From positions 1,434-65,433 of the forward strand of contig JBHJOR010000035.1 in assembly GCA_050329585.1 (NCBI GenBank): a stretch of 64,000 nucleotides of DNA, written 5' to 3'. A program made the translations under genes and the position numbers. The notes beneath the pieces are model-generated. The model ran no database searches. It was not told where the DNA came from and saw nothing but the letters and a program-made list of their open reading frames with translations. This DNA is from Candidatus Methylacidiphilales bacterium. GTDB lineage: Bacteria; Verrucomicrobiota; Verrucomicrobiia; Methylacidiphilales; JBCBYL01. Below are positions 1 through 64,000 of this stretch, in pieces (the stretch's first letter is position 1; each line of letters begins with the position of its first letter).

Positions 1-1
1 C

Positions 2-373
2 TCCGCTCTGGCGGCTATAGAAAAAGACATCCTTGCCGCCGGGCACCAGATCCTGGCCATCAGTCCGGACCAACCCGCCAAGCTCGCCGAAACCCCCGAC
101 CGCGAAAACCTGAACTACCGTCTGCTCTCCGACAGCACCATGGAAACCGCCAAGGCCTTCGGCATCACGTTCCAAGTTCCCGCCGAACTGGTTTCCAAAT
201 ACAAAAACGAATACCAAATCGACCTCGAAGCCGCCTCCGGCCAGACCCACCACCTACTTCCGCACCCGGCGGTCTATGTGGTCGGCACCGACGGCGTCAT
301 CCGCTTCGCCCACGTCAACGAAGACTACAAAGTCCGCCTCGAACCCGGAAAAATCCTTGAAGCGGTTAAGTAG
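2..373 (+). CDS. Peroxiredoxin-like (AhpC/TSA thioredoxin-fold) protein, 5'-truncated by the window edge
   Basis: The frame of listed ORF 140..373 stays open back to nt 2. The translation ...ILAISPDQPAKLAET...YRLLSDSTMETAKAFGI...LPHPAVYVVGTDGVIRFAHVNEDYKVRLEP resembles the C-terminal half of PRX-like2/AhpC-TSA proteins. Confidence 0.7.
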   Translation, partial: SALAAIEKDILAAGHQILAISPDQPAKLAETPDRENLNYRLLSDSTMETAKAFGITFQVPAELVSKYKNEYQIDLEAASGQTHHLLPHPAVYVVGTDGVIRFAHVNEDYKVRLEPGKILEAVK

Positions 374-431
374 CACTAGCTCTGAGGGCTTTTAAACTTG
401 CGGGTTTGAGGATTGATTGTATCTTAGCGTA

Positions 432-806
432 ATGAAAGTGGTTATGGCTTCACTTTTGGCATTTTGCCTTTTAGTGACGCCGTGTATTTGCTCGGAGCTA
501 GCCGAAGGTTGTGATCATTCAGCCAAAAAGTGTTGCTCTACGACTCCAACTCAGCCTTCGTTACCCTTAACGGATTGCGGAACGCTATGCAATCATTGCA
601 ATCCAACGATCGCGATCTCTCAAGATACGGCTGCCTCGACGTTACTCAAAAAGGCCAGCATCCAGCCGATTTTTTTCTCCTTTTGGGATGGGATGTTCAA
701 CGGACTGAATTTCAGAGCGAGATATGGTTCCGGTAACGTTAAAGAGCTGGTTGAGATTTCCCCGCCGCGCGATTTGGTGATTTTATATCACTGCCTGCTG
801 TGCTGA
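432..806 (+). CDS. Hypothetical exported cysteine-rich protein
   Basis: The listed ORF 417..806 starts at TTG; ATG at 432 gives MKVVMASLLAFCLLVTPCIC..., a signal-like hydrophobic N-terminus. There are 10 Cys, including a KKCC motif, DCGTLCNHC and a C-terminal HCLLC. I recognise no family. Confidence 0.4.
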   Translation: MKVVMASLLAFCLLVTPCICSELAEGCDHSAKKCCSTTPTQPSLPLTDCGTLCNHCNPTIAISQDTAASTLLKKASIQPIFFSFWDGMFNGLNFRARYGSGNVKELVEISPPRDLVILYHCLLC

Positions 807-909
807 AAAAGCGGGAGCAGCGGTCGAGCACGGCCGACCCCTGCATGCATCCCCGATGCCGGGCAATGAGTCCGAATGGTAAACCCCAACTTTAAATAGA
901 AAGTTCAAG

Positions 910-1053
910 ATGAAAAAAATGATATTAATGCTGGCGCTTTTGAGTGTGGGCAGCTTGGCAACGGTCCAAGCCGCTGCATCCTGCAAAGCGTGCTGTAAAG
1001 ATGCTTGTTCCGCCTGCTGTGGAGATTCATGCTCCAGCTGCTGCGGTAAATAA
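910..1053 (+). CDS. Small exported cysteine-rich peptide (47 aa), three tandem CxxCC units
   Basis: Not in the ORF track (under 60 aa). I translated it by hand as MKKMILMLALLSVGSLATVQAAASCKACCKDACSACCGDSCSSCCGK*. It has a Sec-type leader with an AxA-like VQA|A site, and the predicted mature 26 aa contain 9 Cys. A strong terminator follows directly. Confidence 0.5.
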   Translation: MKKMILMLALLSVGSLATVQAAASCKACCKDACSACCGDSCSSCCGK

Positions 1054-1077
1054 CGGAACGTAGTCTGTCAACAACGA

Positions 1078-1113
1078 GACCCGGTTGCGGAAACGCAGCC
1101 GGGTCTTTTTTTT
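1078..1113 (+). terminator. Rho-independent terminator between convergent units (12-bp stem, GAAA loop, T8)
   Basis: The sequence is GACCCGGTTGCG-GAAA-CGCAGCCGGGTC followed by TTTTTTTT. It lies 25 nt after the stop of the 47-aa ORF and 37 nt beyond the stop of the minus-strand dehydrogenase gene. Confidence 0.7.
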
Positions 1114-1149
1114 GATGGCGCCTTTTTAAGAGGAAGGTTTTCTGCGGGT

Positions 1150-2088
1150 TTAGACCGAAAGGGTCTGCCGGACTTGGGTGCGGGTTTTATGCAAGGCGTG
1201 GGCGGAGGATTGGAGGGCGGTGAGTTCCTTGGGCCAGAGTTCGAGTTCGAGATGTTCGGTGGCGCCATCGCGGGTGACGCGGGTCGGAACACTGAGAGAA
1301 ATGTTCCGGATGCCATACGCACCGCGAATGCGGGAAGAGACGGGGAGGATACGACCGCGGTTGAGGGCGATGCTTTCGATGACTTCGGCAATACCAACAC
1401 CGACCGCCCAAGCGGCTCCGCCTTTACGGGAAATCACTTCGGCACCGCTTTTTTGAGTGCGTTCGAAAATCTGATTCTGGAAAGCGGGGGTGACGCCGGG
1501 GAATTTGGTCAGCGGGAAGCCGTCCACCGTGGCGGAGGACCAGACCGGCAGCATGGAATCGCCATGTTCTCCGAGGATCATGGCGCGAACTTGGGTGGGA
1601 GGGAGTTTAAGCTGTTCGGCGATCAGGGAGCAGAAGCGTGAGGTGTCCAGGACGGTGCCGAGGCCCATGACTTGGTAATCGGGCAGGCCGGAGAGTTCAA
1701 CCGCCACGTCGGTGAGGATGTCCACGGGGTTGGAGACCACCAGGATTTTGGCGCAGGAGCGGAACCCGGCGGACTTGAGTTTGCGAATGATATCGACGAA
1801 GATAGAGGTGTTGCGGTTGATGAGGTCGAGCCGTGTTTCGTCTGGTTTACGGCGGGAGCCGGCGGTGATGCAGATGATGTTGGCTTTGGCGGCCTCTTCG
1901 TAACCCACAGCGCGGATACGTTGGTCGGCGCAGTAAGCGGCACCGTGGATCAGGTCGAGTGCCTCGCCTTCGGCGGCGGCCTGGTTGGCGTCGAGCAGCA
2001 TGATTTCCTCAACGATGCCGCGAACCTGAAGAGTGAATGCGGCGCAGGCGCCGACGCGGCCTCCGCCTCCGATGATAGCTACTTTCAT
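1150..2088 (-). CDS. L-lactate/malate dehydrogenase-family NAD(P) oxidoreductase, last gene of the BMC operon
   Basis: It has the N-terminal Rossmann motif MKVAIIGGGGRVG, and SNPVDILT and GEHGDS motifs typical of LDH/MDH. A 4-nt ATGA overlap couples it to the aldolase gene. The position matches the LDH-like gene of PVM-type BMC loci. Confidence 0.85.
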   Translation of the reverse strand: MKVAIIGGGGRVGACAAFTLQVRGIVEEIMLLDANQAAAEGEALDLIHGAAYCADQRIRAVGYEEAAKANIICITAGSRRKPDETRLDLINRNTSIFVDIIRKLKSAGFRSCAKILVVSNPVDILTDVAVELSGLPDYQVMGLGTVLDTSRFCSLIAEQLKLPPTQVRAMILGEHGDSMLPVWSSATVDGFPLTKFPGVTPAFQNQIFERTQKSGAEVISRKGGAAWAVGVGIAEVIESIALNRGRILPVSSRIRGAYGIRNISLSVPTRVTRDGATEHLELELWPKELTALQSSAHALHKTRTQVRQTLSV

Positions 2089-3206
2089 GATGAACCTTTC
2101 TCGAGTGCGTTGATGATTTGGTTGGTAATGCGCTGGACGGCGTCTTCAAATTCCTGATTGGAGGATGGAGAAGTGGAGGGAGCGGCGGTTTTTGAGGAGC
2201 AGCCGCAGGGACGATCTTTCATGGTGGCCCAGGGATCCATTTCACAGAGTTGGGCCGGTTTGAGATCGTAGCGGGAATCAGGCAGGCCAAGTCCTTTTTT
2301 GAGGTCGAGGAGTTTACTGACTTCATGATCGGGAATGGTGGTGCCGCGGTCGGGGATTTGGGTGGCCATGATCAACGTGCGGCAGTAAGCATCGGTGATT
2401 TCCATTTTAAAATAAGCGTCTTCAACCGAGGTTCCCCAGCAGATCACGCCGTGGTTTCCCATCAGAATGGATTGATGTTGAGGGGACATGGGGCCAATGA
2501 CGTCGGCCATCTCAGGGCTGCCCGGGGTGCGGTAGGGAGCCACGGCCACTTCACCGACGAAGACCTCGATTTCGGGGATGAGGCACGGCGGGGGTTTGAG
2601 ACCGGCGATGGCGAAGGCAGTGGCATGCACCGGGTGGGCGTGGCAAACGGAGAAGGCTTCAGGGACGTTGCGATAGATGGCCAGGTGGGTGGTGACTTCG
2701 CTGGTGCGTTTCCAAGTGCCGGCCAGTTGTTTGCCATCGATGTCCACCATGCCGAGCATTTCGGGTTTCAGAAAGCCCTTACTGACGCCAGTGGGGGTGC
2801 AAAGGAATTTGCCTTCGGCGACACGGCAGGAAATATTGCCTCCGTTGCCGTCCACATATTCACGGGCCCAGATGCGGCGGCCGATGTCGCAGATTTCTTC
2901 TTTGAGTTGGCGTGCTTCCGGGGAGTTGAAGATGGCAAGGTCTTCGGCGGTGTAGCCCGAGGTGTCGGCGGTTCCTTTGGCCGGAGGCTGGGGGACTTTG
3001 ACCAGTTTGAGGCCGGGAGATGAGGGAGCGCCGGATGAGGTGTTGGAGGACGGAGTCCCGTTGCTGCTTTGCAGGACGAGGCGGATACCGGCTTCGGAGA
3101 GGGCGTCACGGGCACTGGGGGTCAGGCGGGTGGAGCGGTCGTAGGAGAACGTTTTGGCTCCGGTTTGAATGAAGGCTTGGGCATCTTGGATGGAGAATAC
3201 GCTCAT
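2085..3206 (-). CDS. Class II aldolase/adducin-domain protein (fuculose/rhamnulose-phosphate aldolase-like) with N- and C-terminal extensions
   Basis: The core shows GNGGNISCR, TPTGVSKG and a His cluster (HAHPVHATAF, MGNHGVICWG) typical of class II aldolases. A roughly 110-aa N-terminal extension carries an S/P/T-rich linker. A C-terminal tail ends in the amphipathic helix EFEDAVQRITNQIINALEK. Confidence 0.85.
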   Translation of the reverse strand: MSVFSIQDAQAFIQTGAKTFSYDRSTRLTPSARDALSEAGIRLVLQSSNGTPSSNTSSGAPSSPGLKLVKVPQPPAKGTADTSGYTAEDLAIFNSPEARQLKEEICDIGRRIWAREYVDGNGGNISCRVAEGKFLCTPTGVSKGFLKPEMLGMVDIDGKQLAGTWKRTSEVTTHLAIYRNVPEAFSVCHAHPVHATAFAIAGLKPPPCLIPEIEVFVGEVAVAPYRTPGSPEMADVIGPMSPQHQSILMGNHGVICWGTSVEDAYFKMEITDAYCRTLIMATQIPDRGTTIPDHEVSKLLDLKKGLGLPDSRYDLKPAQLCEMDPWATMKDRPCGCSSKTAAPSTSPSSNQEFEDAVQRITNQIINALEKGSS

Positions 3207-3229
3207 AAGTGGGGTGGAGTGGCGAAGGT

Positions 3230-3520
3230 TTATTGGGGCTCTTGTTCTTGGTAAAAGTAAGTGTCCACCAGCGCGGCGCAGTAGGCGTCGATGGGGATGG
3301 GAGGATCAAAGGGACAGGCGGCTTCGCGCCCTTCACTGATGGCAATCGTCTGGCCGACGTCGGCACCCAGTTCGTCGTAGGCAACAATGGAAAAAGAGGT
3401 TTGTTCCGGCTTGGAAAAAGTTTCAGGTATCCAAGGCAAAGCAAGGAGCAGGCGTTCTCCTTTGAGTTTGGGATGGCGCACGGAAAGGGTGACGCGGCCG
3501 ATGACGGTGGCGAGTCTCAT
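3230..3520 (-). CDS. BMC-P vertex protein (EutN/CcmL family)
   Basis: The listed ORF 3230..3568 contains an internal start giving MRLATVIGRVTLSVRHPKLKG..., the typical EutN/CcmL N-terminus. This ATG overlaps the upstream gene stop as ATGA. Confidence 0.85.
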   Translation of the reverse strand: MRLATVIGRVTLSVRHPKLKGERLLLALPWIPETFSKPEQTSFSIVAYDELGADVGQTIAISEGREAACPFDPPIPIDAYCAALVDTYFYQEQEPQ

Positions 3521-3795
3521 GAGGTGGCGAGGCTCCTTTCGGGATCCACGATGCCCATGACAGTCCAACGAGCCGGGCTGAGATCATCACGCACCAGTTT
3601 ACGGGCTTCGATGCCATCGCTGGTGAGAATGACACGCTGGTGAATGGCGGCGCCGAGATGGTCGAGGACGACTTGGGGTGCACCCTCAGGGTTGCCGTCT
3701 GTTCCGCAGGGCTGGGCAATCAACATGCGCCATCCGCTCAAGCTGGGATGCTTGATGGTGGAGGTGACGTATCCTTTGATAATGGCCAGTTGCAT
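3517..3795 (-). CDS. BMC-P vertex protein (EutN/CcmL family)
   Basis: The N-terminus MQLAIIKGYVTSTIKHPSLSGWRMLIAQP... and the roughly 92-aa length are typical of the EutN/CcmL fold. Confidence 0.85.
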   Translation of the reverse strand: MQLAIIKGYVTSTIKHPSLSGWRMLIAQPCGTDGNPEGAPQVVLDHLGAAIHQRVILTSDGIEARKLVRDDLSPARWTVMGIVDPERSLATS

Positions 3796-3816
3796 AAGCG
3801 GGGTGGTTAAATCGTA

Positions 3817-5256
3817 TTAATAGAGGTTGAGATTCTCGACCATGACGCAGCGTCGGGAGCGGGTGAACGTCATGGGGGTGGTGACGCCCTCGCCGGTGGG
3901 GGTGGCGACACTGAAGCTGAGGAAGCCTTCGCCGCCGAGTCCAAGGCCGGTCATGCAGGGGCCGTTTTTGATGAAGAGGGTGGTATCCACTTCCTGAGCC
4001 ATGCGGGTGAGGTGGTCGATGTTACGGGAGTGCATGATGGCGGTGTGTTTGTAGCCGTGTTCGGCCTGGATAGCGGCGGCGATGGCGGCGTCGACGTCTT
4101 TGACCCGAACGATGGGGAGGAACGGCATCATTTGTTCTTCTTGGACAAACAGGTGGTCGGCTTTGGTTTCACCGAAAAGGAGTTCAGTCTTGGCAGGGAT
4201 CGACTTTCCGATGGCAGAGGCGAGAACTACAGGGTCTTTACCGATAAAGTCCTTATTTACCGAGGCGTGAGCGCATCCGGCACCCTGACCTTCGGGGAAA
4301 ACGAAGGCCTTTTTGGCCAGTTGTTCGATTTCGGAAGAAGAGAGTCGGACGGCACCCGCTTTTTCAAGGGCTTTCATGAGAGCGTCGGCCACAGCTTCGA
4401 CCACAAAAACTTCTTTTTCTCCAATACAAAGAAGGTTGTTGTCATACGATGCGCCTTGGATGATGGAACGTGCGGCGCGGTCGAGATCGGCGGTTTCATC
4501 GACAACGACCGGGGGGTTGCCGGGCCCGGCGCACACGGCGCGCTTGCCGGTTTTCATGGCGGCGGCGACCACAGCAGGTCCGCCGGTGACGCAGAGGAGG
4601 CGCACGTGTTCGTGGGCACACATCTGGTTGAAGGTTTCCAGAGTGGGTTTTCGGACCGTGGTGAGAAGGTCACTGATACCGGTGGCGCGGTGGATGGCTT
4701 CGTTGTAAGCGCGGATGGCCAGAGCGGCGCACCGGCAGGCGGAGGGATGGGTGTTGTAAACGACGCTGTTACCGGCGGCGATCATGTTGATGGCGTTGCC
4801 GGTTAGGGTGGGAACGCTGTGGGTGGAGGGGGTGATGGCACCGATGACGCCCCAAGGGGCGAAGTCGATCAGGGTCAGGCCGTGGTCGCCACTGAAAGCC
4901 ATGCGTTCGAGAAACTCCACACCCGGGACGAGGTCGCCGCAGATTTTAAGTTTTTCGATTTTGTGATCGAGACGGCCGATCTTGGTTTCCTCGAATTCAA
5001 TACGGCCCCATTCCTCGGCTTTGGAACGTGAGAGGTGGCGGATGGCGTCGAGGGCAGCACGGCGGGCGGCGACTCCTTTTTTGCGGAGTTGCAGGAATGA
5101 AGCGTGGGCGGCATCCACCGCCTGGTTCATCTCGTCATAAACTCCGAAGGATCCCGCAGGAGTTTCTGTAGTCGAGGACTGCGGGGCGGGTGAGGCCGGG
5201 GCGCGGAGTTTAAGCAGAACCTCGGTGACGACTTGAGCAATTTGAGCTTCGTTCAT
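3817..5256 (-). CDS. CoA-acylating aldehyde dehydrogenase (PduP/EutE-like) with N-terminal encapsulation-peptide-like helix
   Basis: The ALDH superfamily core is present (TGGPAVV, catalytic-Cys region NNLLCIGEKE). The N-terminal amphipathic helix MNEAQIAQVVTEVLLKLRA is followed by a P/S/T-rich linker. It sits inside the BMC operon. Confidence 0.9.
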   Translation of the reverse strand: MNEAQIAQVVTEVLLKLRAPASPAPQSSTTETPAGSFGVYDEMNQAVDAAHASFLQLRKKGVAARRAALDAIRHLSRSKAEEWGRIEFEETKIGRLDHKIEKLKICGDLVPGVEFLERMAFSGDHGLTLIDFAPWGVIGAITPSTHSVPTLTGNAINMIAAGNSVVYNTHPSACRCAALAIRAYNEAIHRATGISDLLTTVRKPTLETFNQMCAHEHVRLLCVTGGPAVVAAAMKTGKRAVCAGPGNPPVVVDETADLDRAARSIIQGASYDNNLLCIGEKEVFVVEAVADALMKALEKAGAVRLSSSEIEQLAKKAFVFPEGQGAGCAHASVNKDFIGKDPVVLASAIGKSIPAKTELLFGETKADHLFVQEEQMMPFLPIVRVKDVDAAIAAAIQAEHGYKHTAIMHSRNIDHLTRMAQEVDTTLFIKNGPCMTGLGLGGEGFLSFSVATPTGEGVTTPMTFTRSRRCVMVENLNLY

Positions 5257-5289
5257 GTTGTGGGATTTGAGGCGAGGTTAGGGTCCGGG

Positions 5290-5604
5290 TTAGCGGGCGG
5301 AGTAGATGGATAGCTTGGCCAAGTCGACGGAATCGACGATACCGATCACCACGGCGTCCACCGGGCTGTTTTTATTTTTATCGTCCATGGCCAAACGGGC
5401 GGAGCTACCTTGGGCCACCAGAACCACTTCACCCTCGCCCGCGCCGAGTTGGTCGACCGCTACGAGGGTGCTTTTGCCCTCCTTGAGGCTGCGGTCGCCC
5501 GCGTTTTCCAAGATGAGGGGACGGACAAACAAGAGTTTGCTGCCGTGCATGGCTGGGGTCTTTTTAGTGGCCACCAGACTGCCTTCTACCCGTGCCAGTA
5601 TCAT
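5290..5604 (-). CDS. BMC-P vertex protein (EutN/CcmL family)
   Basis: The sequence MILARVEGSLVATKKTPAMHGSKLLFVRP...VVIGIVDSV follows the EutN/CcmL pattern. It is the third paralog in the locus. Confidence 0.85.
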   Translation of the reverse strand: MILARVEGSLVATKKTPAMHGSKLLFVRPLILENAGDRSLKEGKSTLVAVDQLGAGEGEVVLVAQGSSARLAMDDKNKNSPVDAVVIGIVDSVDLAKLSIYSAR

Positions 5605-5622
5605 AAAAATGATCCGGTTCGG

Positions 5623-5904
5623 TTATTTGAACGAAGGCAGAACGGCGGACAGTTCGGTCTGGGGCCGGGCGATAACGCTGACCGAAATGACCTCGCCCAG
5701 TCCTTCAGCGGCGGCACGACCGGCTTCGGTGGCGGCCTTGACGGCGGCAACATCACCGGTAACGCAGACGGACACCATGGCATTACCGACTTGTTTCATG
5801 GGGCCGACGAGCTCGACGTTGGCGGATTTGAGCATGGCGTCGGTGGCTTCGACGAGGGCGATGAGGCCGCGGGTTTCGATGAGTCCAATGGCTTGTTGTA
5901 ACAT
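5623..5904 (-). CDS. BMC-H hexameric shell protein (PduA/EutM-like, Pfam BMC domain)
   Basis: The sequence is AIGLIETRGLIALVEATDAMLKSANVELVG...[15 protein letters not shown]...VIARP. The pore loop KQVGNAM is atypical. Confidence 0.9.
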   Translation of the reverse strand: MLQQAIGLIETRGLIALVEATDAMLKSANVELVGPMKQVGNAMVSVCVTGDVAAVKAATEAGRAAAEGLGEVISVSVIARPQTELSAVLPSFK

Positions 5905-5952
5905 AATTTCTCCTGAGTAGTTGTTGGTTTGAGGTTTTGGTTAGTGAAAGAT

Positions 5953-7143
5953 TTAGTTTTTGAGGTGATTCCAAGCGTTGCGGGCGATGATCACTTCCTC
6001 GTTGGTGGGAATGACGCGGACTTCGACGTTGGAAGCGGGTGAGCTGATGACGGCTTCGGTGGCGAGGGCCTTTTGGTTGGCAGATTCATCCAACTCGAGT
6101 CCGATAAATTCAAGATTACGGCACACTGCGGAGCGGATGAAGGGGTTATTTTCTCCGATACCGGCGGTGAAAACGAGGGTGTCTAGGCCGTTGAGTTTGA
6201 GGATGAAGCGTCCGAGGTAATTGCGGATGGCTTCGATAAAGGATTCGAGAGCCACACGGGCTTGGTCATTGCCTTGCTGTGAAGCGGCCCGAACATCACG
6301 CAGATCACCGGTGGGCGTGCCGGCCATGCCTTTCAGTCCAGAGTCGGTGCCCAACGCGCGTTCCAGTTCATCAATGCCCATGATACGTGCCAGATGCAGG
6401 GCGGCGAAGACGTCGAAGTCGCCGACGCGGTTATTCTGGGGCAGTCCGCTTTGCGGGGTCATGCCCCAACTGGAATCGATGGCGGTTCCTGAGCGGACAG
6501 CGGCGAGGGACGAGCTGCCTCCAAGATGGCAGGACACCAGTTTGAGGTCTGATTTTCCGGAGAGCTGAGCTGCGCGTTCACTGACATAGCGATGACTGGC
6601 TCCGTGGAAACCATATCGACGGATGCCGTATTGTTGTTCCCATGCGGCGGGCACCGGGTAGCGGTAGGTGGCGGGTTCGAGGTGGTCGTAGAAGGCGGTC
6701 TCGAAGGTTCCGATGCAGGGGATGTCCGGAAGTGCCTGATGGAAGGCGCGCACGGCGGCGATGTAGGGCGGGTTGTGAGCGGGCAGCATCGAGGAGATCT
6801 CCTCCATGGCCGCTAGAACGCGATCATCAAGAGTTTGTGTTCCTGAAACGCCACGAGCCATGACCGGTTTGAATCCGATGGCGGTGAGTTCTGAAACGTT
6901 CACCAATCCGGAAGATTCCAGTTTTTCCCTGACGAAGCGAATGGCCGCCTGGTAATCCGGGAAGTGGTCTTGGCCGGAGGTTTCCGCTTCGGAGCCGATC
7001 CGCACGCTCCACGGGGCATCAGAACTTCCGATGCGCTCAACCCCGCCACGCGCCAAGAGCGTCTCATCCGGCATGCGGAAAAGTCGGAACTTGAACGAGG
7101 TGCTGCCAATATTGGCGACCAAGATGTGTCCGGTGGCGGGCAT
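5953..7143 (-). CDS. ackA: Acetate/propionate-family kinase
   Basis: The N-terminus ILVANIGSTSFKFRLF, plus RRYGFHGASH, VSCHLGGSSS and FTAGIGENN, are hallmark acetate kinase motifs. The gene is embedded in the BMC operon. Confidence 0.9.
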   Translation of the reverse strand: MPATGHILVANIGSTSFKFRLFRMPDETLLARGGVERIGSSDAPWSVRIGSEAETSGQDHFPDYQAAIRFVREKLESSGLVNVSELTAIGFKPVMARGVSGTQTLDDRVLAAMEEISSMLPAHNPPYIAAVRAFHQALPDIPCIGTFETAFYDHLEPATYRYPVPAAWEQQYGIRRYGFHGASHRYVSERAAQLSGKSDLKLVSCHLGGSSSLAAVRSGTAIDSSWGMTPQSGLPQNNRVGDFDVFAALHLARIMGIDELERALGTDSGLKGMAGTPTGDLRDVRAASQQGNDQARVALESFIEAIRNYLGRFILKLNGLDTLVFTAGIGENNPFIRSAVCRNLEFIGLELDESANQKALATEAVISSPASNVEVRVIPTNEEVIIARNAWNHLKN

Positions 7144-7175
7144 TGGTGTGGGTGTTGAACGGTGCTTGTAGCGGA

Positions 7176-7478
7176 TTATTTTTTAACTGGGGCGGCGGGT
7201 TTTCCGAGCCACGTGCCAAGTCCGTAGAGGTCGCCGTGCGGGCGGGGGATAACGTGCACTGCGGAGACTTCGCCGATGGTGGCGGCGGCGGTGGCACCTG
7301 CTTCGACGGCTGCTTTGACGGCGGCGACATCACCGCGGATGACGGTGGTAACGAGGCCTGAGCCGATTTTTTCCCAGCCGACCAGTTCGACGTTGGCCGC
7401 TTTTTGCATCGCGTCCGTGGCTTCGAAGAGGGCGACGAGTCCTTTGGTTTCAATGAGTCCTAATGCTTGTCCTGCCAT
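7176..7478 (-). CDS. BMC-H hexameric shell protein (canonical KIGSG pore)
   Basis: The sequence is [57 protein letters not shown]...VIPRPH. Confidence 0.9.
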
Positions 7479-7513
7479 AGTAGTGGTTCCTTTATTTTAG
7501 ATACGCCGGGTGA

Positions 7514-7780
7514 TCAGGCGAAAAAGTTGATGAGTCCGGGTGAGGGGCGGGCGATGACGTGTGAGGCGTTGAGGGTGCCGATGCGGGCGGCGGTTTCCTT
7601 ACCTGCTTCGACGGCGGCTTTGACACTTCCGACATCTCCTTTGACCACGGTGGTGATGAGGCCTCCACCGATTTGGATGGAGCGCACCAGCTCCACGTTG
7701 GCTGCTTTGACCATGGCGTCGCTGGCTTCGACCAGACCGACATAGCCCTTGGTTTCCAAGAGCCCGATTGCTTCGTTCAT
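7514..7780 (-). CDS. BMC-H hexameric shell protein (QIGGG pore variant)
   Basis: The sequence is [57 protein letters not shown]...VIARP. Confidence 0.9.
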   Translation of the reverse strand: MNEAIGLLETKGYVGLVEASDAMVKAANVELVRSIQIGGGLITTVVKGDVGSVKAAVEAGKETAARIGTLNASHVIARPSPGLINFFA

Positions 7781-7824
7781 TGTTTCAATTTCCTTTCGTT
7801 GGGTTCCTATCCTGAGTTCAAAAA

Positions 7825-8493
7825 TCAGCGTGTGAGTTCGACGTGGTCGGCTTCCTCGAGGTTACAGGCGTTGGCTTCATCGGTATCGATATGCACTTCG
7901 AGTTTAAAGGAGGGATCGACGCGAACCAGCATATCTTCGAAGGTGGTGGTGCAGGCTTTAGAGACCACGCGCATCTTCATGAGGTCTTTATGTTTGACCT
8001 TATAAAAGGCGGCGTCGTCGGGATGCATATGGACGTGGCGGGCAGCCCGGATGATGCCATGAGTCATCTCCAACATGCCATTCGGTCCCATGATGTATCC
8101 ACCGGGAGTGCCTTCGATATCTCCGGATAGGCGGACGGGAACATCAATGCCCAGGGAAACCGCATCGGTGTAGGCCAGCTCAATCTGGGTGATGTCGCGA
8201 CAGGGACCAAGGATACGCAGATTGGGAATGATACGGCGGCGAGGGCCTACAAGCGTCACGGTTTCCTTGGCAGCGAATTGGCCGTCTTGATAAAGCCATT
8301 TATGAACTTCAAGTTGATGGCCCGGACCAAAAAGCACTTCCAAGTTGGCTTGGGAAATGTGCATGTGGCGAGCGGAGCTGTTCACCACCAACTCGGGTGA
8401 AGGGCGGGAGGAAGAGGGTGACGATCCGTTGCTCCATTGCCGGGCCAGGGCGTCGCGGACGAGAGTTTCAACGAGTTGGCGATCAGCGATCAT
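7825..8493 (-). CDS. pduL: PduL-type phosphotransacylase, first gene of the BMC operon
   Basis: Duplicated PduL signature regions are present (SARHMHISQANLEVLFG...; RAARHVHMHPDDAAFY...). The N-terminal amphipathic helix MIADRQLVETLVRDALARQW is followed by an S/P-rich linker, as in an encapsulation peptide. Confidence 0.9.
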   Translation of the reverse strand: MIADRQLVETLVRDALARQWSNGSSPSSSRPSPELVVNSSARHMHISQANLEVLFGPGHQLEVHKWLYQDGQFAAKETVTLVGPRRRIIPNLRILGPCRDITQIELAYTDAVSLGIDVPVRLSGDIEGTPGGYIMGPNGMLEMTHGIIRAARHVHMHPDDAAFYKVKHKDLMKMRVVSKACTTTFEDMLVRVDPSFKLEVHIDTDEANACNLEEADHVELTR

Positions 8494-8551
8494 GGTTCTT
8501 TAAAAGCTATTTTGGAAATCAGTCGGAAAGATAGAGAAAAACGAGTCGTGT

Positions 8552-8579
8552 TTTATATGAGCGGTTTCGATCATATAAA
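8552..8579. promoter_or_regulatory. Perfect 9-bp inverted repeat (TTTATATGA-N10-TCATATAAA) in the divergent BMC / DUF62 intergenic region
   Basis: Read directly: 8552-8560 is tttatatga and 8571-8579 is tcatataaa, an exact reverse complement. It is centred about 72 bp upstream of the pduL start codon, in an AT-rich stretch. Confidence 0.35.
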
Positions 8580-8826
8580 TAAACAGGCTGACGTCAAGTA
8601 TTTGCTTGGTTTAACGCAAAAAAATCCTGATGAAGGAAAAAACCGGGAGGCGTAAAGGCATGTGATCGGAGGGATTTGGTTTCTTGTGCTTGCGCCGAAA
8701 CGGGAATCTCCCTAGCTGTTAGCACTCGTGAAAAAAGGACATAACCTAGGCTTTGACTTGCGCTGGACGGCATTATTGCTGATTCTGCCACTGCTGGTGC
8801 AGTGTCAACGCTCTGGCGAATCATCC

Positions 8827-9624
8827 ATGACCCCTGTGATTGCACTGATAACTGACTTTGGAGATTCCGGGACGTATGTGCCGCAGATGAAAGGTGCTAT
8901 CCTGACCACCTTTCCCGGAGCGCGTATCACGGATCTCAATCACCGCTTGCAGATCTTTCAAGTGGCAGAGGCCAGTTACATTGTGCAAAAATCGACATCG
9001 ACCTTGCCCGCTTCAGCGATTGTCTGTGCGGTGGTGGATCCCGGAGTGGGAACCGAGCGGCGGGGCATTGCCTTCCGCACCACCAGCGGTCGCCACTATG
9101 TGGGTCCGGACAACGGCCTTTTTTCCCACGTGCTGGCGCGTGAGGGACTAGCTGAGGCGGTTGAATTGAACAATAACACGTATTTCCTGCGTCCGGAACC
9201 CAGTGCGACGTTTCATGGTCGTGATATTTTTGGCCCGGTGGCGGCGCATTTGGCAGCCGGAGTGGATCTAGCCAAGCTGGGCACACCGGTGCGGGATCTG
9301 AAGACCATACCCATTAACCAGCCTAGTAAGCTTGGTGATAAGATTAATGGAGTGATTGTTCATGTGGATCACTACGGTAACATAATCACCAACATTCACC
9401 GCTCGGACTTGCCCGAAGGATTTGAGAACAAACTGGTCAAAGTGATTTTCCAAAATAAAACCCTAACCCTGCCCTTGGTTTCGAGCTATGGGCAGGCACC
9501 TGAAAAGCGGCTGTTCGCCTTATTGAACAGCGACCACGAGCTGGAACTGGCGGTCAAACAAGGATCCGCAGCCCAGGCATTAAAACCAAAAATCGGAGAA
9601 CCCCTTGTTCTCCTACTGAAATAA
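8827..9624 (+). CDS. SAM hydroxide adenosyltransferase family protein (DUF62; chlorinase/fluorinase-related)
   Basis: The motifs IALITDFGDSGTYVPQMKGAI, AVVDPGVGTERR, YVGPDNGLFSHV and FHGRDIFGPVAAHLA are present. The listed ORF starts at GTG 8728 and would add a 33-aa signal-like leader. ATG 8827 gives the usual family N-terminus, but the start is uncertain. Confidence 0.8.
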   Translation: MTPVIALITDFGDSGTYVPQMKGAILTTFPGARITDLNHRLQIFQVAEASYIVQKSTSTLPASAIVCAVVDPGVGTERRGIAFRTTSGRHYVGPDNGLFSHVLAREGLAEAVELNNNTYFLRPEPSATFHGRDIFGPVAAHLAAGVDLAKLGTPVRDLKTIPINQPSKLGDKINGVIVHVDHYGNIITNIHRSDLPEGFENKLVKVIFQNKTLTLPLVSSYGQAPEKRLFALLNSDHELELAVKQGSAAQALKPKIGEPLVLLLK

Positions 9625-9632
9625 AAACCACC

Positions 9633-11495
9633 ATGTCCACATCAACTGCCGCGCTGCCCGTCCGCGAAGACCTGCGCAACCTCGCCATTATCGCCCACAT
9701 CGATCACGGGAAAACCACCCTGGTTGACCAATTGCTCAAACAATCCGGCACCTTCCGGGAAAACCAAGCCACCGAGGATCGCATGATGGATTCGATGGAC
9801 CTTGAGAAAGAAAAGGGCATTACCATTCGCGCCAAAAACGCCTCCATCCACTGGAAGGGCGTGCAGATCAATATCGTGGATACCCCCGGCCACGCCGACT
9901 TCGGCGGTGAGGTGGAGCGGATCATGAAAATGATCGATGGATGTATCCTGATCGTGGATGCCTTTGAAGGGGCGCAGGCCCAGACCAAATTTGTGCTGCG
10001 CAAGGCATTGGAAAACGGCCTCAAGCCCATTGTCCTGATAAACAAAATTGATCGCGAGAATGCGCGTCCGAACCAAGTGCTGGACATGACGTTCGATTTG
10101 TTTTGCGACTTGAATGCCAGTGATGAGCAGTTGGATTTTCCAGTCATCTACGCCTCGGCCCGGGACGGCTACGCGACGGCCCAGTGGGATGGGGTGTTGA
10201 CCGACGAGATCAAAGCCATGAACATGGACGCGTTGTTTGATGCGATGGTCAAACACGTCCCGCCGCCCACGGCCGATCTCTCAGGGCACTTCCAGATGTT
10301 GGTGGCCAACTTAGATTATTCGGACTATGTGGGCCGGATCGCTTTCGGAAAAATCTATTCCGGCAGCATCGCGGTCGGCAACAGTTTCACCTGTCTTCAC
10401 GGGGACGGTAGTCACCAGACGGCCAAGGTGACCAAGATTTTTTCCTATGAAGGAATGAAACAAATCGAGCTGGAAAAAGCCGAGGCGGGTATGATCGTGG
10501 GACTCTCCGGAATCGAAGAAGTGTATATCGGGGAAACGCTGACCGACCTGCCGACCCGTCCGGCTCTTCCGTTTATGGCGATTGATCCTCCGACCATCCA
10601 GATGCAGATTTTGGTCAATGATTCACCGCTGGCGGGCCGTGAAGGGAAGTTCCTGACCGCGCGGCATATCAAGGACAGGCTGGTTAAGGAGACCCGCACC
10701 AGTGTAGGTCTGACGGTGGAAGAAACCGAAACCGCCGGTGCCTTCCGCGTGAGTGCCCGGGGTGAAATGCAGATTGCGGTCATTGTGGAGCAAATGCGAC
10801 GTGAGGGCTTCGAGTTGATGGTTTCCCGTCCTGAAGTGATTCTTAAACGCGGGGAAAACGGGGAGAAACTCGAACCGTATGAGACGGTTTATGTTGAAGT
10901 GCCCAATGATCGACTTGGCGATGTGATTCAAAATCTGGCTGAGCGCAAAGCCGAAACCCAGGATATGAAACATCAAAGCTCTACGGTGCTGGTGGAAGCG
11001 GTGGTGCCGACCCGAGGTTTGATTGGATTTGAAACGGACCTGCTCAACCTGACCAAAGGCGAGGGGATTATGAGTCATATTTTCAAAGAATACGGGCCTT
11101 GGAAGGGTGAAATCAAATCACGCGCCAACGGCGTGGTGGTATCCATGGAAAACGGAGAAACCACCGCGTATGCCTTGGATGCGCTGCAAGCCCGGGCGAT
11201 CCTGTTCATCGGGCCGGGAGAGCAAGTGTATGACGGGATGATCGTCGGTCAGAATTCACGACCGGATGACATGACCGCCAACCCGTGCAAGGCCAAAGCG
11301 TTGACCAACATGCGCTCTCAAGGCGATGGAAAAGGTATCCAGCTTTCGCCGCCCTTGAATCTTAGTTTGGAGCGGATGTTGGAATATGTTTCGGATGACG
11401 AATACGTGGAGATCACTCCCGGTAAATTGCGTCTGCGGAAAAAAATCCTGGATGCCAACCTGAGAAAACGCTCGGAGAAAAAAGCACAGGCCTGA
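9633..11495 (+). CDS. typA: Translational GTPase TypA/BipA
   Basis: The sequence NLAIIAHIDHGKTTLVDQLL, DSMDLEKEKGITI, NIVDTPGHADFGGEVER, NKIDR and the overall 620-aa EF-G-like architecture fit TypA/BipA. Confidence 0.95.
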   Translation: MSTSTAALPVREDLRNLAIIAHIDHGKTTLVDQLLKQSGTFRENQATEDRMMDSMDLEKEKGITIRAKNASIHWKGVQINIVDTPGHADFGGEVERIMKMIDGCILIVDAFEGAQAQTKFVLRKALENGLKPIVLINKIDRENARPNQVLDMTFDLFCDLNASDEQLDFPVIYASARDGYATAQWDGVLTDEIKAMNMDALFDAMVKHVPPPTADLSGHFQMLVANLDYSDYVGRIAFGKIYSGSIAVGNSFTCLHGDGSHQTAKVTKIFSYEGMKQIELEKAEAGMIVGLSGIEEVYIGETLTDLPTRPALPFMAIDPPTIQMQILVNDSPLAGREGKFLTARHIKDRLVKETRTSVGLTVEETETAGAFRVSARGEMQIAVIVEQMRREGFELMVSRPEVILKRGENGEKLEPYETVYVEVPNDRLGDVIQNLAERKAETQDMKHQSSTVLVEAVVPTRGLIGFETDLLNLTKGEGIMSHIFKEYGPWKGEIKSRANGVVVSMENGETTAYALDALQARAILFIGPGEQVYDGMIVGQNSRPDDMTANPCKAKALTNMRSQGDGKGIQLSPPLNLSLERMLEYVSDDEYVEITPGKLRLRKKILDANLRKRSEKKAQA

Positions 11496-11525
11496 CCTGG
11501 CGGAAGCCGGAGGCGGCTTGACGGC

Positions 11526-12617
11526 TCACGCGCCGGGTCTCTGCGGCGGGATACGGATGGTTTGTTTCATGCTGGCCAAATCCGTAGTGGGGGAGGTGCC
11601 GGGTCCGCTCATGGACTGCATGACCACATGAAGCATATCGTCCCCTTTGAGCGGTTTCATGAGGACTTGAACGGGTATGGAGAGTTCGGCGAGCTGCTCT
11701 TTAAAACTATCCCCCGGCAATCCGCTCATGATGACCACCGTGGAGGAGGCTAGAGCACCTTGGGCTTCTTGTAAAAACTCGACCCCGTTCATTCCCATCA
11801 TGGAATAATCCGTGATGACCAGTCCCGGCGTGTGGCGTTCAAGCCAAGCCAAGGCATCCTGAGGCTGGTGAAAAATTTCCACAGCCGGAATACCCAGGGC
11901 TCGTAGGGTAATCGCGACCGCTTCGGCAACATCCACGTTATCTTCTACAATGAGAGCCGAACTCATCTCATTCTGGGTGCGTAGCGCGTAAAGCGAGTCG
12001 CGCTTTTGGAAAAGGGGAAACATCAGGCACACTCGTGGGGAGGTGCCTTTCTCAATGACCAGTCGCCCTCCTTGAAGTTGAACCAGCGCATCGAGCATAC
12101 TCCAGACACTGGAATCACGCGACAGCTCGCCCGGGCCGCTGAAGTTAAGCACGCCGTATTTACCCCCTTCGTATTCACAGGAATAAACCTCTACGTAAAG
12201 CTCGGGTTTGGGAGTATTGGCGTGGAAATGGCTGACCACTTGAACCAGAATGAGATTAAGAATCTGGGGTGAAGTATAGATGCGGCATTCGTTGTGGGTG
12301 CGTAGTCCTAAACCGTGGTGGGCACTTTGAACCAAATCGCCGATGCGGGACTCCAGATGTTCGGCCAGAGCGATGAGCCTTTTGTTTGAAGTTTGCTGGC
12401 CCAGCAGTGCCAAAGCACCCCGCATCACCGTAGAACTTTTATTGCATACGGACTGAATTTCTTGGAAGCCCGGTTCATTGCCGAAGCGACCACGCATCGA
12501 ATCGAGTCGGCTTTGGATGACCATCAACGTATTGCTCATTTCGTGGGCAAGCAAAGAAATGGCTTCCCCCTCGGATATGATGGTAGAACGGTGGAGTGAC
12601 GAGCTGTCGGCGTCCAT
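11526..12617 (-). CDS. Soluble hybrid histidine-kinase-like protein (HisKA-like H-box, degenerate ATPase region, C-terminal receiver)
   Basis: The H-box is LLAHEMSNTLMVIQ. The REC domain has LIVEDNVDV, LVITDYSMMGMNG and LMKPL. There are no TM or sensor domains, and the N-, G1- and G2-box positions look degenerate (SHFHAN, FSGPGE, LQGGRL). Confidence 0.65.
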   Translation of the reverse strand: MDADSSSLHRSTIISEGEAISLLAHEMSNTLMVIQSRLDSMRGRFGNEPGFQEIQSVCNKSSTVMRGALALLGQQTSNKRLIALAEHLESRIGDLVQSAHHGLGLRTHNECRIYTSPQILNLILVQVVSHFHANTPKPELYVEVYSCEYEGGKYGVLNFSGPGELSRDSSVWSMLDALVQLQGGRLVIEKGTSPRVCLMFPLFQKRDSLYALRTQNEMSSALIVEDNVDVAEAVAITLRALGIPAVEIFHQPQDALAWLERHTPGLVITDYSMMGMNGVEFLQEAQGALASSTVVIMSGLPGDSFKEQLAELSIPVQVLMKPLKGDDMLHVVMQSMSGPGTSPTTDLASMKQTIRIPPQRPGA

Positions 12618-12678
12618 CCGATCAACCTAACATGGTAACTGTACAAGCGAAGAGGAAAAACTTCCGTGCGGTTCACCC

Positions 12679-14757
12679 TTAATCCGAATCCACTTCATCG
12701 GGGCTGAGGTGCATCTCGGAACAGGCGCGGATATAGGAAGCGGCGGACCAGGCCTGGTGACGCTTGCCCATGGGCCGGCCGGTATGACCGTGGATCCATT
12801 CGTTGAATTCCCATTCGGATTGGCGGCCCAATTGATTGAGTTCGGCGAGACGGAATAATTCCCGGGCGGCGATGTCACTGAGACCGAGGCGGTAGATGAA
12901 GCGCACCCACATGCCCCCGATGAAAGGCCAGATGCCGCCGTTGTGGTAATGGTGGGGGAGGTTGAGGAGGTTCACGGTGTAGTAGGGTTTCCACTCGGGA
13001 TCCCCGGCATGAACGACAGGATAGAGATTGGCCACCGGCCAGGGTTGGTTGACGCCGACGCCCCACATGAACTTGAACGCGGTGCGGGCGCGCTCGATGT
13101 CCAGCACATTGGTCAGGAACGCCAACGTATTGCCGAGAACATCACAGCGCCAGGAGAATCCGAAGGGGGAGATTTGCGCCAGCAGGTATTGCGAATCACC
13201 CAGGGAAAATTGTTGGTCGGCGAAGGAAAACGAATGGTGTTCGTCCAACCGGGAACGGGTGGAGGGCCAGAAGTGGGCCAGTAGTGTTCCCCGGATCTGT
13301 TGCGACCAGCGCAGGTAATCGGCGGCGCGTTCGTAGTCCTGGCGCAGTTCGAGCAGGTGTCCGAAACAGACATTGGCGCGATACCAGAGGACTTCATCGT
13401 AGAGCACATTATAACTGCGCCCGAAGAGATCGGTCCAATCCCCCGCCTCGGGGATCTCCAGGAGCGCGTCATTATTGCTGTCGTGGGCGCTGAGCCAGTT
13501 CATGGCGCGCTGGAGCTTGTCGGCGTAGGTATTGAGGAAGTCGATATCGCGGGTCCGGTTGACGTAGTGATAAAAGGCGATGATCGCCCAGAGGCCGCTG
13601 TCGATGGAACAGATGCCGCCCACTCCGCTGTAATCAGGTTTCCCGTCGTCGATGCGGACATTGCTGGGGATTTGGCCTCCCGGGGAGAGGTGGTCGAAGA
13701 GGGTGATGAGGGTTTGGCGCTGGCAGGCCCGGATCTCGGGGTCATCCAGGCACATGGAGGAGATGAGGGTGATGGAGCCGTCCCGCGCCCACACGCTGCG
13801 GTAGTTTTCATCGGTGCCGGTGACATCATTATCCAAGAGCGAGCAGGCGGAAAATCCGAGCGGGGTGATGTTGCGTCGAAGGGTGTCGAGGGCGTGGCGG
13901 TAGCCGGTGACGATGAGATCGAGTTGATGGGGCTGGAGAGATTGGAGAGCGGAGGACTCGTAGAGCATCCGGAGTTCCGGATCCTGCGGTGGGGTGGGCT
14001 CGGTGAAAGTGTTCAGCGGGGTGCGGGAGGTGATTCCAAAATGTCTGAGACCTTCCAGAACCCCGTCGGCCAGAATCTGGGTGGCGCGATAAACCGGGAG
14101 TTCCACGACGGATTCATACAGTTCCGGTTGCGCGTTTTCGACGACGATGCCGCGGACCCCGGGAAGCAAAAACATGCTGCTGTCGTTCCCGGTGTCTCCG
14201 GCGACCAGGAGGTGCTGGTGGGGGATGCCGAGGTGTTGGGCGAGCCAGGCGAGGGCGTTGCCCTTGGTGGCCTCGGAGGGGAGGATGTCGAGGTGGAGTT
14301 GGCTGGAATAGACGACCGCGGCGCGGATACCGGCCTGCTCCAAGGCACGGCGAAGCTCGTTGATGGCTTCTGGGCTGCAACGCGGCCAGAACCAACTTGA
14401 CTTGAACGGGTTCTGGAATTCGGTGGGCTGTGGTTCGATGCCCGGCAGGGCGGAGAGAATGTGGTTGACCCGATCCAGATCCCAGCCTTCCCGGAAGCGT
14501 TCGGTGAAAGCGGTGAGCGGCTGCGTGTCGCCCTGTGGTGCCGCTTCGGTGCCGACGCTGCCCAGGAACCAGTCGGGCGGATCGAGAATGTTGTCGGCCA
14601 CCAGGCGCCGCATGTCGGCCAGGGAGCGTCCGGAGTTGTAAACCAGCAGGGGGCGGTCTTCCAAGGCATTCCAGGCGGAGCGGAAGCGGGCGGTGGCTTC
14701 GGGGTTGCCCAGGAGGGTGCCGTCCAGATCGGTGCTGAAAAGTCGGATGGGGGACAT
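12679..14757 (-). CDS. Fusion protein: HAD-IIB sucrose-phosphate-phosphatase-like domain plus (alpha/alpha)6 glycoside hydrolase domain (GH100 neutral invertase / GDE_C-like)
   Basis: The N-terminal part has LFSTDLDGTLLG...YNSGR...AGDTGNDSSMF, the HAD-IIB/SPP motifs. The C-terminal roughly 430 aa have ARDGS, IDSGLWAII, EAGDWTD, HHYHNGGIWPF and RHQAWSAASY, which align by eye with cyanobacterial GH100 invertase motifs. Confidence 0.75.
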   Translation of the reverse strand: MSPIRLFSTDLDGTLLGNPEATARFRSAWNALEDRPLLVYNSGRSLADMRRLVADNILDPPDWFLGSVGTEAAPQGDTQPLTAFTERFREGWDLDRVNHILSALPGIEPQPTEFQNPFKSSWFWPRCSPEAINELRRALEQAGIRAAVVYSSQLHLDILPSEATKGNALAWLAQHLGIPHQHLLVAGDTGNDSSMFLLPGVRGIVVENAQPELYESVVELPVYRATQILADGVLEGLRHFGITSRTPLNTFTEPTPPQDPELRMLYESSALQSLQPHQLDLIVTGYRHALDTLRRNITPLGFSACSLLDNDVTGTDENYRSVWARDGSITLISSMCLDDPEIRACQRQTLITLFDHLSPGGQIPSNVRIDDGKPDYSGVGGICSIDSGLWAIIAFYHYVNRTRDIDFLNTYADKLQRAMNWLSAHDSNNDALLEIPEAGDWTDLFGRSYNVLYDEVLWYRANVCFGHLLELRQDYERAADYLRWSQQIRGTLLAHFWPSTRSRLDEHHSFSFADQQFSLGDSQYLLAQISPFGFSWRCDVLGNTLAFLTNVLDIERARTAFKFMWGVGVNQPWPVANLYPVVHAGDPEWKPYYTVNLLNLPHHYHNGGIWPFIGGMWVRFIYRLGLSDIAARELFRLAELNQLGRQSEWEFNEWIHGHTGRPMGKRHQAWSAASYIRACSEMHLSPDEVDSD

Positions 14758-14760
14758 GGG

Positions 14761-16068
14761 TTAGACTTTCTCGTCGTGGCCGAACCATTGATCCGAGGCT
14801 TCCCATTCATCGGGCTGGAAAGCGGGCTTCTGGCGTTGTTCGAAGGCGCAGATGAGTTGTTGGGCGATCCCGGTCCAGGTGAAAAGACTGCGGGCGGTTT
14901 GCGCTCCGTTGCGCGAGAGTCGATCCCACAGTTTTTGGTGGCGTAGGGGCTTGAGCATGGTGATGCCGAGGTCAGCGGAGTCGAAGGTGTCGGCAAAAAG
15001 TCCGTCCACGCCAAACCGGAGGACTCGGAAGAGGCCGCCGTGGGTGGTGGCCACGGTGGGGGTGCCGCAGGCCATGGCTTCGATGGCGGTCATTCCGAAA
15101 GGTTCGTAACGGCTGCTCAAGACAAAGACATCCGCAGCGCGGTAGGTGTCCGGTAGATCCTCGTCGGACACGTAGCCGGTGAAATGGATCCGGTCTTGAA
15201 GATCGAGTTGTGCGGCGATGGCGTGGCACTCCTCGAGAATCTGTTTTTCTCCGGAATCCATTTTTTCACCACCTACGGCCAGATGAAGGTGGGCGTCGGG
15301 CTCGCGGATGGCCACTTCCCGGAAGGCCTGAATGAGGAGGTCGTAGCCCTTGTTGGAGGCGAGGCGACCGAGAGCCAGGATGACTTTTCCCTTGAACCCG
15401 AGGCGCTGGCGGATGGCTTCACGGGTGGCGGCACCGGTGGGAAAAAAACGGTTGTCGTCATAGCCCGGTGGGATCATCAGGATTTTGCTGGTGGGTAATT
15501 CATAGTCGGCGCGCAGCATGTCGGTTTGGACGGGGGTGGTGGCGATGACGAGTTGTGATTCCCGGTAGAGTTGGTTTTCGTAGTGGATGCGTTTCGTGAA
15601 GTTGAAGGTTTCTTCAAAGGAGGCGGGGTCGTGTTGGTAGTCGGTTTCCATCTGGCGTTTTTTCCACAGTCCCAGAGAGTGGGGGGTGTGGATATGGGGG
15701 ATGCGCAAAACTTCTGCGAGGTGTTGACCCGCTAGTCCTGCATCCCAGTAGTGGCTGTTGATGAAGGTGTAATGGAGATTGTGCTCGCGGATGAAGCGCA
15801 GGGCGTTTTCACCCCATTCATGGAGTTTTTTGTAGAGGTATTCCTTGGGGATGAAGTCGGATCCTCCGCAGGGGACGCGCAGGACGCGGACTTGGTCACT
15901 GATGACATCGACGGGTGGCTGGCTCTCAAATTGGCGGGTCCAGATGTCCACTTCATAGCCGAGTTGGGCCAGTTTTTTGGAAAGTTCGAGGACATAAACG
16001 ACTTGGCCCCCCGTGTCGGCGGCACCGAGTGGAGGGTTGGCGGCGACATAGCCGTGGGTGGAAACCAT
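14761..16068 (-). CDS. Sucrose-phosphate-synthase-family GT4 glycosyltransferase (sucrose-6F-P or mannosylfructose-P synthase type)
   Basis: The N-terminus is MVSTHGYVAANPPLGAADTGGQVVYVLELSKKL. The GT-B C-terminal motif SRYEPFGMTAIEAMACGTP is present. The gene ends 4 nt before the phosphatase-fusion gene starts. Confidence 0.8.
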   Translation of the reverse strand: MVSTHGYVAANPPLGAADTGGQVVYVLELSKKLAQLGYEVDIWTRQFESQPPVDVISDQVRVLRVPCGGSDFIPKEYLYKKLHEWGENALRFIREHNLHYTFINSHYWDAGLAGQHLAEVLRIPHIHTPHSLGLWKKRQMETDYQHDPASFEETFNFTKRIHYENQLYRESQLVIATTPVQTDMLRADYELPTSKILMIPPGYDDNRFFPTGAATREAIRQRLGFKGKVILALGRLASNKGYDLLIQAFREVAIREPDAHLHLAVGGEKMDSGEKQILEECHAIAAQLDLQDRIHFTGYVSDEDLPDTYRAADVFVLSSRYEPFGMTAIEAMACGTPTVATTHGGLFRVLRFGVDGLFADTFDSADLGITMLKPLRHQKLWDRLSRNGAQTARSLFTWTGIAQQLICAFEQRQKPAFQPDEWEASDQWFGHDEKV

Positions 16069-16187
16069 GGCAATACGCGGCAGGTTTGGATTGCCAGTGG
16101 GGGAAGGCGTGAACTTAAGGCGACGCTATCCCAGTTACCATCTTGGGACAAGATAAAGTGGCATGCGCTTCTAAACAGAAATGCTTT

Positions 16188-19076
16188 TTAGTGAGCGGTG
16201 AGCCAATCGGAGCCAGTGCCGATCTCGATTTCGACCGGCACGATTTCATTCAACGCGGGGAGAGCACGGGTCATGCGCGGTTCAATGATCGCACGCAGTG
16301 CGGGTTCCTCATCGGGAGGGATCTCGAAGACCAACTCATCGTGCACCTGAAGCAGCATGCGGGAGCTGAGTTGTTGTTCGATAAGGTCATGATGGATTCG
16401 GGCCATGGCGATTTTGATGAGGTCAGCAGCGGTGCCTTGGATGGGCATGTTGATGGCGTTGCGTTCGGCTCCGGCCCGGACGGTGGGGTTGGTGGAGCGG
16501 ATGTCGGGAAGCTGGCGGCGGCGACCACTAAGTGTTTCGACGTAACCCAGTTCGCGGCATGAAGCGATGGTGGAATCGATATAGTCTTTAATGCCGGGGA
16601 ATTGATCGAAGTAATTTTTAATAATCTCAGCAGCTTCGGTGCGGCTGATTCCCAAGCGTTGAGAAAGGCCGAAGGCCGAGATGCCATAAGAGATGCCGAA
16701 GTTGACCATTTTTGCTTGTCGTCGTTGTTCGGGATTTACCTCATCGAGGGCAACCCGGAAGACACGTGCGGCGGTAGCGGCGTGGATATCAAGTCGGTCA
16801 GTGAAGGCTTGAATCAGTCCGGGATCCCGTGTGACCGCGGCGAGGATACGCAGTTCAATCTGGGAGTAATCGGCAGAGAGAAGTATGTTTCCGGGGGAGG
16901 CGATAAAAGCGCGGCGGATTTCTTTGCCGAGCTCGGAGCGGATGGGGATGTTTTGCAGATTAGGGTCTGAAGAAGCGAGGCGACCCGTGGTGGTGGCGGC
17001 CTGTTGGTAGGTGGTGTGAACGCGGCCGGTGCGGGGGCTGACGGCGGCAGGCAGGGCATCGACGTAGGTGTTTTTGAGTTTGGTCATCATCCGGTAATCG
17101 AGGATGAGGGGAATGATGGGATGGGTGTGGGCGAGATCGGACAGGGTTTGCTCATCGGTTTTATATTGCCCGGTGCGGGTTTTTTTCGCTTTGGCGGCGA
17201 GGTTGAGTTTATCAAAGAGGATCACGCCAAGTTGCTTGGGGGAATTGAGGTTAAAGGGTTCGCCAGCGGCGGACTCGATGGCTTCACGCTGAGATTCAAT
17301 GCGGTCGGCCAATTGGCGGGAAAAGGATTCGAGTGCTTGAATCTCCAAGGTGATGCCAGCAGCTTCCATAGCCTCGATGGCGGGGAGCACCGGCATTTCG
17401 ATATCGTTAAAAACGGATTCCTGACCGGAGGCTTGAAGTTGGGGAAGGAGCACTTGATAGAGCTGCCAGGTGACATCGGCGTCCTCGGCTGCGTAGCGGG
17501 CGATAGCCGAGGGCTCGGCCTGACTCATGAGCCGAGCGGGAGTCGCGTTTTTGTCTCCGAGGAGAGTGGTGATAGAAATGGGGCGGTAACCCAGTAGGGA
17601 TTCAGACAGTGCATCCATACCGTGGCGCTGATCGGGGGCGATCAAGGCATGAGCAATCATCGTGTCGAAGATCGGATCCATCTCGGGGATGGGTTTGGAG
17701 TCGGTCGAGTGGGTATTGAAAAAGCAGCGCAGGGCCGCGAGATCGAACTTAGCGTTGTGGGCGATTTTGAGAATGGATCGGTTGGTGAAATGGGGAAGGA
17801 GCGTTGAAGTGATGAGGGTCGGATCAAGTGGAGCGGGGGCGTCCGGGTGGGTGGAGTGCACGGGGATATACCATCCGGTGTGTGACTGCCAGGAGAGGGA
17901 GATGCCCACTAAGCGCGATTCACGCGGGTTCAAGCCATCGGTTTCGGTGTCAAAGGAGAATGCGGTGATGCCTGATAAGAGTCGCCCCAGTTCACCCAAT
18001 GTTTCGGGATGATCAACGATGCGATAGTTTTGAAGATGCTCATCAAAGGTTTTAAACTGCGGTATTGCGGTTTCGGTGGGCTCAGGGGGAGCAGAAGTTT
18101 CTGAGGTGGGTGATGTGGCAAAAAGATCGTCTGCAGGAAGTGAGGGTGCGGGATTGGAAGCAGGGTTTGCACGCGCTGGTGCGCCGTGGCCGGCATGGAA
18201 TGAGGAGCCGAAGAGGCGTTTTCCCAAGGTGTTGAATTCAAGTTCGATGAACAGCGTTTTGAGAGCCTCGGTGTCGGGAGTGGTGCAAACGAGATCTTCG
18301 GGGGAGATCTCAAGAGGAACAGCGGTGTCGATGGTGGCCAGTTCTTTGGAGAGGCGTGCTTGGTCTGCGTAGTGTTCAATCGACTCGCGGAGTTTGCCTT
18401 TAAGCTCCGCCGTGTGATCGAGGAGATTTTCCAAGCTTTGGTATTGGGCTAAAAGCTTTTCTGCGGTTTTGGGGCCGATACCGGGAACGCCCGGAATGTT
18501 ATCCACGGCGTCGCCGATCAATCCGAGACAGTCGATGACATGGCGCGGGTTGGAAACGCCCCACTTAGCACAGACTTCAGCGGGACCGAGGATTTCGATG
18601 TCGCCACCTTTTCTACCGGGTCGCAACATGCGGATGCGGTCGGTGACGAGTTGGCCGAAGTCTTTATCGGGGGTGACCATGGTGGTTTGCATCCCGGCCT
18701 CCGCTGCCCGGACGGCAAGGGTGCCTATGAGGTCGTCGGCTTCATATCCATCAAGTTCGAGTATAGGTATGCGGAAAGCGCGCAGAAGGTCTTTAACTAC
18801 CGGGATGGCGTCGGAGAGTTCCTCGGGCATCTCTTCGCGCTGGGCTTTGTATTCGGGAAAGGCGGTGTGACGTGCGGTGGGGGCAGAGGTATCGAAGGCG
18901 ACAGCGAGGTGGGTGGGTTGATGGGATTGGATGATTTCGAGCAGGGTGTTGGTGAAACCGTAGGCGGCGGAGGTGTTGACACCCTTGGAATTGCGGATCG
19001 GGTTGTTAACGAAAACGAAGTGGGCGCGATAGATCAACGCCATGCCGTCCAGTAGGTAGAGGTTCGGTGTGGTCAT
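16188..19076 (-). CDS. polA: DNA polymerase I
   Basis: The 5'-nuclease N-terminus is MTTPNLYLLDGMALIYRAHF. The 3'-5' exonuclease region FDTETDGL and the polymerase motifs DYSQIELRILA, RRQAKMVNFGISYG and QVHDELVFE are present. The listed ORF extends to 19139, but Met at 19076 fits the family N-terminus. Confidence 0.95.
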   Translation of the reverse strand: MTTPNLYLLDGMALIYRAHFVFVNNPIRNSKGVNTSAAYGFTNTLLEIIQSHQPTHLAVAFDTSAPTARHTAFPEYKAQREEMPEELSDAIPVVKDLLRAFRIPILELDGYEADDLIGTLAVRAAEAGMQTTMVTPDKDFGQLVTDRIRMLRPGRKGGDIEILGPAEVCAKWGVSNPRHVIDCLGLIGDAVDNIPGVPGIGPKTAEKLLAQYQSLENLLDHTAELKGKLRESIEHYADQARLSKELATIDTAVPLEISPEDLVCTTPDTEALKTLFIELEFNTLGKRLFGSSFHAGHGAPARANPASNPAPSLPADDLFATSPTSETSAPPEPTETAIPQFKTFDEHLQNYRIVDHPETLGELGRLLSGITAFSFDTETDGLNPRESRLVGISLSWQSHTGWYIPVHSTHPDAPAPLDPTLITSTLLPHFTNRSILKIAHNAKFDLAALRCFFNTHSTDSKPIPEMDPIFDTMIAHALIAPDQRHGMDALSESLLGYRPISITTLLGDKNATPARLMSQAEPSAIARYAAEDADVTWQLYQVLLPQLQASGQESVFNDIEMPVLPAIEAMEAAGITLEIQALESFSRQLADRIESQREAIESAAGEPFNLNSPKQLGVILFDKLNLAAKAKKTRTGQYKTDEQTLSDLAHTHPIIPLILDYRMMTKLKNTYVDALPAAVSPRTGRVHTTYQQAATTTGRLASSDPNLQNIPIRSELGKEIRRAFIASPGNILLSADYSQIELRILAAVTRDPGLIQAFTDRLDIHAATAARVFRVALDEVNPEQRRQAKMVNFGISYGISAFGLSQRLGISRTEAAEIIKNYFDQFPGIKDYIDSTIASCRELGYVETLSGRRRQLPDIRSTNPTVRAGAERNAINMPIQGTAADLIKIAMARIHHDLIEQQLSSRMLLQVHDELVFEIPPDEEPALRAIIEPRMTRALPALNEIVPVEIEIGTGSDWLTAH

Positions 19077-19141
19077 GGTGGAAGAGGTACGGGAATTTTC
19101 AGGTAGGCCTAAGATGGGCGCGGGGAGGTGGCGGGCCAAGA

Positions 19142-20074
19142 TCAGCGTTTGGCGGGAATTAGAAGGTTGGCGGTGGTGGTGTTGGGCAGCCAGGAGAGTG
19201 AAGGGTTGAGTTCGGCGGCGCGATTTTCTCCAGATACGGTAGCTCCAGAGTTGAGGTCCAGGAAGACACCATCAAACGCGCGGAGTCGCTCCAAAGGTTG
19301 TATTGGATTTTCCTTGATTCGGGCGGTGAGTATCGAGTCAAGGAAAGCGGCAAAGGCGCGTTGGGCAGTAGGCAAAGCGGCTATGTGTTTTTCATTGGGG
19401 GAGGTGTGATAGGCCCAGAGGGCTCCACGGGCCCGACCCGCTTCAAACGCTTTCAGAGAGTTGGCCGGACTAGGGGTGGTGTCCTGACCGCCAACATGAA
19501 ACATAGCAGGCACGTCATAGGTGGCACCAAGAGGGCGACCATTGAAATAAACTCCCTTATCTGCGATGAAAGCCACGACCCGCTCAGGGCGGTCGCAGGC
19601 AAAACTGTGGGCAAGTTGGGCACCTGCGGACAATCCGATCAACACAAAATGGGCATTAAAGAGTTCGCGTCTTCCGGATTGATCGGAAAAAGAGCGGACG
19701 GCTTCAATGAGGGCCAGGCCGGAGCCATTACGGGCTTGAGTGTAGTCCATATCTTCGGAGCCGGTGAAGAAGCAGCCCATGACGGCGAGATTATGATTGG
19801 CGACCAACTTTTGGTATGTTCCCAACTTCTTAACGGCATCGCGTCCGTCAGTGTTCAACGCAGGGAGAAGGATAAGCACCGCCTTGACAGGTTGTGAGTT
19901 ATCCGGGGTCAGACAACGGAAGGAAGCGCTCTGAAAGTTGTCACCTGCACGGGGTGGTTTTTCATAATCCCAAACGGCGGCCCCACTTGAAGACACAAAA
20001 AATAACCCGCATATCGTTGAGGTCATCGCGACCGCAGGGGTTAATAAAGAGAAAACAGAGATGAGAAAACGCAT
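19142..20074 (-). CDS. Secreted alpha/beta-hydrolase (esterase/depolymerase-like)
   Basis: It has an N-terminal signal-like segment, a nucleophile elbow GLSAG and a later HVGGQD segment. The specific family is not recognised. Confidence 0.5.
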   Translation of the reverse strand: MRFLISVFSLLTPAVAMTSTICGLFFVSSSGAAVWDYEKPPRAGDNFQSASFRCLTPDNSQPVKAVLILLPALNTDGRDAVKKLGTYQKLVANHNLAVMGCFFTGSEDMDYTQARNGSGLALIEAVRSFSDQSGRRELFNAHFVLIGLSAGAQLAHSFACDRPERVVAFIADKGVYFNGRPLGATYDVPAMFHVGGQDTTPSPANSLKAFEAGRARGALWAYHTSPNEKHIAALPTAQRAFAAFLDSILTARIKENPIQPLERLRAFDGVFLDLNSGATVSGENRAAELNPSLSWLPNTTTANLLIPAKR

Positions 20075-20302
20075 GACTGACCGTAGTTCGGCTGGAAAGG
20101 AATATCGAGCAGAAAGCGGTAGTTTGAATGAAAATGATTCTCAACAAAAAACCATCATGAAAATAATGGACTAATGCATTGACGGGTTTAGCTTTGCATG
20201 GCAATTCCAATGGCTCTTACTATAAGGTAAAGCACGTGTATTGCGCATGGTGCGAATAGCCGGCAAGAAACGATTTATAACTGATATTTTTTAGGCGAAC
20301 GA

Positions 20303-20959
20303 ATGGCGAATATTTTTCCTAAACAGGCGAACTGGGTTCCTGTTAAATTGATAGTGATACTGGCCTGCATCGGTTCCACCGTGGCGCTGGGGGTGACCTA
20401 TTATGCCACACCCAAATACACCCGGGTCGGTTATCAACCGACACAACCCGTTTCTTTTGACCACAGCATTCACGTTCAACAGCTCGGATTGGACTGCCGT
20501 TACTGCCATTTCGGAGTAGATCAAGCGGCCCACTCGAATGTTCCCAATACCCAGATCTGTATGACGTGCCACACCCAAGTGCGTCAGGACAGTAACAAGC
20601 TGGAGCCGGTGCGCGAGAGCTGGAAGACCGGTGAGCCCATCCAATGGGTGCGGGTTCACAAGGCTCCGGATTACGTTTATTTCAACCATGCCATCCACGT
20701 TAATAGCGGCATCAGTTGTGTGGACTGCCACGGGCAAGTCAATCGGATGGAAGAAGTGAAGCATGCCGAGTCACACAGCATGGGATTCTGCTTGGACTGT
20801 CACCGGCAGCCTGAGAAATTCATACGCCCACTGGATAAGGTATATGATCTTGACTGGAAAGCCGCGCATGAGGGTATAAGTCAGGAAGAGATGGGAGCCG
20901 CACTGGTGGCGGATTGGAAAATCAATCCCCCGGAAACCTGCGCAGGTTGCCACCGTTGA
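20303..20959 (+). CDS. actA: Alternative complex III pentaheme cytochrome c subunit ActA
   Basis: It has an N-terminal TM helix and five CxxCH motifs (CRYCH, CMTCH, CVDCH, CLDCH, CAGCH). It is the first gene of an act-like operon. Confidence 0.85.
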   Translation: MANIFPKQANWVPVKLIVILACIGSTVALGVTYYATPKYTRVGYQPTQPVSFDHSIHVQQLGLDCRYCHFGVDQAAHSNVPNTQICMTCHTQVRQDSNKLEPVRESWKTGEPIQWVRVHKAPDYVYFNHAIHVNSGISCVDCHGQVNRMEEVKHAESHSMGFCLDCHRQPEKFIRPLDKVYDLDWKAAHEGISQEEMGAALVADWKINPPETCAGCHR

Positions 20960-20995
20960 TCGAAACAAGCCCTTTGAATTTGAAAAAACGACGCC

Positions 20996-23900
20996 GTGAA
21001 ACGAGTAATTAACCATCCCGAAGCCGAGCGCAACCTGCAGGGCGGCCGTGTTTATTGGAAAAGCGTGGGTGAATACAGTGACACCCCGGATTTCCAGGAG
21101 TGGCTGCGTCGTGAGTTTCCCCAAGGGGCGGCCGAATTTTGGGGTGATGGGGTATCACGGCGAAATTTTCTTCAACTGATGGGAGCCTCGATGGCGCTGG
21201 CGGGATTGGGCATGACGGGATGTCGTCGTCCTGAATCGCACTTAGTGGCTTACAGTAAAACACCCGAATGGCAGGTGCCGGATCGCTTCGAATATTTTGC
21301 CACCAGCATGCCCACCCGGCGGGGAGCTCACGCGCTTTTGGCCACCAGCTATAACGGCCGACCCATCAAACTGGAAGGGAATCCGGAGCACCCGGTGTTT
21401 CAGGGCACCACCGGAAGTTGGGCTCAGGCATCTTTACTGAATCTATACGACCCCGACCGTTCCAAGCAGTTCCTGCGACAAGGTCAACCGGTGGATCGTG
21501 CCGCCTTGGTGGAACAGATAGCGCAATGGCGTGTGGAATGGGGCATTAATGGAGGAGCAGGTTGGGCTGTTCTTTCCGGGGATTCGGTTTCACCCACCTA
21601 CCAGCGCCTCAAGGACGGACTGGAAGCCCAATACCCCAACATGTTATGGTCCACCTTCGAGCCCGCCTACGCTGCGAATGATTTGGCGGCCTGCGCCAAA
21701 CTCTTTGGTGCCAACACCCGCCAGCGTCCTTTATTGGCAAAAGCCAAAGTCATCCTGAGTTTGGACTCTAATTTTCTTTCCTCATCTCAAGGATCGGTCG
21801 AAGACATTCGTGGGTTTGCGTCGGGCCGGGATGTGGAGAACCTGAATGTCGACATGAACCGCCTTTACGTGGTGGAGCCTCGTTTCACGGTTACGGGTGG
21901 TATGGCGGATCACCGCCTCAGGCTGCCAGCCTCCCGGGTTGGAGCCTTGGCCGCAGCGGTGGCCGCCGAGTTGGGCGTGGCAGGGGTGTCTGCATCTCCG
22001 GTGGAGGGAGTGGATCCTGCATGGATCAAGGAATGCGCCCAAGATCTGCGTTCCCAGTCCGGCCGTGCGTTGGTTTTGGTAGGGGATGAACAACCCCAAG
22101 TTGTTCATGAGCTGGTAGCCGCCATCAATCTGGAGCTCGATGCCTATGGAAAAACCATTGAGGTGATCGATTGGAAGCAAGGGCGTGGCATTGGTCTCGA
22201 TGAGCTGGCTGAAACAATCGAATCGGGATCCATCCGCGGTCTGATTATTTTGAATTCCAACCCGGCTTACGCCGCGCCGGGTGATTTGGAATGGCCGGAA
22301 CTTCAGAAAAAAATCCCCACCGTGGTTCATCTGGGTTATCATGTTGATGAAACGGCTGCGTTGAGCCAATGGCATGTTCCAGCCTCGCATTATCTTGAAT
22401 CTTGGGGAGATGGTGTTTCCTGTGATGGCTCCTATTGTTGCCAGCAGCCTCTTATTCTCCCTTTATTTGATGGAATCAGTGAAATTCAATTTTTGGCCGC
22501 ATGTTTAGGGCAGGAATGGACCGACGGGCCGGATTGGGTGCGTCAAACCTTTGCGCTGGTATCGGGAAGCAGCGAAGATAAGGATTGGAAACGTTTCGTG
22601 CGTGATGGCTTTTTAATAAAGTCCCAAGACGTCAGGAATCAACAGCCTCCCATTCAAGGCAATGCCTCATTGCCTCAAGTGCCGGTCTCGCTTGACAGTC
22701 TGGAAATCGTTTTTGCTGCCGATGAATCCATGGACGATGGCAGCTGGGCCAACAATGGCTGGATGCAGGAACTCCCGGATCCCATCACCAAGATCACGTG
22801 GGATAATGCTGCCCATATCAGTCCCGCCACTGCGGACGCATTGGGTCTTTTTTACAAGACGATCGATGGAGTGGAAACCACCGACGTGATTGAAATTTCA
22901 CTCAACGGCCGACTTATCGAAATACCCATCATCATGGTGCCCGGTCATGCGGATAACACCCTGACACTGCCTTTGGGATATGGGCGGAATTTCGGTGGCC
23001 GGGTGGCCGATGGAGTGGGTGTTAATGTTTATCCGTTCAGAGAGGGCTCGGCCTACTTCATGCATGGTGCCAAGGTTCGCGCGGTGGGCCGTCGGCATCC
23101 GTTTGCTATCACCCAGGAACACTGGAGTATGGAAGGTCGCGGTATCGTCCGGGAATCTCCTATCGAATATCTACGTCAAAATCCCGACACCATCCACCAC
23201 CTCGGATTGGAGAGCCATACGCCGGAAAACCGCAGCTTTTATCCCAACCCGCCATTTGATTACGAAAAACACCATCAATGGGCCATGACCATTGATCTGA
23301 GCACCTGCACCGGCTGTAATGCCTGTGTGTTGGCCTGTCAGGCTGAAAACAACATTCCCATTGTGGGTAAAGACCAGGTGATGAAGGGACGTGAAATGCA
23401 CTGGATCCGCATAGACCGGTATTTCTCGGGAGCTTCGAAATTTAAAACGGATGCCGGTAAAGAAGCCATTCCCAACGAACCGGAAATGGTCATGCAGCCC
23501 ATTCTCTGTCAGCACTGTGAAAACGCGCCCTGTGAGACCGTTTGTCCGGTGAATGCCACCGTGCACAACGAAGAAGGTCTCAACGTCATGGCCTACAACC
23601 GTTGCATTGGCACCCGTTATTGTGCCAACAACTGTCCCTACAAAGTGCGTCGCTTCAACTGGTTTGATTACAATGCCCGGCAACTCGACCAGCTCTATTT
23701 CACCGGCCGTCTCGATAAACTGGGAGTCAAGGGCACTCTCAAACAGCCGCTCGGACCCAAAGGCACCGAGGAACTGATCAAAATGTCCAAGAACCCACAT
23801 GTCACGGTCAGAATGCGCGGCGTGATTGAAAAATGCTCCTTCTGTGTCCAACGCCTCGAAGCCGCAAAAATCGATCACAAAATCCAACCGCAGAACCGCA

Positions 23901-24226
23901 CCACCGGAAACATCAAGCTTCCCACTGACAGTGTCAAAGTAGCCTGTCAGCAGGCATGTCCGGCCCAGGCTATCGTTTTTGGCGATCTATCTGACTCTCA
24001 AAGTAAAGTGAACCGCTTGAGGAAGCGGCAGCAAAGTTATCGTCTCTTAGATTACCTCAACACCCAGCCGCGCGTTACCTATCTGGCTCGCCTGCGTAAT
24101 CCGAATCCTGCCATGCCGGGTGCTGATTTGGTGGGAATGAGCTTGATTCATCTCCAGCACGCGAAACATGGAGGGCATTCCTCCCATCATGAAGAGAAAA
24201 CCCAGCACACTGGAGGGACTTACTGA
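20996..24226 (+). CDS. actB: Alternative complex III subunit ActB (molybdopterin-oxidoreductase-like domain fused to a 4-cluster Fe-S domain)
   Basis: A twin-arginine signal [16 protein letters not shown] is present, along with ferredoxin-type clusters [37 protein letters not shown] and CSFC...CQQACP. The 1076-aa size fits a fused B1/B2 subunit. Confidence 0.9.
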
Positions 24227-25671
24227 TGTCTGACGTCATCGAATCGTTTGCCCCGGCTAAGGGTAATTCACTAGAGCGCCGTCCGCTGGTGCTCAACAAC
24301 CGAAGCCTTTCATGGGTGACCAACCATGTCTCCTCGATGATTGAAGCACCGGTCAACTGGATCTGGCTGCTGCTCACTCTATTCACAGGGATGATTGCCG
24401 CGTTGGTGCCGATCCAACTGGCCTACCAAGTTTCTACAGGCGTGGGTGTCTGGGGGTTGAATAACCCGGTATATTGGGCGTGGGATATCACCAACTTCGT
24501 GTTCTGGATCGGTATCGGTCACGCGGGAACGCTGATTTCCGCCATTCTTTTCCTGACCCGCCAAAATTGGCGCACGTCTATCAACCGGGCGGCTGAGGCC
24601 ATGACCATCTTTGCGGTGATTTGTGCCGGTATTTTTCCCGCCTTCCACGTCGGGCGCGTCTGGTTTGCCTGGTATCTTTTCCCCATCCCAAACTCCAACG
24701 TGATCTGGCAGAACTTCAAAAGTCCGCTTTTGTGGGATGTCTTCGCGGTATCGACCTATTTCACAGTGTCATTGCTATTTTGGTATACCGGGCTGGTGCC
24801 GGACTTGGCCACCATCCGCGACCGGGCGAAAAATAAAATTCGCAAGTGGATCTACGGACTTCTGGCACTGGGTTGGCGCGGCTCCAATCGCCATTGGAGG
24901 CACTATGAAAAAGCGTATCTCATTTTAGCGGGCATCTCTACCCCGCTGGTGCTATCTGTGCACAGTGTGGTGTCTTTTGACTTCGCCACCTCCATTGTGC
25001 CCGGCTGGCATACCACCATCTTTCCTCCTTATTTCGTCGCGGGTGCGGTCTTCGGAGGTTTTGCCATGGTTTTAAGCCTGATGATTCCAGTGCGCGCCAT
25101 CTTCAAGCTGCACGATATGATCACCATCAAGCACATCGACAACATGGCCAAGATCACCCTGCTGACCGGAACCATCGTCGGTTACGCGTATTGTATGGAA
25201 TTCTTCATCGCAGCCTACAGCGGCAACCCGTATGAAGCCTGGGTCTTCATGAACAACCGCCTGAGTCTGCATGCGCCGTATTGGTGGGCGTATTATGCCA
25301 TGTTTGCAGGCAACGTCTTCCTGCCGCAGCTTTTCTGGTTTAAGCGCATCCGGCAAAATGTCGTGGCGGTTTGGTTTATTTGTATGATCGGACCCAACGT
25401 GGGAATGTGGTTTGAGCGTTTTGTTATCATTGTGACCTCCATTAGCCGCGACTTTTTACCCGGTTCGTGGGGGTATTTCACACCTACCTGGAATGATATC
25501 CTGCTGTTTGTCGGCACCATCGGTCTGTTCTTGTTCCTTTTCCTTTTGTTTATTCGTTTCCTGCCAGCTATTACGATGTTTGAAGTGAAGGCCATCATGC
25601 CGCAGGCGGATCCGCATCAAGATCCGGGCGATGAGGACGGCAACCCCAAAGAAGGAGGTTTCCATGCCTGA
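24226..25671 (+). CDS. actC: Alternative complex III quinol-interacting membrane subunit ActC (NrfD/PsrC-like)
   Basis: It is a polytopic membrane protein. Its start overlaps the actB stop (TGATG). Position and NrfD-like hydrophobic pattern support the call. Confidence 0.85.
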
Positions 25672-26221
25672 GAACGGAAAGCTTTTTGCCATGGGTGCTG
25701 AATTTTCCAGTGCCAAAGAACTTTATCACGCCGCTGAAATCGTTCGCGATGCGGGATACAAGCGCTGGGATGTTTATTCTCCCTTCCCTATTCATGGAAT
25801 GGATGATGCGATGGGACTGGGCCCTTCGCGTCTGTCATTTTTCTCCTTGATCGGCGGGATCACCGGACTGCTCTCGGCATTCGCGCTGGTCTATTACACC
25901 AGTTATCTGGATTACCCGTTGGTGGTTCAGGGCAAGCCCTACTTTGCGTTTGAACCCACCTTCCCGGTTTTCTTTGAGTTGACGATTTTATTGACCGCCT
26001 TTGCCACCATCGGAGCGCTGCTGGGTATGAATCTTTTACCGCGACTCAATCATCCCATGTTCAACTGGGATCGTTTTTCACGGGTAACGGATGATGGTTT
26101 TTTCCTAGCGGTAGAGGCGGGTGATCCGCTTTTTTCTGAAAAAGAAACCCGTGCTCTACTGGAGAAAGCCGGTGGGGCGTATATCACGCTGATTCATGAA
26201 GATGCGGAGGAAACGATATGA
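25664..26221 (+). CDS. actD: Alternative complex III subunit ActD
   Basis: ATG at 25664 overlaps the actC stop (ATGCCTGA). The sequence is [47 protein letters not shown] followed by two TM helices, as in ActD/DUF3341. Confidence 0.7.
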
Positions 26222-26823
26222 TGCGGGTGTTTTTCTTCGCGTATCTCATCACCCTGCTTTTGGTGGTGTCGATTTTTGGTTTCCGCGGCCAGATTTCCAA
26301 GCGCACCCCGTTTGAGATTTTTGACGACATGGATCACCAAGCCAAATACAAGTCACAAAGCATTTCCTATCTTTTTGCGGATGGGCGGGCGGATCGCCCC
26401 CCCATTCCCGGCACCATTCCGTTTAATCGGCCCGTTGAGGATGAATATTATTTGACAGGTCAGATGGACGGAAACTGGGGAGCAGGATTTCCGCGGGAGA
26501 TTACGGCCGCAGTGCTGGAGCGGGGCCGGGAACGTTATAACATCAACTGCACCATCTGCCATGGTGAAACGGGAGCGGGCAACGGCATCACCACCCAGTA
26601 TGGCGTGGCGGGCGTGGCTAATTTTCACTCGGATCGTTTCCGCGAAATGCCGGAAGGTCAGATTTATAATACCATCTTGCACGGTAAAGGATTGATGCTG
26701 GGTCTGCCTCACATCCAACCGGACGATGCCTGGGCTATCGTGGCCTACATTAGGGTTCTCCAGCGTTCCAAAAATGCCGCCTTGGCCGATGTGCCCGAGG
26801 AAGAAAAAGAAAAATTGAAATAA
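26218..26823 (+). CDS. actE: Alternative complex III monoheme cytochrome c subunit ActE
   Basis: It has an N-terminal TM anchor, a single CTICHG heme site and a downstream Met-containing region. Its start overlaps the actD stop. Confidence 0.75.
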   Translation: MMRVFFFAYLITLLLVVSIFGFRGQISKRTPFEIFDDMDHQAKYKSQSISYLFADGRADRPPIPGTIPFNRPVEDEYYLTGQMDGNWGAGFPREITAAVLERGRERYNINCTICHGETGAGNGITTQYGVAGVANFHSDRFREMPEGQIYNTILHGKGLMLGLPHIQPDDAWAIVAYIRVLQRSKNAALADVPEEEKEKLK

Positions 26824-26824
26824 C

Positions 26825-28090
26825 ATGAGCGGACATGGACACATCAAACGACCCGACCCGGAACGGTTTAATCTCACCCGTAGTGGTCTGCTACCCTTTC
26901 TTTTGATCGGCGTGGGGATACTGGCCTTGTTGGTTAGTATGCTCGGCTTGGTGTTTAACCCTCTTCGGTTGGGATTTACATGGTTGTGGGCTTACATGTT
27001 TGTTTTTACTCTGGCGGCCGGAACGCTTTTCTGGGTTATCCTGCATCACATCATTAATGCCAACTGGACGACGGTGGTTAGACGCCTGATGGAAAATGTT
27101 TCCTCCATGTTCTGGCCCTGGTTGGTTCTGCTATTCCTGCCGCTGGCATGGTTCCTGACTGATAAACAGTTCTACATGCTGAAGTGGTTTCATGTAGATC
27201 CGGCTGACGATGTCATTCTGCAGGCCAAAACGTGGTTTTTAAATGAGCCGTTTTTCTGGGGTAGACAGGTGGTCTATTTTCTCTTTTTTGGTGGTGCGGC
27301 GTGGCTGATGAGACGTTGGTCGGTCATGCAGGATGATTCCGGAGATGTTAAATTATCACTGAAGCTCAGAAAAGTAGGCAACGCCGCCATGATACTTTTC
27401 GGGCTGGTCATTTCATTCAGTGCCATTGATTGGTTGATGGCACTTAATTACCATTGGTTTTCAACCATGTTCGGCGTTTACATTTTTGCTGGAACGGCCG
27501 GGGCCAGCATGGCCTTTGTGATTCTTCTGGCCAACGGCCTTCACCGGGCCGGTTACCTGCGCCAGGTTTTTACCGTGGAGCATAATCACATCATGGGCAA
27601 ATTACTCTTCGCCTTCACCATTTTCTGGGCCTACATCAGCTTCAGCCAATACATGCTGATTTATTACGCCAATATTCCTGAGGAAACCATTTGGTTCGCG
27701 CATCGCAACGCGGGCTCTTGGGGCATCATCGCCCTGATCCTGGTCTTTGGTCATTTTTTCCTGCCCTTCATTCTCCTGTTGACCCAGCCGGCTAAACGCA
27801 ACCCGCGCCGGTTGTGCACTGCGGCCGGGATCATTCTGTTCATGCACCTGCTGGATTTGTATTGGATCATCATGCCGGAATACCAAATTCGCAAAGCGAT
27901 CAAAGCCGGAGTCAAAAGCGACTATTATGAAGGTCTGCTTTATTTCTCCCCTCACTGGTTGGATTTGAGTGTGTTGGTGGGAATGTTGGCGCTTCTGGCG
28001 GGAATATTCCTATGGCGCAAACTTCCTGCCAGTAATCTCTTCCCGCTCCGCGACCCCCGTTTATATGAATCGGTGACCCTGAAGAATTGA
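26825..28090 (+). CDS. actF: Alternative complex III membrane subunit ActF
   Basis: It is a polytopic membrane protein of 421 aa, immediately after actE and in the ActF position. Confidence 0.7.
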   Translation: MSGHGHIKRPDPERFNLTRSGLLPFLLIGVGILALLVSMLGLVFNPLRLGFTWLWAYMFVFTLAAGTLFWVILHHIINANWTTVVRRLMENVSSMFWPWLVLLFLPLAWFLTDKQFYMLKWFHVDPADDVILQAKTWFLNEPFFWGRQVVYFLFFGGAAWLMRRWSVMQDDSGDVKLSLKLRKVGNAAMILFGLVISFSAIDWLMALNYHWFSTMFGVYIFAGTAGASMAFVILLANGLHRAGYLRQVFTVEHNHIMGKLLFAFTIFWAYISFSQYMLIYYANIPEETIWFAHRNAGSWGIIALILVFGHFFLPFILLLTQPAKRNPRRLCTAAGIILFMHLLDLYWIIMPEYQIRKAIKAGVKSDYYEGLLYFSPHWLDLSVLVGMLALLAGIFLWRKLPASNLFPLRDPRLYESVTLKN

Positions 28091-28093
28091 TGT

Positions 28094-28465
28094 ATGAATT
28101 CGCCTGAAAACAAGCCTGTGATGAGTGTGCGCACTGCGGTAGCGCTGGGTCTGCTGGCCGTCGTCTCATTTGGCGCCGCCACCAAACTTGAAATATGGCG
28201 AACCGACACCCAATCCGTGCAAGCGCAAACAATAGTCAATGAACGTTTGGAAAAACTCCAGCAGACCCGCGAAGGCATGGCCAAGGAGGCTGCTTCCTAT
28301 CGTTGGATCAACAAGGCTGATGGTGTGGTTCAAATCCCGATTCGTCGTGCGATGGAAGTGATCCAACCGGAACTGCAGGCGTCCACCGCACGCCGCAGCA
28401 GCGTTCCGGTGTTACTCCCGGCAGCCGCGCCCGTTGAAGTCCCGGCCATTCAGGAGGGGCAATAG
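28094..28465 (+). CDS. Single-pass membrane protein in the ActG position
   Basis: One TM helix (VRTAVALGLLAVVSFGAA) is followed by a soluble domain. The gene starts 4 nt after the actF stop. I recognise no family. Confidence 0.45.
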   Translation: MNSPENKPVMSVRTAVALGLLAVVSFGAATKLEIWRTDTQSVQAQTIVNERLEKLQQTREGMAKEAASYRWINKADGVVQIPIRRAMEVIQPELQASTARRSSVPVLLPAAAPVEVPAIQEGQ

Positions 28466-28469
28466 AATC

Positions 28470-30137
28470 ATGGAAGCTGCATCGATAACCTCTCTAAAAG
28501 ATAACCCCGCCTCGGCCACCGCCCAGGATGCGGTGCTGCGTGCCCGCGCCGATGCCAGTGTAAGCCGCCCGGTTCTCTTTTTCTTTATTAACAGCCTGCT
28601 GTGGCTGTTTTTTGGCACGTTATTCGGTGCCATGGTATTTTATAAACTCAAGGATCCGACCCACCTGAGCCGGGTGCTGGGATTCTCGCTGGATTTTTTG
28701 CACTATGGACGCATTTATCCGGCCTTTGTGCATATGTGGATTTACGGCTGGTGTTTTCAAGCTTCCTTCGGTGCGGTGCTCTGGCTTTTGGCACGCTTGA
28801 CCCGCTCAGAGCTCAAACAGCCTCTGATGCTTCAGGTTGCGGCCCTGCTGTGGAATCTGGGTGTCACCATGGGAGTCATTTCCATTCTGGCGGGTAATAA
28901 CACCGGGTTTGACTGGCTGGAATTTCCGGCCTTTTCAACTATTCCCATGTTGCTTGCGTTTGCGGGCATTGCGTGGTGTGCGCTGGATCTTTTGCGTCGT
29001 CGTCGTGGTGAAGAAATGTATATATCACTATGGTATGTGGTGGCGGCACTTTTCTGGTTTCCCTCGATTTATTTTGCGGGGAATCTCTTGCTCAACTGGT
29101 TCCCTGTAGGTGGGGTGCTGGGTTCGGTGGTCAATGCCTGGGTCAAACAAGGCATCCTTGGCCTCTGGTTTGTGCCGATTGGACTGTCGTTGGCATATTA
29201 TCTGATTCCGAAAGTGGTGGGGCGTCCTATTCACAGCTATCATCTGGCAGCATTCGGTTTCTGGATGCTGGCGTTAGTCAGTCCGTGGAACTCGGGGGCT
29301 CAGCTCGAAGGGGGGCCGCTTCCCGCTTGGTTGATCACGGTGGGGATCTCCGCCGGCATCTTGATGTTGATTCCCACTTGGGTGGTGGCGTTCAATTTCC
29401 ACAAGACGCTGGAAGGCGACTATGAAAAAGCGGGGCAAAGTCCTACCCTCAAATTCGTGGTGTTCGGGCTGGTAGCTTATGTCTTTGGACAGATTTTTTT
29501 AGCCGTCACCGGGCTGCGTGATGTCAGCTCAATCTCGCAGTTTACTGTTTTTCAATACGGTCAATTCCATCTGATGTTTTATGCTTTTTTCAGTTCGATT
29601 CTTTTTGGTGCCATCTATTTCATCACGCCGCGTTTGGTGGGTTGTGAGTGGGTATCGTCTCGCCTCATCAAGTGGCACTTTCTGCTGACCGCTTACAGTG
29701 TGGCGGTGGTGGTGATGATGTGGTGCGTAAGCGGTTTTTTTCACGGAGCGGCTGTCAATTCCACGCTAACCACGCACCTTACCGGGTATCGTAATGTGGT
29801 CGAAAGCTCCCTTAGTTTGGTGGCGGCGCCATTGCCAATCGTTCTTTTGTTATGGTGTTTAGCTACCTTGGTGATGTTCCTGGTTGGAGTTTGGATCCGC
29901 CGTTTGTTTTACCCGATTCTGACCGTGATTTTGTTTTCTTGGATTGTTTATACGGTGGTGACGCTTTTTGATCTGGTGCCTATGACGGCCCTCTCGGTCA
30001 TGGTGATTCCGGTCTGGGTGCTGGCCTTTGCGCAAATGTTGTTCCTTTTCCACTTTATGATGATGTTGTTCCGTCTTGGAAGGCTCACCGGCGGGCCCAC
30101 ACTTTTAGCAGATCATGAGAATGGGGAGGGGCACTGA
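28470..30137 (+). CDS. CcoN-like (cbb3-type oxidase subunit I homolog) membrane protein lacking the binuclear-centre ligands
   Basis: AGGAGG lies 12 nt upstream of ATG 28470 (the listed ORF starts at 28434). Homology anchors to CcoN are YGRIYP, LAYYLIPKVVGRPIHSYHLAAFGFW and LIPTW. The canonical His/Tyr positions are substituted; see findings. Confidence 0.75.
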   Translation: MEAASITSLKDNPASATAQDAVLRARADASVSRPVLFFFINSLLWLFFGTLFGAMVFYKLKDPTHLSRVLGFSLDFLHYGRIYPAFVHMWIYGWCFQASFGAVLWLLARLTRSELKQPLMLQVAALLWNLGVTMGVISILAGNNTGFDWLEFPAFSTIPMLLAFAGIAWCALDLLRRRRGEEMYISLWYVVAALFWFPSIYFAGNLLLNWFPVGGVLGSVVNAWVKQGILGLWFVPIGLSLAYYLIPKVVGRPIHSYHLAAFGFWMLALVSPWNSGAQLEGGPLPAWLITVGISAGILMLIPTWVVAFNFHKTLEGDYEKAGQSPTLKFVVFGLVAYVFGQIFLAVTGLRDVSSISQFTVFQYGQFHLMFYAFFSSILFGAIYFITPRLVGCEWVSSRLIKWHFLLTAYSVAVVVMMWCVSGFFHGAAVNSTLTTHLTGYRNVVESSLSLVAAPLPIVLLLWCLATLVMFLVGVWIRRLFYPILTVILFSWIVYTVVTLFDLVPMTALSVMVIPVWVLAFAQMLFLFHFMMMLFRLGRLTGGPTLLADHENGEGH

Positions 30138-30138
30138 T

Positions 30139-30879
30139 ATGAACCGCATACAGAATTTATTTCTCGGTGTGTTTATCCTTAGTGCTCTGGCTTGGGCCGG
30201 GCTGATTCTGGTTCCTTACTATCAACTCGGAAAACTCGATGTGGTGGTGGATGAGGAGTCGGGTAAGAGTCTGCCGCAGCTGCCAACCGGATTACAGTTG
30301 CGCGGTCAGGATGTTTATCTGTCTCAAGGTTGTGTCTATTGCCACACCCAGCAGGTTCGGGATACACATCAAGGCGCGGATATCCAGCGTGGCTGGGGTA
30401 ACCGCCGCACCGTGGCGCGGGATTACATTCATGAAACTCCTGCACTGCTCGGCTTTATGCGCCTTGGTCCAGATCTGGCTAATGTCGGCTCTGTTCAGCG
30501 GATGATCACCATCTTGGGTATCGATAAAAAAGAACCCTATAAAAGTATCGACAGCGCAGGAAAAACTTCGTTTCAGGTGGCGATGGAAATTCGTGGTATG
30601 ATCCCTGATGAAGAATGGGATCAACGAGTTGCTGAATACCGGCAGTGGTTGCATGAGCATTTGTATGATCCCCGCAGTTTTAATGATTGGTCGATTATGC
30701 CTGGTTTTGAAGGTTTGTATCAGAAGGTTCCTTTGGTGGGAGTCCCCCACCCTCAAGCGCTTAAAAACGCCCGCGTCGAAAACGGCTTTCAAGTGGTGCC
30801 CACCGCTCGTGCGGAAGCACTGGTCTCTTACCTGATGTCGCTTGACCGCACCTATGCTCTTCCGGAGGCCCAACCATGA
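30139..30879 (+). CDS. CcoO-like monoheme cytochrome c (cbb3 subunit II homolog) with internal insertion
   Basis: ATG 30139 lies 1 nt after the upstream stop. It has an N-terminal TM helix. LQLRGQDVYLSQGCVYCHTQQVRD, MRLGPDLANVG and LYDPRSFNDWSIMPGF align with CcoO signature regions. An extra 50-55 aa or so follows the GPDL motif. Confidence 0.75.
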   Translation: MNRIQNLFLGVFILSALAWAGLILVPYYQLGKLDVVVDEESGKSLPQLPTGLQLRGQDVYLSQGCVYCHTQQVRDTHQGADIQRGWGNRRTVARDYIHETPALLGFMRLGPDLANVGSVQRMITILGIDKKEPYKSIDSAGKTSFQVAMEIRGMIPDEEWDQRVAEYRQWLHEHLYDPRSFNDWSIMPGFEGLYQKVPLVGVPHPQALKNARVENGFQVVPTARAEALVSYLMSLDRTYALPEAQP

Positions 30880-31547
30880 GTGATGATCCCCGTTTCAGTG
30901 AAGATTTGGACTACAGCGAGAAAAACCAAGTCTCGCGTATCCATGAACAAATCCGCCGTGAAGCCTCCGAGCCCGGTCAAGGTGGTGAACCCATTCCACT
31001 TTGGGGAATGCTTTTTATCGGGTTAGTCATCGCTCTGGCTTTCATGTATTTGGGTATGTATAGCGGCGGATTCAAAGGCGATGTCTATGATGGGCGCGCC
31101 GCAGCGGGAGGATCCTCGGCCGCCGGGGCGGCTGCCGCCGTGGAAGAAGACCCTGTGGTGCTTATGGTCAAAGTGGGTAAGCGCATTTATCAGGCCAATT
31201 GCCAAGCTTGCCACATGGCCACTGGAAATGGTGTCGCCGGGCTTAATCCGCCGTTGGCAGGCTCGGAATGGGTTTTAGAAAACGAGGAGCGGCTGGTTGC
31301 CTTGATATTGGGAGGACTTCAAGGTCCTATCGTGGTCAAAGGCAATACCTACAATAACGTCATGGTCGGGTGGAAACAGACTCTCAACGATAAACAAATC
31401 GCCTCGGTCACTACATACATTCGTCAAGAGTGGGGCAATACGGCAGCTCCGATAACCGAAGATACGGTGGCCAAAGTCCGTTCCGCTCATGGAGATCGTA
31501 GCGAAGCGTGGACTGCAGATGATCTCATCAAAGTTTTCGGGCAGTAA
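30876..31547 (+). CDS. Membrane-anchored monoheme class I cytochrome c
   Basis: It has one TM helix (LWGMLFIGLVIALAFMYLGMY), an Ala/Gly-rich linker, a CQACH heme site and a distal Met region (NNVMVGW). Its start overlaps the upstream stop. Confidence 0.75.
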   Translation: MSDDPRFSEDLDYSEKNQVSRIHEQIRREASEPGQGGEPIPLWGMLFIGLVIALAFMYLGMYSGGFKGDVYDGRAAAGGSSAAGAAAAVEEDPVVLMVKVGKRIYQANCQACHMATGNGVAGLNPPLAGSEWVLENEERLVALILGGLQGPIVVKGNTYNNVMVGWKQTLNDKQIASVTTYIRQEWGNTAAPITEDTVAKVRSAHGDRSEAWTADDLIKVFGQ

Positions 31548-31644
31548 GAATTTTCTTTCAGTAGAAATGCTTCCCGCCATCTTTAAAAACTAATAACGTT
31601 AACCTGCTTTTGAAAAAAACGCTTCACGCATTACACTACTGCTT

Positions 31645-33525
31645 ATGCAAGATTCCACACTAAGCCACGACTCCGGGCACGACGTTCATCACGATCACGA
31701 GGTGCAGTCCTTTTGGTCCAAATACGTTTTTTCTACGGATCATAAAGTCATCGGAATCCAATACGCTATCACCTCCATGCTTTCGTTGTTGGGCGGATTC
31801 ATGATGATGATTTTAATGCGCTGGCAGCTCGCTTACCCTGGGGAGGCTATTCCACTTGTTGGCAACCTCTTGGAAAACATTGTCGGAAAAGAAATGATGG
31901 CCGATGGGGTGATGCAGGCGCAGTTTTATAATTCGTTGGGTGCGATGCATGGCACGGTGATGATATTCCTAGGAGTGGTGCCGCTGGGATTTGCGGCTTT
32001 TGGTAACTACGTGATGCCGCTGCAAGTGGGTGCGCCTGACATGGCATTTCCGCGATTAAACATGGCAAGTTACTGGACTTTTCTTCCCGGTGCCTTGATC
32101 ATGTTTTTGAGTTTCTTTGTTCCCGGAGGAGCTGCCAAGTCGGGCTGGACCTCGTATTCACCACTGGCAACGGTAGCGGATCCCCCGCAGGCACCTACAA
32201 TTGAATTCTTTTCCGGACTCGGCTTAGGTCCTGACTTGGCTCTCTTCATGGCATCACTCTTTAATGGCCAGTCATTGTGGTTGATCGCTATGATCTTCTT
32301 AATTACTTCTTCGCTTTTAGGATCCGTCAACGTGATTGTTACCGTCATCCAATTACGCGCTCGCGGCATGGAGTGGATGCGGATGCCTTATTTCGTATGG
32401 GTTACGCTCGTTACCGCATTTCTTCTACTGTTGGCATTCCCACCTCTTGAAGCAGCAGGCATCATGCAGTTGATGGATCGGGTGGCATTCACCTCCTTCT
32501 TTATGCCCTCCGGTTTGTATGTGGGCGGTGAAACACTGAACAGCTATGCAGGTGGTGGCAGCCCTCTACTCTGGCAACACCTCTTCTGGTTTCTAGGTCA
32601 CCCTGAAGTCTATATTATGTTGCTGCCATCGATCGGTATTGTAGCCGAAATTATTGCCTGTAACACGCGCAAGCCTCTATGGGGCTACAGATCACTGGTG
32701 GTGGCACTGATTGTGCTTGGCGGGTTGTCTTTCATCGTTTGGGCTCACCACATGTATATGACCGGCATGGGCAGTAAGGTCAGTGCCTTCTTCCAAACCA
32801 CCACCACCATCATCTCCATTCCTTCGGTCATCATCCTGTCAGCGCTCTTAATTTCACTTTGGGGCGGCTCCATCCGGTTTAACACACCCATGTTGTTCGC
32901 CACCGCGTTTTTGCCTATGTTCGGCATCGGGGGTCTGACCGGAATTCCATTGGCTTTCAACAGTCTGGGACTCTACCTGCACGATACCTACTACGTGATC
33001 GGCCACTTTCACTATGTGGTGGCGCCGGGTGTGATGTTTGGTTTATTTGCCGGCATTTATCATTGGTATCCCAAAGCCACCGGACGAATGATGAATGAGA
33101 CGTTAGGGAAGCTCCATTTTTGGCCCACGCTGATCTGCATGAACTTGATTTTCGGCCCTATGTTCATCCAAGGCATGGCTGGAATGCACCGCCGTTGGTA
33201 TGACGGTGGTGCCAGCTATGAATTGGCTGCGCCTGTCCTTCACTGGAACGTGGTGATGACCATTGCTGCGTTTGTTATGCTCGTAGCACAGTTTCCATTT
33301 ATCTGGAACTTCTTCACGGCTTGGAAATGGGGCCGCCCCGCCGGACTGAATCCTTGGCAGGCGACCACGCTGGATTGGCAGACGCCCTTCCCCGTTCCGC
33401 ATGGAAACTTTGATAAACCTGTGGTCGTGTATCGCGGCCCTTATGAATACAGTGTCCCCGGTCATGAAACAGATTTCACGCCACAGAACCAACCCGATCC
33501 CGTAAAGACCACCACCCCAGTCTGA
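31645..33525 (+). CDS. ctaD: A-type heme-copper oxidase subunit I
   Basis: The motifs GAMHGTVMIF, GAPDMAFPRLN, WFLGHPEVYI, WAHHMYMTG and HDTYYVIGHFHYVV are present, so all six canonical His, the D-pathway Asp/Asn and the HPEVY Glu/Tyr are there. The 626-aa protein carries insertions and a C-terminal tail. Confidence 0.95.
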   Translation: MQDSTLSHDSGHDVHHDHEVQSFWSKYVFSTDHKVIGIQYAITSMLSLLGGFMMMILMRWQLAYPGEAIPLVGNLLENIVGKEMMADGVMQAQFYNSLGAMHGTVMIFLGVVPLGFAAFGNYVMPLQVGAPDMAFPRLNMASYWTFLPGALIMFLSFFVPGGAAKSGWTSYSPLATVADPPQAPTIEFFSGLGLGPDLALFMASLFNGQSLWLIAMIFLITSSLLGSVNVIVTVIQLRARGMEWMRMPYFVWVTLVTAFLLLLAFPPLEAAGIMQLMDRVAFTSFFMPSGLYVGGETLNSYAGGGSPLLWQHLFWFLGHPEVYIMLLPSIGIVAEIIACNTRKPLWGYRSLVVALIVLGGLSFIVWAHHMYMTGMGSKVSAFFQTTTTIISIPSVIILSALLISLWGGSIRFNTPMLFATAFLPMFGIGGLTGIPLAFNSLGLYLHDTYYVIGHFHYVVAPGVMFGLFAGIYHWYPKATGRMMNETLGKLHFWPTLICMNLIFGPMFIQGMAGMHRRWYDGGASYELAAPVLHWNVVMTIAAFVMLVAQFPFIWNFFTAWKWGRPAGLNPWQATTLDWQTPFPVPHGNFDKPVVVYRGPYEYSVPGHETDFTPQNQPDPVKTTTPV

Positions 33526-33541
33526 GAATAACACCTTCGAC

Positions 33542-34486
33542 ATGCAAATCCCTTACGAAGTCCAAGAACGCCCGGATACGGGTCTTTATAACGCCAAGCT
33601 GGGCATTTGGTTGTTCCTCGCCTCGGAAGTCATGCTTTTTGGCGGACTCTTTTCTGCATACATCTTCCTTCGTCTGGGTGCACCTGACGGAACGTGGCCC
33701 GACCATGTTTTGTGGTATTTGCCTGGCTTGATCAACACCGGAGTCTTGATTCTATCCAGCGTCACGGTGGTGCTGTCCTGGCTCTATGTGAAGATAGGCG
33801 ATTTCAAAATGTTCAGGATCTGTATGATCGTTACGCTGATCTGTTCAGTTTTGTTCATGGGGATCAAGTCATTCGAATACAACGGTAAGTTCCATCACTT
33901 CGGCGCGTTCATGAAAGACGACGCGCGGCCTAACGGTTACAGCGAGCAAATCACCGGACACCTTATCGAAGAAACAGACACCTATTTTCTGGTTGCCGCT
34001 GACACTCGTCAGCCGTCGGATTGGATCAGCTCACGGGCGCCGAAGGTTGAAAAAGACAGCAGCGGGGACGAATTAGCAAAAATCGGAGACGATCCCCACC
34101 AAGGGCCTTCCTTCCAACATCCCGGTATCATAGCCACCGGAAAAATGAAGCCGGTCAAAACCATTGAGGGCAAGGTCAAGGCAGCACTGGGGGAAGACCA
34201 TGCTGAGCACCCGGTCTTCAAGGTGATGAAAGATCAGGTTTTCCGCAGTTCCATGTTTACCCCCGCCTACAATTCTTACTTCTCTATTTATTTTACGATG
34301 ACCGGTCTTCACGCCCTGCACGTTATTGGCGGGGCACTGGTGCTGGCCTATTTCTGTTTCCCGGGAAGCAAAATGTTTTTCACAGACCGTCAACATTTTG
34401 CGAACCGCATCGAAGTAGCGGGGCTATTCTGGCACTTCGTAGATTTGGTCTGGATCTTCCTTTTCCCCATTCTCTACTTGCTTTGA
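33542..34486 (+). CDS. ctaE: Cytochrome c oxidase subunit III with a large hydrophilic insertion
   Basis: N-terminal region LGIWLFLASEVMLFGGLFSAYIF, FSIYFTMTGLHALHVIGG and C-terminal region GLFWHFVDLVWIFLFPILY fit subunit III. A hydrophilic segment of roughly 115-125 aa lies between GIKSFEYNGK and the TGLHALH helix. Confidence 0.85.
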   Translation: MQIPYEVQERPDTGLYNAKLGIWLFLASEVMLFGGLFSAYIFLRLGAPDGTWPDHVLWYLPGLINTGVLILSSVTVVLSWLYVKIGDFKMFRICMIVTLICSVLFMGIKSFEYNGKFHHFGAFMKDDARPNGYSEQITGHLIEETDTYFLVAADTRQPSDWISSRAPKVEKDSSGDELAKIGDDPHQGPSFQHPGIIATGKMKPVKTIEGKVKAALGEDHAEHPVFKVMKDQVFRSSMFTPAYNSYFSIYFTMTGLHALHVIGGALVLAYFCFPGSKMFFTDRQHFANRIEVAGLFWHFVDLVWIFLFPILYLL

Positions 34487-34519
34487 GGTCATTCCACTGA
34501 ACGCATCCACTAACATACT

Positions 34520-34876
34520 ATGAGTGAAAAAACCTTACATACCGGAGAAACCCATGATCATGGCGATCATGAAGTGGAACATCTTAAGCAACATATCAAG
34601 TTCTATTGGATAATTTTTGCAGCGTTGATCGTTGGCACCATCCTCACCGTGGGAGTTCCGATGGTATTTCACTTTGAAAATCACGCCATCAACGTATTGA
34701 TTGGAATGGCTATTGCCACAGTCAAAGCGGCACTGGTCTGTTTGTTTTTTATGCACTTATCAAATGAAAAACGCACCATTTACGTCATGATCGCGTTCGC
34801 CGTCGTCTTCGTGATAGCACTATTTGTTCTGACAGCCCTTGCGTATTGGAACCACACGCATAATCTTATCTGGTAG
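34520..34876 (+). CDS. ctaF: Prokaryotic cytochrome c oxidase subunit IV family protein
   Basis: The pattern HIKFYWIIFAALIVGTILTV...ATVKAALVCLFFMHL, three TM helices and the position after ctaE support the call. Confidence 0.7.
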   Translation: MSEKTLHTGETHDHGDHEVEHLKQHIKFYWIIFAALIVGTILTVGVPMVFHFENHAINVLIGMAIATVKAALVCLFFMHLSNEKRTIYVMIAFAVVFVIALFVLTALAYWNHTHNLIW

Positions 34877-34877
34877 T

Positions 34878-35087
34878 ATGTCACTTAAACACATCCATAT
34901 CCTCTTTGTGATCGCTTGCACCGGGCTGTCTGTGATCTTGGCACTGCTTTTCCTTGGCGGTTTCCAAGAGACCGACATGGTAGCATGGCTGTGGGTGGGT
35001 ATTATGTGTTTGGTCGCTTCAGTCTTGCTGCCGCTTTACGGCTTTTATTTCTGGCAAAAACTCAAACGCCTGGGGGTTTACAACTAA
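34878..35087 (+). CDS. Small two-TM membrane protein (69 aa)
   Basis: An internal ATG of listed ORF 34839..35087 lies 2 nt after the ctaF stop. The product is MSLKHIHILFVIACTGLSVILALLFLGG...VGIMCLVASVLLPLYGFYFW. I recognise no family. Confidence 0.4.
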   Translation: MSLKHIHILFVIACTGLSVILALLFLGGFQETDMVAWLWVGIMCLVASVLLPLYGFYFWQKLKRLGVYN

Positions 35088-35092
35088 AATCC

Positions 35093-35395
35093 ATGATTCC
35101 TCAATCTTTCAAGCAACCTCTTCAAAAAATCCGCACCGTGGCTGTTGGTATTGGCCTGATCTGGGTCACTACCAGTGACGCCGTGGCCTGCGTCGCATGT
35201 TTTGGTGCGAAAGACGATCCCGTAGTTAACGCGGTCGGATGGGCTATTCTATTTCTGTTGGGTGTGGTGGCTATGGTGGTCGGTGGAGCCGCTGCGCTGT
35301 TCATCAGTATTGCCCGCCGCACTCGAAAATACCAACAGCAGTTGCAAGAGGGAACCGACGAGTGGATCGAAGTTCCTTCCCAAACCGGAATGTGA
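35093..35395 (+). CDS. Small membrane protein (100 aa) with CxxC between two hydrophobic segments
   Basis: An internal ATG of listed ORF 34916..35395 gives MIPQSFKQPLQKIRTVAVGIGLIWVTTSDAVACVACFGAKDDPVVNAVGWAILFLLGVVAMVVGGAAALFI... The gene ends 4 nt before the ctaC start. Confidence 0.4.
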   Translation: MIPQSFKQPLQKIRTVAVGIGLIWVTTSDAVACVACFGAKDDPVVNAVGWAILFLLGVVAMVVGGAAALFISIARRTRKYQQQLQEGTDEWIEVPSQTGM

Positions 35396-35398
35396 ACC

Positions 35399-36223
35399 AT
35401 GCTAAACGATCTTCTTCAGTATACCCAAAATGCCTCGGAACACGGGACACAGGTCGACTTCTTTCTGGAAGCCGCTCACTGGTTCATGCTGATTCTCTTT
35501 GTGGGATGGTCCTTGTTTTTTTTCTATACGCTCTATCGTTTCTGGCAGAAGCGGCAGCCAAAAGCTCAATACGCAGGTCTGAAGTCCCACGTCTCCTCTC
35601 ACGCCGAGATTGGGGTCATCATTGTGGAAGCCGTGTTGCTTTTGGGTTTCGCGTTTCCGCTATGGGCTAAGCAGGTCAATCAATTTCCACCGGAAGGCGA
35701 TAACGTGGTGCGTGTTCATGCGGTGGCTGAACAATTTGGATGGACTTTTCACTATCCGGGTCCAGATGGTGTTTTTGGTTCCAAACGAGCGACCTTCATC
35801 AAAGCTGACAGCCCTCGTAGTATGATTGGCTTGGATCCAAACGATCCCCATGGTTTGGATGATGTGGTTTCGAGAACCTACATGAAAATTCCGGTGGATC
35901 GCCCGGTCATCATCGATATCACTTCCAAAGACGTGATTCACAACTATGCGATTGCTCACATGAGGGTCAGCCAAGATGCTATTCCCGGGATGAGCATTCC
36001 TATCTGGTATACGCCGGTGCGGACGGGGGAATTTGAAATCATCTGCGGGCAGCTTTGCGGGGCCGGACACTTTTCCATGAAGGGTATATTGGAAGTGTTA
36101 AGTGAAGAAGATTATCAGAAGTGGTATTCCAGTCAGGTTCCCAAGACAGAAAATGCTCCTGTAGCTCCGCAAGAAGAGACGCAGGCAGATGCTCCCTCTG
36201 CTTTGGCTTCATCCAACCCATAA
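35399..36223 (+). CDS. ctaC: Cytochrome c oxidase subunit II (CuA domain, no fused cytochrome c)
   Basis: Two N-terminal TM helices are present. The CuA ligand pattern is DVIHNY...CGQLCGAGHFSM (H...CxxxCxxxHxxM). Confidence 0.9.
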   Translation: MLNDLLQYTQNASEHGTQVDFFLEAAHWFMLILFVGWSLFFFYTLYRFWQKRQPKAQYAGLKSHVSSHAEIGVIIVEAVLLLGFAFPLWAKQVNQFPPEGDNVVRVHAVAEQFGWTFHYPGPDGVFGSKRATFIKADSPRSMIGLDPNDPHGLDDVVSRTYMKIPVDRPVIIDITSKDVIHNYAIAHMRVSQDAIPGMSIPIWYTPVRTGEFEIICGQLCGAGHFSMKGILEVLSEEDYQKWYSSQVPKTENAPVAPQEETQADAPSALASSNP

Positions 36224-36337
36224 ACGATTCGCTCGGGGTTGAAACACCAAGTGCCCAGCGCGGCTAATACTCGATTTAGTCCTGCTACTAACTTGATCAT
36301 CAGCTTGATGCGCCTCTGCATCACTATAAATTAAGCA

Positions 36338-37414
36338 ATGGTTTGTTCCATCCCTTCTAGAACGCGCATTCAACTGATTTGGTTGGACGCCGTATTGATA
36401 CTGATTGCGATCATGGTAATCATCGGCGGCACCACGCGACTAACCGGCTCGGGGCTTTCCATGACGGACTGGAAACTTATTGGCGAAATGATTCCTCCAT
36501 TGAATGAAGCAGCTTGGGAAGAAAAATTCAGGCTTTATCAGGGCACTCCACAGCATGTCATCGTCAATGCCCACATGACGGTTGAAGAGTTCAAAGGAAT
36601 TTTCTGGTGGGAATACATTCACCGGATGTGGGGACGTTTATTGGGGTTAGCCTTTGGAATTCCGTTCGCCTATTTTGCTTTGGCGGGCTGGCTGGACAAG
36701 CGTCGCATCAAGCTGATGTTCATTGCATTGTTATTGGGAGCAGCTCAAGGGCTTTGGGGATGGTTTATGGTGCAGAGCGGGCTGGTGGATCGTCCCTGGG
36801 TGAGTCCGGTGCGCCTGACCGGTCACTTATTACTGGCTCTCTTTCTATTTGGATTTGTGTGGTGGAATCGATTGGAAATACAGGCTTTGTCGAAACCTAC
36901 AGATGTGGGAGTGCGTCCTTTATGGCCACAAGGCATACCGCGGTGGGCGGGTTGGATCGTGTTGGCGTTGGTCATACAATTTGCTTTGGGTGGAGTGATG
37001 GCGGGACTACGAGCTGCCATGGACTATCCAACGTATCCCACCATGAACGGTCAGTGGATTCCTGCCGGCCTCTGGAAACCTGAAATGGGCTGGCATAATC
37101 TGGTGGAGAACAGCGCATGGGTGCATTTTCTCCACCGGGGCTGGGGATTGATCGTCCTGTTGGGCGTCACGGCATGGGCATGGTTTTGTGGTCGTAGATT
37201 GCCCCTTGCCCTTGCCCGGATGTATGGGCTACTGGCGGCTGCAACATGGGTGCAGTTTGCTTTGGGAGTGGTCACCGTTCTGAGTTCCCGAGGCAGTATT
37301 CCCGTGAGCTGGGGAGTCATGCATCAATTCGGATCGGTGGTGCTGACCTTACTGATGGTGATGATATGGTTTTACGAACGTAAGGGTGTAGTGAATAGTC
37401 ACCAAGTCTCATGA
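36338..37414 (+). CDS. ctaA: Heme A synthase (COX15/CtaA family)
   Basis: The sequence GGTTRLTGSGLSMTDWKLIGEMIPPLNEAAWEEKFRLYQ, HR motifs (EYIHRMWGR, HFLHRGWG) and about 8 TM helices fit the family. Confidence 0.85.
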   Translation: MVCSIPSRTRIQLIWLDAVLILIAIMVIIGGTTRLTGSGLSMTDWKLIGEMIPPLNEAAWEEKFRLYQGTPQHVIVNAHMTVEEFKGIFWWEYIHRMWGRLLGLAFGIPFAYFALAGWLDKRRIKLMFIALLLGAAQGLWGWFMVQSGLVDRPWVSPVRLTGHLLLALFLFGFVWWNRLEIQALSKPTDVGVRPLWPQGIPRWAGWIVLALVIQFALGGVMAGLRAAMDYPTYPTMNGQWIPAGLWKPEMGWHNLVENSAWVHFLHRGWGLIVLLGVTAWAWFCGRRLPLALARMYGLLAAATWVQFALGVVTVLSSRGSIPVSWGVMHQFGSVVLTLLMVMIWFYERKGVVNSHQVS

Positions 37415-37977
37415 ATCTCAACCCAATCACTTCCCTATTGAGTGCACTTCCAATGCTATTGATCGTGACCGGCTGTCAGGAGGCACCGGTGAGTGTCATC
37501 ATGCCAGCTGGGCAGGCTGGCGCACTTCTTCCCCAGACGTTTGAAAACGATAAGGTGAACGTGGAGCTTCCCGCCGAATGGATTCCCGAGCCGGTTTTCG
37601 GAATGCGTGAGGCCAGTTTCCGCATACCCGGTCCAAAGGGTACCGAGGCGGAGGTTTCCATCAGCACGCTTCCTTTATCAGGCGGCACGTTGGCTTCCAA
37701 TCTATTGCGCTGGAGGAGCCAAGCCGGACACCCTTCAGTAGATGAGGCAACCTGCCTGAAAGAAACACGCCCCGGTCAGGTTAGCGGACACAAAGCGGTA
37801 TTGGTGCAGTGGGATGCTTATACGGATCAACATCCGGCCGTGTATGGCGCGGTGTTGGAATCCGGCGACACACGTTATTTTATCAAGTTCTCCGGCCCGG
37901 GCGCATGGGTTAAAGAACAAGCGGCCGCATGGGATCAATTTCTTCAATCTCTAGTATTGAAAGAACTGAAGTCATGA
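37411..37977 (+). CDS. Hypothetical lipoprotein, translationally coupled between ctaA and ccsB
   Basis: The leader carries a lipobox-like LIVTGC. ATGA overlaps occur at both ends (37411-37414 and 37974-37977). I recognise no family. Confidence 0.55.
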   Translation: MNLNPITSLLSALPMLLIVTGCQEAPVSVIMPAGQAGALLPQTFENDKVNVELPAEWIPEPVFGMREASFRIPGPKGTEAEVSISTLPLSGGTLASNLLRWRSQAGHPSVDEATCLKETRPGQVSGHKAVLVQWDAYTDQHPAVYGAVLESGDTRYFIKFSGPGAWVKEQAAAWDQFLQSLVLKELKS

Positions 37978-39149
37978 AGACGTTTTCGTGGTGGATAACC
38001 CGTCTAGTGGATATTTTGAGTTCGTTGAAACTCACGGTGGCCTGTCTGTCGGTCTCCATGGTATTGGTGTTTGTCTCGACCTTAGCGCAAGTGGAGTTGG
38101 GAATATACGAAGCTCAAGCCAGATATTTTGAGACGTGGTGGGTTTGGGCGGAACTTGGCGACGGGGGAATCCAGGTTCCATGGTTGCCGGGTGGTTATTG
38201 GATTGGATTGTTGTTGATCGCCAACTTGGTTACTGCGCACTGGAAGCGTTTCCGCCTTCAGTGGAACAAGGCGGGATTGTGGATGGTTCACTTGGGTATT
38301 TTGATTTTACTGGTGGGCGGTTTTGTAACGCATTGGATGGCACACGAGGGACAGTTGCGTTTTGATGAGGGAGAAAAGAAACACTATTACGAAAGTTTTC
38401 TAGAGCGTGAATTGGTGGTCACCGAGCGATTGGCGGAAGCTCAGGTCAGAGAAGTGCGTTTTGATACCTCGATGATCCGGAAAGAAAATCAAGTTTCCCA
38501 CCCGGACCTTCCTTTCACCTTGAACCTTACCCATTATTTGGGGAACAGCAGACTGACTTTGAAGCCGGTAATGGCATCCCCCTCCCCTTCTGCGGGAGAA
38601 GTAAACCGGGGCTGGGGGCAGTTGATCCGCGCAGAGGAAGTTCCTCCCACCTACAAGCCGGATGAACAAAATCTCATCTCAGTCCGGTTGACGCCGGTTT
38701 GGAATGATCAAGCCTTGGGAACATGGTTGGTCACCAATGCAGTTGGCGATATCCAATGGTTTCGCGTGGAAGATCGGCAATTTGGGCTTTCTCTAAGGCG
38801 AAAGCGGTTTGATCTGCCCTACGCGATGACCTTGATTCAGTTCACCCATGATCGTTACCCGGGAACTAACATTCCCAAAAACTTTTCCAGCCGGGTTTTA
38901 TTGGAGCATCCCGAATTTAATGAAGAACGTGAAACACTCATCTATATGAATCAACCTTTGCGTTATCGTGGCAAAACATTTTATCAAGCCGGTTTTGATA
39001 ACAACGATACGACTTCAATTTTACAAGTAGTGGAGAATCCCGGCTGGTTGTTACCCTATGTCTCCTGCTTGTTGGTGAGTTTGGGGCTCACGTGGCATTT
39101 CCTGATGCATCTCTCCAGGCACTTGAACCGAAGAAGGGAAGCACTGTGA
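37974..39149 (+). CDS. ccsB: System II cytochrome c biogenesis protein CcsB/ResB-like
   Basis: The N-terminal region LSSLKLTVACLSVSMVLVFVSTLAQ and the C-terminal region NIPKNFSSRVLL...LIYMNQPLRYRGKTFYQAGFD fit ResB. The start is taken at the Met overlapping the upstream stop. Confidence 0.8.
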   Translation: MKTFSWWITRLVDILSSLKLTVACLSVSMVLVFVSTLAQVELGIYEAQARYFETWWVWAELGDGGIQVPWLPGGYWIGLLLIANLVTAHWKRFRLQWNKAGLWMVHLGILILLVGGFVTHWMAHEGQLRFDEGEKKHYYESFLERELVVTERLAEAQVREVRFDTSMIRKENQVSHPDLPFTLNLTHYLGNSRLTLKPVMASPSPSAGEVNRGWGQLIRAEEVPPTYKPDEQNLISVRLTPVWNDQALGTWLVTNAVGDIQWFRVEDRQFGLSLRRKRFDLPYAMTLIQFTHDRYPGTNIPKNFSSRVLLEHPEFNEERETLIYMNQPLRYRGKTFYQAGFDNNDTTSILQVVENPGWLLPYVSCLLVSLGLTWHFLMHLSRHLNRRREAL

Positions 39150-39154
39150 AATAC

Positions 39155-41008
39155 ATGATTACAAAGAGTTTTCTCGCTTTCGTCTTAGGTGCCCTCTCAC
39201 TGGCCTCGATGTCCAATGCTTCGGATAAAGACCGGGCTTTAGGCGCATTGGGTAAACTTCCCGTTTTGGAGGGCGGCAGACTTAAGCCTTGGGATTCCGT
39301 CGCGCGCAATGACTTACTACTGATTCACGAAAGGCAGGAATGGCGCGGAGATCATGGTAAATGGAAGGCCATTGAATGGCTCGCCGAGGTGCTTTTTAAC
39401 CCGGTAGAAGCCGATACCCGTCCCGTTTTTCGGGTCATGCATCCGGATGTCAGACAGTTGTTGGGTAATGAATCAGAAGATCAAAAATTTTATTCATTTC
39501 AGGAGATTCTTCCCTCCTTGCCCCGACTGGCAGATCAGGCCGGACGTGCCCGGCAGGTTGAACGCCAGCTTCGTGATTCCTATCAGCGCGCGGTTCTTTC
39601 ACTTTTTGATCACCTAACGCTTTATCAGGAACTCAAGCGCAGTCTCTCACCGCATGATCAGGCCCGGCTTTCGGAAGAATTGGAAACCTATTCTCTCTGG
39701 ATGAATGATCCCCTTAAGTCCTTCCAGCAACAACAGGCCGGGGAAGCGTTTGATTCCACCCACTTTCAACTTTTTATCCAGACCGCCGCACGTTACCGGG
39801 CTCTCGCCGGGGTTGCCCGCGCCAGAACGGTGGCACACGAAAACGAATGGGACACGTTGTGGGATGCCATGGTTAGGTCAGTGCCAACAGGTCAACCTCC
39901 CGTGGAGGCCGTTTTTTACGCGCAAATGCAGGATCACTATCTCAAAGGCGAATGGAAGGCCTTTCGAGAGTCGGCCGAGAAACTGGCACTTCACTACCGG
40001 CAAGTGGATCCACGCTCCGCTTTCAAGGGCCGTTTGGAAGCCGGATTCAACAAAGCTGAAATATTTTATCGAAGCAGTATCGTCTATTTACTGGCATTCC
40101 TCTTAGTTCTTGTTTCGTGGGTGCGCTGGGAAAAGCCGCTCAATCGTGCCGCCTTCTGGCTTCTGGCCTTGGCCTTCACAGCTCACTCCGTCGGAATGAT
40201 CATCCGCATGATCATCCAAGAGCGTCCTCCGGTGACCAATCTTTACGCATCGGCCCTTCTCGTGGGCTGGGGTAGTGTGCTGCTTGGACTTTTGCTGGAG
40301 CGCATGTATCGCAATGGCATCGGTTCAGCCACCGCCGCAGCGGTGGGTTTTCTATCACTTATCGTAGCACACAACCTGGCGGGCGATGGCGATACCATGG
40401 CCATGCTACAAGCCGTGTTGGATACCAACTTTTGGCTGGCCACCCATGTAGTCATCATCACGCTGGGTTATTCCGCTACATTTTTGGCAGGGTTTCTGGG
40501 CGCACTTTATATCGTCCGTGGATTTTTCAGCAAATCACTGGATGAAAAAACGGCGGCATCATTGGAACGTATGGTATTCGGCATCGTCTGTTTTTCGCTT
40601 TTGTTCAGCTTTGTAGGAACGGTCTTGGGGGGAATATGGGCTGATCAATCATGGGGGAGATTCTGGGGATGGGATCCCAAAGAAAATGGAGCGTTGCTGA
40701 TTGTTTTGTGGAACGCACTGATTTTGCACGCACGGTGGGGTCGGATGCTCGGCAGGCAGGGACTGATGGTTACCGTTATTTTTGGAAACATCGTTACCGC
40801 TTGGTCGTGGTTTGGCACCAATATGCTGGGCATCGGTTTGCACTCCTATGGTTTTATGGAGGAAGCGTTTTTTTGGTTAGCTGCCTTTGGTGTTTCACAG
40901 TTATTGTTGATGGGTATTGGCTGCATTCCACCGCGCTGGTGGGAAAGCTTCAGCCGCCCTACTTTGGTGGATTCAAAGGGTGACGGCGCCGGGAATGCCG
41001 GCAGCTAA
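39155..41008 (+). CDS. ccsA: System II cytochrome c biogenesis protein CcsA/ResC with a roughly 330-aa N-terminal periplasmic extension
   Basis: The WWD-type motif WGRFWGWDPKENGALLIVLW and flanking conserved His are present. A signal-like N-terminus MITKSFLAFVLGALSLASMS precedes a long soluble region ahead of the TM core. Confidence 0.85.
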   Translation: MITKSFLAFVLGALSLASMSNASDKDRALGALGKLPVLEGGRLKPWDSVARNDLLLIHERQEWRGDHGKWKAIEWLAEVLFNPVEADTRPVFRVMHPDVRQLLGNESEDQKFYSFQEILPSLPRLADQAGRARQVERQLRDSYQRAVLSLFDHLTLYQELKRSLSPHDQARLSEELETYSLWMNDPLKSFQQQQAGEAFDSTHFQLFIQTAARYRALAGVARARTVAHENEWDTLWDAMVRSVPTGQPPVEAVFYAQMQDHYLKGEWKAFRESAEKLALHYRQVDPRSAFKGRLEAGFNKAEIFYRSSIVYLLAFLLVLVSWVRWEKPLNRAAFWLLALAFTAHSVGMIIRMIIQERPPVTNLYASALLVGWGSVLLGLLLERMYRNGIGSATAAAVGFLSLIVAHNLAGDGDTMAMLQAVLDTNFWLATHVVIITLGYSATFLAGFLGALYIVRGFFSKSLDEKTAASLERMVFGIVCFSLLFSFVGTVLGGIWADQSWGRFWGWDPKENGALLIVLWNALILHARWGRMLGRQGLMVTVIFGNIVTAWSWFGTNMLGIGLHSYGFMEEAFFWLAAFGVSQLLLMGIGCIPPRWWESFSRPTLVDSKGDGAGNAGS

Positions 41009-41236
41009 TTGATACATGCGCACCACGTCTTGACTGCATCCCGCTTGAAACGTGATGGTGAAAGATCGATAAGCACCGGATTTAGAATCCCGGAAATCAA
41101 ACGAATATCCTCGGTAAATCTGCTCGAAGGAGGGGATGCCATCCCGAGGCACAATACACTTGAACTCATACGAACAAGGCCATTGATGCATCTCATCCAA
41201 ACGATCAGCAAACGGATCCCATAACTCTTTAGACAT
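40973..41236 (-). CDS. DUF493 (YbeD-like) family protein
   Basis: The product is 87 aa, and WPCSYEFKCIVP resembles the FPC..FK.IG signature of YbeD/DUF493. It converges on and overlaps the ccsA 3' end by 36 nt. Confidence 0.55.
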   Translation of the reverse strand: MSKELWDPFADRLDEMHQWPCSYEFKCIVPRDGIPSFEQIYRGYSFDFRDSKSGAYRSFTITFQAGCSQDVVRMYQLAAGIPGAVTL

Positions 41237-41326
41237 TCAACACATCCTCGTTTTGTTCCTTAAAAGATAAAAGTGCAAAGATAAATTTCTTGCCTTTCAC
41301 GCTAAAAGACGTAAAAATTCAACAAC

Positions 41327-41686
41327 ATGAAAAAGCTCCTCCTTCTAGCTTCCCTGTTCATTCTGAACCTCACCGCCTATGCGGATCTTCAAATGCCAAA
41401 GAGAGAAAATTTTTATGATCGTATGGGTCATGGTGTTGCCAACATCCTGCTTTCACCCACTCACATTCTAGATTCTCCTTACGGTTTACTCCAAACGGAT
41501 GGACCTACGGTGGCTTCCACTAAAGGCCTGACTCAAGGTATCAGCCGCATGTTTATGGACTTTTTTGTTGGTATTGCCGAAGTTGTGACCTCTCCCTTTC
41601 CGGTAGAAAGCCTTAAATCACCCGCGTATGATACCGGAGTGGTGGCCAAGTATCCTCCTGCGGATTTGTTGGAAAACTGGTATTGA
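41327..41686 (+). CDS. Small secreted protein resembling the exosortase-associated TIGR04073 family
   Basis: It has a signal peptide, and the motifs GHGVANILLSPTHILD...GLTQGISRMFMDFFVGIAEVVTSPFP resemble that family as I recall it. Confidence 0.5.
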   Translation: MKKLLLLASLFILNLTAYADLQMPKRENFYDRMGHGVANILLSPTHILDSPYGLLQTDGPTVASTKGLTQGISRMFMDFFVGIAEVVTSPFPVESLKSPAYDTGVVAKYPPADLLENWY

Positions 41687-41708
41687 TCTCAATTCCCTGC
41701 CTTTCAAA

Positions 41709-41739
41709 AAGCCCTGTCTTAAAGACGGGGCTTTTTTTT
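41709..41739 (+). terminator. Rho-independent terminator
   Basis: The sequence is AGCCCTGTC-TTAAA-GACGGGGCT (9-bp stem with one G-U pair) followed by a run of eight T. It lies 23 nt after the stop at 41686. Confidence 0.7.
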
Positions 41740-41744
41740 AGACC

Positions 41745-42815
41745 ATGTCCTCCCCCAAAGAACTCGATCTGATCATTGATGACTTGGCTTTTGGTGGAGA
41801 TGGCGTTGGCAGAGTAGACGGTAAGGCCTGTTTTGTTCCCTTTGTGCTGCCTGGCGAACGCTGCCGTGTGCGCGTGATCGAAGACAAAAAAAAATACCTT
41901 CGCGCAGACTTGCTGGAGGTGATCGAGCCCTCGCTGGAGAGGATTCCGCCAGTTTGTCCAGTTTTTGGTCACTGTGGAGGCTGTCAATACCAGCATGTCT
42001 CCTACTCAGCAGAACTGAGAATTAAAGAAAATCAGGTGCGGCAACTGCTCCTTCGTCTGGGCGCGATGGAGCATGTGGAGATCGCACCCATCATTCCTTC
42101 GCCAGAGCCCTACGGCTACCGCAACCGGGTGCGGCTGCATCTAAGAGAGGGGAGCCCCGGATTTCTAGCACATGCCAGCAACCGGCATGTGCCGATCACC
42201 TCATGTCCGTTGGCCTCAGAATCGATCAACCGCCAGATTCAACAACTGGCACGTCGCGCCACGTCCCAAGAAGGTCAAATGACGTTGAGAGATAAAGATT
42301 CAGCAGATCACCGAGGATTCACTCAAGTCAACCGCTTCCTGCTGGATGAGTTGTTAAAACAAGTAGAAAACTGTTTACCACCTCTAGGTGAAAGGTTTTT
42401 GGAGTTGTATGCGGGGGGAGGCTTTTTTACTCAACGTTTGGCACCCCGTTATCGTCAAGTAGATGCGGTGGAGTGGGACAGCCGATTGGTCGAAGTGGGA
42501 CGCCGCGATAGCCCAATGCATGTAACATGGTGGGAACAAAGTGTTGAAGAAGCTATGCTACGAATGGAGGTGGATGAACCGATGGATATTCTGACGGATC
42601 CGCCCCGCGAAGGCATGAATCGCTTGGTGGTGGAAAAACTAAAAAGTATTCCGGCGGGTAGGCTCATTTATGTTTCCTGTAACCCTGCAACCTTGGCGCG
42701 AGATTTGAAGTATTTGGCACCCGAGTGGTCAGTCCGGTGGGTGAAACCTATTGATATGTTTCCGCGCACTGCACACGTGGAATGCATCGCGGTTTGTGAG
42801 CGGAACTACATTTAG
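41745..42815 (+). CDS. 23S rRNA (uracil-5)-methyltransferase RlmD/RumA-family protein with TRAM domain
   Basis: The TRAM-like N-terminus is DDLAFGGDGVGRVDGKACFVPFVLPGERCRVRV. The Fe-S motif CPVFGHCGGCQYQH and the C-terminal SAM-MTase region with DPPREG and the nucleophile segment YVSCNPATLARD are present. Confidence 0.8.
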   Translation: MSSPKELDLIIDDLAFGGDGVGRVDGKACFVPFVLPGERCRVRVIEDKKKYLRADLLEVIEPSLERIPPVCPVFGHCGGCQYQHVSYSAELRIKENQVRQLLLRLGAMEHVEIAPIIPSPEPYGYRNRVRLHLREGSPGFLAHASNRHVPITSCPLASESINRQIQQLARRATSQEGQMTLRDKDSADHRGFTQVNRFLLDELLKQVENCLPPLGERFLELYAGGGFFTQRLAPRYRQVDAVEWDSRLVEVGRRDSPMHVTWWEQSVEEAMLRMEVDEPMDILTDPPREGMNRLVVEKLKSIPAGRLIYVSCNPATLARDLKYLAPEWSVRWVKPIDMFPRTAHVECIAVCERNYI

Positions 42816-43729
42816 GGTGCACACAAAAAGAGAAAGCCTGCGCGGCGACGGCAATAGTGATTTTTTTGCATATTAACGCGGGCGGGTGAGGCGATTTGAA
42901 GGAGTCCGCGGATCGATTCAATTTCTTCAAAGGAGGGAGATGCCGGGGCATGTGTTAATAACCAGTGGCGGATAAGCCGCCGCTGATGGGCGGGATGAAG
43001 GGTCTGCAACAAGCGGACGGAGAGTTTTTCCGGGGCAGGATGGGGAAGTTGTTGATCCCAGTAATCGTTTTCTAACGAAAGGATATCAGCGGTGCGGGCC
43101 AGCAGCGGGGTGACATCGCGACCGGAAAGTTTGTTGAGATAGGGCAGCAGACGGTGTCGGATTCGATTGCGCAGATGGGTAGGTTCGCAGTTACTGGAAT
43201 CCTCCCTCCATGACAAACCGGAAGAACGTGCGATGCGCAAAAGATCCATCCGACGCACATGAAGGAAAGGGCGTAGCAGTCGCAACCCGTCCACCATTCG
43301 ATCCGCGTGCAGTGAATCCAGTCCTGCCGCACCTGCGCCACGGAGGATTTGTAACAGCGCGGTTTCAGCCAGATCATCCTGATGATGAGCTAGAATGACT
43401 CCGGCCAAGCTGTATCGTTTACACTGCTTGTGAAAAAAAACCATACGAGCCCGGCGGGCGGCCGCTTCGGTATGAACGGGCTTGCGCCACGTGGCGGTGG
43501 AGCAGGCAATGCGGTGGTCGTGACACCATTGTCTAACCAGAGCAGCGTCCTGATAGCTCTCTTCTCCTCGCCATTGATGATTAAAATGAAGCACACGAAA
43601 GGGCAAGTGGCTGAGACGGAGTGCCTCGGCCATCACCATGGAATCCAGTCCACCGGAAACTCCAGCTCCCCAAGATTGATCTTCGGTAAGAGCGGGAAGC
43701 TTATGGAGCAGGGCGGTTAGATGTTTCAT
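42812..43729 (-). CDS. tilS: tRNA(Ile)-lysidine synthase
   Basis: It has the PP-loop VSGGLDSMV, HFNHQWRGEES and AHHQDDLAET. Confidence 0.85.
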   Translation of the reverse strand: MKHLTALLHKLPALTEDQSWGAGVSGGLDSMVMAEALRLSHLPFRVLHFNHQWRGEESYQDAALVRQWCHDHRIACSTATWRKPVHTEAAARRARMVFFHKQCKRYSLAGVILAHHQDDLAETALLQILRGAGAAGLDSLHADRMVDGLRLLRPFLHVRRMDLLRIARSSGLSWREDSSNCEPTHLRNRIRHRLLPYLNKLSGRDVTPLLARTADILSLENDYWDQQLPHPAPEKLSVRLLQTLHPAHQRRLIRHWLLTHAPASPSFEEIESIRGLLQIASPARVNMQKNHYCRRRAGFLFLCAP

Positions 43730-43772
43730 CGTGCACTTCTGGATTTGCTAATCACATTGAAGCTGTCATGGT

Positions 43773-44780
43773 TTGCAAGCAATGAAGAAGACATCGATAG
43801 GTTGCCTGGGTTTATTTCTAGTGGTGGCATTGGGTGTAAGCCTGCTGCTCAATTTCGTTTTATTTACCTCGAATTCGGGAGTAAAAACCGCGGCACTCAG
43901 TTCCTCAAAAGGTTATTTTGAAAAAATGCCACTCCAAGGAAGTGGTTCTGATCAAGTGGCGGTGGTCTCTCTTTACGGAGTGATTTCTTACGGAATGTCG
44001 GGTGAGGTGTTTGCCTCCATGGTTGAAGATGTGGTGGCCAAGTTAAAACAGGCCCGGGAGGATCAAAAAGTTAAAGCGGTTATTCTGCGCGTGGACAGTC
44101 CGGGCGGTGAGGTGACCGCCAGCGATGTGATATATCGTGAGCTGACGGAAACCCGCAAAGTGAAACCAGTCGTGGTATTTATGGAGAGCGTGGCCGCATC
44201 GGGAGGATACTACGTGGCAGTGGGGGGGAGTCACCTGATGGCCAACGAACTGACCATTACCGGCAGCATTGGAGTGATTTTACAGACGTTCCAGTTAGGC
44301 GAAATGTCTAAGAAAATTGGTTTGGATGTGGTGACTGTGAAATCGGGCAAGATGAAGGATATCCTAAATCCCTTCCGTCCGGTGCAACCGGAGGAGCTGG
44401 CGTTGATTCAAGAAATGATCGATGAAACCTATAACAAGTTTTTGGGCGTTGTAGCCGAGGAGCGTAAAAAAGATGCTGAGGAAATGCGCAATGGACTGGC
44501 AGACGGCCGGATTCTCAGTGGTAAGCGTGCTCTTGAAGCGGGTCTGATTGATTCCACGGGATACTTTGATGATGCGGTAGAAATGGCCATGGAACTGGGT
44601 GGGGTGGAGCAGGCCAGTGTGGTCGAGATTCAGGCACCGTATAATTTTGGACGCTTGTTGCGGTTGTTTGGATCATCCATACAAAACCGTGGCGAGATGC
44701 GGGTTCGTCTGGGGCCCGAGTCATTGGAACTGGAAGCCGGTCGCTTGTATTTCATTTCCCCGCACGTTTTGACCCGCTGA
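43773..44780 (+). CDS. sppA: Signal peptide peptidase SppA (36K type)
   Basis: An N-terminal TM helix is present, together with VILRVDSPGGEVTAS, AASGGYY and ITGSIGV motifs. Confidence 0.85.
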   Translation: MQAMKKTSIGCLGLFLVVALGVSLLLNFVLFTSNSGVKTAALSSSKGYFEKMPLQGSGSDQVAVVSLYGVISYGMSGEVFASMVEDVVAKLKQAREDQKVKAVILRVDSPGGEVTASDVIYRELTETRKVKPVVVFMESVAASGGYYVAVGGSHLMANELTITGSIGVILQTFQLGEMSKKIGLDVVTVKSGKMKDILNPFRPVQPEELALIQEMIDETYNKFLGVVAEERKKDAEEMRNGLADGRILSGKRALEAGLIDSTGYFDDAVEMAMELGGVEQASVVEIQAPYNFGRLLRLFGSSIQNRGEMRVRLGPESLELEAGRLYFISPHVLTR

Positions 44781-45598
44781 TGGATCCGACTCTGGAAAAT
44801 GCGCCGTGGGCGGCCGCTTTTGCTGGCTTGCTGATGCTGGCCAGTTTCGTGCGCGGCCTCATATGGATCTTGCACCTTTGGAAAACACAAAGAGACCCGA
44901 ATAAGCAGGAAATCCGGGAGGCGGCGATCTGGAGCACCTTTGATACAGAACGTAATTCAGAAGGGCGTTTTCAATGGATGGATCTGTTGTGGCTACTTCT
45001 GGCCTGCGTAGGCGCGGCAGTCATCCACCCTCTAGTGATGCCCTTTGCAGGAATCGGCTTTGGCGTTTGGCTACTGAGTCGCCGTGGGATCCCTGTATCC
45101 ACTTTATGGGGATGGCGCTGGGATGAGCTGCCGACCTATTTAGGACGCGGTTTGGATCGTTATCTGTTGATCTTGTTTCCAGTATCTATGGTATTGGGCG
45201 CGACGCTTTTTCTTTCTAAGCAAATGGGTTGGGAAGCGGGGGCGCAACCTTTGGTGCTGGAATTTTTGGCCATTGAAGATACTTGGAAAGTCGCAGGCTT
45301 GGTCTTTGCGGCGGTGGTAGTGGCTCCGGTTTGGGAAGAGTTATTTTTTCGAGGAATTCTTTATCCCATGATGCGAGGACTAAGAGATCGGGTGTTTGCC
45401 CTGTTGACGACTTCAATTTTATTCGGTCTGGTGCACGCTCACGGGCCGTCGTTGATTGCCTTGGCTCTTTTTGGTGGGGCACTGGCTTGGATTTATGAAC
45501 GGACGGGAAAAATAGGTTGTGCGATGGCTTTGCACGCCGCCTTTAATACGGGAACTGCGGTTACCCTGTTATTGATCAAATATGCGCCCGCGCACTGA
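44780..45598 (+). CDS. CPBP-family intramembrane metalloprotease (CAAX protease-like)
   Basis: The family motifs APVWEELFFRG, FGLVHA and HAAFN lie in a polytopic membrane protein. Confidence 0.75.
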   Translation: MDPTLENAPWAAAFAGLLMLASFVRGLIWILHLWKTQRDPNKQEIREAAIWSTFDTERNSEGRFQWMDLLWLLLACVGAAVIHPLVMPFAGIGFGVWLLSRRGIPVSTLWGWRWDELPTYLGRGLDRYLLILFPVSMVLGATLFLSKQMGWEAGAQPLVLEFLAIEDTWKVAGLVFAAVVVAPVWEELFFRGILYPMMRGLRDRVFALLTTSILFGLVHAHGPSLIALALFGGALAWIYERTGKIGCAMALHAAFNTGTAVTLLLIKYAPAH

Positions 45599-46463
45599 AG
45601 AACAGTGGGTGGAACGCTTGACTCGAATATGGCCTAAGGGCTCACGGGTGCGTTTGGGGCCCGGTGATGATGCGGCGGTGACAATGGCACCCACCCGGGG
45701 AAGGGACTTAGTTTCCAAGGTGGATGCCGTAGTGGAGGAGGTGCATTTTCAAACAAGTGATCGGCCTTCAGCCGTCGGTCACAAGGCCTTGGCGCGTGCC
45801 ATCAGTGATTTTGCGGCGATGGGAGCCCGGCCTCGACACGCTCTGATCACGGTAGGCTTTCCGATCGGTGAAGGTGCCTGGCCGTGGGTGGAAGGTGTAT
45901 ACTCCGGTATGAGCCGATTGGCCGCTCAGTATACAATCGGTCTGGTGGGCGGAGAGCTAACACGATCTGCCGTAAAATGGATCAATGTGACCCTTTTGGG
46001 TGATGTGGCCTGTGGCAAGGCGGTGACCCGTTCCGGAGGACTTCCGGGTGATGTGTTGATCGTGACGGGTCGCTTGGGAGGGTCGTTTCCAAAACGGCAT
46101 TTAAGTTTCATTCCGCGGCTTGAAGAAGGATGCTGGCTGGCATCGGCAGGTGCCCGCGCCATGATGGATTTAAGTGATGGGTTGGGCAAAGATTTACCTC
46201 GTCTGGCGGTAGCCAGCGGTTGCACTTATCGCATCAAGACCAAATCCTTACCGCGTCATCGCGGTTGTTCGATCGAACAAGCGATTAACGATGGGGAGGA
46301 TTATGAGTTGTTGGCTGCCATACCACCCAAACGGGTGAAGATTTTTTTGAAAAAATGGCCATTTTCCGTTCCCTTAACCGTGATTGGTGAATTACTACCC
46401 GCAAGCCAAGCTCCGGAAGCGGACGGGGTTCGCTTCAGCGGATGGGATCACTGCTCGGAATGA
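45582..46463 (+). CDS. thiL: Thiamine-monophosphate kinase
   Basis: The motifs GPGDDAAV, KVDAVVEEVHF, GHKALARAISDFAAMGARP and MMDLSDGL are present. Confidence 0.85.
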   Translation: MRPRTEEQWVERLTRIWPKGSRVRLGPGDDAAVTMAPTRGRDLVSKVDAVVEEVHFQTSDRPSAVGHKALARAISDFAAMGARPRHALITVGFPIGEGAWPWVEGVYSGMSRLAAQYTIGLVGGELTRSAVKWINVTLLGDVACGKAVTRSGGLPGDVLIVTGRLGGSFPKRHLSFIPRLEEGCWLASAGARAMMDLSDGLGKDLPRLAVASGCTYRIKTKSLPRHRGCSIEQAINDGEDYELLAAIPPKRVKIFLKKWPFSVPLTVIGELLPASQAPEADGVRFSGWDHCSE

Positions 46464-47308
46464 TCTTTTTCCGAAGTAGGAAGCCCGCCCTTGAGGTGGA
46501 CATCGCGCTGAGGAAAAGGAATATTGATGCCGTGTTCCCTGAAGGCGGCGAGAATACCAAAATTAATATTGCTGATCATGGTGAGGGGGCGGATACCTAC
46601 CGTGTTGCGCCAGATTCCGAGTTCAAAATTCAGACTGCTATCGCCAAAGCTACGGAAATAAACAGCGGGCGCCGGGTATTCCAGCACATCAGGAGTGCGA
46701 CGGGCCACTTCCAGTAGAACCTGTTTCACTTTTTCGACATCACTTCCGTAGGAAACACCAATGGGGATACGCATACGGACTTCCGGTGAGCCGTGGCTCC
46801 AGTTGACGACACGGCCGGTGACCAGTTCTGAGTTGGGAACGATGACCGAAATGTTGTCATTGGTCAGCACCGTGGTGCTACGAATGGAAATACGTTCGAT
46901 TTTTCCCGACAAGTCACCGAGGTCCACATAATCACCTGCCCGGATGGGTTGCTCAAAAAGCAGTATCAAACCGCTGACAAAATTTTGGAAAATGTTTTGT
47001 AATCCAAACCCGATTCCCACACTAAGTGCTCCCAGAATCACTGCCAGCGAAGAGAGATTAAATCCCATGCCGGTCAGGCCCACCAAAAGTGCTATACCCC
47101 AGAAAAAATAGCGCGTTAGCGCTAAAATGGCAAAGCGGTTACCGGCGTCGATTTGAATCCGGTTGAAAAGGTGGGCGAGAAGCCATCGACGCAGGAGGAT
47201 GGAAAACAACAACACCCCGCAGGACAGTAATGCTCCGGCAAACAAAGAGCCCGCCGTGATGGCAACACCGGAGATATTAAGAATTTGGGTTTGAAATATC
47301 TCCATCAC
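46448..47308 (-). CDS. Small-conductance mechanosensitive channel (MscS family)
   Basis: It has three N-terminal TM helices. FGLQNIFQNFVSGLILLFEQPIRAGDYV and the beta-domain pattern ...VVNWSHGSP... fit MscS. Confidence 0.85.
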   Translation of the reverse strand: MMEIFQTQILNISGVAITAGSLFAGALLSCGVLLFSILLRRWLLAHLFNRIQIDAGNRFAILALTRYFFWGIALLVGLTGMGFNLSSLAVILGALSVGIGFGLQNIFQNFVSGLILLFEQPIRAGDYVDLGDLSGKIERISIRSTTVLTNDNISVIVPNSELVTGRVVNWSHGSPEVRMRIPIGVSYGSDVEKVKQVLLEVARRTPDVLEYPAPAVYFRSFGDSSLNFELGIWRNTVGIRPLTMISNINFGILAAFREHGINIPFPQRDVHLKGGLPTSEKDHSEQ

Positions 47309-47323
47309 CGGATGATACCTGTT

Positions 47324-47746
47324 CTAGATGTCAATGATAGGTCCTGAACCGGGAGGAGGTTTGGGGCCATTGCGCGGTGAATCCGTTGATCTGGTAACCG
47401 TGGTGCGGGCTTTAACGTTCGTTCCGGCGAAAAGGTTGATCAGGCTGATAATAAGGGCTCCGCCCAATGCCGACCAAAACCCTTCGATGGTAAAACCTGG
47501 CACCAAAAAGGCGGTGAGCTTGAGCATCAGCGCGTTGATGACAAATAAAAACAAGCCCAGTGTGACCAGTAGAAAAGGTAAGGAGAGCAATAAAAGAATG
47601 GGACGTAACACCGCATTGAGTAATCCGAGAACCAGTGCGGCAATGGCCAAAGCTTGCCAGCTATCGTATTGAATGCCCGGAATCAAATAGGCGGCCACCC
47701 AAACGGTAAGCATGGTAAAGAGCCAGCGAAATATCATGGATAACAT
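47324..47746 (-). CDS. Four-TM membrane protein of the 'phage holin 4_2' (PF04020-like) family
   Basis: The sequence WVAAYLIPGIQYDSWQALAIAALVLGLLNAVLRPILLLLSLPFLLVTLGLFLFVINALML resembles this widespread family. There is no phage context. Confidence 0.6.
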   Translation of the reverse strand: MLSMIFRWLFTMLTVWVAAYLIPGIQYDSWQALAIAALVLGLLNAVLRPILLLLSLPFLLVTLGLFLFVINALMLKLTAFLVPGFTIEGFWSALGGALIISLINLFAGTNVKARTTVTRSTDSPRNGPKPPPGSGPIIDI

Positions 47747-47786
47747 AATGTGATTCTACTCCGTATTGATGAGATAAAAAGGCAAA

Positions 47787-48875
47787 TCAGGTATGCAGGT
47801 ATTGTTTGACTACCCGGTCGGTGATATGGCACCAGATTTCGTAGGGTATGGTTCCCGCCCAATTCGCCATGTCATTGGCAGTGATGTGGTGTTGACCGGA
47901 TGAGCCCAAGAGAATCGCGGTGTCGCCGCGGCGGACGTTAAGCCCGGTAGGAACCTCCACCAAAATTTGATCCATGGTGATGCGTCCCCGAATCGGGCAG
48001 CGGGTTCCACGGATTAAAACATGGCTTTTCGATCCCAGACAGCGGAACAGTCCATCGCCATAACCCACTGCAAGGGTGGCAATACGGGTGGTGCGAGCCG
48101 TCAGGTAGGTGGATCCGTAACTCAGTGGAGTGCGGGCGGGCACCTGTCGCACCGATACCACGCGGCATTTCCACGTCAGTGCGGGCTTGAGTTGGATCTT
48201 GGTGCGAGGAAGCGGGGAGACTCCAAAAACGATAATACCGGGCCGCACCATATCCTGATGGGCATCCGTTAGGGTGAGAAGTCCAGCGCTGTTGGAACAG
48301 TGGCGGAGCACTCCGGGAGGCGAGGGGATTCCAGAAAAAAGTCTCCATTGGGTTTGGGTGAAGGATTTGGAATCGTCCGCTCGGGCGAAATGGGTGTAAA
48401 ATCCTTGGAGCTCCAAGTGTGAGCAGGCAGAAACAAACGCCAACAAGGAGGCGGCTTCATGGGGGCGACAGCCGAGCCTTCCCATTCCGGTATCGACTTT
48501 GACGTGCACGCCGATGGGAAAACCGCTGGCACGGGCCGCTTTCTGCACCACTCGGGCTTCGGCTATGCAGGAGATGGTAATGGAAAGGCGGCGGCGGGCG
48601 ATTTCATCCAGCTCTTCATCGAGAAATCCACTGAGCAGAAGAATGGGGGTGCGGATCCCATTTCGTCTCATGGCGATCGCCTCGCCGGCGTTGGCGCATC
48701 CGATCCATTCGCAGCCGCACTGTTGGAAAACGGTGGCCATTTCTAAAGCGCCATGCCCGTAGGCATCGGCCTTCACCATGGGCATGAGACGGGTGCCTTG
48801 GGGTAAATACGCCCGGAGGGCATGAAGGTTGTTCCGGATCGCGTTCAAATCAATTTCGCACCAACAGCGGCTCAT
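47787..48875 (-). CDS. alr: Alanine racemase
   Basis: The sequence is MSRCWCEIDLNAIRNNLHAL...MPMVKADAYGHG, with the PLP lysine motif, and ATLAVGYGDG. The listed ORF extends to 48992, but Met at 48875 matches the family N-terminus. Confidence 0.9.
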   Translation of the reverse strand: MSRCWCEIDLNAIRNNLHALRAYLPQGTRLMPMVKADAYGHGALEMATVFQQCGCEWIGCANAGEAIAMRRNGIRTPILLLSGFLDEELDEIARRRLSITISCIAEARVVQKAARASGFPIGVHVKVDTGMGRLGCRPHEAASLLAFVSACSHLELQGFYTHFARADDSKSFTQTQWRLFSGIPSPPGVLRHCSNSAGLLTLTDAHQDMVRPGIIVFGVSPLPRTKIQLKPALTWKCRVVSVRQVPARTPLSYGSTYLTARTTRIATLAVGYGDGLFRCLGSKSHVLIRGTRCPIRGRITMDQILVEVPTGLNVRRGDTAILLGSSGQHHITANDMANWAGTIPYEIWCHITDRVVKQYLHT

Positions 48876-48982
48876 ATGATTAAGGGTAAGAAGTGGTTGG
48901 AGTGTGACAAGCCCGCGCTTATAACCTTGAGCATTCAGGGATGGGTCTTGACCGAACCAGATCGCAGCGCGAAAATTTGAAC

Positions 48983-49363
48983 ATGAAAACAATCCAGCGC
49001 GAATTCACCAATGAGGATGTGGCGGTGAGGGCATATTATCTCTGGGAAGCGGCGGGATATCCCGTTTCTTCCGGACATGAGTTCTGGTATGAAGCACTCA
49101 ACCAAATGGAAATAGAGCACTCAAAAAAAATTGCGACGGTCTCTGCAATCCTGCCATCTGAGGCGGGCGTGGGTAAAAAAACGGCTGTAAAAAATAGACG
49201 TCAGCCCAAGGCAAAGGTCTCATCTGAAGAAAAGCCCCAGCCGTCGAAGAAAAAGAAAAAGAACAAAAAAAAGAACAGTCTTGAGAGCGATAAACCGAAG
49301 CCCAAAAAGCCTAAGGTAAAAAAAGATTTTTCCAAAAAGAGTTCAAACAAATCCAAATCTTGA
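48983..49363 (+). CDS. DUF2934-domain protein with lysine-rich C-terminal tail
   Basis: The N-terminus is MKTIQREFTNEDVAVRAYYLWEAAGYPVSSGHEFWYEALNQME (DUF2934-like RAY.LW..G.P.G....W). A K/P/S-rich tail follows, including KKKKKNKKKN. Confidence 0.6.
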   Translation: MKTIQREFTNEDVAVRAYYLWEAAGYPVSSGHEFWYEALNQMEIEHSKKIATVSAILPSEAGVGKKTAVKNRRQPKAKVSSEEKPQPSKKKKKNKKKNSLESDKPKPKKPKVKKDFSKKSSNKSKS

Positions 49364-49403
49364 AGATCTTTAACGGTTCGGACTGGAACGTATTTACCAA
49401 AAA

Positions 49404-52211
49404 CTAAAGTGATTGGCATAACTGCCTAGCCGCTTCGAGTGCGGCCTGAAGACCGGAGGGATCAGTTCCTCCACCTTGGGCCATGTCGGGACGTCCACCG
49501 CCTTTTCCGCCGATTAGCGGAGAAATGGTTTTGACGACCTGACCAGCAGGAAGCTGCTTTTGATAAGCGGCTGAAACCGATACCGCCAAAGCGACTTTGC
49601 CATCGGAATGGGTGGCCAGCACCGCCACACCTTCAAAGTGCTTTTTGAGTTCTCCCAGAGCCGCCTGCAAAAAGGAGGCGTCGGCATCTTCGATGATCCG
49701 GGCCAGAAAGGGTATGCTGCCGGATCGATCAGCCTGTTGAGCCCATTGTGGAGCGAGGCTGGCAGCTTGGCTGAGCAGCGCCGCCTGTTGCGTGCGGGCC
49801 TGCTCTTTATCCCAGGTTTTAATTTCCTCTCGTAACGCTTCAATAACCCCGCGGTTAGAATCAAGAATGTTCCAGCCCTCTGTAACAGAGGACTGATTCC
49901 AAGTCTGGAGAATCAGACGGGTGTCCGATTTCTTTGCCTTGAGTTGATGATGAAGCGATTCAAGTTTTTCTGTCTCGTTGAGAAGATAGGGGCGCAGTGC
50001 TTCTCCGCAGAGGGCTTCAATACGTCGCACCCCGGCTGCGATGGCGTGTTCGCCGATGATGCGGCAGGGGCCAATGGTCAAAGTGTGGGTGACGTGGGTG
50101 CCGCCGCAAAGTTCCTTGGAGAAACCTCCAATATCGACCACTCGAACCGTCTCCCCATATTTATCACCGAAAAACTGAATAATGGTGGAGTCGTTCTTCA
50201 CCTCGGCGTAGGGACGCTCATACCATTGTACCCCTGCATCATGTAGAATGCGGTCGTTAACAAGGCGCTCGACTTCCACCAGCTCATCGGGTTTGAGCGC
50301 TTCCAGATGTGAAAAGTCAAAGCGCAGTCGGTCTGGTCCGACGTAGGATCCTTTTTGGCTGATGGTAGATCCGAGCACTTCGCGCAATGCCCAGTGGAGC
50401 AGGTGAGTGGCAGAGTGGTGGGCTTCAATGAGAGCGCGACGTTCAGTATTAATCACGGCCTTGGCGGGCAGAGTGAGATCGTCAAGAAGGGCGACGTCTT
50501 CAGTGAGATGGGCGATGCCGCGACCCACCTTGCGGGTGTCGATAATTTCGATGCGATGTCCGGCAACTTCGAGCCAACCGGTGTCGCCCACTTGTCCTCC
50601 CATTTCGGCGTAGAACGGTGTGGGCGAGAAATAAAGCCGCGCTTTGATGATGTCATCCTCAGACTTTCCAAAATCGATTTTGTAAGTAGCCATCTCGATC
50701 TGTGTTTCGGTGGAGTCGTAGCCAACGAAGGAAGCGAGGGGGATAGAATCGTCCGACTCGGCCACATCGATAATTTCTTTCTTTTGAGCGGCTTGGGAGC
50801 GTTGTTTTTGTTCCTGCATCAGGGCATCAAAACCTGCTGTATCCACGCTGAGACCGCGCTCCCGGGCCATGAGTTCGGTCATGTCCAAAGGGAAGCCGTA
50901 GGTATCGTAGAGTTTGAAGGCGATGTCACCCGGAAAGATGCATGGATTTTTCGAGGTGTGATCCGTGGGGGCGATAGCGGCGATATGACCTTCAAAGAGG
51001 GCGATGCCGTGATCAAGCGTTCGATTGAAGCTTTCCTCTTCGGCCTTGAGAACTTTTTCAATAGTTGCGTGGTTTTGTTTCAGTTCAGGGAAGACAGGGC
51101 TGAGTTGCTCGACGACGGTAGGGACGAGTTTGTAGAAGAAGGGATCACGAAGGTTTAAGGCGCGAGACCAAAGAATGGCGCGGCGGAGGATGCGTCGCAG
51201 GACGTAGTTGCGGCCATTATTTCCGGGAAGAATGCCGTCGGCTACCGAGAGGCTCAAGGTGCGGATGTGATCGGCGATGACTCGGAAGGCCACGTCCTGG
51301 CGTTCCTGCTCGTTGAGGCCGACGACGCCTTGTTTGGGCAAAGTATGGCCGTAGCGTTTGCCAGAGATATTTTCCAACTCCCGGAAAATGGGGGTGAAGA
51401 CATCCGTTTCGTAGTTTGAAATGGTTCCGGTGAAGTCAGAGAAATTTTGGGTGCACTGGAGGATGGAGCAGACGCGCTCGAAGCCCATGCCGGTATCAAC
51501 GTGTCGGGCGGGCAGGGGGCGGAAGGTGGCGTCGGCGTTGGCGTTGAACTGGATGAAGACGAGGTTCCAGATTTCGATGCATCGGGAGTCGCCCGCGTTG
51601 ACGAGGGACCCGCGTGTATCGCCTTCCGGGGTGAGGTCAACGTGCAGTTCTGAACAAGGTCCGCAGGGGCCGGTCTCGCCCATCATCCAGAAGTTGTCTT
51701 TTTTGTTGCCGTTGACGATGTGGATCTTGGGATCTAGCCCTGCCTTCGTGAAGAGCGTGGCCCAGATGTCGTAGGCTTCCTGGTCGAAGTCGGCGGGGTC
51801 GCCTAGCGATTTGTCGGGAGAGTAGACGGTGGCGTAAAGTCGCTGAGGCGGAAAGTTCCAGCGATCCACGATGAGCTCCCACGCCCAGGAAATCGCTTCT
51901 TTTTTGAAATAATCGCCAAAGGACCAGTTTCCAAGCATTTCAAACAGGGTGTGGTGGTAGGTGTCGAGGCCGACGTCTTCGAGATCGTTGTGTTTGCCTC
52001 CGGCACGGATGCATTTCTGGGTGTCGGCGGCACGCGGTGGGGAGTAGGGACTTGGGGTCTCATTGAGAAAAATGGGGACGAACTGGTTCATCCCAGCATT
52101 GGTGAAGAGGAGGCCGGGTGATTCAGGAAGAAGAGAGGAAGAAGGAACGATGGTGTGCTGCTTCTCTTTGAAGAAGTCGAGAAAGCTCTGGCGGATTTCG
52201 GCGGAGGTCAT
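49404..52211 (-). CDS. alaS: Alanine--tRNA ligase
   Basis: The N-terminus is MTSAEIRQSFLDFFKEKQHTIVPSS. FTNAGMNQF, the editing-domain HSATHLLH and the C-terminal GGKGGGRPDMAQGGG are present. The protein is 935 aa. Confidence 0.97.
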   Translation of the reverse strand: MTSAEIRQSFLDFFKEKQHTIVPSSSLLPESPGLLFTNAGMNQFVPIFLNETPSPYSPPRAADTQKCIRAGGKHNDLEDVGLDTYHHTLFEMLGNWSFGDYFKKEAISWAWELIVDRWNFPPQRLYATVYSPDKSLGDPADFDQEAYDIWATLFTKAGLDPKIHIVNGNKKDNFWMMGETGPCGPCSELHVDLTPEGDTRGSLVNAGDSRCIEIWNLVFIQFNANADATFRPLPARHVDTGMGFERVCSILQCTQNFSDFTGTISNYETDVFTPIFRELENISGKRYGHTLPKQGVVGLNEQERQDVAFRVIADHIRTLSLSVADGILPGNNGRNYVLRRILRRAILWSRALNLRDPFFYKLVPTVVEQLSPVFPELKQNHATIEKVLKAEEESFNRTLDHGIALFEGHIAAIAPTDHTSKNPCIFPGDIAFKLYDTYGFPLDMTELMARERGLSVDTAGFDALMQEQKQRSQAAQKKEIIDVAESDDSIPLASFVGYDSTETQIEMATYKIDFGKSEDDIIKARLYFSPTPFYAEMGGQVGDTGWLEVAGHRIEIIDTRKVGRGIAHLTEDVALLDDLTLPAKAVINTERRALIEAHHSATHLLHWALREVLGSTISQKGSYVGPDRLRFDFSHLEALKPDELVEVERLVNDRILHDAGVQWYERPYAEVKNDSTIIQFFGDKYGETVRVVDIGGFSKELCGGTHVTHTLTIGPCRIIGEHAIAAGVRRIEALCGEALRPYLLNETEKLESLHHQLKAKKSDTRLILQTWNQSSVTEGWNILDSNRGVIEALREEIKTWDKEQARTQQAALLSQAASLAPQWAQQADRSGSIPFLARIIEDADASFLQAALGELKKHFEGVAVLATHSDGKVALAVSVSAAYQKQLPAGQVVKTISPLIGGKGGGRPDMAQGGGTDPSGLQAALEAARQLCQSL

Positions 52212-52387
52212 GATACGTGGAAAAAGTGGATGAGTCGATTAGTTGGGTAAAGGGTACAGTAGCTGGTAATTTTAGCGTTTGATACGGGTCTGACAATCCT
52301 GATTCCACCTCAGATAGGATGAGAGTCCGGAGTTGAAGGTGACAGGGAGTGATTTACATTGGACAAGGGAGCGACCCTAATGCAGGA

Positions 52388-53833
52388 ATGCCCACCGATA
52401 TGATAGAAACACGTGAAACGATAATAGAAGCCATCAGCCGTCGGGCGGAATCAAGTTCAGATCATCCGGCTTTGGTGGTGGAAGCCGCGGATGGGGGGCG
52501 AATGGAAGTGAGTTATGGTCATTTGATGAACCGGGTTGAAGCCTTGTCCGCTGAATTGCTGGAATGTGGGCTGACGCGGGGGGACAGATGCGGGTTGATT
52601 TCGAGGCAAGGGATGGATTTTATAGTGGAGGGCCTCGCGGTGATGGGGGCTGGTTTATGTTTGGTTCCCCTTTCTGATGACAGCAGCAACGAGGAACGTG
52701 AAGAATGGTCGCGACATGCGCGGCTGCACGGTATACTCAACACGAGCCAGTCCCATCAGGTGCAGATATGCCGTAACCATGAACTGATGGATAAGGAAGT
52801 TGAGTGGCGATTCAAAATGATGAATCCAGCCTATCTGCGTTTCACATCGGGCACCACCAACGAGCGCAAGGGTGTGGTGCTCAGTCATGGTGCCATCATG
52901 GAGCGTTTAGATGGTGCCAATAAGGCATTAAAAATCGGAAGCCAGGATCGGATCTTGTGGCTGCTGCCCATGGCACATCATTGGGTGGTTTCAATCCTGC
53001 TTTATCTAAGGCAAGGAGCGACGATTTTGCTGCCCTTGAAACAAGGGGAAACCAGTTGGAATTTTGCCGCTAAGGAGCAGGCAACCGTCATGTATGCTTC
53101 TCCTCATGATTATGGATGCATGGTTCAGTCGGGCGGCGAACGGACACTGACGACTCTGCGTTTAGCGATATCGACGGCAGTGGGATTGGACGAGGAAACA
53201 GCGAAACAATTTTTATGCAAAACGGGAGTGCCGTTATCTCAAGCACTGGGAATCATTGAAATGGGGCTCCCGGTAGTCAACCTGCTTCGTGCCAAAGAAA
53301 AACCCTTGTCAGTGGGTCAAGTGGTGGACGGTTATCACGTCGGTCTTTTTAATGAGGCAGGCGATTCAGTAACAGGATGTGGTCGCGAAGCCTGCGGTGA
53401 GGTTTTCATCAAAGGGCCGGGATCCTTGAGCGCCTATTTGGATCCTTGGATGGAGTCTTCGGCCATAATCGGATCAAGAGGTTTTGCAACGGGTGATCAA
53501 GGTTATTTTGACCAAGAGGGGGATCTGCATTTACTGGGACGTCGAGGCAACAGGATTCACGTTGGTGGCATGAAATTTTTCTCCGAGGAAGTTGAAGCTG
53601 TGATCAATAGTCACCCTGAGGTAATGGAATCACGGGTGCGTGGAGAGATTCTAGCTGACGAAGGGGAGGTGCCGGTGGTTGATATATGCCTACGCACGGG
53701 GAGCTCAGGGTTGGATTTGGAACGGCTTAAGTCTTATTGTAAGGAAAAATTGAGCCGTCATAAAATCCCCCAGCGTATGACCCTTGTGAATGAAATCCCT
53801 AAAACACCCACAGGCAAAATACGCAGGTGGTAG
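52388..53833 (+). CDS. AMP-dependent synthetase/ligase (acyl-CoA ligase-like)
   Basis: The motifs FTSGTTNERKGVVLSH, TGDQGYFDQEGDLHLLGRRGNRIHVGGMKF and PKTPTGKIRR are present. The listed ORF starts at GTG 52349; I took the first ATG, but the start is uncertain. Confidence 0.8.
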   Translation: MPTDMIETRETIIEAISRRAESSSDHPALVVEAADGGRMEVSYGHLMNRVEALSAELLECGLTRGDRCGLISRQGMDFIVEGLAVMGAGLCLVPLSDDSSNEEREEWSRHARLHGILNTSQSHQVQICRNHELMDKEVEWRFKMMNPAYLRFTSGTTNERKGVVLSHGAIMERLDGANKALKIGSQDRILWLLPMAHHWVVSILLYLRQGATILLPLKQGETSWNFAAKEQATVMYASPHDYGCMVQSGGERTLTTLRLAISTAVGLDEETAKQFLCKTGVPLSQALGIIEMGLPVVNLLRAKEKPLSVGQVVDGYHVGLFNEAGDSVTGCGREACGEVFIKGPGSLSAYLDPWMESSAIIGSRGFATGDQGYFDQEGDLHLLGRRGNRIHVGGMKFFSEEVEAVINSHPEVMESRVRGEILADEGEVPVVDICLRTGSSGLDLERLKSYCKEKLSRHKIPQRMTLVNEIPKTPTGKIRRW

Positions 53834-53899
53834 CCTTAGAGGTAAGCGATTGAGAGTGTCAAATGGACTGGCAGATTCTCCGGCGTGGGTTAATTTACC

Positions 53900-54655
53900 G
53901 TGATGAAATATGCGGCAAAAGTGACCGGAGGTTCTGGGCCTCATCTACTCTTCAGGATTTTTTTAGTCTGGGCGACGGTGGGCCTGCTGATAACCGGGTT
54001 CAATATCACCGTCTTGACGGTGGAGCAATGGAATGTGCCGCCGGTCATCCGGGATTTTTTTCAGAATTGTCTGTTATGGGGCGATTTTATCTTTCTGGCC
54101 TTGTCATTTGCGGTGATTCTTCAGCTTTATGCTTCGTGGCTGGGTTGGGTAAGAGCCGTTGGGGGAGCCGTGTTGGTTGGCGCACTGGGTGGTGTGGCAG
54201 AATGGGTGGGAACACGCACCGGATTGCCATTTGGTAGTTATCATTACACGGAAAACATGGGGCCGATGATTGGTGGTCAACTTCCTTGGGCTATACCGTT
54301 GGCGTGGTGGACAGTGATTGGCTCATTCCATTTGCTCCTAAGAGCGTGGTGGCCCTCCTTGGGGTCGTGGTCGACGGCGGTCATGGTGGGGATTCTGGCC
54401 ACAGGTTTCGATTATATAATGGAACCTTACGCTTGGCAAATTAAGACCTACTGGATCTGGCATCAGGGCAGTGTTCCGTGGTTGAATTATGCCTCGTGGT
54501 TCGTGCTTTCGTTGACATTTTCTATCATGTTGGCGGCTCTGGGTGCATGGGGCTCACCGGGTAAAAGTGTGGCGGTGCCCCGCGCTCTCTGGGTCATGGT
54601 TTTGATATGCTCGCTTTTCCTGCTCGGAAGAGCGGTGCATTCGGGATGGTTCTAA
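53900..54655 (+). CDS. Membrane protein resembling the carotenoid-biosynthesis DUF422 family
   Basis: It is polytopic, and TGLPFGSYHYTENMGPMIGGQLPWAIPLAWW resembles the DUF422 core. This is a tentative call. Confidence 0.5.
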   Translation: MMKYAAKVTGGSGPHLLFRIFLVWATVGLLITGFNITVLTVEQWNVPPVIRDFFQNCLLWGDFIFLALSFAVILQLYASWLGWVRAVGGAVLVGALGGVAEWVGTRTGLPFGSYHYTENMGPMIGGQLPWAIPLAWWTVIGSFHLLLRAWWPSLGSWSTAVMVGILATGFDYIMEPYAWQIKTYWIWHQGSVPWLNYASWFVLSLTFSIMLAALGAWGSPGKSVAVPRALWVMVLICSLFLLGRAVHSGWF

Positions 54656-54708
54656 GCGAAAAAAGGGATTCAACACGGGTGGTGCTTTTCTCTTTATTTC
54701 CGGCATGA

Positions 54709-55734
<1,026 letters not shown>

Positions 55735-55747
55735 GCCGTCTTCGGGC

Positions 55748-56674
55748 ATGAAAAAAATCTTCATTGCCGGGCATCGCGGTCTGGTGGGCAGTGCGCTAAC
55801 CCGCCTTTATAGTAGCACCGAGGGATGGGAAATTCTGGTCAGAACTCGTGCAGAATTGGATTTGACGGATGAACGCTCAACCCTCGATTTTCTGCGTTCA
55901 GAAAAGCCGGATGTGGTGATTGACGCGGCGGCTAAGGTGGGAGGTATTCATGCCAACAACCAGTTTCCAGTGGACTTCCTGCTTCATAATCTAAAAATTC
56001 AAAACAGCCTCATCGCCGGGGCGCATCAGGCCGGGGTGGAAAAATTACTTTTTTTGGGTAGCTCCTGTATTTACCCGAAATTTGCACGCCAGCCGATCAC
56101 CGAAGACCAATTAATGACCGGATCATTGGAGCCCACCAATGACGCCTATGCGATTGCCAAAATTGCCGGTATTCAGCTTTGTCGTGCCTACCGAAAACAA
56201 TATGGCAGCCGCTTTATCTCTGCCATGCCGACTAATTTATATGGTCCGAACGATAACTTTGACCTGGAGACCTCGCACGTCCTGCCCGCTCTGATTCATA
56301 AATTTCATTTGGCGCAGAAACAGAAAAAAAATGAAGTAGTGCTGTGGGGCACGGGCACGCCCCGGCGCGAATTCCTCCACGTGGACGATCTGGCATCTGC
56401 CTGCCACCTTTTAGTTGAGAATTATGACTCGCCGGAAATCATCAATATCGGCACAGGTGAAGACGTAACCATCAAAGAACTGGCTGAGGCCGTCGGGCGG
56501 GTGGTTGGTTTCGAAGGCCAAATCACTTGGGATGACAGCAAGCCGGACGGCACCCCTCGCAAACTTTTAGATGTGACTCGACTTAAGTCCCTGGGTTGGC
56601 AACCCCGCATCCCATTGGAAGAAGGCATCCGCAGTGCCTACCAGTGGTTTTTAGATCATCACCCAGCGGCTTGA
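55748..56674 (+). CDS. fcl: GDP-L-fucose synthase
   Basis: The motifs IFIAGHRGLVGSAL, AAAKVGGIHANN, LGSSCIYP, YAIAKIAG and PTNLYGPNDNF are present. The gene directly follows gmd. Confidence 0.95.
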   Translation: MKKIFIAGHRGLVGSALTRLYSSTEGWEILVRTRAELDLTDERSTLDFLRSEKPDVVIDAAAKVGGIHANNQFPVDFLLHNLKIQNSLIAGAHQAGVEKLLFLGSSCIYPKFARQPITEDQLMTGSLEPTNDAYAIAKIAGIQLCRAYRKQYGSRFISAMPTNLYGPNDNFDLETSHVLPALIHKFHLAQKQKKNEVVLWGTGTPRREFLHVDDLASACHLLVENYDSPEIINIGTGEDVTIKELAEAVGRVVGFEGQITWDDSKPDGTPRKLLDVTRLKSLGWQPRIPLEEGIRSAYQWFLDHHPAA

Positions 56675-56696
56675 CGATCCTCATGGTGTTCTGAGA

Positions 56697-57536
56697 TCAC
56701 TTAGGAGGGCTGGCCAGGCGCTTTTTGAGCTCCGCCAGATCCTGTTCCATCCGGTTGATCAGATGTGCGGTTTCTTCGAAGGAGGCTGTCGGGAGGGCGT
56801 GTTCAGCATCCGATAATTCCTGCATGGTGCTGACGATGATGCCGATGAATAAGTTGAGGATCGTGAACGTGGCGATGATAATGAAGGGTACAAAAAACAT
56901 CCATGCCCAACCATGCACTTCCATAACCGGTCGCACGATTCCCATCGACCAGCTTTCAAGGGTCATGATTTGAAAAAGCGAATACAGACTGGCTCCCAAA
57001 CTTCCGAACCATTGAGGAAAGGCTTCCCCAAACAAGCGCGTGGCTAGCACCGCACCCACATAAAAGAAAATGGACATCACCAGCACCACACCCGACAAGC
57101 CGGGTATGGCGTGCAAGAAAGCAGCCACTACCTTCCGCAGAGATGGCACCACGGTCAACAATCGCAGGACGCGTAATACCCGTAAGGCCCGGAGCACGCT
57201 CCACGGGCCGGCGGCTGGAACCAAAGCAATGCCTACCACTAAAAAATCAAACACATTCCAGCCGTTACGCCAGAAATGCCACCGGTATGCGGTCAGCTTG
57301 GCCGCCAATTCCAAAACGAACACCGCCAAACACAGTTTGTCCACCATCTTCAAAAGACCGCCCGCCCGATCCATAAGCAGAGCACTGGTCTCCATTCCTA
57401 AAACCACCGCATTAACGAGAATCACCGCCACCACGAATTGCTGCACTCGGGGTGCCTCCACCGCCCTTGCCAGCCGGATACGCCATGCGGAAATGCCGGG
57501 TAGCACCAAAAGCCGTTGCAGATCTTCATCACTCAT
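56697..57536 (-). CDS. Bacterial voltage-gated sodium channel (BacNav / NaChBac-NavAb family)
   Basis: The architecture is six TM helices. S4 is RALRVLRVLRLLTVVPSLRK. The pore sequence FQIMTLESWSMGIVRPV contains the NavAb-type TLESWSM filter. The C-terminal helix HLINRMEQDLAELKKRL looks like a coiled coil. Confidence 0.85.
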   Translation of the reverse strand: MSDEDLQRLLVLPGISAWRIRLARAVEAPRVQQFVVAVILVNAVVLGMETSALLMDRAGGLLKMVDKLCLAVFVLELAAKLTAYRWHFWRNGWNVFDFLVVGIALVPAAGPWSVLRALRVLRVLRLLTVVPSLRKVVAAFLHAIPGLSGVVLVMSIFFYVGAVLATRLFGEAFPQWFGSLGASLYSLFQIMTLESWSMGIVRPVMEVHGWAWMFFVPFIIIATFTILNLFIGIIVSTMQELSDAEHALPTASFEETAHLINRMEQDLAELKKRLASPPK

Positions 57537-57679
57537 AAGATCGGATTGCTAACCTATTTTCGTCAACTTACAAGCTCGGTTATATTTAAGTGATGGCCAC
57601 CCGCCCCCGACAAAATTACCCCTCCTAAATCTTTTTTTTATCGTGCCCTTGCGCCGCCAAACGCTAGAAAGGAAAGCTC

Positions 57680-57925
57680 ATGAAGGCCGTCGTCACCGTA
57701 ACCCCCAAAACCAGCGTGCTTGACCCCCAAGGTGAAGCCGTCCGTAAAGCGATTCATAATCTCGGTATGGAGTGCGTCTCCGCGGTCCGTATTGGTAAAC
57801 ACATTGAACTGGAAATCGAGGGTAATGATTTGGAGAAAACACGTTCCAAGTTAGAAAATATCGCACGTGATCTGCTCTCCAATCCGGTCATTGAAGATTA
57901 CCGGATTGAGCTCACCCAGAACTGA
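57680..57925 (+). CDS. purS: Phosphoribosylformylglycinamidine synthase subunit PurS
   Basis: The 81-aa product reads MKAVVTVTPKTSVLDPQGEAVRKAIHNLG... Confidence 0.9.
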   Translation: MKAVVTVTPKTSVLDPQGEAVRKAIHNLGMECVSAVRIGKHIELEIEGNDLEKTRSKLENIARDLLSNPVIEDYRIELTQN

Positions 57926-57958
57926 CCACCTCCCCCGAGCACGTCTGCGTTGCAAAAC

Positions 57959-58642
57959 ATGAAATTCGCCGTCATCCAATTTCCAGGATCCAATTGCGAT
58001 CAAGATTGCTTGAGAGCGATCCGCGATGTAGTGGGCCAGCCGGTTCGTATGGTTTGGCATAAAGAATCTGAAATCCTGCCGGATGAAACCATCATAGTTC
58101 CCGGTGGATTCTCTTATGGCGACTATCTGCGCTGTGGAGCGATCGCCCGCTTTTCCCCGGTGATGGAAGCCGTCAAAAAAGCGGCCTCTGAAGGGCAAGC
58201 GGTCATTGGTATTTGTAATGGATTTCAAATTCTTTGCGAAGCCGGGCTGCTTCCAGGTGCTTTAGTGCGCAACCGTGACCTCCATTTTATCTGCAATACC
58301 GTTACTGTGAGAGTAGAAAATAGCCGCACCCGATGGACTTCCATGACCCGTGATGGAGATCTCCTGCGTATTCCCATCGCCCATGGTGAAGGTAACTATC
58401 GGGTGGATGAGGAAACACTCCATGCCATGGAAGCTCATGGACAGATTCTCTTCCGCTATGTGGATGAGGCGGGGAATCCCACCGAACGTTCCAATCCCAA
58501 CGGGTCTCTATCCAACATTGCCGGGATCTGTAATCGTGCCGGTAACGTCTTTGGCATGATGCCCCACCCGGAACGCGCGGCAGAATCGCTTCTCGGTTCC
58601 GAAGACGGACTTAAACTTTTCCATAGCCTTATCAGTTCCTGA
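57959..58642 (+). CDS. purQ: Phosphoribosylformylglycinamidine synthase glutaminase subunit PurQ
   Basis: The sequence [35 protein letters not shown] and MMPHPER fit PurQ. The listed ORF starts at TTG 57950; I chose ATG 57959. Confidence 0.93.
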
Positions 58643-58655
58643 ACCCCGCCGCACC

Positions 58656-60914
58656 ATGTCCGATCCCGCCATCACTTCTGAACTAATCGCCAAGCATGGC
58701 ATCACTACCGATGAATACCGCCTAATCCATGAAATCTTGGGGCGTGAGCCGAACTTCACCGAGCTGGGAATTTTCTCTGTCATGTGGAGTGAGCATTGCT
58801 CTTATAAAAATTCCAAACCGGAGCTAAAAAAATTTCCCACGACTGGAGAAAAAGTTCTCGTCCGTGCGGGCGAGGAGAATGCCGGGGTGCTCGACATCGG
58901 GGAGGGAATGGCGGTGTGTTTCAAAATCGAATCCCACAACCATCCCAGTGCCGTCGAACCGTTTCAAGGCGCCGCCACCGGAGTGGGAGGCATCTTGCGG
59001 GATATCTTCACCATGGGAGCCCGTCCGGTGGCCAACTTGAATTCATTGCGCTTCGGCCCCATAACGGGTGACACACCCGAGGCACGTCGCAATCGTGCTC
59101 TTCTCGCCGGAGTAGTGGAAGGCATTGCCCACTATGGCAACTGTATCGGTGTTCCCACCGTGGGAGGAGAGGTTGTTTTCGACCCCTGTTACAGCGGTAA
59201 CCCGCTGGTCAATGCGTTTAATCTGGGAATTCTCCGGCACGATCAAATCCGCCGGGGTGCCGCTTCGGGTCTAGGCAACCCTGTTTTCTACGTGGGTGCC
59301 AAAACCGGACGCGACGGTCTGGCTGGAGCCGCCTTTGCCTCGCGCGACCTCACTGAAGAATCGAAAGAAGACCGTCCGGCTGTGCAGGTGGGCGACCCTT
59401 TCATGGAAAAACTCTTGATGGAAGCCTGTCTGGAACTTTTTGAACATCCAGACGCTGTAGTAGGTGTGCAGGATATGGGAGCTGCGGGATTGACCTGCTC
59501 TACCATTGAAACGGCCAGCAGAGGTGGTTCCGGAGTAGAGGTCGATCTCGATAAAGTCCCTCAGCGTGAAACCGGCATGACCCCCTATGAAATCATGCTT
59601 TCCGAGTCCCAAGAACGCATGCTGATTATTGTCAAAAAGGGACGCGAAAATGTGGTGCGTGACATCTTTGCAAAATGGGATCTCGATGCGGCAGAAATCG
59701 GATTCGTGACCGATACGGGCCGCACCGTCATCAAATGGCATGGAAACGTCGTGGCCGATGTGCCCTCTCGCAAGTTAGCCGATGACGCCCCCGTATATCA
59801 ACGGGAAGCCCGTGAACCCGCCGGACTGAAGGAAAAACAGTCTTTTCATTTCACGGATCATTTCTCAGAAGCCCCTGATTTAACCACCTTAAAAACCCAG
59901 TGGTTAAAACTGCTCGGTGCCCCCTCACTGGCTTCCAAGGCATGGATTTATCGTCAGTATGATCACCAAGTAGGAAAAAATACCGTATTGGTTCCGGGGA
60001 GTGACGCCGCCGTCATACGTATCGAAGCCGCTCATGGGAAAGAGCGGTTCATCGCCATGGCCGCCGACTGTAACGGACGTTACTGCTCACTGGATCCACG
60101 TCGCGGAGCGATGATTGCGGTGGCGGAATCGGCCCGCAACTGCACCATGACCGGAGCCCTCCCTATCGGCTCTACTGATAATCTAAACTTTGGTAATCCC
60201 CATGACCCGGAAATTTTCTGGCAACTCCGCGAATGTGTGGAAGGTCTGGCCGAAGCCTGTCGGGTGTTCCAAACCCCCGTCACCGGCGGAAACGTCAGCC
60301 TCTATAATCAAAGCCCGTTGGGAGCCATCGACCCCACTCCGGTGATGGCCATGGTCGGCCTGATCGAAAAACGCGAACACATTACCCGTTCTGCTTTTCA
60401 GCAGCCGGGTGATGATATTCTCTTAGTCGGTGGTGCCGGTTCAGAAATGGGTGCTTCCGCCTACCTCTACGAGATCCATGGCATCAAAAAAGGACGTCCC
60501 CCTGAAATGGATCTTCAACGTGAAAAAAACTTCCAGGACGCGGTGCGCTCGGCCATTCACTCTGGAGGCATTCAAAGTGCACACGATCTCAGTGACGGCG
60601 GATTGGCTGTGGCGTTAGCTGAATGCTGTCTGCCCTCGGGGTTTGGAGCGGAGTTGGACATGTCCGCTTTCCCATTGCGACCGGATCTACTCCTCTTTAA
60701 TGAAACCCAAGGCCGCGCATTGCTATCGTGTAACTCTGCGCGCACCGCAGAAATCCAAGCCGGACTATCCCGTGCCGGCGTGGAAGTTCATCGCATAGGC
60801 TCTGTTACCGATAGGGGGAAGATCCAACTCACCCTTCAACATGGAAAGATAGACCTTTCTGTTGCTGAGTGCGAACGTCGTTACGAAGAGGCGATTCCCT
60901 CCTTGATGAAATAA
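58656..60914 (+). CDS. purL: Phosphoribosylformylglycinamidine synthase subunit PurL
   Basis: The motifs [40 protein letters not shown] and the duplicated AIR-synthase-like domains are present. Confidence 0.95.
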
Positions 60915-60923
60915 TCCTCCCTC

Positions 60924-62837
60924 ATGAGCGATCCCATCAAACACGAGTGCGGCGTGGCCTTAGTCCGCCTCCTTAAGCCCTTGTCGTATTATTATGAAAA
61001 ATACGACAGTCCGCTCTGGGGTTTCTTCAAGCTTTACCTCCTGATGGAGAAACAGCACAACCGCGGTCAGGATGGAGCGGGCATTGCCGGGATCAAACTC
61101 GATGTCCCCCCCGGCCTTCCTTACATTTTCAGAGAGCGCAATATGAAGCGCAACCCGCTCGACCGCATCTTCGGAGAGCTTTTTAAGGACTACAATAAGA
61201 AGGTTTCCAAAGGCATCATCCACCCTGAGTTCGTCCCCACCGTTAAAGATAACTTTGATTTCGCTGCTGAAATCCTTTTAGGCCATCTGCGTTACGGAAC
61301 CTCTGGAGGTTACAACATCAGTTGCTGCCATCCCTACTTCCGCCGCAGTAATTGGCCCACCAAGAACCTGCTGCTAGCTGGCAATTTTAACATCACCAAC
61401 AATGCCGACCTCAATCAGGATTTGATCGACCACGGTCAGCATCCGATTTTTGACACCGATACCCAAACCTTGCTCGAAGGATTGGGTTTTCATCTGGATC
61501 AGGAACATGAGCGGCTTTATCGGGAAATGAAGAATACTCATGTCACTGGAGTGGAAATCGCCCATGAAATCAGCGAAAAACTCGACTTGGTTCAAATCAT
61601 CCGCAATGCCTCGGTGGAATGGGACGGTGGATATGCCATCGCCGGAGCCGTCGGCAATGGCGACGCCTTCGCCTTCCGTGATCCCCTGGCCATCCGTCCA
61701 TTCCACTATTTTATAAACGACGAAGTGATCGCCTTCGCCAGCGAGCGGGCACCGCTTCAAACCGTTTTCGATCTTCAGGGTGGCCAAGTGCATGAAGTCG
61801 AGCCGGGCACGGTCATGGTCATCAAAAAGAGCGGAAGGATTATCCATGAGGTCTTCCGGCCTGCCGCCCCGCGCCGATCCTGTTCATTTGAACGCATCTA
61901 TTTCTCCCGCGCCAACGATCTGGATATTTACCGCGAACGCAAAAAACTCGGTGGCCTGCTTTTATCCCAGATTATGGAAGTGGTGGATCACGATCTCGAT
62001 CATACTGTCTTCAGCTTTATTCCCAATACCGCCGAAACGGCCTATTTTGGTTTACTGGAAGCACTACGCCTGAACCGACGCCGCCAAGTTCACGATACCA
62101 TTCGTGCCGCGCGGGATGCAGGAGAGCTCACCGATGAACTACTCGACAGTCTCATCCTGCGCGGCTGGCCACGTGCCGAAAAGGTGGCCCATAAAGACAT
62201 TAAACTGCGCACGTTCATCAGTCAGGAAAGCGACCGCAATCAGATGGCCTCTCACGTCTATGACATCACCTACGGAGTTATCACACCCGAAGACCATTTG
62301 GTTTGTGTGGACGACTCCATCGTGCGAGGCACCACCCTGAAGAAATCGGTTATCAATATCCTCTCCCGCCTCAACCCCAAATCCATCATCATTGCCTCCA
62401 CCGCTCCGCAGATCCGCTACCCGGATTGTTATGGCATCGACATGTCCCAGTTAGGGAAATTCATCGCCTTCCAGGCAGCCATCGATTTAATCAAAGAACG
62501 CGGTCAGGAGGATCTGGTGCGGGAGGTCTATCAACTCTGCGTTCAGCAGGATAAAAAACCGGATCATGAACTCAAAAATTACGTCCACCAGATTTATGAT
62601 CGCTTCACTCCCGAGGAGCTTTCAGTTCGTATTTCCAAATTGGTCACGCCGGAAATCCGCACCTGGCAAGGCACCGTGCGCATCATTTATCAAACCATCG
62701 AAGGTCTCCACCAAGCGCTGCCCGAGCACAGTGGCGACTGGTATTTCACTGGAATCTATCCTACCCCGGGAGGTTACCGGGTTCTTAATCAGGCCTTCAT
62801 GAATTTTTTTGAAAACTCCGATCTGCGCAGCTATTAA
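60924..62837 (+). CDS. purF: Amidophosphoribosyltransferase, long (about 630 aa) form
   Basis: An Ntn-type Cys follows a short propeptide (MSDPIKHE|CGVA). HNRGQDGAGIA, GHLRYGTSG and the PRTase motif VCVDDSIVRGTT are present. Confidence 0.88.
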   Translation: MSDPIKHECGVALVRLLKPLSYYYEKYDSPLWGFFKLYLLMEKQHNRGQDGAGIAGIKLDVPPGLPYIFRERNMKRNPLDRIFGELFKDYNKKVSKGIIHPEFVPTVKDNFDFAAEILLGHLRYGTSGGYNISCCHPYFRRSNWPTKNLLLAGNFNITNNADLNQDLIDHGQHPIFDTDTQTLLEGLGFHLDQEHERLYREMKNTHVTGVEIAHEISEKLDLVQIIRNASVEWDGGYAIAGAVGNGDAFAFRDPLAIRPFHYFINDEVIAFASERAPLQTVFDLQGGQVHEVEPGTVMVIKKSGRIIHEVFRPAAPRRSCSFERIYFSRANDLDIYRERKKLGGLLLSQIMEVVDHDLDHTVFSFIPNTAETAYFGLLEALRLNRRRQVHDTIRAARDAGELTDELLDSLILRGWPRAEKVAHKDIKLRTFISQESDRNQMASHVYDITYGVITPEDHLVCVDDSIVRGTTLKKSVINILSRLNPKSIIIASTAPQIRYPDCYGIDMSQLGKFIAFQAAIDLIKERGQEDLVREVYQLCVQQDKKPDHELKNYVHQIYDRFTPEELSVRISKLVTPEIRTWQGTVRIIYQTIEGLHQALPEHSGDWYFTGIYPTPGGYRVLNQAFMNFFENSDLRSY

Positions 62838-62863
62838 GAACATCAATATAGACCAACCTCGTT

Positions 62864-63802
62864 ATGAATACATCCTTAACCTCCAGCCTCATCGTGCCTT
62901 TGGAAAAGGCATGGGCCCATACCGGAAATTTTCTCTTCAAACCTTTCGATCTTAAAATTTGGCTGGCGGTCGGGTTCACGTGTTTTCTTTCTCAACTCAG
63001 CGGATACAGCTCCAGTTTCAACGGTAATTTTTCGCCCGGTGAAGGTTCCACGAATGCCTCCTTTTCTGATGCGTTTGCAGCCATCAAAGAACAACTCGGA
63101 GAGTGGACCACCCCGCTGCTGGTGGCGGGCGGTTTACTGTTCGTTATTGTAATACTCTTCGTGATCGCATTGGCGGTGGTCATGATGTGGCTCTCGTGTC
63201 GTGGCACCTTTATGTTTATGGACAATGTGGCACGCAGTAGCGCTGAAATCGTTCGTCCCTGGAAAGAGTATGCCCCACAGGCATGGCAGTTGTTTTGGGT
63301 GTGGTTGGCCTTGATAGGGTCGATCTTTGTCCTCGCCATCGGGGTTGGAATCGGTGTGGCCATGATGGGGGTTGGAACAAGTTGGAATCCCTTTGTAAAT
63401 AACATCTCCATGATCTGGGTGTTGATCTTTGTCATTCTGATACTGGTCGTGTTGATAGGAGTAGTAAGTTATGGTTTTCATGCTCTGGTCATTCCTCGGA
63501 TGTATATTAAACGATGCGGTGTGCTGCCTGCGGTGGTGGACTCGTGGAATCTCTTTTTGGAACACCCGTGGGAATGCATCGGGTTTCTTTTGTTAAACAC
63601 CATCATGGGTATAGCCTGGTTGATGCTTTTTTTAGTCAGTTGTTTACTGACCTGCTGTATAGCCGTTCTTCCCTACATCCACCATGTGGTGTTCCTTCCG
63701 ACTTATTTTTTCTTTAAGAGCTATAACCTGCATTTCCTGGCCCAGTTTGGTGACGACTGGAATGCGTTTCCCGCTCAACGCCCGGCCTTGCCCGCGGCAT
63801 AA
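62864..63802 (+). CDS. Hypothetical polytopic membrane protein
   Basis: It has about 6 hydrophobic segments. The N-terminal part KPFDLKIWLAVGFTCFL resembles widespread uncharacterised membrane families, but I cannot assign one confidently. Confidence 0.45.
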   Translation: MNTSLTSSLIVPLEKAWAHTGNFLFKPFDLKIWLAVGFTCFLSQLSGYSSSFNGNFSPGEGSTNASFSDAFAAIKEQLGEWTTPLLVAGGLLFVIVILFVIALAVVMMWLSCRGTFMFMDNVARSSAEIVRPWKEYAPQAWQLFWVWLALIGSIFVLAIGVGIGVAMMGVGTSWNPFVNNISMIWVLIFVILILVVLIGVVSYGFHALVIPRMYIKRCGVLPAVVDSWNLFLEHPWECIGFLLLNTIMGIAWLMLFLVSCLLTCCIAVLPYIHHVVFLPTYFFFKSYNLHFLAQFGDDWNAFPAQRPALPAA

Positions 63803-63811
63803 GGATGGAGG

Positions 63812-64000
63812 ATGGTAGACCGCATGGAGGGATTGGTATTGGTGCTGGAATGTTCTACCGCCCGTGCATCGTGGGCGGTCTATGATTACAACTACGATAA
63901 TGATCGCAATAGCGCCACGCTAGTTTCCAGCGCGGAACTAGAAGAGACCGATGGAAGAATATCAACCTCCCTGCATCAATCGCTTCGCAACGGAGCTGTG
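63812..64000 (+). CDS. 3'-truncated ORF, possibly TsaB-like (tRNA t6A machinery)
   Basis: Hand translation gives MVDRMEGLVLVLECSTARASWAVYDY...TDGRISTSLHQSL, open to the window edge. The LVLECST...WAV stretch loosely resembles the TsaB N-terminus (ILAIDTST). Support is weak. Confidence 0.25.
   Translation, partial: MVDRMEGLVLVLECSTARASWAVYDYNYDNDRNSATLVSSAELEETDGRISTSLHQSLRNGAV

Follow-up and report, generated by a model that had tools for sequence, protein, structure and literature searches.

A CcoN-like protein without binuclear-centre ligands encoded in ACIII operons of Verrucomicrobiota

Introduction

The heme-copper oxidase (HCO) superfamily is defined by six histidines. To our knowledge, no solved ACIII structure includes a subunit with the HCO fold, and an ACIII-aa3 supercomplex of F. 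johnsoniae was reportedly described by Sun et al. in 2018. According to a 2024 survey, gNOR is the sole family in which the active-site histidines are not completely conserved (PMC11214002). gNOR, which is related to the B family and not to the C family, carries one His replaced by Asp and is proposed to be still catalytic (PMC11214002).

The ACIII-oxidase supercomplexes of R. marinus and F. johnsoniae require an extra cytochrome c domain (PMC5928083). This bridging cytochrome c is fused to oxidase subunit II in R. marinus (PMC5928083) and to ActA in F. johnsoniae (Sun et al. 2018, as summarised in PMC5928083). In these ACIII-caa3 and ACIII-aa3 systems, ACIII is encoded beside an A-family oxidase, and electrons from ActA/ActE pass one more c-heme to reach CuA. 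In F. johnsoniae, electrons can still reach aa3 when ActE is missing (PMC8552683). The C-type oxidase beside ACIII in Verrucomicrobiota was recorded by Refojo et al. 2010, as cited in PMC8498564. In bc1-cbb3 of Rhodobacter capsulatus (6XKW) and P. aeruginosa (8SMR), cytochrome cy or CcoP, a TM-tethered cytochrome c on a flexible linker, shuttles electrons from the quinol oxidoreductase to the oxidase.

Here, we analyzed a stretch of 64,000 nucleotides (the window) from a Candidatus Methylacidiphilales bacterium, in which a CcoN-like gene lies between ACIII and aa3 oxidase genes. As in gNOR, active-site His of an HCO family is replaced, but here all are replaced, and variably by subclade. The locus also resembles the ACIII-caa3 and ACIII-aa3 systems in that ACIII is encoded beside an A-family oxidase. 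However, neither of the two fusions is present, and a three-protein, cbb3-derived module lies between the two complexes. The original prediction that no function had been described for this arrangement agreed with our literature search, which yielded no description of a ligand-less CcoN; subscription papers lay outside the search, and an earlier mention is possible.

Results

All genes described here are on the forward strand of the window. The ACIII core was complete, with all six genes, actA to actF, in one cluster. ActA (20303..20959; Pfam Cytochrome_C7/CIII) is a pentaheme cytochrome c with five CXXCH, and by this count the sixth (extra) cytochrome c domain is absent. It is followed by the Fe-S subunit ActB (20996..24226; Pfam Fer4 dicluster), which was 42–49% identical to its counterparts at the ActB position of 80 loci, the NrfD-like quinol-binding membrane subunit ActC (24226..25671; Pfam NrfD), ActD (25631..26221; Pfam PF11821 ActD, 198 bits), the monoheme cytochrome c ActE (26218..26823; Pfam PF13442; one CXXCH), and the second NrfD-like membrane subunit ActF (26825..28090; PDB 6f0k_F ActF, E 5e-68). 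The next gene encodes a small single-TM protein of 123 aa (28094..28465) with the periplasmic motif Y.W.DK.KG..RIPI.RAMEL, for which no match was found in Pfam, NCBIfam or PDB. Its homologs occurred in about 50 loci between actF and the gene for CcoN or the CcoN-like protein, in intact and ligand-less loci alike.

The CcoN-like gene (28470..30137; ATG at 28470, TGA at 30135-30137) encodes a protein of 555 aa with a 12-TM HCO core and extra C-terminal helices (441–533). Tight coupling to the neighbouring genes had been claimed, and all of its signs were seen: AGGAGGGG at 28452-28459 upstream of the ATG (28470), a single nucleotide between the TGA (30137) and the ATG of the CcoO-like gene (30139), and an ATGA overlap at 30876-30879 joining the latter to a cytochrome c gene. 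The claimed homology to CcoN was borne out by both sequence and predicted structure. The protein scored 146 bits against Pfam COX1 (cut-off 34.8), and its best five phmmer matches among PDB sequences were all CcoN (3mk7_A, E 1.9e-24); its score against the curated equivalog TIGR00780 was 106.5 bits, under the cut-off of 583.15. The AlphaFold model (pLDDT 89.1, pTM 0.87) retained the CcoN fold, as the top seven Foldseek matches were CcoN with TM 0.85–0.90, including 3mk7_A (E 1.8e-19, TM 0.90). NorB structures fitted worse than CcoN (TM 0.80, E 4e-10). In NCBI and JGI, the ligand-less proteins are labelled 'cbb3-type cytochrome c oxidase subunit I'.

The CcoO-like monoheme cytochrome c (30139..30879) is anchored by an N-terminal TM helix and carries CVYCH at residue 65. 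Its Met ligand lies in SIMP, the counterpart of SKMP in the alignment with P. stutzeri CcoO; both motifs had been noted. It matched Pfam FixO (PF02433) with 64.3 bits (cut-off 29.6) and CcoO in the PDB, and scored 53.8 bits against TIGR00781, below the cut-off of 200.65. An insertion is present as claimed, after GPDLANVGS, and at 46 aa it is somewhat shorter than the estimated 50–55 aa. CXXCH was retained in every CcoO-like protein of all loci, and an MP motif stood at the Met-ligand position in all complete CcoO-like proteins of ligand-less loci. AlphaFold run on the single sequence, with no alignment, gave a pLDDT of 38.8 for this protein. The third gene (30876..31547; Pfam PF00034/PF13442), at the CcoP position, encodes a membrane-tethered monoheme cytochrome c in which an Ala/Gly-rich linker connects a TM helix to a c552-like domain. 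Its nearest PDB matches, well ahead of CcoP, were a NirK-fused cytochrome c and Thermus c552, and cytochromes of both kinds donate electrons to copper centres. The layout is shared with the tethered cytochromes of bc1-cbb3, but there the partner is bc1 instead of ACIII and the oxidase core is active, and the similarity is weak (E 1e-4 to 1e-7). Compared with cbb3 CcoN/CcoO/CcoP of P. stutzeri (3MK7/5DJQ), the locus has the same subunit I fold (TM 0.90) and gene order N-O-(P), and the CcoO-like partner shares the TM anchor, CXXCH and Met ligand. In contrast, the CuB, heme b3 and cross-link ligands are missing, the ligand pair of heme b is incomplete, another residue takes the place of the Ca-site Glu, the C-terminal helices and the CcoO insertion are additional, and the third subunit is a monoheme c552-like protein instead of a diheme CcoP.

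Downstream, an intact A-family oxidase subunit I, CoxA, is encoded at 31645..33525 (Pfam COX1, 439 bits; WFLGHPEVY, HH at 368, HFH at 454), followed by subunit III, CoxC (33542..34486; Pfam COX3), subunit IV, CoxD (34520..34876; TIGR02229, 60.8 bits, over cut-off), and the CuA subunit II, CoxB (35399..36223; Pfam COX2, TIGR02866), which has the CuA site CGQLCGAGHFSM and no CXXCH, that is, no fused cytochrome c domain. A scan for promoters and terminators yielded nothing above chance, and no terminator was found between the cytochrome c gene and coxA. The region 36338..41008 encodes the heme a synthase CtaA, a 188-aa lipoprotein-like ORF, ResB and CcsA (Pfam), in the same order as in the closest relatives (L081, L082, L086 and L087). 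ResB and CcsA serve cytochrome c maturation.

The positions of the ligands were then read in an HMMER alignment to 3mk7_A and in MAFFT alignments, one of 121 and one of 199 sequences, all of which agreed on the ligand columns without gaps in the motifs. The CuB ligands H207 and H257/H258 correspond to Q227 and A277/Q278, the cross-linked Y251 to S271, and the heme b3 proximal H345 to Q365. The CcoN-like protein has thus lost the cross-linked Tyr as well as every one of the four ligands of the binuclear centre. The original by-eye alignment was right at every ligand column, and so was its statement that the protein has no HH dipeptide anywhere. Further changes at cofactor contacts were R57 to Tyr, W203 to Ala and the Ca-site E122 to Asp, and G324 and G349, invariant in intact relatives, were Leu (L344) and Met (M369). 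No His was found at any CuB or heme b3 position, nor at the metal positions when the protein was compared with the NorB features of cNOR/qNOR (three FeB His plus Glu, two heme sites). O2 or NO chemistry was therefore excluded, and the protein is predicted to contain neither CuB nor heme b3.

The bis-His pair of heme b (H60, H347) is also incomplete. The two-residue shift noted earlier at His60 is real, with F86 in the H60 column and a His (H88) at +2. H347 corresponds to H367, which had been named as the only ligand kept; this holds for the window protein but not for its clade, where the residue is Asn in 11 of 12 members. Heme b is almost certainly absent in this clade, as judged from these residues. 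An unconventionally ligated redox enzyme, for example one with a single heme b on H88 and H367 fed by the CcoO-like heme, would accord with the invariance of H88 across the window's own clade, with the H367 of the window protein, and with Udaeobacter-type members, which retain H60, H347 and both flanking arginines. We regard such an enzyme as very improbable: H88 lies two residues off the heme b ligand position, H367 is not kept in the clade, the Met at G349, present in all clade members, would fill the heme cleft, and CuB and heme b3 positions have no His.

Two other readings of the ligand columns were rejected. An alignment artefact was dismissed, since the motifs contain no gaps and intact relatives, at about 40% identity, form a bridge to them. 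A new metal site was dismissed as well, since the residues at the former ligand positions vary widely from subclade to subclade and thus form no common site.

The window protein is not an isolated case and belongs to a very large ligand-less family. Among the 150 nearest clusters at 50% identity, approximately 145 were not intact in their ligands, and the family covers hundreds of species; homolog matches came from at least 597 GTDB species. Luteolibacter is a candidate carrier of the ligand-less form, as one sequence comes from a MAG of that genus. In a neighbor-joining tree, ligand-less CcoN formed one clade within intact verrucomicrobial CcoN in 99 of 100 bootstraps, obtained with the cofactor columns removed from the alignment. 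Intact CcoN occupies the same operon slot in 22 of 80 loci, such as those of Opitutaceae IMCC26134, Nibricoccus, Terrimicrobiaceae and Chthoniobacter flavus. These operons likewise begin with actABCDEF and continue with ccoN, ccoO and a gene for a monoheme cytochrome c, and some of them have the small TM gene before ccoN. Their CcoN shares about 40% identity with the window protein and retains H60, H207, Y251, H257, H258, H345 and H347, and their CcoO (204–236 aa) is without the insertion. The tree thus indicates that the ligand-less family arose from a functional cbb3 oxidase linked to ACIII, which is still present in Opitutaceae and Terrimicrobiaceae. The sequences form a natural series from intact CcoN, through the Udaeobacter type with heme b ligands only, to the window protein and its relatives without conserved cofactor ligands. 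Among the matches of two further homolog searches, no named Methylacidiphilum sequence was found; ACIII-cbb3-aa3 adjacency in cultured Methylacidiphilum is reported in the literature.

Synteny of ligand-less CcoN with ACIII was strict. ActF was immediately 5' of the gene in all 47 loci, ActA–F were complete upstream in 34 of 34, and the CcoO-like and cytochrome c genes followed in 50 of 51. The conserved unit therefore comprises ActABCDEF, the small TM protein, the CcoN-like and CcoO-like proteins, and the tethered cytochrome c; the two genes regarded as a pair in the original prediction belong to a unit of four, which adds the 123-aa TM protein (28094-28465) and the cytochrome c (30876-31547). 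Likewise, the position between ACIII and aa3 holds at this locus, but across the loci ACIII proved to be the universal neighbour, and aa3 was adjacent only in some lineages. A window-type CoxA was found within 10 kb in 18 of 33 ligand-less loci and in none of 11 intact loci, although the loci are related and not phylogenetically independent. No aa3 oxidase was nearby in the other 15, and in distant ligand-less clades the same operon ends after the cytochrome c gene with no oxidase following.

The ligand-less gene is under purifying selection. Its dN/dS was 0.071 and 0.070 in two independent pairs; these were closer pairs from inside the window's clade, because the pair of the window and L087 was dS-saturated. 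The values were close to those of the ACIII subunits ActE/ActF (0.03–0.07), and that of CoxA was 0.027. Furthermore, intact verrucomicrobial CcoN has 154 columns (gap columns counted) with conservation of 90% or more, and in 95 of these the 142 ligand-less sequences still reach 80% or more. A decaying pseudogene of a lost cbb3 oxidase would account for the missing catalytic residues and their clade-variable replacements. However, the frame is intact and translationally coupled, and the low dN/dS, the maintained columns and the spread of the family contradict decay; this reading was thus refuted, with a negligible chance of being right. The gene is conserved, as first supposed.

Conservation was also high at the cytoplasmic end. 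The equivalents of Y223, Y224, S236, Y237, N289 and T293, which we take to be residues of the cbb3 proton-entry pathway, were 89–99% conserved in ligand-less forms, and the cytoplasmic-face motifs PK..GRP..SY..L and PR..G.EW were nearly invariant. In addition, Y409 and H528 were gained, being at least 92% conserved in ligand-less forms only. These features would suit a neo-functionalised membrane protein, such as a proton or ion conduit, quinone site or sensor tied to ACIII turnover, with the c-hemes secondary, and the proton pumping of ACIII is itself debated (PMC8498564). Nevertheless, the upper proton pathway is gone (94% have Ala for S240, and neither T215 nor Y251 is kept), the former metal site has no common replacement, and just two residues were gained. 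We consider a new function of this kind unlikely.

Discussion

Given its strong conservation within the ACIII operon, the CcoN-like protein has most likely been retained not as an oxidase but as a scaffold, itself non-catalytic, that carries two cytochromes c. Of the three functions first guessed, membership in an ACIII-oxidase supercomplex, as its scaffold or as an electron relay, fits best. The ancestor was an ACIII-linked cbb3 oxidase in one operon with actABCDEF, a state represented by the intact proteins of Opitutaceae, Terrimicrobiaceae and Chthoniobacter. The binuclear centre was then lost a single time, in the distant past, and the 12-helix protein persisted, probably as a membrane platform that holds the CcoO-like protein and the c552-like cytochrome beside ACIII. 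The two c-hemes would take electrons from the heme wire of ActA/ActE and pass them to CuA of the intact aa3 encoded downstream, and the module would be a fossil of an ACIII-cbb3 supercomplex. A bridging heme seems to be needed because ActA has only five CXXCH, CoxB has none, and the studied supercomplexes require one. On the other hand, the dispensability of F. johnsoniae ActE (PMC8552683) means that ACIII may need no extra relay. Genetic linkage is what suggests the physical association with ACIII, and the electron path to aa3 is likewise inferred. The chance that this non-catalytic cbb3 CcoN descendant serves as a scaffold for two c-hemes between ACIII and the CuA of aa3 is, in our judgement, slightly better than even.

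A pure scaffold leaves the near-invariant cytoplasmic motifs and the gained Y409 and H528 unexplained.

The absence of aa3 near 15 of 33 ligand-less loci and in the distant clades indicates that the acceptor may not be aa3-specific. The module could instead be a generic structural ACIII subunit for output or assembly, whose c-hemes feed any acceptor (soluble cytochromes, other oxidases, NirK or NosZ). This proposal departs from the scaffold between ACIII and aa3 solely in the identity of the acceptor. It is in keeping with ACIII, not aa3, being the invariant neighbour, with the operon stopping after the cytochrome c gene in distant clades, with a tethered cytochrome as similar to NirK-fused donors as to c552, and with the nos cluster of Methylacidiphilum, which lies within the ACIII cluster (10.1101/2024.01.15.574570). 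The window clade, and the 18 loci with window-type CoxA, nevertheless have a closely related aa3 downstream without its own cytochrome c domain, and we regard a generic module as possible but distinctly less probable than the scaffold toward aa3.

The module would be a third, unstudied way for ACIII to supply an oxidase with electrons. A large clade that is under selection yet lacks the ligand histidines would be the first pseudo-enzyme of the HCO superfamily, and it shows that the 12-helix HCO core has uses beyond catalysis. The odds seem evenly balanced that ligand-less CcoN is the first cofactor-less, non-catalytic HCO subunit I family, an integral extra ACIII module across much of Verrucomicrobiota, among them Udaeobacter, a genus abundant in soil, and that the label 'cbb3-type oxidase' and the high-affinity respiration deduced from it are wrong. 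ACIII in these bacteria would then be a complex of approximately 10 subunits whose electron-output arm is a fossil oxidase. As databases name these proteins cbb3 oxidase, genome-based respiration claims may be overstated, namely those of high-affinity microaerobic respiration in Verrucomicrobiota that have no cbb3 gene other than the copy linked to ACIII. The series of intact, heme-b-only and ligand-less forms would be useful for dissecting supercomplex evolution.

A CcoN-like protein without binuclear-centre ligands

An ORF of 555 aa with an ATG start (28470–30137, + strand), preceded by AGGAGGGG, encodes the CcoN-like protein. Its end lies 1 nt from the ATG of the next gene, encoding a CcoO-like protein, which is joined to its own successor by an ATGA overlap, as the original prediction of tightly coupled genes had described. 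The homology to CcoN proposed there was clear from database matches: the protein scored 146 bits against Pfam COX1 (cut-off 34.8), and its top five PDB sequence matches were all CcoN, with an E-value of 1.9e-24 for P. stutzeri 3mk7_A (HMMER). Against the CcoN equivalog model, it reached only 106.5 bits (cut-off 583). The top structural matches of its AlphaFold model (89 homologs; pLDDT 89.1, pTM 0.87) were CcoN chains (3mk7_A, E 1.8e-19, TM 0.90), with ba3, NorB, and aa3 structures ranking behind; helices 441–533 of the model reach past the canonical core.

Identical ligand columns were obtained from the HMMER alignment to 3mk7_A and from two MAFFT alignments, one comprising 120 homologs and the other 198. 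In P. stutzeri numbering, H207 was replaced by Q227, Y251 by S271, H257 by A277, H258 by Q278, and H345 by Q365, the same residues as had been read by eye, and no His was located at the CuB or heme b3 ligand positions. The H60 column contained F86 with a His at +2, which agrees with the reported two-residue shift, and the HH dipeptide was indeed absent from the protein. The ligand motifs aligned gap-free, and intact relatives, which keep the binuclear-centre ligands, bridge the series WWYGHNAVG, WWYAHNTLG, WWYANNLLF, and AWVKQGILG. The equivalent of His347 is present in the window protein (H367), but its retention did not extend to the clade, in which 11 of 12 members have Asn at this position; H88 is invariant there. 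The clade lacks the heme b pair as well as the binuclear centre.

Cofactor-linked columns that lost conservation in the ligand-less forms were R57, H60, N62, the Ca-site E122, W203, H207, N208, T215, S240 (Ala in 94%), Y251, H257, H258, H337, H345, H347, and G349. Two glycines invariant in intact relatives, G349 and G324, are replaced by Met and Leu in the window's clade, which would fit a filled heme cleft. The protein failed every cofactor-based membership test for CcoN and should therefore not be classified as an oxidase.

The dN/dS of the CcoN-like gene was 0.071 and 0.070 in the two closest pairs available within the window's fully ligand-less clade, at dS values of 1.2–1.7, which are high but finite. 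For comparison, the values were 0.03–0.07 for ActE and ActF, 0.027 for CoxA, 0.08–0.10 for the CcoO-like gene, and 0.07–0.09 for the cytochrome c gene. Among 154 columns conserved at ≥90% in 49 intact verrucomicrobial CcoN (gap columns included), 95 kept their residue at ≥80% conservation across 142 ligand-less sequences. No pseudogenising was seen in the orthologs, and the gene is under purifying selection and not decaying. Y409 and H528 are ≥92% conserved in the ligand-less clade, and intact relatives have Ile and Leu at these positions; H528 belongs to the last helix, before the conserved tail LRLGR..GGPTL.

Distribution and history of the ligand-less family

The sequence searches place the window protein in a very large family. 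Scanning one genome per GTDB species yielded at least 597 matches, the best 80 of which were essentially all from Verrucomicrobiota and comprised 22 intact proteins, 2 without the Tyr only, and 56 without the binuclear centre. Among 1.84 billion 50%-identity representatives, there were 309 matches at E ≤ 1e-30, and only about five of the best 150 were intact CcoN. Ligand loss and ACIII adjacency were widespread among orthologs, and the residues at the former ligand positions, which read Q/S/A/Q/Q in the original prediction, vary widely from subclade to subclade. At position 258, many ligand-less subclades carry Arg or Lys, and the window's clade has Gln.

The losses are graded. An intermediate state was observed in Udaeobacter/Chthoniobacterales loci (within L002–L080; e.g., L006, 10001–11281), whose proteins keep the heme b His pair and flanking arginines (R55, R57, H60, and H347) and have Asn, Gln, Arg, and Tyr at the CuB/heme b3 positions. 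These may be single-heme cytochrome b proteins, and the charge of CuB may be substituted by the Arg or Lys of position 258.

After ligand and cofactor columns were taken out of the alignment, the ligand-less sequences grouped as one clade in 99 of 100 NJ bootstraps, and intact verrucomicrobial CcoN formed the grade in which this clade was nested. The topology favours a single ancient loss of the binuclear centre, with long-branch attraction as a possible influence; the homolog P0090 (QEDHHHH) seems to represent a partial loss that arose separately. The CcoN genes of L003 (10001–11272) and L012 (9607–10821) encode all six histidines with Ser at the cross-link Tyr column. No ACIII genes were present in the sequence 5' of the L012 gene, and the sole ACIII trace at L003 was an ActA-like match just upstream. 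These two may represent a second paralog whose Tyr has moved or whose activity is altered.

ACIII as the fixed partner

Synteny, counted by tblastn of the window's proteins against 80 loci, points to ACIII as the fixed partner of the CcoN-like protein. ActF was directly upstream in 47/47 ligand-less and 15/16 intact loci, and ActA–F were all upstream in 34/34 and 11/12, respectively; CcoO-like and cytochrome c genes followed in 50/51 and 17/17. A window-type CoxA (≥55% identity) was found within 10 kb in 18/33 ligand-less loci and 0/11 intact loci. The window and its closest relatives (L081–L087) share the order ACIII, small TM gene, N-like, O-like, cytochrome c, CoxA/C/D, two small ORFs, CoxB, CtaA, a 190-aa ORF, ResB, and CcsA. 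In distant ligand-less clades, the cytochrome c gene is the last of the operon, and the genes beyond it are unrelated. The position between ACIII and aa3 therefore holds for the window's lineage, but what is conserved as a unit is ACIII together with four genes.

The small TM gene (28094–28465) encodes a single-TM protein with a periplasmic motif, Y.W.DK.KG..RIPI.RAMEL, and a Pro/Ala-rich tail, and had no match in Pfam, NCBIfam, or PDB. Some 50 loci, among them L006 and L054, contain homologs, which in intact and ligand-less loci alike always lie between actF and the CcoN(-like) gene; the product may be an undescribed accessory subunit of ACIII or cbb3. Two small ORFs (~70 and 80–116 aa) between coxD and coxB, without a Pfam match, are conserved in the window's clade (window 34839–35395; L081 12597–13158; L082 10238–10737; L087 10093–10571). 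A 188-aa lipoprotein-like ORF (37411–37977; signal end LIVTGC), also without a Pfam match, is conserved in all close relatives, where it separates ctaA from resB. Six intact ACIII-cbb3 operons of Terrimicrobiaceae and Chthoniobacter (L014, L023, L033, L059, L068, and L072) carry a different CoxB-CoxA pair directly after ccoNO and cytochrome c; its identities to the window aa3 subunits are 30–34% and 43–47%, and it is therefore another oxidase type.

Redox partners and proposed role

The partners remain redox-competent. CXXCH was retained in every CcoO-like protein of the loci compared, and the MP motif at the Met-ligand position in all complete ones from ligand-less loci, in line with the original prediction. 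Its extra segment was also present, but measured 46 aa in the window's clade rather than 50–55 aa. The CXXCH-to-Met spacing is 76–77 residues in nearly all intact loci and 89–342 in ligand-less loci. The insertions span 12 to ~265 aa and follow GPDLANVGS in the window's clade (window gene 30139–30879) and CH.QVR in the L088–L090 clade (11431–12417, 11494–12393, and 11479–12408). Since the sites differ and intact CcoO has no insertion, periplasmic elaboration came after the loss of catalysis, at least twice. The third gene product has a TM helix, an Ala/Gly-rich linker, and a single cytochrome c domain nearest to NirK-fused cytochromes (E 1e-20) and Thermus c552 (1e-14); CcoP was a far weaker match (1e-4 to 1e-7). 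The window CoxA has complete A-family motifs.

In R. marinus, subunit II of caa3 is fused to a cytochrome c domain that ActE reportedly reduces (PMC5928083). The window CoxB carries a CuA motif and, unlike that subunit II, contains no CXXCH; five CXXCH only are present in ActA, without the fusion of F. johnsoniae ActA. A bridging c-heme must therefore come in trans, and the CcoO-like and tethered cytochromes would be the obvious candidates. As both fusions are absent and the partners redox-competent, we read the module as a putative fossil of an ACIII-cbb3 supercomplex, in which the dead CcoN-like core would persist as a platform placing c-hemes beside ACIII, from which electrons would pass to CuA of aa3. 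The observations concern sequence, selection, and synteny only, and from them we infer the ACIII association and the electron path to aa3. Several points count against this reading: ActE is dispensable in F. johnsoniae (PMC8552683), a nearby aa3 oxidase is absent from many ligand-less loci, the cytoplasmic-face motifs of the protein are nearly invariant, and Y409/H528 are conserved in ligand-less forms only. As the latter two features are unexplained by a periplasmic relay, a conduit or other new function is possible.

ACIII-adjacent genes of Opitutaceae and verrucomicrobial methanotrophs have been called cbb3-type oxidase (PMC8498564, PMC6688271, 10.1101/2024.01.15.574570). This label is right for Opitutaceae, in which L016, L036, and L075 are intact, and wrong for many others, among them Udaeobacter and the window's lineage. 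The literature searched gave no description of a ligand-less CcoN or its function, as the original prediction had supposed, though subscription papers may contain an earlier mention. We regard the protein as a non-catalytic, presumably ACIII-bound derivative of cbb3 oxidase, which bears out and substantially extends that prediction and is of high interest for bioenergetics and Verrucomicrobiota annotation.

Elsewhere in the window, a bacterial microcompartment locus of the Planctomycetes/Verrucomicrobia type (1150–8493, minus strand), a system of known kind, encodes three EutN/CcmL vertex proteins, three BMC-H shell proteins, a class II aldolase, an aldehyde dehydrogenase, PduL (PTAC), an acetate kinase, and an Ldh/Mdh-like dehydrogenase.
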